64,000 nucleotides of DNA from Phyllosticta citribraziliensis. Taxonomy: Eukaryota. Location of the stretch: positions 620,001 to 684,000 of the forward strand of contig NW_027117352.1 of assembly GCF_038025025.1 (NCBI RefSeq). The letters are read 5' to 3'. The notes under the pieces are model-generated. The model did no database searches. It worked only from the letters and a program-made list of their open reading frames with translations, and was not told the origin of the DNA. Position numbers and translations under genes: made by a program. Positions 1 to 64,000 of the stretch are shown one piece after another (within the stretch, counting starts at the first letter, position 1; every line of letters starts with the position of its first letter).

Positions 1-2
1 CG

Positions 3-218
3 CACGACGCCGACCCGGGCGCCCCGTCTGGCCCGCGCCTCGGCGGCGCCATGTGGTGGGAGTCGTCGGCCGACAAGCTGGGCGACGAGAGCCTCATCAA
101 TCACGTGTCGACGACCCTGGGTGGCTATAACCAGGCCAAGTTTGAGCATCGTTTGAATTGTTTGGTGTACCCGGAGAGCAGGTTTGATAATTTGAGGAAT
201 GGGTTTCCCGGGGAGTAG
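3..218 (+). CDS. GH18 chitinase, 3' end (partial, runs off window start)
   Basis: Frame from nt 3 reads ...[24 protein letters not shown]...[20 protein letters not shown] (TAG 216-218). [11 protein letters not shown] and YPES-FDNLR are typical of fungal class V/GH18 chitinase C-termini. Confidence 0.85.
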
Positions 219-552
219 GGTTGGGTTGGGGTTGAGAGAGGGGAGGGCGTTGATGGGTTGGCATGTTTTGGTTTGGGTTAATTATAGCCGTGTTTTATTT
301 GAAAAATCTTTCTCGATGCTTTTGGATTGTCGTGGAGCCGTCTGCCTTCTCCCTGCTGTGTGAATCTTGAACTCGATACCGAGCCACTGATAGTGCCACA
401 CGGACGGCTGCTGGTAAATTGGATGGAATATTTACGAACTCTGCTGCTGTTGTACACATCCGGGACCTCTCGATGCCTCTACGCCGGACGCTTGATCTCG
501 CCAGGAATCTATTGCAAATAAAATGCTTTTCTTTACAGCCACGTCGACACGC

Positions 553-1409
553 CTATTTGCCCTTCTTGACCCAGTCCTCGACGGTTTCCCTGGCGCTGCC
601 AATCTTCTCCTCCAACATGGCGACGCTCATCTTGCTGTGGGCCTTGCCCGTCTCGACGAAGCGCGTGACGCGGTCCTTGATGCGCAGGTGGTTCTCGGCG
701 AGGGCGGGGTAGCGCTCCTCGTACGTCCAGATGAGGTTGCCGACGTTGCGGGTGGTGAGGGGGAGCAGGGCGTACGAGGCAGCGACGCCGACGGCGACGG
801 GCACCGACGCGCGCAGCAGGATGTTGCGGTTGCGCGTGACGATGCTGCCGGCCATGGCCGACACCAGCACGTACAGCCCGCCGGGCATGACGCGCTCGCC
901 GCTCTCCTTGGGCGGCGCCAGCGACGCCACCGTCTGCGTGAAGCTGTTTTCCAGCCGCAGCGCCTCCGTCAGCCCGCTGTTGACCTTGTCCTCGGCCGCC
1001 GCGGCGTAGCCATGCAGGAACAGCCGCCCGCGGGCCACTTGTTCGGTCAGCCGCTCGGTCGGCGTGGGAGCGTACGGCTTTTGAGCGGAGGGCTGCGTCT
1101 TGACGGGTTGCTGCTGGGGCTCGTCCTTGGGCGGCGCCGGCGCGGTGAAGTCGTCGTAGATGGGCTTGCGGAGTGCCTGCGGGACTGTTTAGAGCTCGTT
1201 TCCTGGACACATGGAGGTACAAACCGATTCCAATGGGTTTTCGGGGCTCTCAGCGTGCACATAGCGAGCGGAGGATAGGGCGAGACCGGCCGCAAGAATT
1301 GCGGACGTCGCCGGCACAACGGCGCGCTGGAAAGTGGTGAGCGGGATGCCAATTGGTAGAGTAGAGTGCAGGAGCATCTCACCTGCCGGAGGAGCGGTCT
1401 AAAGGCCAT
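553..1409 (-). CDS. MICOS complex subunit MIC26/MIC27 (apolipoprotein O family)
   Basis: Three exons (1409-1383, 1326-1225, 1176-553) with GT..AG introns that join in frame: MAFRPLLRQ/RAVVPA...VHAE.../ALRKPIYDD...PGGLYVLVSAMAGSIVTRNRNILLR. Mitochondrial presequence-like N-terminus plus ApoO-family motif. Confidence 0.85.
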
Positions 1410-1650
1410 GGCGGAGGACAAGGACGGGTCAATGGGGAGCAGTCGACGTCGGCAACGTCAAGGTGTTTGCACGATCGAAGTTGGTTGCGTCGGTCCCCCG
1501 GGCAGGGCAGGGCCGGGGCAGAGACGGAGCCTCCCGGGATCCGCGCGCGGCACCGCCAAGCTCGTCTGCCGTCATTCGTTAACAACACCACCGCCTGCTC
1601 TTCATGGACGCTCCCTCTGTGTCCTCACCAACCTCCTCCCCGTGTTCGAA

Positions 1651-4044
1651 ATGCTGAGGCGCTCCGCCAGACGATCGTGGACCTGCTCCAGTTGTCTGCG
1701 CCTCCAGCAGCAGCAGTCCCGCCAACAGTGGCGGCTCAAGTCAACCTCTGCCGCTGCTGCTGCCGCCGCCCCGGCCAGCAGCCACTCGAGTCCTGCCTCG
1801 CATGCAGCGCCCGCCACGACGCATGATGACCGCGTGCTCCGCCAAATCTTCGACTCGCCCAAGTTCTGGCGCGAGTTCTCGGATCGCACGCGACACCAGG
1901 TCTCGGCCAAGTCGGCCGGCCTCTTCCAAAACCGCTACCTCACCAGGCCCGAAGGCTTCCACCAGTTTGCCGAGGTCACGCTGCAGAAATGCATCAAGAT
2001 TGTCGACAAGGTCCTGCGCGCGCAGACGGTGCCCGAGTACAAGTCCATCGCCCGGGACCTGGACAGGCTGAGCGACCTCTTGTGTCGCGTGATCGACCTC
2101 ACAGACTTTGTCCGCGCGACCCATCCCGACCCCAAGACACAAATGGCCGCGTCGCAGGCGTACGCCATCATGTTCGAGTACATGAACCGCCTCAACACGA
2201 CCACGGCGCTGAACGACCAGCTCAAAGTCGCCGCCGCCACGGCCGAGGTCTGGGACTCGTGGTCCGCCGAGGAACAAATGGTGGCGAACATTTTGATGAA
2301 GGACTTTTCCAAATCGGCCATTGACTTGCCCGAGGAGGAACGCCAGCGCTTCGTGACGCTGTCCAACGACATTGCGAACACGGGCACCGACTTTGTGGAC
2401 AAGATGGCTCCGGAGACGCCCTACTTGCGGTTCGACAGCAGCCAGATGAAGGGCATGGATCCCATGTTGGCAAGGAACTTGACCAGGTTCGGCAAAGTCA
2501 CCTTGCCCACGGTAGGTTCGCCTGCGTTGATGGCTTTGCGGACTGTCGAGGATCCTGATGTCAGGAGAGAGATTTACATGGCCAACCGCACGGCGTCGAG
2601 ATCCAACATCAACAGACTCGAGACATTGCTGGCCAAGAGGGCGGAGCTGGCAAAGCTCTCGGGCTACGACAATTGGTCGCAGATGGCCCTGACTGACAAG
2701 ATGGCGCGCACGCCAGAGGCTGTAAACCAGTTCTTGCAGGCTTTGGTAGAGGACAACCATATCCAGGTCAATCAGGAGCTCCAGGAGCTTCTTGAGCTGA
2801 AGAAATCGGATGCGCGCAAAGGCAACTTTCCTGATCGACTCACTGCATGGGATAGGGATTACTACACTACCAAGCTTCTGTCATCTCTCCGTACTCGCAT
2901 CCGTTCCCCTGATTTTCTCTCGTCCTACTTCTCTCTTGGGACTGTAATGCAGGGTTTGTCTCGTCTCTTTTCCCGTCTGTATGGAATTCGTCTCGTACCA
3001 CACGAAACACTGCCCGGAGAGACATGGAACCCCGATGTTCGCCGTCTGGATGTCATTGATGAGAATGACGGCCACATTGCTGTGGTATACTGCGACCTAT
3101 TCTCAAGGCCTGGCAAGAATCCCAATCCTGCGCACTTTACACTGCGCTGCAGCCGTCTCATCTCAGGGGACGAGATTGCCGAAGCATCTAGCACCACGCA
3201 CCCCTTTTCGTCGCCCATCGAGGCCGCCACGGATGGCATGGCGTCTTCGCCCAACCCGGCAGACTCGACTGGTCAGTCCGTCTACCAGCTGCCGACCATC
3301 GCCCTCATCTGTGATTTCGACACGGTGGGACAGTCACCTCTGTCAGCGCGGCCAACGCTACTATCCTTCCGCGAAGTGCAGACGCTCTTCCACGAAATGG
3401 GCCACGCAATCCACTCCATCTGCGGCCGCACGACGCTGCAAAACGTAGCCGGAACGCGCTGCGCGACCGACTTCGCCGAGCTGCCGTCGGTGCTGATGGA
3501 GCACTTTGCCGCCGCGCCACAAGTGCTGTCGCTGTTCGCGCGGCACTACGAGACCGACTCGCCGCTGCCCTACCAGCTCGTCCAGGAGCGCGTCGACATT
3601 GACCGCCGCATGGCCGGCGCCGAAATCGAGGCCCAGATCCTGCTCGCCATGCTCGACCAGGCGTACCACTCGTCGCTCCCGCTGGACCGCTCCTTCAACT
3701 CCACCCGCACCTACCACGACATCTACAACGCGCACTCGACCATCCCGGAGCCCGCGGGCACCGCGTGGCAGGGCTTCTTCGGGCACCTGTTTGGCTACGG
3801 CGCCACGTACTATAGCTACCTGTTTGACCGCGCCATCGCGGGCAAGGTGTGGCGCGACGTCTTCCTGTCCGGCGAGCGCAGCGTCGATCGCGAGGCTGGC
3901 GCCCGCTACCGCGACGAGGTGCTCAAGTGGGGCGGCGGCCGCGATGGCTGGCGCTGTGTCGCTGGTGTCCTGGGACAGGACGAGTTGGCTGAGGGCGGCA
4001 CGCAGGCTATGAAGGAGGTCGGTAGGTGGGGTGTCAGGCAGTAA
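1651..4044 (+). CDS. OCT1: Mitochondrial intermediate peptidase (M3 metallopeptidase)
   Basis: Intronless ORF from MLRRSARRSW (Arg/Ser-rich presequence). Contains DRLSDLLCRVID, AHFTLRCSR, the zinc motif FHEMGHAIHS, DFAELPS and FGHLFGYGATYYSYLFDRAIA. Confidence 0.95.
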   Translation: MLRRSARRSWTCSSCLRLQQQQSRQQWRLKSTSAAAAAAAPASSHSSPASHAAPATTHDDRVLRQIFDSPKFWREFSDRTRHQVSAKSAGLFQNRYLTRPEGFHQFAEVTLQKCIKIVDKVLRAQTVPEYKSIARDLDRLSDLLCRVIDLTDFVRATHPDPKTQMAASQAYAIMFEYMNRLNTTTALNDQLKVAAATAEVWDSWSAEEQMVANILMKDFSKSAIDLPEEERQRFVTLSNDIANTGTDFVDKMAPETPYLRFDSSQMKGMDPMLARNLTRFGKVTLPTVGSPALMALRTVEDPDVRREIYMANRTASRSNINRLETLLAKRAELAKLSGYDNWSQMALTDKMARTPEAVNQFLQALVEDNHIQVNQELQELLELKKSDARKGNFPDRLTAWDRDYYTTKLLSSLRTRIRSPDFLSSYFSLGTVMQGLSRLFSRLYGIRLVPHETLPGETWNPDVRRLDVIDENDGHIAVVYCDLFSRPGKNPNPAHFTLRCSRLISGDEIAEASSTTHPFSSPIEAATDGMASSPNPADSTGQSVYQLPTIALICDFDTVGQSPLSARPTLLSFREVQTLFHEMGHAIHSICGRTTLQNVAGTRCATDFAELPSVLMEHFAAAPQVLSLFARHYETDSPLPYQLVQERVDIDRRMAGAEIEAQILLAMLDQAYHSSLPLDRSFNSTRTYHDIYNAHSTIPEPAGTAWQGFFGHLFGYGATYYSYLFDRAIAGKVWRDVFLSGERSVDREAGARYRDEVLKWGGGRDGWRCVAGVLGQDELAEGGTQAMKEVGRWGVRQ

Positions 4045-4706
4045 GGGCACAGCCATTGTCGAAGCACTGAGACCTGGCGCTGCGGTTAGCAGGTAGTGCT
4101 CATCTGCTATCACACTGACGCTCAGGAACTGTCGTCCGCCATGACAGACTCGCTGTGGCGCTGTCGTCCACCACTGCAGCTTTCCCATCTCTCGACACCC
4201 ACCCACTGTGTAGCGAGAGTCGCAGTACTTGATCTTTATTTGCACTTTGTGCTTCTTGTACAGAAAGACAGACAGACAGATATTGCGGTGTTTGGGCCGG
4301 TCATGCGCAAGGCGGCGGTTGGTGTGCGGTGTCTTTTGGGTCGATCCGATTGCTTTGGTCTATTTTTGGAGGCGAAGCGTTGGCGAATGGAATTGCGCGT
4401 AGAATGCATGGGCGGCACTGACTGACTGAATCGTTGGCTGGCTGATTGACCGTCTGCGATGTGGGACTTGTGGGTAGTCACAAGTCACTGAATTATATAG
4501 AGTGAACGTGTAGAAAGAGAGAAAGTTTGAACGCTGTTGATTCAGTGGGTGGGGGTATCAATTAATCTATCTATCTATCAATCCGTCAATCGCCTCTATC
4601 AAGGGGTGTCTTCTTGATGGGGTCGGGCCTCCTCATTAGTGGAGTCCCATCCCTCCGCTTCGTCACTCATCATCTCACGCCATGGGAACGTTCCTTCGTC
4701 TCCCTC

Positions 4707-6182
4707 TCACATCACGACACACCGCCCCCCCACAAACGCCTGCCCATAGCGATCCACACCGGCGGCAACCTCATTCTCCTTTTGTTTCGCCCTCACCTCC
4801 TCAGGAAAATAGCGCCTCAAAAACCGCGCGAGCGCCGGATCCAAATTATTAGCATCGGCCTGCATGACGACGTTCCCGCGGCACAGAGGGCAGTGATCCT
4901 GACGCGCGCGCTGCAGCACGACCAGGCAGCGGATGCAGAAGATGTGGCCGCAGCGCAGCCGGATGGGCCGCCACGAGATGCCGAAGCACACGGGGCAGAG
5001 GTAGTCGTCCAGGCTCGGCACCAGCGGCAGCAGCGAGGTGGAGAGTTGGTGGCAGATTGCTTTGGCGGTGGAGGCCGGGAGGAGGGTGAGGCCGTGGGGG
5101 AGGAGTTGGAGGGTTGTGGGGAAGGTGGTTTTGATGTTGAGGGCGGTGCGTTTGTCGAATTCTGGAGCTTGGTTAGCGCGTGTTTGGAGATACTGGCTGT
5201 GGTGGATGGGGGAGAGGAGAGGAGAGGGTGGTGTTGCACTTTTGAGAATCTTCTTCATGGCCAGGTCGTTGATCTCCTGGAACCGCATGCTCTGCAGCAT
5301 CTCGACGTTGAGCTGCAAGAAGCGCTCCAGCGCCACCGCGCTCTCCTTCTTCTTGAAAGCTACCGCTATCTCCTGCCGCCGCAGCTCGTCCGAGAACTTT
5401 TGCAGCTGCGCCTGCGCCGTCGCCGCGTCGCGCTGCTGTCCGCGGTCTTGGTCGCCGTTCGCCGAGAAAAAGATGCTCGAGTCTACGTACAGCTCGAAGA
5501 CGCGCCGCCACTTGGTCAGGTCGACCTTGGACGCGGTGCGCCGGTCTGGCTCCGTCACTTTGGACACGACGGCGCCCAGTTCGGTTACTTGGGCGCTGAG
5601 GCGCGTCTTTTCTGCCGTCTGCAGAGCAGCGAGCCCGGATAGCTCGGTCGTCAGGATGCTGAAGAATTCCGAGTCCGAAGTTAGTGGCAGCTCGACCATG
5701 CGGAAGGGTCGCAAGGCTGTTGGGCGGAGCGGGCCGTCTGGGGAAGGCGATCCCCCCGTAGACGAGTCTTGTTCGCTTGAAGAGTCGAGCCTGAGTTGCG
5801 AGAGTCGGGATCCGGATAGCACTGGTTGGCTTAGAGAGAGCTGCTGCAGATAGTCGCGCGTTGTCGGCGAGAGATGGGCGTCCAGCGGCTCGCCCGTAGC
5901 CTCGTCGACTGCAATCAGCAGCTTGGGCTCAAACAAGGCGGCGCAAGAAGCATCGGCGTCTGGGTTCAGCAGCAGATATTGGGCGTGCCTCTCGTCCCTC
6001 TCTTGCTCGGCGGTGCGTAGAACCTGGCCCAGCGTCTCGACGTCGAGTCCCAGCCGGTCCAGCTCCCGCTCGACTTTTTTGATGCATTTCTTCAGCTGCC
6101 GGTAGGATATGGCGGCCGTGACCCATTCGGGAGGGTAGCCGTCATTTTGCAAGCGCTCCTGGAAGGCGTGGGCAAACTTCAT
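4707..6182 (-). CDS. SPX-domain plus C3HC4 RING finger protein (putative E3 ligase)
   Basis: Starts MKFAHAF...AISYRQLKKCIKKV (SPX helices 1-2). Removing a 78-nt intron (5162-5239) restores KILKKFDKRT. C-terminal RING: CPVC...CGHIFCIRC...CPLC. Confidence 0.9.
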   Translation of the reverse strand: MKFAHAFQERLQNDGYPPEWVTAAISYRQLKKCIKKVERELDRLGLDVETLGQVLRTAEQERDERHAQYLLLNPDADASCAALFEPKLLIAVDEATGEPLDAHLSPTTRDYLQQLSLSQPVLSGSRLSQLRLDSSSEQDSSTGGSPSPDGPLRPTALRPFRMVELPLTSDSEFFSILTTELSGLAALQTAEKTRLSAQVTELGAVVSKVTEPDRRTASKVDLTKWRRVFELYVDSSIFFSANGDQDRGQQRDAATAQAQLQKFSDELRRQEIAVAFKKKESAVALERFLQLNVEMLQSMRFQEINDLAMKKILKSATPPSPLLSPIHHSQYLQTRANQAPEFDKRTALNIKTTFPTTLQLLPHGLTLLPASTAKAICHQLSTSLLPLVPSLDDYLCPVCFGISWRPIRLRCGHIFCIRCLVVLQRARQDHCPLCRGNVVMQADANNLDPALARFLRRYFPEEVRAKQKENEVAAGVDRYGQAFVGGRCVVM

Positions 6183-6571
6183 CGAAGCAGATGGTGAGTC
6201 CTGGCTGGTGATGATTTCAACGTTGACGGTGATGTGCCGTACGCAGGCTTGGGCTGGACCCGCACGACGACAAGGCGCATGATGGATGAGGAGGAAGAGT
6301 CGAGACCGGGGAGAGGCGCAAAAATGCAGTCGACAAGGCGCGCCTTCGGAGTGCTTGACTGCGTGCGATGACGATTGGTCGGGTTGGGTGAGGATGACGG
6401 ATGGGTGGCTCCGCCTCATGACTCGTTTTGCAGTTTTGGCTGCTCATCCTAGCTCATCCATGCTAAAACAACACGCTACTTTTCCGTTTCTTTATAAACT
6501 CGCGTGCGTCCTCGAGGCGATTGTTCCTGGCAAAAAGTCGTCTTGTCCGTCTATATCCAGGTACTCGCATC

Positions 6572-8303
6572 ATGGGCGCAGGCCAGAGCTCCGCGAGCGG
6601 CGGCGCGTCCTCGCAGACGACCGACGCCGCTGTCAAGACCAGCTACTACGAGCTGCTGGGCATAGAACGACAGGCAACAGAAGAAGAGTGCGCACCATTC
6701 TCGTCCGTAGTCTCTCCGTCGCTAACACATCTGCTGCAGGATCCGGAAAGCCTACCGCCGCAAAGCGCTCGAGCTACACCCAGATCGAAACTATGGACGC
6801 GAAGAATGGGCCACGGAGCTCTTCGCCGAAATCCAATCCGCCTACCAAGTGCTGTCCGACCCGCAAGAGCGCGCATGGTACGACTCGCACGAATCCGCCA
6901 TTCTGCGCGGCGCGGATCCGGCCGATGAGCACTTTGAGCACGACGTCAAGGTGACGACGGCCGACGACATTGCGCGGATGATGAAGAAGTTCAACAGCCG
7001 CGTCGAGTATTCGGACGAGTCGACCGGCTTCTTTGGATACTTGCGCGAAGTCTTTGAGACGCTGGCGAAGGAGGAGCGCGTCGCGGCGAGCTGGGACGGG
7101 CTGGACGTGGTCGATTATCCTGGGTTTGGTGGCGAACATGACGATTATGACGACGCGGTCAAGAATTTCTACGCCGTCTGGGGCTCTTTTTCCACGAAGA
7201 AATCATTCTCGTGGATGGACAAGTACCGATACTCTGACGCGCCGGACCGACGAACGAGAAGATTTCTGGAAAAGGAGAATGCTCGATTCCGCGAGGAGGG
7301 CATTAGGGAGTTCAACGACGCGGTTCGGCAGTTGGTTGCCTTTGTGCGCAAACGAGACCCTCGATACTTGCCAAACACGCAGACGGAGACGGAGCGCCAG
7401 CAGATGCTGCGGGACATGCGTGCGGCTCAAGCGGCACGCGCAAGGGCCGCTCACGAAGCCAAGATGAACGAGGAGGTTCCCGAGTGGACTAAGACACGGG
7501 AACCGGAAGAATTAGAAGAGGAGGAAGAGGAAGAGATTGTTGAGGAGCATTTTGAATGCGTGGCCTGCAACAAGACATTCAAGAGTGAAAAGCAGTGGGA
7601 GGCACATGAGAAGAGCAAGAAACATCAAAAGGCGGTTTATGCTTTGCAAAAGAAGATGAGGAAAGAAAACAAGAATCTCCACCTCGACGACGAAGTCCCA
7701 AGCAGCGGCATGGCGACTCCTGACGATGCAGAAGAGGACTGGGCAGAAGAGCCTCGGACTCCTGACGACGTGGAGGACGCTGCCGAAGCAATCCAAAACA
7801 CTACTCTCGAGAATGACAGCCTCTCGGACGCCGACGAGAAAATGAACAGGGGACAGCCCACAAAGAGACCATCGCAACCCTCGCCAGCAGACCCTCTCGA
7901 CAACGCCTCAGACTCCGATCAATCTTCCTCCAACTCCGACTACGTGCCCCGTTCCAAACTCGAATCGCGCCTTGCGGGCACTTCCGCAGAGCCCCCACTG
8001 GAGGAACAACCACATTCCCAACAACCCAGTGCCGAAGTCGACCTTGAGGAAGATGACGAAGACAACACAGCCTTCAAACAGTCTCAACCCAAAATAGGCA
8101 AGGCGGCACAAAAGCGCGCAAAGAAGGCGGCTAAGCTCGCCGAAGCCGAGGCCGAGGAACTCAAGCACAAGTGCGCCGTCTGCAGCGAGGCGTTTTCCTC
8201 GAAGACCCAGCTCTTTCGGCATGTCCGCGATGAGGGACATGCAGCGCCTGTCCCGCAGGCTGGCAAGGGCGCTGGTGGGGGAAAGAAGAAGGGGAAGAAA
8301 TGA
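6572..8303 (+). CDS. JJJ1: J-domain protein with C2H2 zinc fingers, Jjj1/DNAJC21-like (60S biogenesis co-chaperone)
   Basis: Exon 1 is MGAGQS...YYELLG; intron 6688-6739; then IRKAYRRKALELHPDRNYG (HPD motif), LSDPQERAWYDSH, FVRKRDPR, and C2H2 fingers CVACNKTFKSEKQWEAHEKSKKH and CAVCSEAFSSKTQLFRHVRDEGH. Confidence 0.9.
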
Positions 8304-8550
8304 GTGTTGGTTTTGACGAAATCGGGACCATTGGATGTCAAGAGATGAAGGCTGCTCCCTGGGAGGTCAAAAGGGCTCGTCAACGGACCAGTCGAAGGGA
8401 CTGTTGACAAAGATGTCCGCACCACGCTCGGAAAAGTGCGAGAGCGAGAGCGAGGATGCTGGCATTAGTAAGCGAGGACGGGATACGACGACCATCGAGT
8501 CATACCGTCTGTCACTCTACCACTACACAGGGAACAGTACAAATAAACCG

Positions 8551-8900
8551 ACGCCTCAGACTCCGACCCCAATCTCGTCCCTGCTCCAACTCGAATCCCC
8601 ACAGCATTCTCCACGCCAAGAACCACCAACTACGTCAACGAAGACACCCATCAGCATCAGCGGCAAACCCGAATGGGCAAACCCGCGCAGCGCGCAAAGA
8701 AGGCGGCCAAGTCGGCCAAAGACAAAGCCGAGGCCGAGCAGCTCAAGCACAAGTGCGCCGTGTGCGGCGAAGCTTTCTCGTTGAAGTTCCAGCTGCTGGC
8801 GCATTTGCGGAATGAGAGGCACGATGTGCCTGTTCCGCTCGTTGTGAGGGGCGCGGGTGGGTATCATGATGGGAAGAAGGGGCACAAGGCGAAGAAATGA
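8551..8900 (+). pseudogene. Degenerate tandem duplicate of the JJJ1 3' end (last C2H2 finger)
   Basis: DNA such as acgcctcagactccga and ctcaagcacaagtgcgccg recurs from ~7903-8303. ORF 8673-8900 (QRAKKAAK...AEAEQLKHKCAVCGEAFSLKFQLLAHLRNERH) mirrors the JJJ1 C-terminus. Confidence 0.75.
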
Positions 8901-9120
8901 GCTCAAGAGGTGGATTTTCTGTCATTTCTTTTTCCCGCCGCGTCGTCTCGCGCGTGTCCGCTGGCTGTCTGAGGCTCTTGTTGGCCTCGCGAAAAGTGCA
9001 TAGCGTCGGTGCTAGGCAAAACTCTCCTTGCTTTTTCTTCGGGTTTTGAGGGTTGGCGCCATGGTGTTGGAAGATGTGGCTCTGAGTTCGCCGGACCGGC
9101 CCGGAGAGTGTCTCACATCA

Positions 9121-9460
9121 CCAAAAGCTGAACCTGGGGACCTGGACCTATCATTCAGCTCTGCAGATCACTCGGTGGTCGTCTTTTCTTTTCAAAGCCG
9201 CTGTGGCGTCTTGCGTCACGTCGGAGTGCGCATGTGGCGGAAAAAAGATCAAGAGTCCTAGATGAAAAGATGGTGTTTCTTTTGGAGACGTGTTTCCTCG
9301 CCAAGAGCTGCACCTTGAGAATCATCATTCAGCTACCCCGATTACTCTGGGAGCTGCCATTTCTTTTGACACCCACGTTGGCGTCTTGCGTCACACTGGA
9401 GTTCCCACGTGACGGAAAGTAGATGAAGAGTCCTAGATGAGAAGATGGTGTTTTTCTGAG
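9121..9460. repeat. Two-copy degenerate direct repeat, period ~174-180 bp
   Basis: ccaaaagctg..tcattcagct..ggcgtcttgcgtcac..aagagtcctagatgaaaagatggtgtt at ~9121-9290 is repeated as ccaagagctg..tcattcagct..ggcgtcttgcgtcac..aagagtcctagatgagaagatggtgtt at ~9301-9460. Confidence 0.8.
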
Positions 9461-10034
9461 GTTTCGGGAAGCGACCTGGGGCGTACAGAATTGCGTCTGC
9501 AAGGCTGAGACGATGCAGAGAGCTGAGCGAAGAGTGGCTTACTGAAGGCTTGCAGGAGGCTCAACAAGCGACTCTGCCGATTTGGGTTGATTGGTTGTCT
9601 TACTTCTCTCGTCTAACCTTCCGCGCTGGGTTCCCCTTTTCCTCTTGACTCTTTCTTTACGTCTTTCGAATTGGACGGCCTTGCATGGCAGTTTATCGCA
9701 TACGCTTGAGCAGTTGCAGAATCGCCACGCTGCTGAATTGGCATGTTGCGCTCGGACGACGGTGGCATTGCTTTTTCGAACCACTGTGCTGAGGTATTTC
9801 TTGAGAAGCGTCACCTCGCTGGTTTCCGTCTCCTCGTCTCTCGTTCTACTTCTCTCCAGGCTCATCGTTTAGCCCCTTCTCGAGACTTGTTGACGGAAGG
9901 CACACGACACGCTCTTGTTGTTCCGGTCTGCAGTTGACGCGGCCGGGCACAACATCTTACTACCAACTCCTCGAACGTCACGCCTGCCCCAACGGACGGC
10001 CTTTCAGAAACCACGTACTCGACTCCTTCTCAAA

Positions 10035-12096
10035 ATGCCGAGTGCAACGGACCTTGTGAGTGTGCTCTGAGCTGATGAAGCCTTCGGTTACTTATCAAAT
10101 GAGGCAGATCACCTACATTGGTATTCCGCTGACCGTTCTGGGCTTGCTTCCAATCTTTTGGAATATCTTCCAGTCGCTCCTCATCCGACACCGATTGTCC
10201 GTATCCATGCCTCCCGAGTTTAGACATATCTTCGATTTGATAGCAAATCCTGCCAATGGGGACGTCATTGTGATTACTCGGCCCGTCTTTTGCGAGAATC
10301 CAGGACTATGGCCCGAATTTGGATCTGATCAGGACGATTCCGGCCGGCAACACCTTCAGTCATGGCACCACAAATTTTCCCTCGGATTGCATTCCAAGAT
10401 AAGAAGTGCAATCCCTGCGATTCGATCGACATACGACAAAGTCTTTGGAGCGCCGCGGGAATTGATTATCAGATTCCGGCACCGGGAGCAAGAAGTATCC
10501 ACATCAGGCCAGATCTCGTCTACACCAAACCAAATCTCGAGTGGGCTGGGAAACATCCTCGAGACCAAGACACTTCACACCGGCAAACAACGACATCTAT
10601 TTCGTCCATGGATGTCTTTACCTTTTCGGATCGGGTCCTCCCCGCATGAAACAGAAGAATTCGCGCAAAAGTATTGGCAAAAATCAGGAGCCACGAGCAC
10701 TGCGGTCAATATCAATATGGACATATCAAAACCTCCCAAATTAATGATGCCATGGAAGAGTTTTGTCTGGTTCTCCCTGGCAATCGGAGTCGATCCTCTT
10801 GATATGTACTCGGCAAAACGAGCATTGGAGCTGAAATTCTCCTTATACAAAAGCACTATACGTATTTCCAAGGACAACGATGACTGGCACGTTGCGCTAG
10901 AACCCGAGATCAGTTATCAATTTTCAATACCTCGAGCACTCGCCTGGAACAACATCATGTGCTTTGACCGTGGAGGCTTGTTGATTTGCCGCGCTCTAGC
11001 GAAACCGCCCGTGAATCAACTGGAATTTAAAGTATGGGGAAAACGGAATATTGATGTGCATGGACAGGGAGAGTTGTGTTCCGATGTTTTCCTCTCACTA
11101 TGCGGTAAATACGAAATCTCCCCCGACTGTTTCTCCAAGCGCTTGGGTGACAAAAAACTCTCCGACTTGGTGCTTATAGACGCGCACTCTGAAAGAATAC
11201 ACACCGCGGCGACTACCTGGATATTCTACCTGGAAGGGCTAGAAAGATTGAGCTCCGAGGCCATGATATGTCCTTTTGTCAGTCAAGGAATGCTCGAGGC
11301 CCAGGAAAGAAGCTTACTTGCGCTTTATCAACTTCAGCTTGACGGAAACCTGAGGGACAAATTATCCCAGGTGTTTCCCGAAGTTTACAAAACAGAACTG
11401 ACGTCGACGCTGAACAACGAGAACGAGGAAGAGAGCTCCACCCAAAAGATGACGAGACGGCTCGTGGATGAAGCTCATTCCTATCTACAGCATGAGTTCG
11501 AATCATCTCCTTATCTAGAGGAATCGAAGAAGTTTGTCAAGATCTTTCAAGACCTACAAAAGCAAATCAAACGCTGTCAAGAAGAATCCCAATTGGACCT
11601 CTCTACCCCTTTGAAAGAAATCAAAAAAATCAGAAGACATGCAGGTCAGCCATACACATGCAGCAGGTCATTTGACGACTCGTCAGTCTTGGGATCTCAG
11701 CAAAGAACAAGTCTCTTTCTGCTTCAGCGACTGAAAGAGACAAGCCCGCTCCAAAAACTTAAAAGCGAGTTTGACCCTCTCGAAAGCAAAGTTGTCGTGG
11801 AGGAGAGGAGTTTTCCGTCCCATGAGATGGCACTCGTGGCACATATAATGATCGCTTTGCAGCCTTGGCAGGAGCTGCAAAGAACAACTTGGGATCTCAA
11901 TGAGATGGCCAAAGATCGATTGCTCACCTGCGACCGCGAACTGGAAAGACAGAACGTAGATGAGGTCATTGGTCAATTGAGAGTCCTAGAGAAATACGCC
12001 AAGATGGGAATCTTCAGCGCACCTGAGATGGGATCGGTCGTCCCTGTGCTTAACGGTTACAGTTACAACTTCCCTGAAGTAGTCTACTTCGTATGA
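10035..12096 (+). CDS. Uncharacterised protein, paralog A (~669 aa), N-terminal hydrophobic helix
   Basis: Exon 1 MPSATDL (10035-10055), intron GTGAG..CAG (10056-10107), then ITYIGIPLTVLGLLPIFWN... open to 12096. Same structure as paralogs B and C. Confidence 0.85.
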
Positions 12097-14488
12097 TCCA
12101 ATACAACGACGGAAATCTTGAGTCCAGAAAAGTCATTCGGCCTGTCACATACGACAACTTCGAGCGTTTCTCTCTCCCACTCTCTATTCGCTTGCCCGCC
12201 TGGCTGCCTACCAACGTGTGGTGTGTCGCGGCGCCGACCAGCCGCTCAAGGGCTTCTGCCTGGGGAAGGCCCTGGGACATACGAGGACGCCCTCGGGAAG
12301 AATACAACTATTTCTGGAGCTTGATGCGTTCCGGCATTTCCCTGCTGCTCTCGGACTTTCTGGGCTATTTTAATGCCCTTTCTCGTTACCGACCAGACCG
12401 ACCCAGCTGCGGACTCAGCACGTCTTCGTGGCTTTTGTATCTACAGATATACCATATCTTCGCTAGTTTGCTCGGTACTGTCTTCTGCCTCTTCTCTTTG
12501 CTCCCGTGGCGGCATATCATCCCCTTGTTCCTCCGCCCCGTGTTTCTTCTCCTCTTCACGCCTCTCAGCACGCCGTCTCCAACATTATGTCTGTCATTTT
12601 TCAGCCGCCATGAAAGCCATGCTTGAATACCACTGGCAACTACGACGACCACCGAAGCGCTAAGCTCTCGGTTCAAACTCTTCCATCGTCGACTGAACGG
12701 GCGAATAGTCCTTGGCATCTGGATCATCGACCACACTGGCAGGTTGCCAGCGTTGCGGTCCATCGCAGAGAAACACGACAAAGCTGCGGGAAACCTCGCG
12801 GACATATAGCTCAACGATATATGTGTCCATCTTCGGCTTCTGCTCCCGCATCCCTGTCCCGTCCTCAAAGTCAAGACCTCTTTCTCTCCTTCCTTTTCAC
12901 GAGGCCCCTTGGCTGTCGAAGAAACCCCTGTTGCTGGAGTAGCCGCGGAGTAGAGCAAATATCTGGCGGAAGCAAGACACTGGACATGGGCGCAGCTTCT
13001 GCCTCATAGAAGGAGGGCCATCTATGGCTTCACGAATTCGGGATCGTGTCAAGACCTTGCAACAGGATATGTTGCGTACCAACTACGAGAGCTTACCCAC
13101 TTCCATGGCAACCCCAAGACTGTTTCGCCGTCGACCTTTTCATCTGGAGTCTTTGGTGCGCTTTCAGCCCGAAGCATGTCTCTCGAATGGTATCTTCGAC
13201 GACAATCCGATCACTTGTGGCTTCTGCCTGTCGCAGCTGGAGAAGTTCGCCATCAGATCGAAACATGTTCCTCCAAGACGATGAGTATCCAATCACTCGT
13301 GGGTTCTTGTTGCTACCTCCGCGGCGGTCTGTTTGTTCGACGGTGTCCTTGTCCTCCCTTTTCCTTTTGTCTTCCGCTTTTCGCTTTTCCTATTCCCCGT
13401 TTTGCGTCTTCTGCTGCTCCTCTCATATCTTCTTATCTATCTCCCACCGTCTCGACGCTGCCGTTGCCTTAGCTACTTCAATGGTGCACAGGTCGGGCCT
13501 ACATTCCACCTCTGCCACCTGCATGGCATTATGTTTGCCAAAAGGGCCCTGCATGATGTATGCCATGATTTCCGCACTGACTAAGGAGCGGCGGCTGGCT
13601 CGAGGAGCAGAAGCTTGCACTTCGCTGAAGCAGCCGCAGAGTACTGCAGACCCCTGGCAGAAGGGGGAGAGGGCGAACCTCAACCTCGGAGAAAGAAGAT
13701 TATCTAAGGCTTCGACGAGTCAGGATCACACGATAGCCTTCATCCGAAATGCAAAGCCAGCCCCCTGCATGAGAAATTGAATGCGCGCTAAAAAGCGTCC
13801 AAAGTTCAGTGTGGGGGCCAAATGTGTTCCGTCATCTTCAGGAGAGAGTTGACGGGGGGTAAGCAGGAAGCTTCCTCTACCAGCGGAATTTCGCCACTCC
13901 CACGCTGAATGCTAGAGCGACAGCCGACACGATCAGCCGTAACAAAAATAAGTGGAGGCGTTCGGCGTCAGAGAGGAAGGCTGTCCCACTGCAGCTGCAA
14001 GGCGATCAGTAATCTGACGTTTTCGGAAAACCGTGAAGGTATTATCCCGTAGCTGCCAATGGCCAGCAGTCTTCAACTTCTCTATCTTCTTTCGGCCCGC
14101 GTTTCTATCTGACGAGCTGGCGGCAGGCTGCCGTGTGAGACAAGCGCCCAGGCGTCAGAGAGTCAGCGACAGGGGCGGTTCCACAGCTACCGCAAGGCTG
14201 AGCCGCCAAAATGCTTACTCCTCCGCATCCACCATGCCAGATAACTGCTGTGGCTTGAGATGGAAGTTCGCATGGTCAGCTGTAGCCTTGCGAGTGCGAA
14301 TTTCCATCGCATCTGCTGATTCATTTGTCGGTGTAGTTCCTTACAGCTTCTACCAGCCTAGCGCCGCTCTCCTTGGTCTGTCAATTTCTCGAGCCATTCG
14401 ATGCGACTCGCCGTCACTCTTGATTTCCGTGGCTCGTCTTTGAACTATTCACGGTTGATCAGCACTCAGCTTTCCGAACGGCCTCAAA

Positions 14489-16777
14489 ATGCCGAACGCA
14501 ACAGACCTTGTGAGCACTCTCTCCTTTGATTTTGCTCCGCTTACATGATGCCAGATCACATATATTGGAGTGCCCCTTACTGTCCTTGGCATATTTCCAA
14601 TACTGTTGAACATTGCCAAAGCTGGTTGGATCTGGTACAGGCTTTCCAAGTCGATTCCGCGTGAACTCAGACCCTTCTATAACCTCATTGCCGATCCTGC
14701 CAATGGTAATGTGACAGTGGTTGCCCGAACGCTAATTTGTGCCCATCCTGGTCTCTGGGCAAGGAAGAAAACCGATGAACCTTCATCACTAGAAAGGGTT
14801 AAGGCTTTCAAGAGGTGGTTCCGGAGCGCGATTACGGCAGTCTTTCCCGGAAGAACGATGTCCGATGAAATTGAGTTGCTTGCCGAAGAGGGACTCGTTG
14901 GGGAATCGGACACATCCTCGCGGACTTCACTATCGTCATATGCATCGACAGAAACCTCGCTATCGGGCGAACACATAGTCTCGATAAAGCCTAGGACAAT
15001 TCGGCTGCGTTCCGGCAAGCTTCTCCGTCCCCCATGGATGGAGGCGGCGTCGACTCTTGGATTTGATCTCAAGCGCAAGCCGCATACCCACTTTGACGCG
15101 ATGCGCTTCATAGTAAACTCCAGCCTGGAGACCAAGACTCCGCCACCACTAGCAATGCGCTGGTCTGACTTTGTTTGGTTCTCCCTCGCCGTTGGAATCG
15201 ACGCCATGGAATTGGCTCTGATCTCGAACGGACGTGTCAGGGGATTCTCATTCAAGGACGCTCAAAATGAGACCATGATGATTTTGTCCAATGAGGGCCA
15301 TGACTGGCATGTCGACATGATGCCCGACTATCATTACCTTTGCTCTATTCGACGAGCGCTAGCTTGGTTTGAGACGATGTGTTTTGATTTAGAAGAAGGA
15401 CAGCCATACTGCCGCAGGCTTGGCAATCACAGCGTCTTGTCGTCAGAACATTTTTTTGGTCGCTTCAGACATGAGCCGCAGACATTTGAGGACCAACTTT
15501 CTGCTGCAGTCACCTGGATTTCCTATAACGGTCTTTACCTAAAGTCACTCGAGGCAATCAATATTTCTGGACGCCAAAGCTCAGAAAACAAAAGCCAAGA
15601 GGATCTATTTGTAAGCCAGAGGCTACTCGAGACGCAGGAGAGAAGCCTCTGTTTTTTACAGAAACTCGACAATGAAGGATCTTTGAACGGCATCCTTCAA
15701 TCACTGTTTTTCAGACCAGACTTCAAGTCGCCCGATGGAATGCTTCCAGGACCTGTCGTTGCGAATGCTATTCTAATCCACCTTCGCATGCTGTTTGCAT
15801 CGTCCGAGTACGTCAAGACGTCACAGGGAATCGCCAACGACTTCGCGGAGCTCGCAACCAATGTCAGATCTCGCGAAATTGACTCGACAATGAGATTTCT
15901 CAGGAGAGAACTACCACGACTGAAAAGGCTTCGAGAACAGAAATCGCCTGACGACTCTCCGCTGGCGAATCTGGTCAGATATGTGATTAGGAATTGCGAA
16001 GAATACAGGGCAATCCTGGAAGCATTCGATCCCATCTTCCAGATGGACGCTAGGCTGAAATCAGTCGATCCTCACTTGCTGATGGATGCTAAGCAACGGC
16101 GTGGGTCTGGGACAGGTGATAAGAATGAAAATTCGAAAGAACGGATCATCCCCAGGGAGTCGCGAAACGTCGGTGGGATCCAAAGTGATTCACCCACGGC
16201 CGATCAAGAGCAAAGAAGCAATCGTGATGAGAACTCCATGCGCGGAAACGCGATGGGAACCGATGGGATCGAAATTGAGTCCGTTTACAGTGATATGGAG
16301 GAAAGCAGTGGACCTGTAATTGAGGTTTTGTTCAGCGACAAGGCAACTAGCGAACCGGAAAACAAATCCACAGATATCGGCGAAGCAAACAGCTTAGCAG
16401 GGACATCCTTCCAAGGCAAGACGAGTGAGGTTAGCAGCCATACAAGCGGAATCGAGGTCGAATCCATCCACAGCGACGAAGCAGAGACGGGCGATCTCAA
16501 AAATGAGAGTGTGCAGCAGAACCTTTACGCACACATATTCCTCGCGCTACAGGAATGGGGAGCCTTTCCAAGGACGACATGGGAGTTCAGCGAAGAGTTT
16601 GCATCAAAGAAAAAAGAGATAGATGGGGCTCTCTGGGGCCACAACGTTGGGCTGGCAGATCTGTTGGAGCAAGCCGCGGACATCGCGAGAAGTGGTGTTT
16701 ACGCCGCACCCCGCCAGGAGCGTTTCCACTGCTTGTTGGACCACCGGATGTTGAAAGCGATGGTGTATTTGCATTGA
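14489..16777 (+). CDS. Uncharacterised protein, paralog B (~747 aa)
   Basis: Exon 1 MPNATDL (14489-14509), intron 14510-14554, then ITYIGVPLTVLGIFPILLN.... Shares PANG-V, PGLW, FVWFSLA-G, RALAW--MCFD, FVSQ-LE-QERSL, AHI-ALQ-W and terminal VY motifs with paralog A. Confidence 0.85.
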
Positions 16778-17656
16778 GATCTGGGTCCACTTTGTTCAAG
16801 TACGGATCTGATCAGCAAAGCCTCCAATCGCTGCCCACTCTGTCAACCCCGATGATCAGATTCGGTGGCGGTCTGACATCAATGCGGTCTGATTCGTTCC
16901 ACAAACATGGCAGGCATAGTCGGCGTCAAGAGAAATGATACTCAAACGATCAGCTGCAGTGATTGTGGACAGCTACTTCAGCCTGATCGTGACTGGGGAT
17001 GCTGATCTCCATTTTCATCCGCCACAGTGAATGGTTGCTCCCTAGATGGAGCTGCAATGCTAGGATTGATCATTTAATTGTGCACCCACCGTGGCGGGCG
17101 TTGATTCGTGCTTGAGCATCTAGGCTTGTCATCTGAGCATCGGAGGTCTTCCTGTTCAAGGGTTGATCCGAGCGGTCGATGAACGGGTGGGCCCGGTCTA
17201 AAGTGGATACGATATCCGGAGCGTGCTCCGCAACTTCAACACAACGCAAAAATCAAGTGGGTAATTGCTGAGGACCCCAGAAAAACTATTGAGAAAGAGC
17301 ATGGGCCGTTTTCACCGCCGCTGTTGTTCTTCGGCCGCTCTTGTGCGTTGGTTCTCCACCTGCCATTGAGCGTAGGACACCTGCTGCCACCGAAGTCAGA
17401 TGGAAATCTGAGTTGGACAGTGGACCGTGTAGTATCGACGGACGTACATACCGCGGAGCCTGGCTTGCATTCCTCTTGCGACCCGCTCTGGGCGGCATAT
17501 AGAGGATCCGCCGGTCAATAAAATGGAAGCTCGTCTTTGTTGAATTGCCGTCTTTGATCAAGTCTCTTCAGATGCTGGGCTCTGGTGGCCTATCTTGAGC
17601 TCCAAACACGTCAAATTTGCTCCGTATCGCCAACTCGCCGCTAAAAAAAATCCAGG

Positions 17657-18629
17657 ATGGCCAGCGCAACAGACGTTGTGGGTTGCTAGATGACGCCTAG
17701 TGTACTTCGACTAGTTGGCACAGATCACTTACGTTGGTGTACCCCTGACGGTCATGGGTATTATGCCAATTCTATGGAACTTTTTGAAGGCGTTCTTGAT
17801 TCGCTTCAGACTATCACAAACCATTCCTTGGGAGCTCAGACCATTTTACACGATCTCTGCTGATGCCGCCAATGGAGACGTTACTGTTGTCATCGACTCA
17901 ATCAGTTGTGTCCATCCCGGGCTGTGGCCTGACGAAAAGACCGGAGTGCAGTACACTCTTAGCCCTGGAATGATGTTCAAGAGGTGGTCGCATAGGGCAT
18001 TTTATCGCTTGATGTACAAGTGCGAGCCGATATACACGAAATTCACGCGATCCGCGTACGTCAAGAGATCCCAACATGTGGGCAAGAGTCTGAGACGAAT
18101 CGGGGAAAGGCTTAAAGAATGCCAAAATGACTTTGTTTCGGAAAGCAAAGCTCGAGAGGCAGCAGTGGACGTCTTTGCTGAGCTCGAAAAGGATTACAAA
18201 CAGCCACTACAGCCTGGATCATATTGCATGCGACTGGGGAGCCCCTCGCTCGAAGAAATTCTCTTCGGACACATATTTAGCCATCAGAAGTTTCGACAAC
18301 TCCAAGAGTTGCTCAAAGGATACAAGAATGCCCAAGCGGAGGTTGGAGCATGGGATGATGACTTGACGTTTCTGGCGCATGTTATCATGGGCTGCAAAAT
18401 GTGGGACATGCTCCAATGCGAACCCTGGGAAGCCGATGAGAATATTGTGTCGGATATGCAGCAGATACGTCAGAAGCTGGAGGATCCCAGCCTTGATGTC
18501 GACAAAGTGTGCCAACTCTTGGAAGAGGCGGCAGGGCGTGCGGAGTGTGGCATTTACACCGCACCTAAAGAACCAATCTGCGACCTGTTCGAGAAGTTCA
18601 GAAGCAAAGGGACGGTGTACTTGATTTGA
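17657..18629 (+). CDS. Uncharacterised protein, paralog C (~308 aa, internally shortened)
   Basis: Exon 1 MASATDV (17657-17677), intron 17678-17723, then ITYVGVPLTVMGIMPILWN...AANGDV...HPGLWP...SAYVKRSQ...AHVIMGCKMW...GIYTAP...TVYLI*. Confidence 0.8.
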
Positions 18630-18833
18630 GGTCGTGCTGTATATGATAAAGCTGAAGCATAAACAGATGGAAAGACTGAGTCGTCTTCGCTTGGCAGGAA
18701 ACGATGAGAAAAAGAGTGCAAATGCCGCCGCAACTGGCGGTCACCCTGGAACAGTTGTCGGAATTCGACGATAAGAAAGAAAATGAAATGTTGGAAATCC
18801 CAAAGCCCATCGTACTCCAACTTCGCAACACCT

Positions 18834-21800
18834 TCACCAAGCCAAAAAGATGTCCGGTGGGTCCGTCGTCCAGGAAATCACTTGCCCCTGAAGTTTCCCC
18901 CGTATCTCTCTCAAGCGAAGGAAATGCTCAAAAGAAGACTCCTCACTGTACCTCTGGAATCTTCCCTTCCAAGGAATCCGCACCTCTTCCAGACCAGCCC
19001 ACGGTTTCATCGATCTGCTGTCGGCTTCCAGTTCGCCGGCTCGGGCATCCTTAATCTTGAACTGTTGCGTGTGACGTTCCACCAACAGCCAGTGCTGAAT
19101 TCCTGGGTGCCCCTCTGCAGCAGTCAGAGCACTTCTGAATCGGAGACCGTTCGGATATGTCAGTTTTGCCCCCCTTCTGACGAGAAATTGGACCGAGTCT
19201 ATCCGCCCCGCTGAGCAAGCTGCCATCAGAGCACTGCCGTCTGGACAACCCTCCTCATCGATGTCTGTGCCGTACTTAAGTAGCAGATCAATGTCATCGA
19301 TGCATTTTCCCAAGGAAGCTTGACACAGTCGAGATATCTTCTGTTGTGGCCCCTGAATCTCAAACTTTCGCTTTGTCCCTGGATCCTTAGACTCATACTT
19401 CAGAGCCCTTTTGATTTCGAAAAGGGATCCAGAGAGCATAAGATCGTCGAGCTGGTAGAAGATGGCATCTTGGTTGAGACTGCTACCAGAGCTACCCGGA
19501 GAGTATTCTTGCGTCAGGCTTCGACTTTTCCGTGGTTGATTGTCCGGCGCATCCTTAGCGCTGACAACAAAGAGCCGGGAGATATTCTGAAGTGGATATC
19601 CCCTTTCAAGGAGGAATACCGTAAGCTCTGGTATCATGAGCTTGCCAGTGTTGGTCAGCATCGCGGACAACTTTCGGCGATCTTTCCAATTCGACAAGGT
19701 GCAGTCTGCTCCGAACTCTTCCAAAAGCTCCAGGTGCTCCAGAGAGCCACGGCACAGAGCGATGATAGCAGCAGTCTCCATGTTGGATGTACGGCTGTTG
19801 GGATTTGCGCCATGTTCAAGCAGCAATCTCGTTATATCTTGAGAACCGCTCCAAATGGCATGATGAAGTGGTGGTACAAAATACTCTGGAAAGTTTGAGT
19901 CCGCTCCATATTTCAGTAGAAGTTCGACACAAAAGTAGCAGGATTCCGAGGCTGCAATAAGTAACGGAGTGTATCCTCGGTCGATTGTGAAAGAAGGATC
20001 ATTACATCTGTAACTCGCTCTTGCCTGCACATTGATGATTGAGCAAGAGAGGCACTTGTCAGACGTCTGGCTCAAGGGAACCCCCGATTCTATGCTGCGG
20101 GTATGCGAGTGTTCAGCGTTGGGGGTTGACTTTTGAATGTGATCAAGCAAAATCTTTTGTCCTGGTTCGTTGCATGTTGCGACTGCGACGTGGAGAGGAT
20201 GAATGGGGGTATCGTTATCGAGCTGCAATGATACCGAGTTCTGGCAAAGTAGAAGGCTTAAGACACCATTGAACTGAGGGGCCAGGGCCGCAAGATGTGT
20301 CACTTTTAAGAAAGGAGCCTTGGCGTTCCCACAAGTCTGAAAGTTGAGCGACGCTCCTCGACAAATCAGGAGCCTTGCCATGTCGGGATGTCCGTTCTCA
20401 AAGGCAGATACAAGCGGCGTGCATCCACATTTCCCAGGGTGTAAAGGTATTTGGTCAATATTCGCGCCGGCATCAAGGAATCTGTCGACTTCATGGCTGT
20501 CTCCTCTGCCGACGGCTGTCATGAGAGCGTGCGAAAGCACTTCAATCTTCTGGGACTGCGATGTTGTTATTGTTGCTTTTCGTACTTTTATTAGTAAAGA
20601 ATTGTTTCCACTGAGTATAGTTCGTGCTACTGACCATGATTTTGGCTTGTCTTGTTGATCAAATTTGCAGTGTAATTGTGGCCAGCTGCGAGAGCACAGA
20701 GCTCAGGAGTCATTCCGTCATGATTCTTTACATCGATTGGTCCAGCTTCCAAGAGCACGGACACGATGTAGTTTCTACCCCTGGAAGCAGCGACGTGAAT
20801 TGGTAGATTTCCATTCCTATCGGAGACTCTAGGATCAGCTCCACATCCCATCAAGTACGCAAAAAGACTTCCGTCACGGCCTGAGGCGAAATGGAGTGGA
20901 GTACGCCCAGCCTTCGTCGTCGCATTGAAATTCGCGCCGTGACGTATCAGTGACCGTGCCGAGTCTATTTGGTCCATATCAACAGCCTCATGCAATGGAG
21001 TGTACTCGTTTTCGGCTCGGCAATCGACTTCGAAGATGCCTTTCACCAGAAGATATTGCAGGAGTTGAGGATGAACAACTGCCAGATGCATGATGCTTTG
21101 GCTGTAAGATTTCCTCGAAAACCTGGAGGTTGATTTAGGCGATGGATCAGAAAATTCAGAACTGAGTTCGTCTCGATGTCGGAATCGAGACCTTTCAGTC
21201 CAGGCTGTCCACACGTAAGGTGGGATTTCGAACCTGTCCAGAACCTCGAAGCATGACTTTGAGCCTGAGGATGCGGCAAAGTGGAGGAAGTTCCACCCAT
21301 CGCCGGCTGTGATCCCTGGATCTGCGTTGTTTTCAAGAAGGGCCGCAAGCAGTTCTGGTTTGTTATTCTCTGCTGCATTCATCAACGCGGTTTTACCAAA
21401 GCAGTCGAGCAAGTTGATATCCATTCCTCTCAGACGCACTTGCCTCAAACGGTCAACTCGTAGCAGTTTTTCTTCTGAGCAAAGGCGATGGACCAGCCCT
21501 TGTCCATATGAGGCACGTTCTTGAAAAGGCTCATCAATGCGAGTATTTTCCACAATCAGTTCGAAGATGGCATCGCAGCAGTTCTTGGAACAAGCTAGTT
21601 CAAGCGGAGTGGGACGCGAATCTTTCTTGGTGGCATCATGGGTGCAAGTGCCCCGGGATAAGAGGGACCTGACGAGATCGACGTTGTTCTGTTTGATGGC
21701 ATATTCCATTGCTCTGACGTCAAAATCGTTTGTTTGAAGGATACTGTCCCAGAACTGACCCAGGTATTCCTGGAATCTGCGTGTCGATTTATGACAAGGA

Positions 21801-24800
21801 AGGGCAATGAAGGCGTCTGCAAAAGTTGGATCTGCCTTCCATCCCTCCGTTCGTTCGATGAGAAACGACAGCGACTCCAGAGAGTCTGAATTAGCTGCAT
21901 GGACGAGCGGAGTGAATCCTCGGAAGCATGTAGCACGTAAAGCTTCCTTCCAGTCGCTGTCGAGCAAGGTAAGGGCTTCGAGAATCTCAGGGTTGTTTTC
22001 TTTTGCTGCAAGATGCCAAACATTACAACCCGATTCGTCGATAGCGCCCGGGTTGGCACCGGCCTCCAAGATCAGAGTGAGACCCTGAGTGTTTCTGTTT
22101 GAAGAGCACTTATGGAGAGGGGTCTGACGCATCTGATCGACTTTGTGAACGCTGGCTCCCGAACCGAGCAAAATTCTCATGGCTCTGACTGAGCCCTGTG
22201 AGGTAGCTCGATGAAGGGCGGATTGTCCGGAATCATCTGCGGCGTCTATGTCGATACCAGGGCGCTTCAAAAGGTCCTGCAGCACAGACTCCTGATCGTG
22301 CGCTGCTGCCTCCCAAATGGATTCTTGCAGCTCCTCGGGTTCGCCAGGTTCCGGCCCCTCATCACCGATTTCCTGAACCTTTAGCTGCAGCTCAAGTTGA
22401 ATCTTCAGCTTAGTGTACCAATCTGTCAGACGCGCGGGAATCCAGTCGTCACTTATCGCTCGTACGACGAGTTCCATTGCAGACGGGTCTTGCATTCGCC
22501 ATTCCAAGATGGACAGTTCATGCTCCTCTAGACGCCCACCGAAGTCCCCGACAAGAGAGACAAGTTCAGATATAAGTTTTCTTTCGTATTCGTCTGTGCA
22601 GTTCATGTCCAGTACAATGCCCATTACGCTGATCGATCGATGATTGGTCCTCCAGGGTAGTTCATGGGCGTATAGATTATGGGAGCATGTTGCCCCAGAA
22701 GCAAAAAGCATCTGTAGTATCGGTTTCAGAGCCGTCTCGGACCGAGCCTCCCAGGGTTGACATTTTTGTCCATAGCCGTCGATTCCAGTGAGTACGCAGT
22801 GTACTGGGGTACCGAAATCACTCATTTGATTTGCTTCACATCCCATGTCCAATAGCCACTGCACGATTTCGGGGATTCGGAACATGGCAGCAAAGTGGAG
22901 GGGACCCATGCTGCCACTGGCGATCGCCGATGTCAGCCGTTTGAAGGACGATGGTCCATGAAGAAACCTGTCTCCGTGGCGTAAAGAAGAACGGATTACT
23001 TTTTCCTGGGCCCAAGAAAGAAAGTTGTGAGTTTTGGTAGGGCTCAACAACACTTTGGCTTTGTCCAAAACACGTTGATCGTCCCAACCTTCCCGACAGA
23101 CACTGAAAGCATCCACGGCAAATTTTCTGAATGGGTATCGTCTCCAACGCTCGTCCATCTCTTCCAAGCTATTGGCCAACTTCAAGCTGAAATCGGTCCA
23201 GGTCAAGTAGGTCAGGCGCTGGATCGAAAGCTTGACCACCGCTGCCTTCCGGTCCATGTGATAACGAACAAGGTTTTTCCTCCGGATTGGATCGATAGAG
23301 AGAAGAAACTCCTCCACAGTGAAATGAGAGATTTCGAGGTAGTCTCCCTTGACTGATTTGCGCACTAGGCTACTGCACAAAATCAAAATATCGCCGAGGC
23401 CGGGAACGTCTTCGTGGTTGAGCTGATTCGACCCATCCTTGATCGCAAGAGCCTCGCAGAGAGCAGCAATGTCCATTCTTGGAGCGAACAGTAGCCACCT
23501 CAGTGTGTACTCGACGAGCTCTTGTTCATCAGTGCCACACTGGTTCACCCTCTCGAGAATGCGTTCATATGTTTCGGAAAGGGTAGTTGGGAGGCTTCGC
23601 AAAGCTTTGCGGAGTGCTGAGTCTGTACGCGATCTGCATAGATCATCCAGTTGGCAAGTTACCCACCGGAACCTTGTATAGCAGTCAGCACTAACGAGGA
23701 GGTCAATGAATTATCTGAACATACATCCCGTCCGCCTTGTTGACAAGACATTCCACAATCTCTGCTTTTAAGGCCGGATTCGGTTCGTGCAATCTTCCTT
23801 CTTCAATTCGAAGCTCAACCTCCGCAGCAACGTAAAGCTGCAGGTCATCAGTGTGAGCTGCGATGGGAATGTGTGCGTATGTTTTCTCCAGACGGCTCCT
23901 CAAGTGATGCTCATCTCGACTGAGAAAAAGGGTACTGATTCTGCTGAATTTGTCGCCATTCAGCTTCTGGAGTATGTTGACGACTGGGACTTGATTTTCG
24001 CCGCATTCATCAAGGGCATCCACGACGATGGACGCTTCGTCGAATGAAGAACGACACATTTCTCTAATCAAATCGAGAAGGCGCTGGGCTTCGGGACGTC
24101 TTGGACCTCTTCCTTTGGGATGACACTCGACATAGTACTTCTCCAGTTTCTCGAAGCTCTCCTGACTTTCATCCTGGCGCGAAATTTGAGCGGCAATGGC
24201 ACCAAGAATTTTGACAGGGTCTTGTCGGTTCTGATCCTTGTAGTCGCAGTAGAAGTAGGCGACAGCTCTCCTGGAAGAGCTTTGCTTCAAAGCCTCTTCG
24301 ACTACCAGGGAAGCCAAGACGGTTTTGCCCGCGCCGGGAATGCCAGATAGCCACAGCTTCGACCCTGGAATATCGAGCCATTGCTTGAATGCTCCGTGTT
24401 CGATCAACCACAGTCCAGTCAGAGGGTGACGCAGCTTCAAGCTTGTATCATGGTTTGAGCTCGGATCAACACTTCCGAAGAAGTCAAGGACCTTCCGGCG
24501 GTGATCATCCATGGAAATACGCGTTTCAAACTCCCATCTGCGCTTCGTCTCGGAGTTCAGCTTTTCTATCTCGTCATTTATTTTTCCAAGCTCGTTTCGG
24601 ATCTCGGTTTGCGTGGAAAGAGATTGTAGGAGTCGATGCATGGAGTCTGCATTCATGGATTGACTGATCTCGGTGTGAAGCCCTGAAATTTGATCCACCA
24701 ATTTCTTGGTCTCTGACGATGAAAAGGGCCAGGACAATTTGATCTTGATGGAGTTTGCGAGGCCGTTTTTCGCTGACGGCTCTCTGCCTTCCAGTGCCTG

Positions 24801-25064
24801 TTTGATTCTTTGAAGTATTCGCCCGCATGATTCAAAATGGCGGTGCCGGATTTCTCGTCGAGCATCTTGATCGTCGAGCTCCAGAGACAAGCGGAAAAGG
24901 CTGTGCAACACGCCTGACAGGGCCTGGGTCTTTTCTGCCAGCAAAGCTATGTCGGATTCTGCGTCCTTCACAGCTTTGGCATAGCGGAAGACTTTGCTGA
25001 AAACGACATCTGCGAGGGACACGAGGCCAGCGACACTCGCCGAGACGGATAATGGATCGGTCAT
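18834..25064 (-). CDS. Fungal NLR-like STAND protein: HeLo-like/fungal N-terminal domain, NACHT, ankyrin repeats (~2042 aa)
   Basis: N-terminus MTDPLSVSASVAGLVSLA, Walker A GIPGAGKT, Walker B SIVVDALDEC. Intron 23673-23724 restores ADGMFRWVTCQL; intron 20585-20634 joins the 991-aa and 568-aa ORFs in frame. Many ankyrin repeats (TPLH, GKTALM, GYTPLL, GSALMAAC). Confidence 0.9.
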
Positions 25065-25548
25065 TGGCGATTAGCGATCGCTTTTCGGATTTCGAGAGTC
25101 GTTCCGTGACGATGGTGTCAGCCAACGGCAGGATAGTGTCGCTGATGAAATGGTAGAAGGAACAACGACGGAACAGAGGAGCGTGAAGCGAAGACCCCTA
25201 TAGATCAGACCCCATTCTCCACAGCCCCCAAAGCCTGAACGCGCCGCGCTCATCAGAGCCCAGTGAACTAATCATCTGGGGTGTGCAAGGCTGAAATGTA
25301 GACGGCTGCGCGTTCTGCTTATGTGCAGGGGTACAGCTGGCGAGGCACTTTGAACTTCAGCCAACCCCATGTTCTCCATCTTTTCTCCCCCCTGCTTATC
25401 AGGTGAAGGATTCAGCCTTGAGAAGACGACGAGAGCGCCGCCGTGTGGGAGCATTGTGACAGGAGCGTGGTATGGAACAGGGAAGAGGCGTCGTCCAAGG
25501 GCAGCGCCTACTTGAGGTGCCTGAGAAAGAAAATCAAGTAGTCTTGCC

Positions 25549-25568
25549 AAAAAAAAAAAAAAAAAAAA
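25549..25568 (+). repeat. Poly(A) homopolymer (20 nt) in the NLR/BNA6 divergent intergenic region
   Basis: Directly visible run of A. Confidence 0.9.
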
Positions 25569-25863
25569 GGACCGTCGGAGAGGTTGTTTGTTGAAGATGG
25601 ACGTTGGAGCCACAGCAGGGTGTAGCCGACAGACTCGGCCCAAACGGCGGAGCGTCAACCCCGCTGCCGACGTCGGGACCGCCCGTGCCGCCATCCGTTC
25701 CGCCCCGCGAGCTCGGCCCGAGATTCATCGACGACTCACTCCGCTCACTCACGCTGAGTCCATGACAAGCAGACTGCTTTCTTCAGCCTAACGCCCCTCC
25801 CTCAAACCAGTCTCACCAATTCCTTCCCCAGTCTCGCCAAATCAACCCCCAATTGACAGCACC

Positions 25864-27133
<1,270 letters not shown>

Positions 27134-27559
27134 CGGGCTGCAGGACGATGAGAGCACGTCAATATTCACTGAGGGCGGATCAATCTGCTCTTTGCGCTTG
27201 TGGAGATGCAAATGGGTTTTCAAAAACTAAACATTGTTGATTGGGAAAACGCCGACGTATCCCTCTCTATAGCTCCAGTCCTCCGTGCTCCCATTAGAGT
27301 TGCGCCGGGCATGGCGGGGTCGTCAAAGTTCCCAAGTAGCCGTCGTGTCAATCGTCAAGAATTCCGTCCGGTCCGATCATGAGATGAATCCAAATATGAG
27401 AAATAAACGCCATCCTCGTCCAGGTATTTTATGCAGCGGCCAGTCGTCGGCCATGTAAGTAGTTGGTCCAGCAGGTATCCCGAGTTCAAGCATTAGGGCA
27501 GCACCGCGCCTGAAAGCAGTCTTGGCTGTGCGCCTGGGGCAATCAACCTGCCCAAAACA

Positions 27560-28471
27560 TCAGGACGCAAACCTGACGACCCGCTTTGGCACTTCTCCTC
27601 CCATGTTCCTCTCCGAAATGGAAGCACCAAGCCTCCTACGCTCGCTCCTCTTCTGGCGCGCCTCCCGGGCCTCACGTGCGCGCCACTCGAGAATTTGTTG
27701 CCGGCGTCTGAGCACCCGCTGCTGGGCAACGGCGTGCGTTGGCCGGAACCCCACGCCGTTGATGCCGTAACCATCATCCTCACGCTCCTTGTCGATCAGA
27801 TGACCAGTGATTTCCGACTCCTGCCAAGTGAGGTTGGATGGGTCGACAGGGCTGGGGTTGACGGTGGCAGCGGGAGACGTCGCAGATGACTCGGGGTCGG
27901 GCGGCGGAGAGGGAGCGCGCAGCTTGGAATCGTTCTGTCGGCGACCACCAGAGAGGAAAAGTTTGACGGAGGGTGAGGATGAGGGCGTTGGGGGTGAGAG
28001 TTGTTGCTGGCGTAGTGCGGCCTGCGAGACATGGTTGCCAAATGCAGACTGAGGGGTTTCCGCTATTTCCAGAACGGGCTGCGGCGGCGGACTGTACGAG
28101 GCAGCATGTCGATGATGTCCAAAGCCATGTCTGCCGTTTGCGGCACCGTGGCCGACGGTACCAGGCTGCTCGTACATGTGTTTTGCTTTTTTGGCATTCA
28201 TGGAGCTCGAGTCGGCGGCGGGGGTGTTGCCAAAATCGATCTTGGGCAGCGCGGCTCCGGGTTCCAGCTGCAGGTGGCCGAACTGCCTGGCCACGCTCGT
28301 CCGAGGACTCTCAGAGCCGACAGAGGCGTGTGGTAGTGGAGCGGTGTGCGGATCGCCGTCTGAAGTGGCAGGGCCAGGTCCGGGGAAAGCGGAGGTGTTG
28401 ATGCGGGGCGCGAAAGGTGTCGGAGTAGCGGGGTCGGAAGGGCCACGCTTGCGCTTGGGCGAGACGGTCAT
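27560..28471 (-). CDS. Conserved fungal hypothetical protein (Pro/Ser-rich, basic C-terminal domain)
   Basis: ORF MTVSPKRKRG... ends with the conserved-looking block LTWQESEITGH...DDGYGINGVGFRPT...EWRAREAREARQKRSERRR...RVVRFA. NLS-like N-terminus. Confidence 0.7.
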   Translation of the reverse strand: MTVSPKRKRGPSDPATPTPFAPRINTSAFPGPGPATSDGDPHTAPLPHASVGSESPRTSVARQFGHLQLEPGAALPKIDFGNTPAADSSSMNAKKAKHMYEQPGTVGHGAANGRHGFGHHRHAASYSPPPQPVLEIAETPQSAFGNHVSQAALRQQQLSPPTPSSSPSVKLFLSGGRRQNDSKLRAPSPPPDPESSATSPAATVNPSPVDPSNLTWQESEITGHLIDKEREDDGYGINGVGFRPTHAVAQQRVLRRRQQILEWRAREAREARQKRSERRRLGASISERNMGGEVPKRVVRFAS

Positions 28472-28989
28472 GGATGTGTGAGTTGGGGTGGTGAGGAGTC
28501 TGGATGACTGCGGAATGGAAAGACTGCAGGGTGGAGAGCGAGGCAAGGTTCAAGTTGGCTGTTGAAGGTGAGGTCGGAGTGTGGTGGATTGTGTGCGGAG
28601 GGGCAAGTGCGGTGCGGTGCGGGTCGGGAGACTGACAGAGTCCTGCCGCTGACGCACGCCTCTGACTTTTGACCGGGACCGCTGCGAGATGCGTACGATA
28701 GGGCTGACGTCTGCTGTGAGTGGTCTTCAATGTCTGCAGGTGGTGAAGTTGAGACGACGTTCAGCTGCTTCGAGGCCTGTTCTTTTTTTCGACTGTGACA
28801 CAAAGCAAAGGCTGCCTTGGCCAATAATGACCCAACCAACGCCTGGCTTCAATCCGTCTTTGACCACATCCCATGTACCCAGCAAAGCAGCCAATCATTG
28901 CTTTCGAAATGACCAACACCCAACCGTCCTTTGTATGTACCATGAAATCGTGCTGACGCTCGCCATACAAGCAACTGTCGCTTGTGACC

Positions 28990-29593
28990 TCACCAGACCT
29001 TCCACCATTTCTTCTTCGCCTCCTCCGCCAGCCGGTCGGCCTCCTCCTTGGCCTTGCGGCGCGCTGCGATCACCTCCTCCTTCTTCTTCTTCTTCTCTTC
29101 CTTTTTGCGGTCCATCAACTCAACGGCTTGTGTCATGTACTGCTTCTCCAGCGCTCGTTTTCTGCGCAAAAATTCATACGAGAGTAGCGACGTGCCCATG
29201 AAGACGCCTACTGCCCAATTGCAAGATTTCTTGACTGGTTCTACAGCATGACATGTTAGATTTTGGGCTGCAACCAGATTCGGACGCAAACTTACTGCCC
29301 CAGATGGCCATCAGACCACCCACGCCAAAGCCGCCGCCGATTCCTGCCAAAAATGCTTCTCTGGCGCATGGCTGCTGATGCACCTTGAGAAGATCCTCAG
29401 GCTTGAAAGTCTGAGCGAGGCTGTTGCCAGTCAAAGGGTCCAGCTTTTCGCCTCCTGCCGTGTGCTGTGTTCCGCCGGGCATGATGTTTGCGCTCTGCCC
29501 TGGCGGAGGCGGGCTCACGAATTTCGGAGAGCTAGGGGGAGTCGCATTGGTGGCGTTGGAGTCGGGCTGGGTCTGCCGGGTGTCGTCTGCCAT
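28990..29593 (-). CDS. COX20: Cytochrome c oxidase assembly protein Cox20
   Basis: MADDTRQ...VHQQPCAREAFLAGIGGGFGVGGL; intron 29241-29295; then KPVKKSCNWAVGVF...YEF...lysine-rich tail...WWKVW. Confidence 0.85.
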
Positions 29594-30008
29594 TGTGAAT
29601 TGGGTCCTTGATTGCGATGCAGATGCAGAGAGTAGGCGGAAACACCTCACGGTCGGGCAGCTGGCGGCGGCGGCGGCGGCGGGAGCGGAGCTTCCAGTTC
29701 TGGCAGGTGCGGCTTGGCACTTTCGGTCGTTTCGATTCGCCGCCGCGACCAGACCACCCACGGCAGGACCGCCAGACGCGTCCACCGCACGAACGCGAGG
29801 CGACGCGACCCGCTCTGTCAATCAATCAAATCGCAGCCAATCCACTCGTCCAACTCCATCCAGCCCAGCGCTTCGCCTTCTCCACCCTAACCCGCCCAAA
29901 CAACCTCTCCGCAATCCCAGATTCCTCGACCGTCCTCAAATGCCTTTTACCTGAATACTCCCACCTCGACGCCCTCTCCCGCCGCCGCGGCCTTCGCGAC
30001 GCCGCATC

Positions 30009-33000
30009 ATGCCTGGTCCTCGCCGCCCCGGCACCTTTCGCCGGCTGGGCAAAGACGGCTCCACCTCGTACAGCTCTCGCAAGAACTTCAAGTCCATTGA
30101 CGCGTCAACCCTCCGAAGTAGCGAGGCAACATCTCAAAATGAGAAGCTCGAGGCGACACGGCTGGCCCACAGTATCGACGAGGCCATGGGCTTCGCTCGC
30201 TACGAGTCCGGCAAGAAAAAGATCGGCTGGTTGCTCAATATGCACAGTACGAGCATAGAGGATGACAACCAACCTGGTGGCCGCGCCGGAGTCGACTTTT
30301 ATTTCATCGGAGACGACGGAGAATACTTCAAGGCCACAGTCGGCTACGATCCCTACTTCCTGATTGCAATAAAGAGAGGGAAGGAGGCCGAAGTGGAGGA
30401 ATGGTGCAAGAGAACATTCGAAGGCCTGGTAAAGAATGTCTCAAAGGTGGAAAAGGAGGACCTGAATATGCCAAACCATCTGTTGGGATATCGGCGGACA
30501 CTGTTGAAGCTCTCCTTCGTCAACGTCCCGGACCTTCTCAGTGTGCGCAAGGCCATTCTACCTCTTGCGCAAAAGAATAAGAAAAAGATGAATGCGATGG
30601 ACACGTACGCAGAGGTGGCCAGGTATGGACGACATCTCCCCACGCCCACACCGGCTAACGCAATTCAGCGCGAATGCCGGCTTTGACATTTTTGACGACG
30701 ATCAAGATGTCGATAAACGGCCAAACGGATTGGTAGATGCCAGCGATTTCGTCGTCGACATACGAGAATACGACGTACCGTATCATGTCCGGGTTTCGAT
30801 AGACTTAGGTTTGACCAAATTTCTGAGCTTAGTGATTGCCTTCGCTGACCGTGTCCAGACATCCGCGTCGGTAAATGGTATACTGTCGAGGCAAAACACG
30901 GCATAACAACCCTCAAGTGCATCGAGGACCGCCTCACGCGTGCCGACCCGGTCGTGCTGGCCTGGGATATCGAAACCACCAAATTGCCCCTAAAGTTCCC
31001 GGATTCCTCCTTTGACCAGATCATGATGATTTCGTACATGATTGATGGCCAAGGCTTCCTCATCACCAACCGAGAAATCGTCTCCGAGGACATTGCCGAC
31101 TTTGAATACACACCGAAGCCCGAGTACGAAGGCCCGTTCATGATTTTCAACGAGCCCGATGAAAAGGCCTGCATAGAGCGCTTCTTCGAACACATCAAGG
31201 AAGCAAAACCGACCGTCATGGTGACATACAACGGTGACTTTTTCGATTGGCCGTTTGTCGAAGCTAGAGCCAGCATTCTGGGAATAGACATGTATCAAGA
31301 GATTGGATTTCGGAAGAACAGTGAAGACATCTACCAAGCCGACCATTGTTGTCACATGGATGCCTTAGCTTGGGTCAACCGCGACAGTTATCTTCCTCAG
31401 GGAAGTCGAGGCTTGAAAGCTGTCACTGTCGCCAAACTCGGTTACGACCCTGACGAACTCGATCCGGAACTTATGACCCCTTACGCCGCCGAAAAGCCGC
31501 AGATTCTTGCAGAGTATTCAGTTTCCGATGCTGTCGCCACTTACTACCTGTATATGAAATACGTCCACCCTTTCATCTTCTCGCTCTGCACCATCATTCC
31601 ACTGGGACCCGACGACGTGCTGCGCAAAGGCACAGGAACCCTCTGCGAAATGTTGCTCATGGTACAGGCCTACTACAAGAACATTGTTTTACCAAACAAG
31701 CACGTCGCACCGAAGGAAGCATTCTGGGACGGTCACTTGTTAGAGTCGGAAACCTATGTTGGAGGTCACGTCGAAGCCCTCGAGGCTGGAGTGTTCCGCA
31801 GTGACATTCCCTGCAACTTTGCGCTGGATTCCGCAGCTTTTGATGAACTCATCAACGATCTCGATGCAGCTCTCAAATTCAGCATCACCGTGGAAGAAAA
31901 AAAGTCGATGGATGACATTGTCAACTACGACGAAGTCAAGGCGCAAATCGTCGAAAAGCTCGAGAACCTCAAGAATACCCCGAACCGAAGCGAGCGGCCA
32001 TCAATATATCACTTGGACGTTGCATCCATGTATCCCAACATCATGACGACCAACCGTTTGCAGCCGGACTCGATGGTCACCGAGGCCGACTGCGCTGCGT
32101 GCGACTTCAACAGACCTGGCAAGACCTGCGACCGCCGCATGCCATGGGCTTGGAGAGGCGAGTACCTTCCCGCCAAACGAGACGAATACAACATGATTCG
32201 ACATGCACTGGAAAACGAGAGGTTTCCGGGAAGGAAGCCAGGGGGTCCCACCAGGTCTTTCTCTGAATTAACAGAAGAGGAGCAAGCCGGTTACGTCAAG
32301 AAACGACTCCAGGACTACAGCAAGAAAATTTACCACAAGATCCATGATGCAACGACGATGGAGCGTGAGGCCATCATCTGCCAGCGCGAGAACCCCTTCT
32401 ACGTCGACACGGTCAAAGACTTCCGCGACCGCCGTTACGACTTCAAGGGCAAGCAAAAGGTCTGGAAGGGTAAGACTGACGCTCTGAAAGCTTCAGGCGC
32501 CAGCGCCGCAGAAGTTGATGAGGCGAAAAAGATGATCATCTTGTTCGACTCCCTGCAATTGGCCCACAAGGTCATTCTCAACAGTTTCTACGGTTATGTC
32601 ATGCGAAAGGGATCTCGATGGTACTCCTTGGAGATGGCAGGAATCACCTGCTTGACCGGCGCTCGCATTATCCAACTCGCCCGATCGTTGGTCGACCGAA
32701 TTGGTAGGCCGCTGGAACTCGACACTGACGGAATTTGGTGTATCCTTCCGGCTACGTTCCCCGAAAACTTTGCCTTCAAGACCAAGAACGGAAAAAAGGT
32801 GGCGATTTCATACCCTTGTGTCATGTTGAACCACCTGGTCCATGATCGATTTACCAATCACCAATACCAGACTCTGGTGGATCCAAACACATTCCGCTAC
32901 GAGACTCACAGCGACAACACCATTTTCTTCGAAGTCGACGGCCCGTACAAGGCAATGATTCTTCCCACCTCAAAAGAAGAGGACAAGGGTCTGAAAAAGC

Positions 33001-36000
33001 GTTATGCCGTCTTCAACCACGACGGCAGCTTAGCTGAGTTGAAAGGTTTCGAAGTCAAGAGAAGAGGAGAACTGAAACTGATCAAAATCTTCCAAACGCA
33101 AATTTTCAAGTTCTTCTTGGAGGGCACCACACTCGAGGAGACCTATGCCGCGGTCGCCAAGGTGGCCAATCAGTGGCTCGACGTCCTCCACCAACATGGC
33201 ACCACGCTTGCAGATGAAGAGCTCATTGATCTCATCTGCGAGAACAAGAACATGTCCAAGACGATTGAGGAGTACGGAGCACAAAAGACGACCGCCATCA
33301 CCACGGCAAAACGTCTAGCCGAGTTCCTTGGAGAGCAGATGATCAAGGACAAAGGTCTGAACTGCAAATACATCGTTTCATCCCAACCAAGGAATGCTCC
33401 TGTCACTGAAAGAGCCGTCCCGGTTGCAATCTTCTCGGCCGAGGAGTCGGTGAAGAAATTCTTCCTGCGGAAATGGCTCAAAGTCGACCCCGAGGACGCT
33501 GATCCGCGCACCATCATTGACTGGAATTACTACCTCGAGCGTCTGGGATCCGTCATTCAAAAACTCATCACCATTCCCGCAGCGCTTCAGAGAGTTCGCA
33601 ACCCAGTACCCAGAGTGCCCCATCCCGAGTGGCTTGAACGGAGAATCAGAATCAAGGACGACGTGTTCAAGCAGACCAAGATGACCGACTTGTTTTCCAA
33701 GAAGGCTTTGACCGACATTGACGCCAACGCTGTGAGCAAAAAGGTCATGGATCTCGAGGACTTTGGTTCTTCGCAAGTTGGGAAACCGAAGAAGGGCACG
33801 GTGACGAGGATGGTTCAAAAGCGGAAAGCACCCGAGCCAGCTGTCCCCGTTTCGACCGATCCCTACGCAAGCTTACCACCAAACATGCCGTCCCTCACCG
33901 AGGACTACCCAGGTTGGCTCCGGTACCAAAAGCAAAAGTGGAGGATTCAGAGACAGCAGAGAGCCCGCAGACGCCAGCTGTTTGGAGAGAAACGCACAGA
34001 TACGACAGATGGCTTAGGAAGCTTCTTCAGGAATCAGGCCGAGATGCTGTACCTCAACACATGGCAGCTGCTCCAGTTGCGCGAGGGCGATCTACCCGGC
34101 GAGGTCAAAGCCTTTGTCTTGCTCGACAAGAAGATACACGTGTTGCGAATAGTTGTGCCCCGCCAGGTATATCTGAACCTCAGAAGCGACGACCTTCCCG
34201 ACGTGTCCATCGAGGACTGCAATGTCGAAAAGGTCATCAATCACACGCTGCCAAACGGTCACCCTTCGGTCCATCTCTTCAAGCTTACCATGTCGGAGCA
34301 AACATTTGTGCAGGAGTCCAAAAAGTTTAGCGTCCTCTTCAACCACCCGAGCGTCGAGGGTGTCTACGAAACTCAAGTGCCGCTCAACATTCGCGCAGTC
34401 CTGGAACTGGGCACTGTCTGCTCTTTTGATGAAAGTCAGCGCGGTGTCCTCGGCAAAGGTATGGAGCAAGGGTTCGACCTGTCTGCCCTTCGTCACGTCC
34501 CAACTCAGCAGCCATACCTCACCACCAACCCCTTGGGATACCTCTACGTACACCAAATCGTTGCTGGTGATCGCCAGATCTTCTCCGTCTTTTCCAGCAG
34601 TAAAGATCAAGCCTACGTCATCGTTTTGAATAGATCAAGAGATACCCAGGGCATGCCGAACTTGGACAAGATCTACAGAGACAGCTACACGGGGCGAGTT
34701 CAGGAGAATGAGGGCCAGCCATGGCAAGACACGTTTGAATACCAAACCGACCTCAAATTCAAAGTCGTACAGGTGACAACAAAGCGCAAAGCGCATCTCG
34801 AGGTCGCCGATGCCATCAAGAGGTTGAAGAGCGAGGAGTCGAGGCCGCTGATCGCCGTCGTCCGGACGGAGAACCAGAAACTGTTGGCGCATGACATCCC
34901 GGCACTGAAAGAGCTGCCCATCTTGCCGCTTCAAGCTGACGAGGCCGACAAACAGCTTCCACCGCTAGGATGGCAATCATTTGTGGCCCGCCGTCTCGTC
35001 GACCATTATCTGGATCTTGGGACCTGGATTACGCACTTGATTGGTCTTGCTCGGTACGGGGACATACCCCTCTGCAATTTGGAGCGAGACGACCCTCGAT
35101 TCCTGATTGACATCTCCTACGCTAGGCGGCTGCAAAAAGAAAAGGTCGTCCTGTGGTGGTCCGATGGCCCGAAGCCTGATCACGCCGGCTACGAAAAGGA
35201 TGACGTCCTGGGTCAATTGGAGACGGCGGAAATGCCATCCATCAACAATCCTGGCACCTACTCATCCGTCTGCATTGATCTTGAAATCAAGAATTTGGCC
35301 ATAAGCACTGTTCTCTCCTCTTCCATCATCAATGAGATGGAAGGATCAGACTCTGTATCATTCAATCCCGCTGCACCCACAGAAGACGCCCCGTCTGATG
35401 GGACCAACATCATCTACTCGGACAATGCCTTTGCCTCGGCCGGTATCTTGGTGCTGCGGGAAATGGTCAAGGCCTGGTGGGCTGAAGCTGAAAGGGGCAG
35501 CTACATGGCTGACGTCATGGTCCAACATCTTGTCCGCTGGGTCGAATGCCCTGGGTCATTCTTGTACGACCGCGCTCTGCACTACTACGTACAGGTCATG
35601 TCAAAGAAGGCGTTGCAGCAGCTCATGTCGGACTTCCGCCGAGTCGGCTCGCACGTCGTCTTTGCCAGCGCAAATCGTCTGCTGCTCCAAACCACCAAGG
35701 CCGAGGTCGGCAACGCATACGCGTACAGCCAGTACATTCTCAAGACGGTCCATGCAAAACCGCTTTTCCAATCTCTTGACCTCCAAATCAAGGAGTACTG
35801 GGACTATCTGGCTTGGTACGATGAGTTCAACTACGGCGGCAAAGGCTGCAAAGAGGTCGTTGAGGCTGAGAACCAGACTCTGGACACCATCATGCACTGG
35901 CACTTTGCGACATTCCTCCCTCCGGTCCTCCAACCCGTGTTCAACGATTGGGTGATCGAGTTCATTGAACTCATGCACGCACGCAAGCGTCCGCAGATCG

Positions 36001-36800
36001 TCGTCAACCCCGACGGTACCGTCACCTCCACGCCACGCGCGACCCAAATCCCTTTCCGTCCGCTGACAATTGACCACACGGAGGCGGCGACTCAAGTACT
36101 CCCAAAAGACTTCACCAAGCCACTGCGCGCCCAGATCTCCAAGCTACTCACGCGCCAACACACCGAGCTGCTGCACCAAGAACTCGTCAGCGACTGGGCC
36201 TTCCCACAACTCCCCGGCTCGCACCTCTCCCTCGACAACCCGACTCTGCAGCTCGTCAAATCCCTCATGCAAGTGCTCTCGCTCGACAAGAGCATCCACC
36301 TCGAAGTGCGCATCCTGCGCAAAGACCTGCTCAAGCTCTTCGACGTGCGCGAATTCAGCGCGCAAGCCGCCTTCGCCAACCCGTCGGCCTCGCTCTGGCT
36401 CCGCGGCCTCGTCTGCGACGACTGCACCGCCGCCCGCGACCTCGACCTGTGCCGCGACGCCGACGTCTTCGCCGACGGCACGTCGGGCGAGGCCGCCGCG
36501 CCCAAGTGGCGCTGCCCCAACTGCGACGCCCCCTTCGACCGCCTACGCATCGAGGAGCGCCTGCTCGCTGAGGTCCAGCGCCTCGCCGTCGAGTGGTGCA
36601 CCCAGGACGTCAAGTGCGCCAAGTGCGGCCGCCTCCGCGCAAATGACTTTATGGAGCACTGTGCTTGCGCCGGCGAGTGGGTGCCTACGTGCAAGGTCGA
36701 CGTTGTGCGCGAGCGTTTAGGCGTTTACGCGCGCGTTGCTCGCTTCTACCGCATGGGTATGCTGGGGGATGTGTGTAAGGAGGTTGGCGGTGGCTTGTGA
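30009..36800 (+). CDS. POL2: DNA polymerase epsilon catalytic subunit
   Basis: Introns 30623-30668 and 30809-30858. Exonuclease motif DIETTKLPLKFPD, PolB motifs YHLDVASMYPNIM, KVILNSFYGY and LELDTDGIWC, and C-terminal Cys clusters. Confidence 0.98.
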
Positions 36801-39205
36801 GAGGCGCTTTCAAAAGTTTGAGAGGAACTGCTCTTTCTTGTTGTGAGCTGGCTTATGTGCGTGGGTGATGGGTACCTGAAGTCACATTTACGGCGGCCTG
36901 GCTGGCTGACGGGCTTCCTTTGGGCCAGGCGAACACGGCGTCGGTGCATTGTGTATTGCGTGTGTCGACTTCTTTCTGTTATCTTCCTTCCTTTCTCTCT
37001 TCCATTTGGTTTTCTGCATGCATGAATTGGCGCCCGTCTTGGTCGATTGATTCCCTCCCCTGTCGCTTTTCACCTTTTTTTCCGTCTTTCTCGTTTCTCC
37101 TTTCCAAAACAGGCAGACCAGGCGGCATCCGCGGCATTCGCGGCATCTTCCCTCTTGTCTGCCGTGGCGCGCCGGCTTCTGGGAGCGTTGTACGGCTTAC
37201 AGTTCGTAGAGAGGGCAGTAAAGCATCTTCAACACTCACCATTCAACACGCGCCAACGACTGACTAAATGACCGAGAGCCTGACTGAGAACCCACCAGTT
37301 GAACGTCAATACACCCACGCGGCGTGCGTATCTTGTCTTGTTTGATCTGCGATACACTCGCTCCACCTCGACCGCCGCTTCTGCGCGTGAGTATCAAGCG
37401 GCGCCGTCGCTATCGTGCTTGACTGGCCTGTGGACTTACATGTAGATGGGTTCGCCGCCGCTGGCCAATTGACTGAGTGATTGAACGAACAGAGGAACAG
37501 ACAGATGGACAGATGGGCAGGCATATCCAACGCGTCATGCCAATGAGCCGCAGCCAGACTGGGGCGGGCCAGTGGCGAGGCTATCTTGACGATTTGCATG
37601 AGCTGCTGAGGCTGGCGGGCGGATGGCGGATCAAACAGGAGCCGAGAAGAGCAGAGCCAAGAAGAGTAAAGAAGAGCAGAAGGATGGGTAGAGGAGCAAG
37701 ATTTTCGTCACCTGAGAACCTATCACATGTCGATGCACCCGCGCCGCGTGTTTGGTTGGCTTGATCGATTGGCAGACGCTTCCGCCCTGGCCACTTGGAC
37801 TGAGCCGACCCATAAAGTCTGTGTTCTACGACCGACATGCATCCATTGACATGGAATACACACGCGCGCGGACTTCACGAATCAAGGTTCAAGATAGCCG
37901 CCAGAATCATGTCAGAGACGGGCTGGGCGGACCGCGCTGCGGACCAACCAACCAAACGGACGGACGGACGGACCAGACGCGCCCCGCTTGCCCGCCGTCT
38001 CTCCGGAAAAAGGCGCGTGTGAGTGGTCGGCGGGTCGGCGGGTCGGCGGCTGTCACGTCTATCGCAGCAGAAGCTTTTGAGATACAAGGGCTGGACTCCT
38101 TGCTCTAGCGGCGGCCTTTTATGATTCAAGCCGGAGGAGGAGAGACTTTGGGTCACTACAATGGGGGATGGTGTATTTTGGGGGATGTTGAGATTGTCTG
38201 CTTTTGAGGTCAAAAAGAGGGGGGATTTTGGAAATTCTGGGGGCAGTTCCGCTCAACTATGGAGGCTTTCCGCGGGAGGAGGGAGCTTACGGGGTTTCTC
38301 TGCAAGATTGGCATGAGAGGGGTGGAGAAGGGGGTAATAATTGCGCTGCGTGGCCCAGCCCCTCGCTGCATTGATTACGAACCTGAAGCGCTTCGCCTCG
38401 AAAGACAGCTATGACCTGTCTGCACGCAGTCTACTCACCTTCTGGGTGTACCGTCTGCTCAGCCGGCGCGAACGCTGGACGAAAAGTTTGAGAGGCCAAT
38501 CATTCCCTTGACGACAACGAACGTGCTGCTTGGGGGGGCAAGTTGTTTGTCGTTTTGTGGTTCCGTCTGGGGGGCCGACAGCGATTCCAACTTGGGCTGC
38601 AGCAATCCGTCTCTCTCAGGCAACAGAAGGGAGGACAAGACGCATCGCCGTTGGCTCATGGCGGCGGGTTTGCTGCCATGGAAGCCACACAGCGCTTCCG
38701 CACCCAAAGCAGCCCTGAGACTTGCTCTCTAGCACTCCATTTCCTCTTCGGTAACCTCATCCTGATCAGCATGCCGACGGAAGGGAAAAGATTGTCTTCA
38801 GCTCGACGAGGGCAACGAAGATGTCATGGTCTTCAACGCCAGAGTCGACGTCACTGCCGCCTCCAGAACAGTGTCTCATTCCTGGACTCACACCTCCCTC
38901 CCGTTATCCATCTCTCTCAATATCAGCCGGCAGGAAGATTTTCCAGGATGCGCTGAGCAAAGGAGGGCCGCTTTGAATGGTCAGACTGAAATTTGCGAAC
39001 GGGCAGGCGTCGTGAGGACGATTGCGGTGTGGAGAAGGAGAGTGGTCGGGCGCGCTCTATCACAGGACAATGAACTCGATGCGGCCTGCAAATTCGGCGT
39101 CAGGAAGAACGAAACGTCGACTGCGTCGGAAATTTGTGCAGCTGGGTTTCTCGGGGAGCTGTTCAGTCGTCCTTCACAGGCTGGTGGAGCTTTGAAGTCG
39201 GTGAC

Positions 39206-39472
39206 TGTTGGTGGTCCTGTGTAACAACACCAAGCAGTCTCCCATCACATCATCTCAGCTACAGTTCGCCTAGACAACTACAGCTTATCCAGACAATAAC
39301 TTACTACTTCAGTCAAGATACACTTATCTATCAGCTTCATACATCTTAACAAGTTCAGGACTTATTAGCAGTTAGCACCAGCTACTACTCCCCCTAATAG
39401 TTTTAGCAGTATATAGATAGCTCTTAGAGTAGCCTTAAATAGAGTCTTTAGTTCTCTCATCTTACTTTATTA
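39206..39472 (+). repeat. 5' LTR (267 bp)
   Basis: tgttggtggtcctgtgtaacaacacc...cttactttatta aligns with 44128-44394, differing by transitions. Confidence 0.95.
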
Positions 39473-39485
39473 GGTTATAAGCCCT
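39473..39485 (+). other. Primer-binding site complementary to the initiator tRNA-Met anticodon stem-loop
   Basis: ggttataagccct directly after the 5' LTR equals GGTTATGAGCCCT with one RIP-type G>A change. Confidence 0.8.
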
Positions 39486-42400
39486 TATATTATACATATA
39501 AATTACTTATCTAGCTTATTTTAGTTTTATACTATAATACTATCTATATAATTATTACTAATAGTTATTTTATTATTTTATTATTTTATCCCTTATTATC
39601 TTATATAATTCCTACTCTTTAATAAATTTATTAGTATTATTTATCTCTATAACTCTAAGTAATATACTAATAGTTATTACTTTTACTATAACTTTACCTT
39701 CCCTTCCTCTCTTATTATCTAGTAGTTTAGGCTTTACTACTACCTTATCTTCTATACTAGCTAAGTAGGCTAAGGCTAAAGAAGAGGTAGACCTAACTAT
39801 AAATAATAATAAGTTTAATATCCCTTTAAAGAATATCTAGCTACTTAAAGGCCCTACTAACTAGGTAACCTTTAAGATAATAGTTAAGATAAGGCTTAGT
39901 CTATTCTATTATACCTATTTACTTAAGGATAAGCTAAAAAATACTACTAATTATAAGAAGGATATATATATTATCTACTAATTTATAATAATTATTATAC
40001 TTCTTATTATAATAGTACTATAGGGGTATACTAGTTTAGCTTACTCTATATAATAGAAGCTTTATAATATATATAATACTAAGGGTATCCTCTTTAAGAC
40101 TAATATTATTAAGGACTTTATCTTCTATTAATATAGTAATTTTATAATAGTAAAGGAATTCTATAATACCCTATATAAATAAAGATAAGCCTATATTAGC
40201 TATATTTAATAGTAAGTTAAGAACTAGATTCTCTATATTCTACTCTTAAAAAACTTATAGGATAATATTTCTATCTAGTATATAACTTAGTATATAAATT
40301 AGTATAATAAGAAGAAGATATCTAAGTTTAAGGATCTCTTCTATACTATAACTAATAAGATTAAATATACTAGTAAGAATAGTACTATAGCTCTTACTAT
40401 TTATACTAGTTAGTAGTCTACTAAGTAGTCTAAGTCTAACTATACTACCTATAATTACTATAAAAAGAAGAGATATATTAAGACTAAATATAGCTATTTT
40501 TACCTTAAATACTATCCTACCTATTAGAAGCTAGTATTAGAGGTATTCTATATACTAGATAATTAAGTCTCTAAACTACTAATAGTAGTAATAGTAATAA
40601 TAATATTAATAACTAACCCTCTAGTATAAGGTATAAACTACTTTACTACCCTATACCTATATCTAGCTTTAATAAAGGATAAATAGATTATTAATACTAG
40701 GGCTAATACCTACTATATACTAAATTTAACTAAGCTAATAAACTACTTATAATTTATATAGCTAGTCTAGGTATATAGTTTAGGTATAATAATAGCTATT
40801 AGCTATAGTAATACTATACTCTACTATCCTATAAATAGTATAGTTAATAGTCTTATAATAGAGGGTATTCTATATATTCTAGTACTAATAGTTAGTCTTA
40901 TCTTAGCTTTAAAACTTAAATAAAAGGGATTATATCTAGATTAGCTTACCTCTATATTATAAATATAAAACTATAGAATAGCTATTATAGCTTACCCTAA
41001 TAATTTAGGGGTAAATATTTTAATAGTTATTAATAATAATTATATAGTATAAGTATTTACTATAGTAACTCCTCCTATAGTAATATATAAGATATAGTAC
41101 TAGTAATTAGGGTATATCTATACTAGCGCGCTTAATAAGCTCTAGTACTAGGGATAACTTATTATTATTAGTAACTAAGACTTCTATTATAAATCCTACT
41201 ATATAGCTAAGTCTTACTAGATAGTATTATATAAACTAATACCTTAAGTAGATGCGCCCTTTAGACGCATCTATATTAATATATTTAGACTACTTATAGT
41301 TAGCTATAATAGCTACTATTAGAGGGTAGTATTTATAGATAACTACTTATATCTATAATACTTATTAGTTATAAAGACTAAGGGTAATACCTTTAATAGT
41401 ATTTAAAACTTTAGTAAATAGACTAAAATCTAGTTTTAATATAAGATCTAAGCCCTCTAAATAGATAATAGTATAGAGTTTAGTAGCTAAAAGCTACTAG
41501 TATAGGTAAAGATAGAGGGTATTAAGGTTAAAAAGATAGTACTATACTTATCTAAGTAAAATAGTATTAGTAAGTTATCTATATACCTTATTACTAGTAT
41601 AGCCTATTCTATAAGTATTATATTAAATATACCTTAATTATTATAGATAGAAGTCTATTAATATATAATATATCTTCTTAACTATCTTCCTACTTATATA
41701 CTTAATAGTAAGATACTAGTTAATATTTTTAATAATACTATTAGTAGGTATAAGGATATCTAGTTACTAGTACTAGTCTTTAGTATTACTATATATACTT
41801 ATATCCTAGTTAAGAAGCGTCTTAAGAGTGCTAAATTTAATATAAGAGTAGAAAAAAAATAGTTTATTAGCTATAACTATAAGTATATCTTTTAGATATA
41901 TCTCCCTTAAATAAACTAGGTTATTTATACTTAGGATATATATTTTAGACCTCCTTAATAGCTAGACTTAATAGCTACTATAAATAATATAGAAGATAGA
42001 AAAGTTAAGAATAGTAATAATAAGATACTTATTATATATCTTATATTAAAAATAGTTTAAGATACTCTTAAAGGTAATACTAAAGTAATCTATAATATAG
42101 TAGAATAAGTAATTAAAGTAGTAGAAAGGTCTAATATAGGTAGTATAGATATTAGTAGTAGAGGTAAAGAGGATATATTTATAGATATTATACTATTAGT
42201 AGATAAAATAGATTAGATTAATATCTCTCTAGCTAATAAATATACTAGATCTAATAATTTAGTACTTACTAATTTAACTTTAACTCTACTACTACTCTTA
42301 CTATCTCTATTACCTATACCTACTCTACTACTAATAGTACTATTATAATACTCTTAGTAGATTTATACTAAGATATAATTCTTTAATAAGAAATATAGTT

Positions 42401-44127
42401 TAAATAATACTTAACCTCCTTAACTATCTACTTACTATATATGCGCCTTTACTACTATAAAAAATACTACTTATTACTAATAAGATACTATTCCTACTAA
42501 TAAGGTTCTACCTTACTTATAGTATAAGGCCCTTATAGGGCTAAAATCTATCTATTAGAGACCCTTTATAAATAAGTAGATATAGAAGTTAACTAATACT
42601 AGTACCTTTAAAGAGACTAACTATCTATTAGATAGCTCTTAGATACTACTACTATAATAGATCTAGGTCTATAAGCTTAATAAGCTAGATAAGAAGGTTA
42701 TCTATAAGAGCTATATTATAGTTTTAGATAATCTTTAATATAAGAAATTTAATATATCTAAAGTATTATTACTAGTTATTATATTTCCTACTTTTATACT
42801 ATTTTTAGTAATTAATATCTATTATTACCTATTTTATAAGTAAGGGGATATTAAGATAGCCTTTCTTAATATACTACTAAAAGACCTAGTCTATATCTAT
42901 ATACCTTCTAGATACTAGGTCTTATAATAAGTTTAGTATCTCTAAAGAGCCTTATATAGCTTATACTAGTTACTACTTATTTAGTTTTAGTACCTCTATA
43001 ATTTCTTATACTACCTAGGTTTCTACTCTCTCCCTTTAAAACCTTATATTATAAGATACTAGGATAAGCTTATATTTATCCTTATCTATATTAATAATCT
43101 CTATATTACTACTAAAACTAAGTCTAAAGTTAATAAAATTATCTTACTACTTAATACTAAGTTCTACTTTAAAGATATAGGCTAACTATATTACTTCTTT
43201 AGTCTTTATATTAATTAATATATAAATAGTATAATTATACTATCCTAAGGTAGATATATTTAAAATATTCTTATATAGTTTAGTATAAGTAATACTATAT
43301 ATATTCTTATACTAATAGATTCCTATAAATTATATACGTATAATAGTAAGAATAACCTAGACTATTAATAGCTTTATAGTAAGATTATTAGCTTACTTAT
43401 ATAGTATATAATAAGATACTACCTAGCTATTCTTTTCCCTACTACTTATCTCTTATAATATACCTATAACTTATTAAATAAATACCTTACTACTACTTAC
43501 TAAGTCCTTTAATACTTATAGGGTATATATAATTATAGAATTATTCTATACCCTAGTAATAATAGCACTCTTAGCTTATAAATCTATATAGATACTACTT
43601 TTACTAATAATCTAGATACTTATTAGTCCTTATTAGGCTATATTATTATAGCTTTAGATAGTTTACTATATATAAAGAGTAGAAGATAGAAGCTTATTAG
43701 TATATCTATAATAGAAGCTAAGTTTATTAACCTTACTCTTACTATTAAATAAGCTATCTAGATAACTTAAGTTCTTATTAAAATAGGTTATAAGGGCCCT
43801 AATACTTAACTAATCTAGCTCTATAATAATAATAAGAACGCTATCTAATTTACTAATAGTATAGAGTTTAATACTACTATAAAATATATTAATCTATACT
43901 ACTAGTATATTAAGTAGGTAGTTATAGATAGAACTATAACTATCTCTTATATCTCTACTAATAAGATAATTATAGATAGGCTTACTAAAGTATTAGTAAT
44001 AGTTAAGTACTACTACTTTTATAACCTTATTAGGTATAGACTAATATAGTAAGTTTTCTATTTAGTTAATATAACTACTTATATATCTACTCTACTATAA
44101 CTATCTCTTTTTTTATCCTAGGGGGTA

Positions 44128-44394
44128 TATTAGTAGTCCTATATAATAATACTAAGTAGTCTCCTATTATATCATCTTAGCTATAGTTTACCTAGATAAC
44201 TATAGCTTATCTAGATGATAACTTACTACTTTAGTTAAGATACGCTTATCTATTAGCTTTATATATCTTAATGAGTTTAGGACTTATTGGTAGTTAGTAC
44301 TGGCTACTGCTCCCCCTGGTGGTTTTAGCAGTATATAGATAGCTCTTAGAGTAGCCTTAAATGGAGTCTTCAGTTCTCTCATCTTACTTCGTCA
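44128..44394 (+). repeat. 3' LTR (267 bp)
   Basis: tattagtagtcctatataataatact...cttacttcgtca, followed by the TSD gtgac. Confidence 0.95.
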
Positions 44395-46687
44395 GTGACA
44401 AGACTTTCGGATGCAACAGCCTGGGATTCTGCACGGGAAACAGCGACGAGCGCAATTCGCTGTGCGAAAACCAGTCAGTTGTGTACAGAATCCGCAGTCG
44501 TAGCGGCCATCTCCATCTCGTCGGATGGGCTTCGACAGGCAAGAGGAGCAGCTCGACTCCTGAATGCCGCCGCAGAGCTACAGGGGGAGCTCCGCTCTAC
44601 TTCCGACAACACCTCAACCACCAATGCCCAGACTTTCGAAAGGACGACCTTCGCTCAAGTCCGGCGGGGAGAAGCTCAATGTGATGATGCCCACGTTCGG
44701 CCCCGAGGGCATCATGACCGTGACTCGATTCTGCCCGCATTCCAATTATGAAATTCTCTCCGTTTCCCGCGTTTACCACGATAGCCGCCATGAGCTGAGC
44801 AAATTCAAACAAGGCAGCGGTCAGGAAGCTGATCACAGGCGCCCCACCTTTGGGCTCAGTTCAGAGCTCGAGTGGGGACGGCCTCATCTTGCGTGGCATT
44901 GTCAACCTCGAACTCAACATCTTTGATCGAATGCAAACAAGCTTTGCCATGTGGAGTCGCGTGCACGTCCCGTGGCGGTAGAGAAAGTTGGCCAGCACGC
45001 GCCGACCCCCCGCGCTTGACAAAATCCATTGTCCTATGAAAGACAGAGCGTGCTCAACGTGCTTTGGTGGTCCGGAATTTATTCAGCTCGAACTGATAAG
45101 ATCTAATTCTAGAACAAGATTCTGGCCCGTCCATGACTTCAGTGGCGAAGGGGCAACGGTGCAATTGCTCGGCCTTTTACAATATGAGATGTTGGATATA
45201 CTTCAAAGAGCTCATTTGCAAGCTGGGCTGGAAAGATCATTTTTACTGCTCTGGGCTACAGTCACGAACTCGGGGGTGCGGTTTGCGCTCGCAACACCAG
45301 GCACTCGGCCTACAGTTTACCGAGTCTCTTCAGCATCATGTCTCAATCACGAATGCCATTGGAGAGCGCATGTGCCGAAGTAGCTTCGGCTTATCCCGCT
45401 GTGCATACGCTTTGACTGAGATGACTCGGGGGAGTCAGTTCGTCGAAAATGCCAATGCGACGGATCGAGTTCCTCACGAGTTCCCCACGAGTTCCCCACG
45501 CCATTCAGAGACGCTTCTCATTGGACAAGCCCAGGGTTCCATTCAACTAGGGAGTTCGACTTGCTACGAGCAAAGCAAAAAAGCAACATTGCGATAAGCT
45601 CAGCTGGACTCCTCGTCGCCCGAGTTGCTCTTCGACTGCATCCTGGCGCGCGGGAACCCGTTGAACACTGCCCACAGAAGGCTATTCTAGCCACCGTAAA
45701 GACGTGATCTGCAAAACATGATCAACCGTCAGGTAGTTGAAGCATAGTTCGTGTCTTGCCTTGGTGGAATTCAAACCACAGCAAATCAACGACACCACGA
45801 CTTGACGCCGTAAGCTTTCACGGCGCATATGCTTTACGTCATACCGAGCCGATTCCAATCTCCGCGGCAAAGAGGGACAGCGAAAGAATGCCCGCGAAGC
45901 CGAAGCATGGCCCGAGACAAGCAATGACGCGAACAGCCTGCCGTAGTCTTAAAGGTGCTGGCATCCAAAGCTTACTGTGACAAGATTCGAGAACTCTAAA
46001 GATCCCGGCACATTTCTCGGCAGCTACACATCTTTCTTTGTACCACTTTCAAAGGGACAATGGTTCTGGCAGGCGATTGAAAGCGCTATGAATCAAAGGG
46101 GACATCGTGAGGCTGTTCTTGGCTCGGTCAAGAAAATTGACAGGACTGCGGACGCAAAAGAGGCCCGTTGAGTGAATTTTGCTGCTCTTTTAGCGCGAAC
46201 AGCAATTGAGTGGCAGTTTGATCGAGACTGCCGTAAATTGAGCCGCTGAGTTGCATGGCATGAACAGAAAATGGTGAGATCTACTGCCACGTGTGTCGTT
46301 CGCTCTGGCTGTGAGGTTTGTCGGTGACCAAAGTGGGTCTCATGGCCACTTCAAGACAACGAGCGGAGAGACTAAAGCACTAAAGAAGTCGTACAGGAAA
46401 AATATAGGAAAGGACGCCTAGAAATTTAGCAAATGGGAACACAGCATCTTGCCACGTTGGCTATCTTAATAGCGATCGATTAGGTCATTAAGGTTGTGTG
46501 CCTTTTTGGCGCTTTTAAAAATACGCCAGAACCTAAAACACAAGTCGAGCATAAGCGAGAGCTGACAGCGACCATCATCATGTTTTCGACAATGGATCTT
46601 GAGCATCTATAAGTAAAGTCGCAAGTGATGGGAGAGGTTTCCAGTTCCAGCATTAGATCACTCTGTTTACTTGCAACGCAAACAATA

Positions 46688-47910
46688 ATGTGTCTTTTTA
46701 ACATAATTCACCTCTTTCTACAGTGCTTGTTGCTGTCAGGCGCCATAGCGATGCCCTTGCACCTGCTTCAAACCCCGGGACCACCATTATTTGAACTCTT
46801 TATGGAAGAAAACGGAGAGCTCGTTCCCCTCAACAGATCCGACCCTTTGCATATGCCACCGGAGCCCTCGTACAAGGGACTGCCGATGAAGACGCAGTGG
46901 AACGAGTACAACGAGGTCCAGCATGTAGTTCAGATCGAACTGCTCGACATCCACACGTACCGAAAGCACTTCCTGGCTGGACCCTCGTGGCAGGACCTCG
47001 AACTGTCAGACGAGGATATCGAGGACATCAGGTGAGTGGCACAAACTCTTCCAGCATTCTGACCGCCGGACTCACCGAAACAACTCAGACAGTCCCACTT
47101 CAACAAAAGCTACGATCCCAGGCCGTATGCCAAATCAAAAATGAAGAAATTGATGAAACGCGACCCCTTCCTCATCCCTCAGCATTGTGACGCCAAAAGT
47201 GTGAACTACAAATCGACAGGCGTCGTTCACAACACAAACATGCACTCCAAAGGAGCCGTACATCTGGCGTGCCAACAGATTTGCAATCCTGTCAAGGGTC
47301 AATTTTCAGCGACTGTGCAGCATCAATCTTCTCTTGGTTGGTCAGTATCGTCAAAGGATTTGCCATACGCGCAACAGGCCGCAGTGAGTCTCTCCGTTTG
47401 AGTTTCGAGAGATCATTGACCAACAACTGGAATTAGAAAGACTACATGGGGAAATTCGCCAAGTATGCGCTTGGATTCGTGAAGGAGCTGGGTCTGGGAG
47501 TTTCGGGGAGTGAAGCGGACAGGTCAGTGTTCCATCCGAAGCGCCAGTGACCAAAACTGACCTTGACGTATCATAGTGTGGGCTACAGCCATGCCTACAC
47601 GGCGGATTGCGTAGTTGAAAACAGTGCCTGCTTTCTTGCCGAACGGCCGAATGTGATTGTCAGAAAAGGAGATTCAAGCGTCGGTTGCGTCCTTTGGCAG
47701 ATGGCCGGAGTTCCATGCTGATGAGAACAGCATCAAGCTTTCACGAGCCAAGGATCTCGCTGTCCAGACTACGATTTCACGACCACGGGCTGGGAAGGTC
47801 ACACGCTGTATGGTGAAAAGGATGCGGAAGGCGGTACGTTGATTGGCGACCGACGAATTCACGGCATGCAGGCTGACTTTAGCAGCTGTTTGGGATCAGT
47901 GCTACACTGA
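46688..47910 (+). CDS. Secreted protein (~335 aa) with signal peptide, propeptide and Kex2-like KR site; candidate effector or toxin
   Basis: Five exons (46688-47031, 47089-47383, 47437-47522, 47577-47679, 47731-47910). The 51-57 nt GT..AG introns have branch-like sites and all join in frame. N-terminus MCLFNIIHLFLQCLLLSGAIA-MP; LMKR|DPF at residues 136-142. Confidence 0.7.
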
Positions 47911-50277
47911 CATTCCTTGCATTGGCTATAATCCAGTGATACCACCAGGAAAGTATAAATGCCCTCCGAATGCCATCAAGTCGTATCAGAGTCCTCAGGC
48001 CGATGCGGTGTGAGAAGCGCGACCCAGCGAGACGCATTGTTGCTACCAAATTCATTCCCAGGACCAGGAAAACCAGATTGCGGATATTTTTGAGGTTGGA
48101 ATGGAAGTAGTGGATCAGGACAGCCGCCGGTCGCGGCCTGGAGAATTAATAGACGCTTGTCATCTATCTCTCTTTCGGAGGTTCCAAGCGCCAAGCACTT
48201 ACGTAGTAGTAATGGACTCTCTATCTTAAGCATTTTGTTCTTGATTGATCCCTTTAAATTTGGAGCCTATAGCCAACTAGGCGCTTAAGGTTAACCAATG
48301 GTGGAGAGCTGGAAGTTTTTCTCAGCCGCTCGCCACAGTAGCCCACCCAACCCCTCCAATAAGCTTCTTTTCTCCGCCACGTGCGACGACACTGACAAGA
48401 AGCGCCCTTTCAAACCTAGAATCGACCACAACTCTCTCTGAAAACGAAACCGAGCGCATGCAGAGTGACACGCGAGCACGGCCTCCAGATAGCTGCAACG
48501 GACCACTCAAATGGCAGACTTCACCATAGGCGCCGTAGGCGAGCATCTATCGGCAGCATCGAGTGTGAATAGCGAAAACTGACTGCGACAGGAGTACGAT
48601 GCGACGGCAGCGCAACGGCCGTAGCGCGAACTGAGTTCGGCGCGGCGCCAAATCGCGTCATCTTGACACTGACTCCAGAATTTGAAGGCGCACGAGTAGT
48701 TTCGGGGATTGCCGGACGCCGACTCTACTTGTGCGCAGAAGGGCGTGGACTTGAAGTGCGAACGACGACCAAACAGGAAATTTTCCCGCGAAACCACCAG
48801 ACAAAGGATGAGCCATAGCGAGTGAGTCGAACCCAAAGCACGAGGTACACCATGACGAAGCAGCGCAACGAATATGGAGCGCTGACCGACCACTGTCAGG
48901 AAGCCGCAAGAAAGAGAGTATCCAGTCAGAAGACCACACACGACGAAGCACCAAGATTGTTCTCCAGAAAACCTTGCAATGATGCCTGAGGTATGTAGAG
49001 GCGTTCGTTGAGCGCGCCTTCGGGCGGGTCTTATCCTACGCAACAACACCACCGTCGCAGATTTCTTCAGGCTCTGAGTTCAGTCTCGCGCACTCGTCGA
49101 CCATCTTCCAGAATTTGGTCAACCTGGACTGGTCGTATCATTTGCGACGAACAAATCACCTTAAGATTGCGCTCTGCCTGCACTTGTCGTCAGCGCTAGG
49201 CCATGCCTTTCACTTCTACCTTCTTCGACAACACTCGACCATCTGCGACTGCAACTCATGATCTGAGCTTGAGGAGCACCCAGAAATGTTTCTGGGTCCG
49301 CGATTCCACGCTCTCTGGCTGTTGGCTCAATCAAGTCGCATAAAGTCTGAGCCTGGATTCGGCCGCTTCCTGGCCTAATTTTGCTTGTCCAACTTCAGTC
49401 TTTTACTGCTCGCTGCCTGAGCCTACTTCTGTCTGCCAAATTCTCCCCCCTCTTTTGCTATCGATTGACTTGGTCCCTCAGCAGCAGCCGCCCGATAATG
49501 AGACTGCCAAATCTTTCCAAGCGGACGCGACTCTTGCTGAAGTGAAGATGAAGCTGTGGTCATATGATTCCCGCTACCTTTAAGATGCAGAGAAAGGACG
49601 ACAAGATGCGGGGAGACCACCGAGCCCCCTGGAGGCAGCGAGTTTCCTGGTGTTTTCCCAACAAGACTCCGACTACCCGGAAAGCGACATCTTTGGACGT
49701 CAGCTGGATTACCGAATGACTTGGTATCGATTTCCAAGCGCTTCGAAGACAATGAGCGGATCCCAGATTGCCCAAGAAACGCGCAGCGACAATATGGCAT
49801 CTGAATATCTTCGCGATACATCATTCACCCGTTTCGGGGCTCGTTTGCAGTACTTGTGGCACTGTGCTCGCGGCTGTTTACGAATTTCTCGTTCTCAGAT
49901 TTGCAGAGGATTTGCGTCGTGGCTCTGATGGTTTACAAGCGCTGTCGCATTTGGATCAGCCTCTAGCGACGCGTCCACTCTGGCCCCTGCATCGCGAAGC
50001 TCGGCACTTTCAACAAACCCCTATCTATCAACCATACCGCAACACCCGGACGAGTAACGCCTCAAAATCCCCATTTCGTTGGGCCATGAACGAGCTGCCG
50101 GTTAAACCTTCACTCCGTGGGTGATATTTGTGATTATATGGAATTTTGACTAATTTTTGGCGTCTATGGCAGGCTCAGTAGGCTGACCCCTTTTTGATCA
50201 GTTCCCCTCTCAACCGGGTTCATATTACCTGCTCCTTGAAGACTCTTTTCCCAGATCCGAATTCGACGACATTTAAA

Positions 50278-52311
50278 ATGCTCTGTGCGCTTTGTATCAC
50301 CACTCTACGCAGCGGATGCGATGGACAACACCACAAAACCTTTTCAGATCTGCAGAATGCTGCGAAGTCTGGATGCAAAATTTGTTGGGAAGTCGAACAA
50401 CGCGTTAGAGTGATTATGAAAAAATTTGCTACACCAGACTCTCCGCCGTCGAAGATAAATTGTCAATTTGCGTGGGAATATTCTGATCGATCGCAACAAA
50501 TGGTATTCAAATTCGATGAACTCGATTACGGCGTATATTTCACGCTGAGCGCTTTGAAAGACAAGAAGGCTGGCGACGACATTCATGAGGTTATATCAAA
50601 GGCAAAGCAAGACATCGAGATCGACCCTTCGAAGGTTCGGGATCATGGGAAAAAGCCAGAATTTGCGACAAGCACTGGAGATCCAGCTGTCATCGAGATG
50701 GCCAAAAAGTGGCTGACAAGCTGTCAAAAAGATCACAAAGGCTGCGGAATTATCAATCCCAACTTCTATCCCAAGCGCCTTCTTGACTTGTCCCATGATG
50801 TGCCGTCTCTGATTGAGACTCGCCATCATAAATTGCGGGATCATTACGCTACTCTCAGTCACTGCTGGGGTCGAAACGAATTCTTCACCTTGACGAAAAA
50901 TAATTTGGATGACTTGATAGTCGGCATACCACTTGAGAAGCTTCCAAAGTCATTCCAGAACGCCATCACGATCTGCAAGCGGCTTGAGATTCCGTATCTA
51001 TGGATAGACAGTCTCTGCATCATCCAAAGCAACGAAAAAGTCAACGAAGACTGGCTTGAGCATGCTAGAACCATGTCTGACATCTACAAGAACTGCTTGC
51101 TCAATATTGCCATCGACCGGGCTTCCAATCCTTTTGAGGGCGCATTCGCTGAGCGACCACCCGGAGCGCTGGGCTCTTGCTTTGCACTGGTTGGACGACG
51201 TCGTCGTGACCGGGATATGCGCCCAAAGTTGGGAGATTGGAGAACTTGGAAATGCTGCAAGAATTGGCTGAATTTGTCTGTCGAAAAAAACCCCGTCTAC
51301 TGTCAGATTTCCGGGGAGTGTGACTGGATCGACAGCGTTGGAGAGATGCCCCTCTCAAGCCGTGCCTGGGTTTTCCAAGAAAGATTTCTGTCGCCGAGGG
51401 CGCTCCATTTCGGCACTGATCGAATATTCTGGGAGTGCCGCTCAATCACTCGCAGTGAGGGTTCCGTGGCTAAGGACCAGAAGATTAACGAGAGTTCAAT
51501 TTTCGAAACAAGCGAGAAAGGCATGATTACCCATAAGTCCCGTCGATTCCCGTATTTTCAGTATGAATGTCTTCGCAACGAATGGCTGATCCTGGTGGGA
51601 AATTACAACAGTCGCATATTAACGATGCCGGAGAAAGACAAACTCATCGCGTTTGCGGCCGTTGCTCAAGAGGTCGAAAAGCGGAGAGAAGACGAATACG
51701 TTGCTGGACTTTTCAAAGGCGATCTCCCATATGATTTGATATGGACCCCGAGCTTGCACAAGACATTGGAATGTCCACGGCCGGCCAAGTACCAGGCGCC
51801 AAGTTGGAGCTGGGCTTGTTTGAACGCTGGCGCCTTCTCAACTAGGAGTGATTGGAAGTGGAGCCATCCAGAGGGAGCTATTTCCGAGATTCTAGGGATA
51901 AACATCAAATACGTTGATGAGAAGAACAGATACGGAATGGTTGAGTCTGGCACACTTCACATCAAAGGGCGCATCGCACCTTGTACATGGAACAAGAACG
52001 AAGTCAGGCATGACGATGGCAGAGGAACTGATTGGATCACTGCCCGTGTGCCAGGGATTCCTCCAACTCAACCTCCAGGAACAGAATTCGAAGGTCCCAA
52101 CATTGAAATCCTTCCGGATGTCGAAGAGGACAAAGTGTTTAGTGGAAGGGAGTGTGCTTTGTTCCTCATCACTCCTGACGAAGGCCTCTTATTGGTCGGC
52201 ACGGGACCCAAAGACGTTTACCGGAAGATTGGGCTGGGTTTCCTTCGTCAGGGTTGCACGCTGGAAAGATATGCGGAAGCATTTCAGGAACGAACAATTG
52301 AAATCATCTGA
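50278..52311 (+). CDS. HET-domain (heterokaryon incompatibility) protein
   Basis: MLCALC...HH...GCKIC N-terminus; PKRLLDL, YATLSHCWG, YLWIDSLCIIQ, MSDIYKN, LSSRAWVFQERFLSPR, DKLIAFAAVA, APSWSWA. Confidence 0.92.
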   Translation: MLCALCITTLRSGCDGQHHKTFSDLQNAAKSGCKICWEVEQRVRVIMKKFATPDSPPSKINCQFAWEYSDRSQQMVFKFDELDYGVYFTLSALKDKKAGDDIHEVISKAKQDIEIDPSKVRDHGKKPEFATSTGDPAVIEMAKKWLTSCQKDHKGCGIINPNFYPKRLLDLSHDVPSLIETRHHKLRDHYATLSHCWGRNEFFTLTKNNLDDLIVGIPLEKLPKSFQNAITICKRLEIPYLWIDSLCIIQSNEKVNEDWLEHARTMSDIYKNCLLNIAIDRASNPFEGAFAERPPGALGSCFALVGRRRRDRDMRPKLGDWRTWKCCKNWLNLSVEKNPVYCQISGECDWIDSVGEMPLSSRAWVFQERFLSPRALHFGTDRIFWECRSITRSEGSVAKDQKINESSIFETSEKGMITHKSRRFPYFQYECLRNEWLILVGNYNSRILTMPEKDKLIAFAAVAQEVEKRREDEYVAGLFKGDLPYDLIWTPSLHKTLECPRPAKYQAPSWSWACLNAGAFSTRSDWKWSHPEGAISEILGINIKYVDEKNRYGMVESGTLHIKGRIAPCTWNKNEVRHDDGRGTDWITARVPGIPPTQPPGTEFEGPNIEILPDVEEDKVFSGRECALFLITPDEGLLLVGTGPKDVYRKIGLGFLRQGCTLERYAEAFQERTIEII

Positions 52312-52756
52312 GAATCTTCTCATTGTTCACGAGAAAGGATCAGTCTTCAGAATCTTAAAGCACGAAATGTACATACACACAGCAACGACATTCCGATTTC
52401 AAAGCTCCCGTTTCCTCGCCTCCATGCTTCCCTTCCGATCCATAACTATGACGACATAGCCACACTATCGCTCTTGAGCAAGCGACGGGGAATGGAAATC
52501 AATACCGGTAATGAAGTGTCCACGGGACCAGCAACACACGGAATCCTTCATAGTACAGACTCAATTGGCAACTAAAGGCTCCCTGTATTGCCGTGCCCTT
52601 CATTCACATTCATGAAATCTTCCTGACACTTCCCAGTTCCCAGTTCTGCGTTGGCTGCCAAGACAAGTACAAATACCGCGCAGATGATTCTTTTGAAAGG
52701 AGCATCCGGCTCAGGGTGTCGACACGACAGACGGCGTTGAAACTCCAGAGATAATC

Positions 52757-54358
52757 TTATTCTCCTCCATCAGGGCGATGCTCCCCTTCTAGAGCAGCCC
52801 GCTCAGACGTTGACGCTCTTTCCGTAGACAACCAGGGGTCATCCAGGAGTTCTTTCGCAGAGGGCCTATCATCCGAATCCCACTGCAGGATTCTGCGCAT
52901 GAAAGCCAAAAATTGGTCCCTCTCATCGCCTTCAAGAACTTGCTCTTCTGCTTCGAGAGATGTTTCAGGGATTTTCATGTCCAGCTTCCAGTTGCCTGTG
53001 TCCGTTAATTAACCACGACCATGAAACCAACTTTTCTTCATCAGTTCCATACCTTCTTCATCAAAATACTTCTCATAACTGGCTCCCATTTGAGCGAATT
53101 CTTTCTCAGGGGGGCCAAGTAGCGCAATGGTCATCGCGAGATGCTCGTCATTCGACTCAAATCTACCAGGTGTAGTGTCTTGGAACAGACACCTGCCCTC
53201 GATTGCGTCCCAGATCTATCGAGTTTATTAGGAATTCGAGTGCAAACTGTGCGAACAATGACGCGGGACTATGAATTACCGTCATCGCAAGACCCCAAAT
53301 GTCAATTTTCTCGTCCCACCTGATACCGATGATCATCTCTGGGGCACGATACAAGTCTGGCATGACGTGCGCCGCGTAGGTGTCTCCGCCCATAACTGCA
53401 TCACCAAAGTCACCCAGGACCGGCGAGTCAAGATTTTCTGCGTCCTGAGGTACATCTCTTGAGTCGAAAAGAACGCGTTCGCCTCTGGAAAACAGCCACT
53501 TGAGCCATCTGAGCCACAGACTGTCTATTTTGCGACCTGGAGGGTGTTCCCACTGGTCCTTTTCGAACTCCTCAAACACTGTAGCGTCTTTCGGTCTGAA
53601 GAGAATATTGCCCCCTTGGATGTCTGGTCTGATATCAGGAGAGATTCTGTCTTCCACACTTATTCATTTCTTACCTGTGTGCACTACGCCTGCCTCTGTA
53701 TGCAGAAAATCAAGTGCCTCTAGAATCGAACGCACGACCGGTTTCAGCACTTCAGGCTTGACTTGACCGCCGGAGAATTCGCACAGCTCTTTCAGTGTCA
53801 TGGCCAGCGGCTCAAAGATGAGGCATTGGTGACGCTGTCCTCGGATATCTTTTCTTTCTGCTTCAAAGGTATCACACGGGAGTCTGATGGCCTTTTTCCC
53901 GGGATGATTGGACACGACACTTTCCAAATACGCCAACATTTTGGGCTCTTGTCTCGCTTGTCGATGTTTCTGAACATACACTTTCAGAGTGACGTATTTG
54001 TGGCCGCTTGATAAAATTTGTAAGACGACCTCTTTTCGCATCGCCAGAACAGCACTCACATCAAATCGCGACAGAGCCAGACCGTAGACACACTGCCGAA
54101 GAATAGTTTCCCGATTACTTGGTATCGTTCTTTGAATAGATCGCCGACTCGGACTGGATACCAGCTCTTTCCTGAATACCATGGAAACATCTCTTCCTCC
54201 ACAGTCCAAGATGAATCATATCTTTGGAAGCCTTCCGTGGGCGGCTTTCTGAGAGGAGAAGGTGGCCGTCCGGCGTAGGACGACCCTGCAGCAATGCTTG
54301 CCTGGTCACATTTATGGGGTTCGGTACGACGAGTAAGCAAGGAGGAAACGCTGGGCAT
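52757..54358 (-). CDS. SRPK-like (CMGC) fungal protein kinase, multi-exon
   Basis: YPVRVGDLFKERYQVIGKLFFGSVSTVWLCRDL / YVTLKVY / HQCLIFEPL / LDFLHTEAGVVHT-DIQGGNIL / LGDFG / YRAPE / IDIWGL / RPSAKELLDDPWL, spread over exons separated by short introns. Confidence 0.85.
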
Positions 54359-55415
54359 TGCGCACTTGTCGAGCTGCGAAAGAGATCCGTTGGACAAATG
54401 ATTGACAACGGCAACGCAAGTTGGTGGCTGAGGGGTTTGACTGCAGGTAAGTGTGACTGGTGTTGACAACTATCCCTGAGGTGATGGAGCTGCGCGCTTA
54501 ATAACTGCATGGGTGTCACGTATCCAATCACGTGGTGGAGCCGACTAGACTCAACTGGGATCGGTGCGCCGCATCGCATGTCGGCACAGTGGGATGTGTT
54601 CCAAACTCCTCTTTCCGATCGAGCATTCAGGGTTTTCTTCTGAAAGTACATAGACCCTGGGCAGTAGACGAGGCAAATTTGTTCCGATATCATTTTTCGT
54701 CAAGAAAGCAGTAAGCGCTCATGCAGGTGAGAGTTCCAGTTTAAGAATCAAACCCGAACACCCGAAGGATTCGTTTCGACATCAAATTTAGAAGAGGCAC
54801 AGCCGCGCTTCAGCAGTAGCCGATAATGAAACTACAGAAACGCCAAAGAAGAACAGGTAACACAGTTTCTCATCTTGTCCGTCCTCTCCTCAAGAATCTG
54901 ACTGACCAGTCCGCGAAGTCAAATTTAAGGTCTTTAGAGATGAGGGGTTCTCTGGTTGGACTTGTTCATGGACAAAGGCTTGGAAAATTGTTGCTATCTG
55001 GAGCGATAGCCTACCTGGCAAACCATTCTTGACCCTGTCTACTGTGCCTTTCAGGGCGCTAAACCACGGGGAAAGCAACAGATCTGTGCGGATGCAAGCG
55101 CTGGCAAGACTGCAGCAATCCTGACTGGTATTCATTCAAAGAGACTCCGACATGAGTACCTGCGAGGAGCCTTTCCAGGCGACGCGTTCAAGCGATAGGT
55201 TTTACAATCACCCTACATCCCAGTGTCTGTCTCCACTTCAAGAAAATGAGGAGGCTGTTGGATGTGCCGCACACGCGCGCTTTTCAATTGAAAAGCAGTT
55301 ATAAAACTGGAGTTCTGGTTCGAGATGGAGAGCAATCAGCTCCGTCAGATTCATTGAACCCCTTCATTTACTTTGTATTCTGCAATTTCTGCTTTACTTT
55401 CCATTTCCGAATACC

Positions 55416-55894
55416 ATGTCTCTCTCTCGGACTTCAACCGCAAAGAGCAACAACAGTCACGCATCTTCGATTAGCAACGTCACAATCGCAACCAAGAGTA
55501 AAGTAAAATGGGACGATTTGTCACCAAACTGGACCACGGCCCTGAAGGCAGCGACCAAGCAGTTAAAGGAACAGGTACGCAAAAGAATGGGATACCGAAA
55601 TGAGACTCGCGGACTAATTGCACGAGTAGAATCCGGACATCAAGAAGATGACTGTCAAGTAAGTCTCCAGCTGAGTCCTTGAAACAGAACTCCCTCGTGA
55701 CCGGTTTCAGGGGAGGACCCCATCAGTCCAGCACTGTCAGGACGCACAGGAACATCGTCTCTGTCACACTTCACAATATTTTTGGGATTTATTTGGGCTC
55801 GACACACGTCGATGAGGATGGAACTCCATACCCCAACGAAGCTTTCAATGCGAAGGTCGCACACCGGAAATCTCAGCAGGAAAAGAAGAAGTGA
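55416..55894 (+). CDS. Small orphan protein (~123 aa), three exons
   Basis: Exons 55416-55574, 55630-55658 and 55711-55894. Introns GTACGC..ctaat..TAG (55 nt) and GTAAGT..CAG (52 nt) join in frame: ...LKEQ/NPDIKKMTVK/GGPHQSS...VSVTLH...GSTHVDEDGT.... Confidence 0.65.
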
Positions 55895-56767
55895 TAGATC
55901 TAAGGCAGCGCTGAAAGAGCGGGTACTCCTAACAAGCATGCGGACTGGCCGGAGAGTGGACCAATAACGTATTTCATGTTGAATACAGCTAAAGCTCCAC
56001 TCTCATCTGTGTTGTCTACCTTGCGCTTGTCTGTATTGTCTGTGTGAAGGTTGAGACTGATTTTCATTTACAAGGTCAGTTAGTGGCATCAATCATACTG
56101 GGGTAGCAGGACATGTCAACTCGCTTCGTGGTATACCCGTACACTCGGAATCTTTGAAAATACCAGAGTGAAATTATCGCCTTTTGTTTCCACACGAAAA
56201 TCGCAGGCGCAAATGTTCAATGCCGTCCTCCACATAGACCACTGATTGGACTGGCTGACTAGCTGACTGGCTGACTGGCTACGCAACCCACAGCGCCATT
56301 GCATCAACCAAAGCAACGACTCTCCCATCCCACCCTCTCGCATTTGGTAGCAGAAGAAAAAGAAAAGAGGGAAAAGAAGGCAGGAAGAGAAGCACGGGCA
56401 AAACACAAAAACCAGCCGCCGGGATATCAAGTTCTTCTTCTTTCTTCCATTGCAGTTGCAGTAGCAGCAGTTCCACTGGCCCATCATGAAACGAGACGCC
56501 CGAATCCGAATCCCTTGTGCCTGTATTGCACGCGCGCAATCTACCCAAAGGAGAAAACATGCAGTCCGGCCTGTCGCGCCGCCGCCGTGACTGCCCCGAA
56601 AGTAGCCACTGCCAATCGGCACTATGCAAAGCCAGGCGCCTTTGAAGAGGAAAAAAGGAAAGTCAGATCGACAGACGAAAGGAAAGGAAAGACTGAATAC
56701 CGACCATGATCGCCGATTCGAACTTGAAAACGCAGAGGTGAGGAGGGGGACAAGCGGCCAACGTATT

Positions 56768-59700
56768 TCAGCCAAACATGCCAGCCATGCCGTCCAGCTC
56801 AGGACTGCCGCCCCTGACAATGTTTGGCTGCTGCTCCACCATCATGTATTGTTCCGACACGGGAGCCGGCTTCTTTGATTTCGAATGCTCAATCTTGCCC
56901 TGTTCGTGAATGCTGACGCCGCGGATGCAGGCAAGCAAGTCGAGAACGAGACCGCGCTGGATGCGCTCCGACGTCGTCTGCCGCATGCGTCCGATGCAGC
57001 GATTGACCTTGTCAGGACGGTTGGATACACCCGGAAGCTCGAGGATGATGGAGGTCGTGGTTTCGGGGTCGAGGTTGATGATGGCGGATATGAGCGAGGC
57101 GAGGTCCTTTTGGGCGTCGACAAAGGCGGGCTCATGGAGCGATGTGATGGCTGCGCGGAGGAGGTCCCTGCAGACGTAATCGCGGACGGGTGATGGCTCC
57201 CTGAAGCGAGGCAGAACGTTGCGCACGAGGACGCGGCAAATCAACGAGACGCAACGCGTGTCACGGACGCGGATGACGGTCTTGCAAAACATGAACATGG
57301 GCTCCAGAACTTCTGGACTGCTGATAATAAAGGTCAACATGCGTTGTTCCTTGGGCTGCGTGTTTGGTCGGTGGTGTGCGTCTGGGCCAGGTGTGTTAGC
57401 AATTTATCCCAAAGTTGCAGGACCAGTGGCCGCATACCCATTCGAGGATCTTCGAGCAACAGAGACACGAGCAGTACCGCAGCATGCGTCAGCTGGCGCA
57501 AGATGCTCTCATTTTTCATTTCATCGCCGAGATCCACACCAGCGCTGATCTCCTCCATCTGTCTGTTCAAAACTTCCCATTCGTTGCCAATCTTGGAGTT
57601 GATAGCCATAAAGAGGCTTGAGATCACCGGCGGGAGGAACTGTGAGCGCAATTCAATCGGACAACCGTCAATGATTTGAGTCGAAACATTGAGGAGAACG
57701 GAGACGTGGTGTGCGGAAAGGGCTTCGGCGTCTTGGTAGAGAGCGCGGCTGAGGGCGCCTGGGAGGTCGGGTATGGCGTAGAAGTGGACCCGGAACTTCG
57801 CCAAGCCGTAGAGGATGTAGTAGCTGACTTCGCGGATCTGTCTGACAGTTCCACGTACAGTCGAGGCAAATCCTTCATAAGAGGACTTGCTTCCACTGAC
57901 TCGGGCAAAGAAATCATCCTTGCTTTCCGTCGAGATACCTGCTTGCCAGAAGCGATCCGTGAGCACTCGTTTCATGACGAACTGCATTTCTTGGGGTAGA
58001 TGCGACCAATTTTGGAGGTTCATGAAAGCCTGAGCATGGCTGATGAACTGCAGCAAAGAGGGGAGGATCGTGGGCAGAGTATCAGCCCACAGGTCGCATG
58101 CAACAGCATGGGACTGGGGGTTTTCTAGCATTTTCTCGGTTGAAGCACTGAGAAGACTCTTGGTAAGGCGAAGGGGGAAGCGTTGAAATTGGGCCAAGAT
58201 CTCAGCCTGCTTTGCCTGACCCTCGGCGTCGAGTTGTTGAGAAGCCCAGTCAGGAACCTGGTGGAAGCATTTGGCAGCCATAAACACTGCTATGTTGCCC
58301 AGGCCAAGCATGTCGCAAAATGACTCAAATGAGGAAAGAGACTCTGCCAAGTGGGGATTTTGCCAGCCTGCCTTTACTTCCCCCATCATTTGCTGCAATC
58401 GAGCATCTTGAAGAGTTCTGTCTCTCGACATCGATCGGTGGTTTATGATGAAGAGGAAAGCGGTATAGCCCAGCTTGAAACGCTCGTCGTTGGGCCTCTT
58501 CGCGACGTTCATCTTGATTTGCTCTTCCAGACCTTCGTAGACGGACAAGAAGTTATCCGGGAATGACATGGCAAGCCTCTGCATCTCTCCTGCGCATGCT
58601 TGGTCGAGACCCTTGACCGCCTCGGAGTACTGGGGAGCTGACGCTTCTTCATGGATTGGAAGATTGAGAATGTAAGAAAGCACCTGGACAGCAAAGTGGG
58701 GCCGATTGTGCAACGCGCGAGTAGCAAACGTAACCATGAGCTGGATGATCTTCCTGTTCACCTCCGGGTCTTCGAATCGAAGCTGAAGTAGCCCCTGGCA
58801 CCATTCTTGAAAAGCATCTTGCATCATACTCACGCCGGCCTCGTCTTTCTGCAACTCGGAGTCATGATGGCTGTTGAGTTCTTTCAGGTACCCCTTCAGA
58901 GCGGCATCGATAACCGTGATTTTTGCATCTGCGCGAAGGATCGCATCGGCATTCTTGGAGAAGGTTTGTGGCGTGAACGGCGGCAACCCATCGTACAGAT
59001 TCTGGAACGTGTATGTTGCTTGGGCCAGGATATGCCGCATTGCGTCCTGTGGCATCTTGCGAACGACGATTTCAACAATGTCCACGCAGTACCGACGATA
59101 GTTTCCGAGGAAAGCATGCCTCTCTGGGACAGTGTCAATGTCCCCATGGAGCATTACAACGGTCGGATCATCGGAATCTTCTGACAACGCCTCGTATCGA
59201 ACAAGGCGTTCGCTTGCTATTTTCAGAAGAGGCACGACGAGTTGGATCATCAAAGGCGAGTCTCGCACAGAGCGGACGCGCAATAGTCTTGTCCACGCAT
59301 GCAAGACTGGGATGGAGACGGTGAGACTTGGATGGTCAAGAACCTCTAGCAGAAGAGAAAGAAAGCCAATGAGGTCGCAATCAGGTGGAATGGCGTGTGG
59401 CTTCGCTTCAATGTAGCCAACGAGATGTGCAAGTAACTGTAGGAGGTTTAGAAAACGAGAAGAACCGAAGAAATGGAATGCTGACCTCTGCGAGTTTCTT
59501 CGTGAAACTGTATTTGGATCCAGTCAAATCAATCAGATTCGCATCCTCACTCTTTATAATCCACTCGTAGGTTTGCGTCAACCGATTGACGGTATCTGGA
59601 GCGAACATTGGACAAACGATATCGATGATATCTTCGTCTTGAAACCCTGAGCGGCTATACACAGTGCAGAGCGCTTCGACGGCAGCCTACACGTGTTAGC

Positions 59701-60679
59701 TTCGGATCGTACTTCCAGGCAGTGGTAAGCTCACAATCCCAAGTTTCAACAATCCCTCTTCGGTACTACCATTGACTTCCTTGCCATGGAGCATCTTCTT
59801 CGGCGTGAAAAGTGCTCTTTCAATGTGGTAAATGCTCCCAGTCCGGTGAATTGCTTTGGGGATCAACCATGACATGGTCGCACGCAGCGTATTGAGGGCC
59901 TTGATGACGATGTCGCAAGTGCCGTCGTCCAGAGCCTCTTTGCCCGCTAAACACTCGTCAACGTAGCTGCAAATGCGCATTGCCCAGCCGTCTTCGCCGC
60001 ATCTGACGTTCAGATTGGCATCGCGACCGGGCAGCTGCTCCTCCAGGGTGCTGGCGGGAGTGAAGATGTTGACACAAGCCTTGCCCAGGTCACCACCGCG
60101 CATGCTGGCGACGGGGTCGTCTTTGTTGAATATTTCTTCGGCAAGCGTCTCCAATATGTACAGCACAAGCCTCTTATGCTCCCGGTGCAGCTCCCAGAGC
60201 CCGTACAGCTGCGCGTCCATGTCCATCCATTCGCAACCCCAGGAGCGCTTGGCGATCTCGCACCATAGCTGACCAATCTTGTTGAGCACATATGGAGGGA
60301 CTTGCTCAGCTGGTTCCTGGGCCAGTCCTACCACACAGCCGCGTATTCTAACGGTTCTTGATTCGTCAAGCTCTTCCCAGCGGTACTTGATGGCGTGCTC
60401 TAATAGTTGAAGGCCATAATGACGGAGAGGTTGCTGCAATTTTGAATTCTGCGTACCCCAATCGGAATCTGCCGGGTCCGAAGCGTAATTCCAGCCTTTG
60501 TCCAGAGCCTCCGGAGTAGGCTTAAGATTGTCAAGGTATATAGTGGCTTCGTGTCGCGCTGCATTGTTTGAGTGATCGCCGTGGATGGCTTCGAGGGCTT
60601 CGACAACGCGTGAGAAGTCTGCATTGCTAGACGCGACGTGGGTCGAGATGCCGTTTAGCTGCGCGCTGAAAGGATCCAT
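56768..60679 (-). CDS. MSN5: Karyopherin, exportin-5/Msn5-like
   Basis: Multi-exon alpha-helical protein of over 1200 aa: RHYGLQLLEHAI, NKIGQLWCEIAKRSW, ERHAFLGNYRRYC, RVLTDRFWQAGIS, EMKNESILRQLT. Importin-beta N-terminal/Xpo1-like pattern. Confidence 0.85.
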
Positions 60680-62215
60680 AGTCGAGCAGGACAAAAGCGT
60701 CAGAGTGGCGAGAGGAGAAGAAACCTCGACGGAATTGAAGCTGTAGTCGGTCAAGCGTCAGCAGCGCATTCGAAGCTTCCAAACAGCACTCAAAAAAGAA
60801 ATCTCAAGCGTCCGGGGTGGAGAAACCGTACATGGGGCCAGAGCGGTGATAGTGACCGTCAGGTCGGAAGCACGAAGCGGACGTCGTCAAGTCAAAGCGG
60901 GCGGCAAGCGGAGAGCGATTGTTGGGGAAGGATTTGCGAGCTGTGGCGTCATAGCAGCTGGCACGATTCAAAAGAGGGCGAGACCAGCGGACATGGTGGG
61001 GGAGGCCGAGTGGATGGTGGTGTTGCGGCTGGCGAGAAGATGATGAAGAGCAGAGCACCCGTCCGGCGACCCAAGGAAGCGAGTCAAGGCGCGGCCCGTG
61101 CGCCGTGCTCTCTCTCTACGCGCAGTCACCTGCTCACGACCAAACCACCTCCTCGACTGCAACTCATCTACAATAAATGCCCCAGAGACCTCATTTTGGC
61201 CCTAACATCTCAATTGGACTCGTAATTTTTCTTGTCAACCTCCATGTTCGCAAGAACTGTGATCCAAGCCCAGCTTGGCCATCAAAAAGCCGAGATCAGC
61301 CTCGAGTTAATCCATGGACAATGGATTCCTCCTAAAAGTCGTCAGCCATGCAACAAGACGCAAAATAGTCTTCAACTAACGCATGTCGTACCGGGGTGTG
61401 CGACTATTTGGGGTGACCGTCCCCAGCGAAACGGAACAGAACTAGTTCCTGTTTTCATATCACTGCTCAATTCACAACTCAATTCATCATTCAATCCTTC
61501 GATCAATTCAAGGCTCAGTCCATTGCATGTACCTTACTCGAATTCTTCTTCGGCCATCGAACCGACCAACTAGCTAGCCAAACAAACAAACTCCATGCAC
61601 CCCATTCCCTCTACCTTTCCCATTCCCCCCTCGCGGCCCAACACGTCCGTCCGTCCGTCCCTCTCCCTCCCCCTTCCCCTTCTCCTTTCCACCTCACGCC
61701 CAAATAGCCAAAACAGTACAGTACAGTGAGTACAGTACAGTGAGTACAGCATCCACCAACTCCGACACCCTTCCCACTCCACCCCTTGCTCCAGACAGAC
61801 GCATGTATCGGCGCCGGCTGGCTGGCTCAACTCTCCACGTGGCCAGGCGTGCTTAGTATGGTAAGTTCGCTAGATGCCGTATCGTAGGGGACCATTCAAG
61901 GTAGGGGGAGACATGCATGCATGTGGTAAGGGGGAGGGAGGGGCAGGGGCCGAGGCGGGGTGAGCTGAGCTGAGCCGAGAGAGTCCGAGCAGCGGAGGGG
62001 AGGCATAGGTCTGTGGACAAGACGCGGACGGGTAAAGAGGTGAGTGCGCTGCGTCGGCTTACGGAGACGGAGCGGGAAGGGAAGGAGAGCGAATGCCAGC
62101 CACAGCCGCAGCAGCAGCAACATGGCAGCGCAGTGAAGGCATCATGCAAACATACATATCCCACACGCCACGCCACGCTGCCTAGATCCACATGCACATC
62201 AAGCCATCCCCTCCC

Positions 62216-64000
62216 TCACATAACGACGCAATTCCTCCCGGCAGTCTGCTGGCACTGCTCCAAATACCCCTCCTCCTCGGCGCCGCCCAGCGCCTTCCCC
62301 TGCGGCCGCTTAACGCCGACAATCTTAATCTTCTGCTCGCCATCGGCATGCCACCACTTGAGCGTCTGGATCAAGCCACCTTCCTCGTCGTCGACGCTGA
62401 TGGCCCACTTGCCGCCGCTGGCCTCGACGTGCGTGCTTCCGGGCGGGAAGTGCCAGTCGGGGAGGAAGATGACGGTCGGCAGGTCCGACGGCGTCGAGTT
62501 GGGTGCTCTGAGTGAGAGAGTGAAGGTGCAGTTGCGGAGGTCGAAGACGAAGGCCTGGAGGTTGCCGTGGACCACGACGGGAGCGGGGCGGAGGTAGGCT
62601 TCGGCGGCTCGATATCCGACCTTGTCTGGTGCGCCGGTGCCAGCTCCGGATCCGTTTGTTGTCATGCTCTCTGAAGACAACGTCTGTTTGATGTTTGATG
62701 GCGAGACTCGTGCCGTGTCCGTCGACTGGCTTCGAGAGTAGGCTGGCGATTCGGGATCGGCTGTCTGTGGCGGAGAGGCTGAAGTTGGCAACTCGGGGTC
62801 GTCGAGCGAGAAGATGGAGAGATCTTCCCCGTTCCAATGGTCTCCCCACTTGTGTGAATTCTGCAACGCATTAGGTCTGATCATGTGGATGAGAAAATAA
62901 AGCACTCACTTTTGCACAGTACACCCAAAGGCTGAAGCCGGCGGCGTGACTTGCTTCCAGGGCAAAGTGGTTCGCGTCCATGGCGGCAATCTGGCTCGAA
63001 TAGTCCCCCGTCTTGTAGGCATATCTGTCGTCCATGTCGTAAGGAATTCCAAATTCTGTAAATACACAAGGGTGCTCTCCCATGTAAGTGTTTCCTTCTT
63101 CCTGTATGGCGGCCAACTGATCGCGGAAGCAGTTCCTGATGGCGGTCTCTCCAATTTTGATGGCGAAAGCCGGAGTGAGATACTTTCCGCGAAGGACACC
63201 AAACACATCGACATTCCATATTCGGTTCCACTTTTTGGTGATGAGGGTGATGCCGTCGTAGTAATGAGGCGAAAACACCATGTTCGGGTCATCGTCTTCC
63301 GTATTCTTTATCGTCGGTGGTACCTCGAGGACGGGAGGCTGGCAGAATAGAATTGCTTCGGGGAAGACGCCTCGGACAGCGTCTCGGTGTCTTCTGTAGT
63401 ACCGCATGAACCACTTGTTGGTGAAGTATTCATAGTCAATGGGTTTGCCGTTGGAGGGATCCTTGGAGAAGTAGTCCTTCTTGAGAAGCGTGTCCGAAGA
63501 TGGATCCCAGACACCATGCTGAGCCCACAGGCATTCGCCAAGCTTCCATCCCGGATCTCTTTTGAAGCCGTAATGCGTCTCGTCGTAATCGGGCTGCAGC
63601 CAAATCGTCTGCCCCTCTGGATCCACCAATGCTGACCCAGACTTGTAAGGGCCGAGGCCTCCAAAGTCCCACGTCTCAATCTCACAAGCTCGGCCCGAAG
63701 CAGTGAGTATGGCCTGCCATGCTGTGGGCGTTGTTCCTTTGCGCAGCTTCTGCTCCTCTGGGATGACTGAAATGTCCCGGTAGCCCACCAGTCCGCGGTT
63801 CGGTTCGTTCAAGCTCTCCCACCCGATGACGACATCGTTCTCCAAATCCTCGGCCTCGTGGATGCGCTGGGCCAAGTGCTTGCAGGCGTCGATGAAGTGT
63901 TTCTGCAAGTAATCCTCGATGTTCATGCCGTTGATGATGGCTTTGGGCGCAAACTCGCGGCCAGCGAAAAAGAGTGTAAAGATCAATTGACAGGCCGCCC
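62216..64000 (-). CDS. GH5 endoglycoceramidase-like / steryl-beta-glucosidase (EGCrP/Egh1-like), 5'-partial
   Basis: TLFFAGREFAP, acid/base motif WESLNEP, SPHYYDG, nucleophile region FTEFGIPYDM; intron ~62863-62909; then WGDHWNGEDLSIFS, GYRAAEAYLRP and PTVIFLPDWHFP. Runs off the window end. Confidence 0.88.

What the first reader, a model, noticed from the sequence alone, without database searches (positions are those of the whole stretch)
10035..25064. Tandem triplet of an uncharacterised membrane-anchor family tail-to-tail with a giant NLR: candidate non-self-recognition or cell-death locus
Seen: three same-strand genes share a 7-codon first exon (MP[SN]ATDL / MASATDV), a phase-0 intron, a hydrophobic ITY[IV]G[IV]PLTV[LM]GxxPI helix, ANG[DN]V, PGLW, AH[IV]xxxxxxW, G[IV][FY]xAP and a terminal VYxx*. 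They are otherwise very diverged, so the duplication is old and the frames have stayed open. Paralog C stops 204 bp from the stop of a HeLo-like/NACHT/ankyrin NLR. Established: fungal NLRs often cluster with their effectors or guardees, and allorecognition loci are rich in diverged paralogs. Inference: the triplet may be an undescribed effector, guardee or decoy family linked to this NLR. I cannot assign the family to any known domain.
Basis: partly seen in the sequence, partly recalled or inferred. Interest (0 to 1): 0.72.

Follow-up and report, generated by a model that had tools for sequence, protein, structure and literature searches.

The report
Hypervariable membrane-anchor gene cluster beside NLR
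Three old tandem copies of an undescribed fungal membrane-anchored protein family sit next to a giant NLR immune-type receptor in a gene cluster that varies strongly between Phyllosticta strains and species, as fungal self/non-self recognition loci do, but no function has been tested.

Summary
Three same-strand genes (A 10035-12096, B 14489-16777, C 17657-18629) share a 7-codon first exon, a phase-0 intron, one N-terminal transmembrane helix and the C-terminal motifs. The introns of A and B are spliced out in a public contig. C ends 204 bp from the stop of a convergent NPHP3_N/NACHT-ankyrin NLR of about 2039 aa.

By 100% protein matches the organism is Phyllosticta citribraziliensis. The family has no Pfam domain (0 of 112 relatives). 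It folds confidently (pLDDT 82, pTM 0.81) and I found no convincing PDB match. About 110 cluster representatives exist, in several Pezizomycotina classes. Its first 32 residues are shared with a different, syntenically conserved fungal family.

New here: the cluster is hypervariable.
- Positional counterparts in P. capitalensis strains are 37-39% identical, yet nearly identical within a class.
- The C ortholog shows allele sharing that contradicts the species tree.
- A and B differ 35-55% from their sister-species counterparts, against 87-90% for a slow paralog.
- The neighbouring NLR is 39% identical between conspecific strains.
- NLR adjacency recurs in P. capitalensis and in one unrelated metagenomic contig, but not in three other contexts.

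Best reading: a candidate kind-recognition locus (confidence 0.45). Its link to the NLR is unproven.

The parts
10035..10055 (+). Paralog A, exon 1 (MPSATDL)
   Evidence: Sequence. Matches the annotated 669-aa protein P0004 at 100%.
10056..10107 (+). Paralog A, phase-0 intron (52 nt, GT..AG)
   Evidence: Skipped in a contig of run X1.
10108..12096 (+). Paralog A, exon 2 with stop codon (662 codons). It holds the transmembrane helix, a beta-rich middle module and a C-terminal helical bundle.
   Evidence: AlphaFold2 model pLDDT 82.2, pTM 0.81. The only hydropathy peak lies at residues 6-33.
14489..14509 (+). Paralog B, exon 1 (MPNATDL)
   Evidence: Matches annotated protein P0007 (747 aa).
14510..14554 (+). 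Paralog B, phase-0 intron (45 nt, GT..AG)
   Evidence: Skipped in a contig of run X1.
14555..16777 (+). Paralog B, exon 2 with stop codon (740 codons). It includes an acidic, Ser-rich insert with a twice-repeated GIE[IV]ES.[YH]SD motif at 16265-16294 and 16448-16477.
17657..17677 (+). Paralog C, exon 1 (MASATDV)
   Evidence: Matches annotated protein P0011 (308 aa).
17678..17723 (+). Paralog C, phase-0 intron (46 nt, GT..AG), inferred
   Evidence: Sequence. No contig covers it.
17724..18629 (+). Paralog C, exon 2 with stop codon (301 codons). This is an internally deleted form that lacks about residues 150-503 of its 703-aa orthologs.
   Evidence: tblastn of P0012/P0117: residues 8-149 map to 17724-18095 and residues 504-703 map to 18042-18626.
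18630..18833 (.). 204-bp tail-to-tail spacer between C and the NLR
18834..20575 (-). NLR exon 3 (ankyrin repeats, 579 full codons plus stop). It is not part of the public 1461-aa model.
   Evidence: Ank_2 E 1e-33. The 2101-aa relative P0260 aligns at residues 1529-2100 (44% identity).
20576..20634 (-). Putative NLR intron 2 (59 nt; GTCAGT ... TACTAAT ... AAG), phase 1
   Evidence: Read from the sequence; it restores the frame into exon 3. Not confirmed by reads.
20635..23672 (-). NLR exon 2 (post-NACHT region and ankyrin repeats)
   Evidence: Ank_2 E 5e-62. P0141 residues 448-1461 match at 100%.
23673..23724 (-). NLR intron 1 (52 nt, GTATGT..AG), phase 2
   Evidence: Sequence and the junction in annotated protein P0141.
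23725..25064 (-). NLR exon 1: N-terminal HeLo-like region plus NPHP3_N/NACHT P-loop domain
   Evidence: NPHP3_N E 3.9e-36, NACHT E 2.4e-4, PigL_N (PF17111) E 1.1e-3.

Best explanation
SHOWN
- A, B and C are three old tandem paralogs of an undescribed Pezizomycotina protein family.
- Each protein has a 7-residue N-terminal stub and one strongly conserved transmembrane helix (consensus ..SATD-ITYIGVPL[AT]VLGVLPIL[WY]N), followed by basic residues.
- Next come a beta hairpin, a beta-rich middle module and a C-terminal helical bundle that ends in a short strand (VYxx). C has lost the middle module.
- The genes lie in a cluster of about 15-20 genes in Phyllosticta. That cluster holds at least seven paralog lineages and a polymorphic HeLo-like/NACHT/ankyrin NLR.
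- Within the cluster one lineage evolves slowly. The others, including A, B and C, differ as strongly between strains or sister species as alleles of fungal recognition loci do.

INFERRED
- By the positive-inside rule the bulk of each protein faces the cytosol and is tethered to a membrane.
- I read the fast lineages as polymorphic identity tags of a kind- or non-self-recognition system. They may act among themselves, as the DOC proteins of Neurospora do. Or the neighbouring cytosolic NLR may read them through its ankyrin repeats, oligomerise, and trigger cell death through its N-terminal HeLo-like domain.
For: Family and anatomy
- Searches give the gene structures and paralogy.
- No Pfam family was found in A, B, C or in 112 relatives. 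The single listed hit (DUF1229, E 6e-4, below its cut-off) is noise.
- A profile search found 110 cluster representatives with E<=1e-3, and 26 with E<=1e-30.
- Named members come from Phyllosticta, Cladosporium, Fulvia, Cryoendolithus, Rachicladosporium, Leptodontidium, Oculimacula and two lichen fungi.
- The model is confident (pLDDT 82.2, pTM 0.81).
- There is a single hydropathy peak at residues 6-33.

Expression
- The introns of A and B are spliced in a run X1 contig.

Hypervariability
- Slow lineage, used as an internal control: P0013 (P. citribraziliensis) is 87-90% identical to its P. citrichinensis counterpart, 71-74% to P. citricarpa and 62-64% to P. capitalensis. Within P. capitalensis this lineage is 94-96% identical.
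- In contrast, B is 55% identical to its P. citrichinensis positional counterpart and A is 35%.
- In P. capitalensis, P0015 has 1 mismatch in 696 between two strains, and P0019 has 2 in 623 between two other strains. Yet P0015 and P0019 differ at 316 of 589 aligned residues.
- P0020 and P0024 each have an accession four numbers from their strain's P0130-type gene. They differ at 282 of 488 aligned residues.
- C ortholog: P. paracitricarpa vs P. citriasiana shows 1 mismatch in 610, and vs P. citricarpa 55 in 703. The control gene shows the opposite pattern (1 in 636 and 38 in 632).
- The quick tree groups the C orthologs against the species tree with SH-aLRT 98.

NLR link
- C is KAK7529985 and the NLR is KAK7529986.
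- In P. capitalensis the NLR and a family gene carry consecutive accession numbers in 4 of 4 strains that have an NLR hit.
- Those NLRs are only 39% identical between HDK90 and BKA78/IWZ00, and 85% for IWZ01. The HDK90 NLR is closer to the window's NLR (48-59%) than to its conspecific counterpart.
- An independent contig, L011/L013, has a family gene head-to-head with a NACHT-ankyrin NLR, with HET and TLDc genes nearby.

Composition
- A, B, C and the NLR share low GC3 (0.53-0.57, against 0.67-0.80 in five flanking housekeeping genes; exportin-5 is 0.59). They show no RIP signature.
Against: - No phenotype, interaction or localisation was tested.
- The two P. citribraziliensis strains on record carry the same C protein, and identical NLR residues 1-610. 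Polymorphism within this species is therefore not shown.
- 'Positional alleles' are inferred from the order of accession numbers on the same contig, not from coordinates. They could be different paralogs that are present in some strains and absent in others.
- The species-tree discordance rests on one gene. Introgression could also explain it.
- NLR adjacency is absent from 3 of 4 informative metagenomic contexts of the subfamily: DUF7624/zf-MIZ, FAD-binding and RhoGEF-PB1.
- No close NLR ortholog from P. citricarpa, P. paracitricarpa, P. citriasiana or P. citrichinensis appeared among the 120 best hits listed. That search was limited to 8000 candidates and to lengths of 794-2265 aa.
- The NLR sits at opposite ends of the cluster in the two species. 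It lies next to C here and next to the slow P0130-type gene in P. capitalensis, so no specific partner is conserved.
- NLRs and fast-evolving genes tend to gather in the same plastic regions.
Confidence: 0.45

Rival explanations
1. The triplet is a fast-evolving, lineage-expanded family of membrane-anchored proteins with some ordinary cellular role. It lies in a plastic, weakly expressed part of the genome. The NLR is there because such regions collect NLR and HET genes, and the two do not work together.
For: - Linkage to NLRs is not general.
- No NLR ortholog was listed for four other Phyllosticta species.
- The NLR lies next to different paralogs in the two species.
- GC3 is low in all island genes and in the HET gene 25 kb away.
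- C has suffered a large internal deletion.
- A sister family with the same N-terminal helix is a stable, syntenically conserved gene.
Against: - Relaxed constraint does not explain near-identity within allele classes next to 37-39% identity between classes in one species.
- It does not explain a C-ortholog allele shared by two species that differ by 6% at the control gene.
- All three frames are open, the motifs are kept and A and B are spliced.
- NLR adjacency occurs in 2 of 5 independent contexts. I expect about 1% per gene if a genome holds about 55 NLRs (4613 candidate NLR sequences in 84 Sordariales genomes plus two outgroups, passages of PMC12258605) among about 10,000 genes (my own figure).
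Confidence: 0.35
2. The family proteins are themselves membrane-acting executors, such as pore-forming or membrane-perturbing proteins, that act downstream of or in parallel with the NLR.
For: - The N-terminal hydrophobic helix is very strongly conserved: in a motif-selected set of 94 unique sequences, G and P positions are 92-100% conserved (the pattern used to pick the set fixed or restricted most of them, so these figures are inflated).
- The weak top Foldseek rows for the full model are ClyA-type alpha pore-forming toxins. ClyA scores E 0.18, and XaxAB, AhlC, Hbl-B and SmhB score E 0.9-3.4.
- XaxA scores Z 8.5 in VIA-align.
Against: - These scores are far below significance (probability <=0.15, TM <=0.17) and are typical for any long helical bundle.
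- The NLR already carries its own HeLo-like N-terminal domain.
- A constitutive transmembrane anchor differs from the latent helices of known executors.
Confidence: 0.07
3. The genes are host-interaction effectors of a plant-associated fungus that evolve fast under host pressure.
For: Phyllosticta species live in citrus. The genes evolve fast and are clustered.
Against: - The hydrophobic stretch has basic residues after it and no cleavage-type signal, so the bulk should be cytosolic (positive-inside rule).
- Relatives occur in lichen fungi, rock-inhabiting fungi and non-pathogens.
- The proteins are 600-750 aa long.
Confidence: 0.03

Closest known systems
Neurospora crassa doc-1/doc-2/doc-3 ('determinant of communication') greenbeard locus (PMC4831770, passages read)
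   Same: - Linked, highly divergent tandem paralogs.
- No identifiable functional domain in DOC-1 or DOC-3.
- One or two predicted transmembrane segments in DOC-1 and DOC-2.
- About 35% amino-acid identity between haplogroups and over 95% within them.
- Alleles kept through speciation events.
- Haplotypes that differ in gene content.
   Different: - Homology was not tested, because no DOC sequence was available to me.
- DOC proteins are longer (DOC-3 is 920 aa by the passage read) and were found by BLAST only in Sordariales.
- The passages I read mention no NLR neighbour.
- No communication phenotype is known here.
NLR plus linked polymorphic partner loci: plp-1/sec-9 of Neurospora, het-Z of Podospora, and Bcvic1/Bcvic2 of Botrytis (the first two recalled, not read; for Bcvic only the search listing and the start of the abstract were seen)
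   Same: A cytosolic NLR-type receptor is encoded next to a polymorphic, membrane-associated partner, and alleles are old.
   Different: - The partner there is an essential SNARE and the NLR has a patatin/NB-ARC/TPR layout (recalled).
- Here the partner family is new and multi-copy, and the NLR is HeLo-like/NACHT/ankyrin.
- Co-variation of NLR and partner alleles, and any incompatibility, are untested.
Fungal PF17111 (HeLo-like 'fungal N-terminal domain of STAND proteins')-NACHT-ankyrin NLRs of about 2000-2200 aa
   Same: The window's NLR aligns along its N-terminal 453 aa at 38-61% identity with the 118 listed relatives from other species (296 proteins had E<=1e-40 and the best 120 were listed, two of them the window's own gene models). 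Most carry PF24883, ankyrin repeats and PF17111.
   Different: Nothing unusual in the NLR itself. Its PF17111 match is below Pfam's cut-off (18.8 vs 27.2 bits). The public model is truncated at 1461 aa.
Sister family with the same N-terminal helix (metagenomic loci L016-L080)
   Same: The first 32 residues align profile-to-profile with probability 98.7% and 56% identity.
   Different: - The rest is not detectably related (hhalign E 0.58 after trimming the helix).
- There is no intron after codon 7.
- It has conserved synteny with an S10 carboxypeptidase, a methyltransferase, DHBP synthase, FBPase and an H2TH glycosylase.
- It also has no Pfam domain.

Membership tests
Any Pfam family (triplet proteins) | Match to a curated profile at or above its gathering score | tested here: not met
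   0 families for A, B and C. 0 of 112 relatives have a real hit. 0 of 17 sister-family proteins have a hit.
Any solved fold (triplet proteins) | Significant structural match of a confident model | tested here: inconclusive
   Full model: no Foldseek hit at E<=1e-3 (best 0.18). Best VIA Z is 11.0, on generic four-helix bundles over residues 470-645. Middle module alone (pLDDT 77.9): no Foldseek hit at E<=1e-3, best VIA Z 5.6.
Fungal NLR (STAND) with HeLo-like N-terminus | NACHT-type P-loop NTPase domain | tested here: met
   NPHP3_N E 3.9e-36 (125 bits, cut-off 24.8). NACHT E 2.4e-4.
Fungal NLR (STAND) with HeLo-like N-terminus | C-terminal repeat domain | tested here: met
   Ank_2 E 5e-62 and 1e-33 in the two downstream exons.
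Fungal NLR (STAND) with HeLo-like N-terminus | PF17111 N-terminal domain | tested here: inconclusive
   PigL_N/PF17111 E 1.1e-3, 18.8 bits against a cut-off of 27.2. Most close relatives carry PF17111 in precomputed annotation.
Fungal allorecognition (het/vic/doc-type) locus | Discrete, deeply divergent allele classes within a species | tested here: inconclusive
   Seen for cluster members and for the NLR in P. capitalensis (37-39% between classes, 1-2 mismatches within). Position was inferred from accession order only. Two P. citribraziliensis strains share the same C protein.
Fungal allorecognition (het/vic/doc-type) locus | Trans-species polymorphism | tested here: inconclusive
   The C ortholog is discordant with the control gene and the species tree. 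The HDK90 NLR is closer to the window's NLR than to conspecific NLRs. Introgression is not excluded.
Fungal allorecognition (het/vic/doc-type) locus | Allele-dependent incompatibility, cell death or fusion avoidance | not testable with these tools
   Needs crosses or co-expression.
DOC family (Neurospora doc-1/2/3) | Sequence or fold homology to DOC proteins | not tested
Only the organisation was compared.
NLR-guardee pair (plp-1/sec-9 type) | Physical recognition of the partner by the NLR, and co-varying alleles | not tested
   The one complex job was not folded by the tool. Allele co-variation needs full haplotypes.

The most novel reading that the evidence does not exclude
The cluster is a new kind of fungal self/non-self system. 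A multi-copy family of membrane-tethered cytosolic proteins derives from a conserved core protein that shares its 32-residue anchor helix. These proteins serve as polymorphic identity tags. A co-located, equally polymorphic HeLo-like/NACHT/ankyrin NLR reads them, so a mismatch triggers NLR oligomerisation and cell death. As far as I recall, this would be the first molecularly defined incompatibility locus in Dothideomycetes, and it would add a new partner family for fungal NLRs.
Probability: 0.22. Interest if true: 0.82.

Novelty: new variant of a known kind. Interest (0 to 1): 0.62.

Why it matters
Most fungal NLRs have no known ligand or partner. Only a handful of allorecognition loci are defined at the molecular level, almost all of them in Sordariomycetes (recalled). 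This finding offers several things.
- A family with no Pfam domain that folds confidently and has more than 100 cluster representatives.
- A cluster whose variation pattern marks it as a candidate recognition locus in a genus that includes a regulated citrus pathogen and its endophytic relatives.
- A concrete NLR-partner hypothesis that can be tested by allele swaps.

The 32-residue anchor helix is conserved between two families that are otherwise unrelated. That helix is an open question in itself: it may be a targeting signal, or it may contact a partner inside the membrane.

Tried and rejected
- Own genome search: none is held for this window.
- Earlier findings of this scan: nothing by place, sequence or words.
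- A further copy or relic of the family in the window: tblastn with 21 family proteins hit only the three genes.
- RIP as the cause of divergence: rejected. TpA/ApT is 0.29-0.49 and (CpA+TpG)/(ApC+GpT) is 1.34-1.50 in A, B, C and the NLR, against 1.72 and 0.08 in the AT-rich block at 39.5-44.5 kb.
- Homology of the sister family beyond the N-terminal helix: not detected.
- Fold searches: only generic helical matches, and no row for the beta-rich part.
- ESM Atlas: three unnamed Ascomycota clusters with no Pfam family.
- Word-index search with the 81-sequence profile returned only 7 Phyllosticta proteins.
- Complex prediction of C with the last ankyrin exon of the NLR: the tool did not fold the job. 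There is no result either way, and I did not pursue it further.
- RNA evidence: no listed run is on record as RNA. C (17510-18577) and the NLR intron 2 site had little or no contig cover, which says nothing about expression.
It was repeated with 14 sequences.
- The careful tree search did not finish in 300 s. The quick tree is used instead.
- Literature: searches for Phyllosticta genomes, doc genes, fungal NLR clustering, and Phyllosticta with heterokaryon incompatibility turned up no description of this family. Sequence motifs cannot be searched there, so this is weak evidence that the family is not in print.

Full report
THE OBSERVATION

It is real. Reading the three starts shows ATG at 10035, 14489 and 17657. 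Each is followed by seven codons (MPSATDL, MPNATDL, MASATDV) and a GT..AG intron of 52, 45 and 46 nt in phase 0. The second exon begins ITY[IV]G[IV]PLTV in each case. The second exons are uninterrupted frames of 662, 740 and 301 codons.

The three-way alignment has as invariant columns the helix motif, ANG.V, PGLW, AH...W, G...AP and the terminal VY. Overall identity to A is only 34% (B) and 28% (C). tblastn E-values between the copies run from 6e-49 to 2e-20, and no fourth copy or relic lies in the window.

A 10,924-letter contig of public run X1 covers 9500-17524 and skips exactly 10056-10107 and 14510-14554. So the first introns of A and B are spliced in RNA.

IDENTITY OF THE ORGANISM AND THE NEIGHBOUR

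A, B and C match annotated proteins of Phyllosticta citribraziliensis at 98-100%.

The convergent neighbour is an NLR. Its exon 1 (25064-23725) carries NPHP3_N (E 3.9e-36), a weaker NACHT hit, and a sub-threshold PF17111 HeLo-like hit (E 1.1e-3). The downstream frames are full of ankyrin repeats.

From the sequence and the annotated protein I place intron 1 at 23724-23673. The public model stops at 20627 (1461 aa). However, a 59-nt intron with a good donor, branch site and acceptor (20634-20576) joins the frame to a further 579-codon ankyrin exon. A 2101-aa P. capitalensis relative aligns colinearly through that exon at 44% identity.

296 proteins matched its N-terminal 453 aa at E<=1e-40. Of the best 120 listed, many are 2000-2200 aa with the same layout. 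The NLR itself is an ordinary member of a large class.

THE FAMILY

None of A, B, C, 112 relatives, or 17 members of a sister family matches a Pfam model.

A profile search of 1.84 billion cluster representatives found 110 with E<=1e-3, and 26 with E<=1e-30. Named members come from:
- Dothideomycetes: Phyllosticta, Cladosporium, Fulvia, Cryoendolithus, Rachicladosporium.
- Leotiomycetes: Leptodontidium, Oculimacula.
- Lichen fungi.

The ESM Atlas places A in unnamed Ascomycota clusters.

AlphaFold2 with 81 sequences gives a confident model (pLDDT 82.2, pTM 0.81). It has a long N-terminal helix, a beta hairpin, a long helix, a beta-rich module, and a helical bundle that ends in a short strand.

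Foldseek finds nothing at E<=1e-3, and VIA-align finds only generic four-helix bundles (Z up to 11.0). The middle module folded alone (pLDDT 77.9) also finds nothing (best Z 5.6). I do not claim a new fold, only that I found no convincing match.

Hydropathy shows one transmembrane-grade segment, at residues 6-33. An acidic residue lies before it and basic residues after it. By the positive-inside rule the bulk should therefore be cytosolic. That is inference.

C is an in-frame deletion form. Its 703-aa orthologs align at residues 8-149 and 504-703 only.

A SHARED ANCHOR HELIX

A metagenome scan seeded on ITY[IV][GS]VPL[TA] gave 80 loci. Loci L001-L015 are of the triplet's type, with the intron before ITY. 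The rest belong to a different family of 550-600 aa that has no intron there.

The two families align only over the first 32 residues (probability 98.7%). With the helix trimmed off, nothing remains (E 0.58). The sister family sits in conserved synteny with an S10 carboxypeptidase, a methyltransferase, DHBP synthase, FBPase and an H2TH glycosylase.

Across 94 unique sequences the helix is almost invariant at I, T, Y, G, P, L, G and P. That set was selected with a pattern covering the first ten positions, which inflates their figures. A membrane helix conserved this strongly suggests a specific contact or targeting role. I cannot say which.

THE CLUSTER IS HYPERVARIABLE

This is the main new result. 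It rests on protein clusters and on the order of GenBank accession numbers on the same contigs. The method is checked by the window itself: C is KAK7529985 and the NLR is KAK7529986.

Gene order by accession:
- P. citribraziliensis has a fourth paralog (P0013, KAK7529970) 13 accession numbers before A's inferred position.
- P. citrichinensis has the same order: 656, then 666/667.
- P. capitalensis strain HDK90 has the NLR (431), then family genes at 432, 433, 436, 449 and 450.

The P0013-type lineage behaves like a normal gene. It is 87-90% identical between P. citribraziliensis and P. citrichinensis, 71-74% to P. citricarpa and 62-64% to P. capitalensis. It is 94-96% identical within P. capitalensis, and its tree matches the species tree.

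Against that control:
- B is 55% identical to its P. citrichinensis counterpart, and A is 35%. The A-clade branches are 0.76 and 0.67, against 0.04 and 0.08 in the slow clade.
- Within P. capitalensis, P0015 is shared by HDK90 and IWZ00 with 1 mismatch in 696. P0019 is shared by HDK64 and HDK77 with 2 mismatches in 623. Yet P0015 and P0019 differ at 316 of 589 aligned positions.
- P0020 (HDK90) and P0024 (IWZ01) each have an accession four numbers from their strain's P0130-type gene. They differ at 282 of 488 aligned positions.
- The C ortholog of P. paracitricarpa differs from that of P. citriasiana at 1 of 610 positions, but from P. citricarpa at 55 of 703. The control gene shows 1 of 636 between P. 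citricarpa and P. paracitricarpa, and 38 of 632 between P. paracitricarpa and P. citriasiana.

This is the pattern described for the doc genes of Neurospora: about 35% identity between haplogroups and over 95% within them (PMC4831770, passages).

THE NLR SHARES THE PATTERN, AND THE NEIGHBOURHOOD RECURS

In all four P. capitalensis strains in which one search found an NLR of this class, its accession number is consecutive with the P0130-type family gene. These NLRs are 99.7% identical between BKA78 and IWZ00, and 85% for IWZ01. The HDK90 NLR is only 39% identical to them. It is closer to the window's NLR (59% over the first 617 residues, 48% overall) than to its conspecific counterparts.

An unrelated metagenomic contig (L011, with the shorter L013 showing the same arrangement) has a subfamily gene head-to-head with a NACHT-ankyrin NLR. 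A HET gene and a TLDc gene lie nearby.

EVIDENCE AGAINST A FUNCTIONAL LINK

- Of 26 loci of at least 7 kb that I scanned (28 exist; two near-duplicates were dropped), only L011 has a NACHT gene. L011 and L037 have HET genes, and L035 has ankyrin repeats only.
- Among the triplet-type loci, three other contexts have no NLR: DUF7624/zf-MIZ in six loci, FAD-binding in two, and RhoGEF-PB1 in one. So 2 of 5 independent contexts have an adjacent NLR.
- With about 55 NLRs per genome (passages of PMC12258605) and about 10,000 genes (my own figure), chance adjacency is near 1% per gene. But the sample is small and post hoc, and fast-evolving genes co-locate.
- No close NLR ortholog from the P. citricarpa group or P. 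citrichinensis was listed. That search had caps, so this is weak evidence.
- The NLR flanks different paralogs in the two species.
- Within P. citribraziliensis the two strains on record do not differ at C.

COMPOSITION

A, B, C, the NLR and the HET gene at 50182-52308 have GC3 of 0.53-0.57. Five of six housekeeping genes in the window have 0.67-0.80, and exportin-5 has 0.59. None of the island genes shows a RIP signature, while the block at 39.5-44.5 kb does. RIP therefore does not explain the divergence of the paralogs.

VERDICT

I commit to a polymorphic kind-recognition locus as the most likely reading (0.45), with NLR coupling as the bolder version (0.22). The main rival is incidental co-location of fast-evolving genes (0.35). 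Function, localisation, binding and DOC homology remain untested. The single complex-prediction job was not folded.

Noticed in passing
window 39500-44500: AT-rich block (GC 0.24) with a strong RIP signature: TpA/ApT 1.72 and (CpA+TpG)/(ApC+GpT) 0.08. No long ORFs. Probably a RIP-degraded repeat.
   Followed up: partly
window 50182-52308 (+): HET-domain gene (PF06985, E 6.6e-25), 25 kb from the NLR. It has the same low GC3 (0.53) as the triplet and the NLR.
   Followed up: partly
window 18834-20634 (-): The public NLR model (1461 aa) stops at 20627. A 59-nt intron at 20634-20576 would add a 579-codon ankyrin exon. In the second strain's annotation one accession number lies between C and the NLR (KAK8186764 and KAK8186766), perhaps this exon called as its own gene.
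   Followed up: partly
window 12097-14488: The 2.4-kb spacer between A and B lies inside the same spliced X1 contig as both genes. Its two ORFs of 205 and 256 codons have no Pfam match. Read-through, an antisense RNA, or an unannotated gene could each explain this.
   Followed up: no
window 16265-16294 and 16448-16477: B carries an acidic, Ser-rich insert with a duplicated motif, GIEIESVYSD and GIEVESIHSD. A and C lack it.
   Followed up: no
loci L016-L080 (e.g. L035:3975-5654, L017:10001-11776): A second Pfam-less fungal family of 550-600 aa shares only the 32-residue N-terminal helix with the triplet family. It sits in conserved synteny with an S10 carboxypeptidase, a methyltransferase, DHBP synthase, FBPase and an H2TH glycosylase. 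Some profile hits (P0102, P0110-P0112, P0114) also match only the helix.
   Followed up: partly
L011:192-9586: The metagenomic contig holds a TLDc gene, a HET gene and a NACHT-ankyrin NLR in a row. The NLR is head-to-head with a family member. The NLR's 176-codon N-terminal ORF has no Pfam match.
   Followed up: partly
window 53664-54215 (-): Weak protein-kinase match (E 4e-4, below cut-off) in a run of short broken frames at 53163-54699. Possibly a decayed kinase gene.
   Followed up: no
window 1-9000 and 25800-37000: The triplet and NLR form a low-GC island (0.48-0.53) between housekeeping genes of GC 0.54-0.63. On one side lie an M3 peptidase, an SPX-RING protein and a zuotin-like J protein. 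On the other lie quinolinate phosphoribosyltransferase, COX20 and the DNA polymerase epsilon catalytic subunit.
   Followed up: partly
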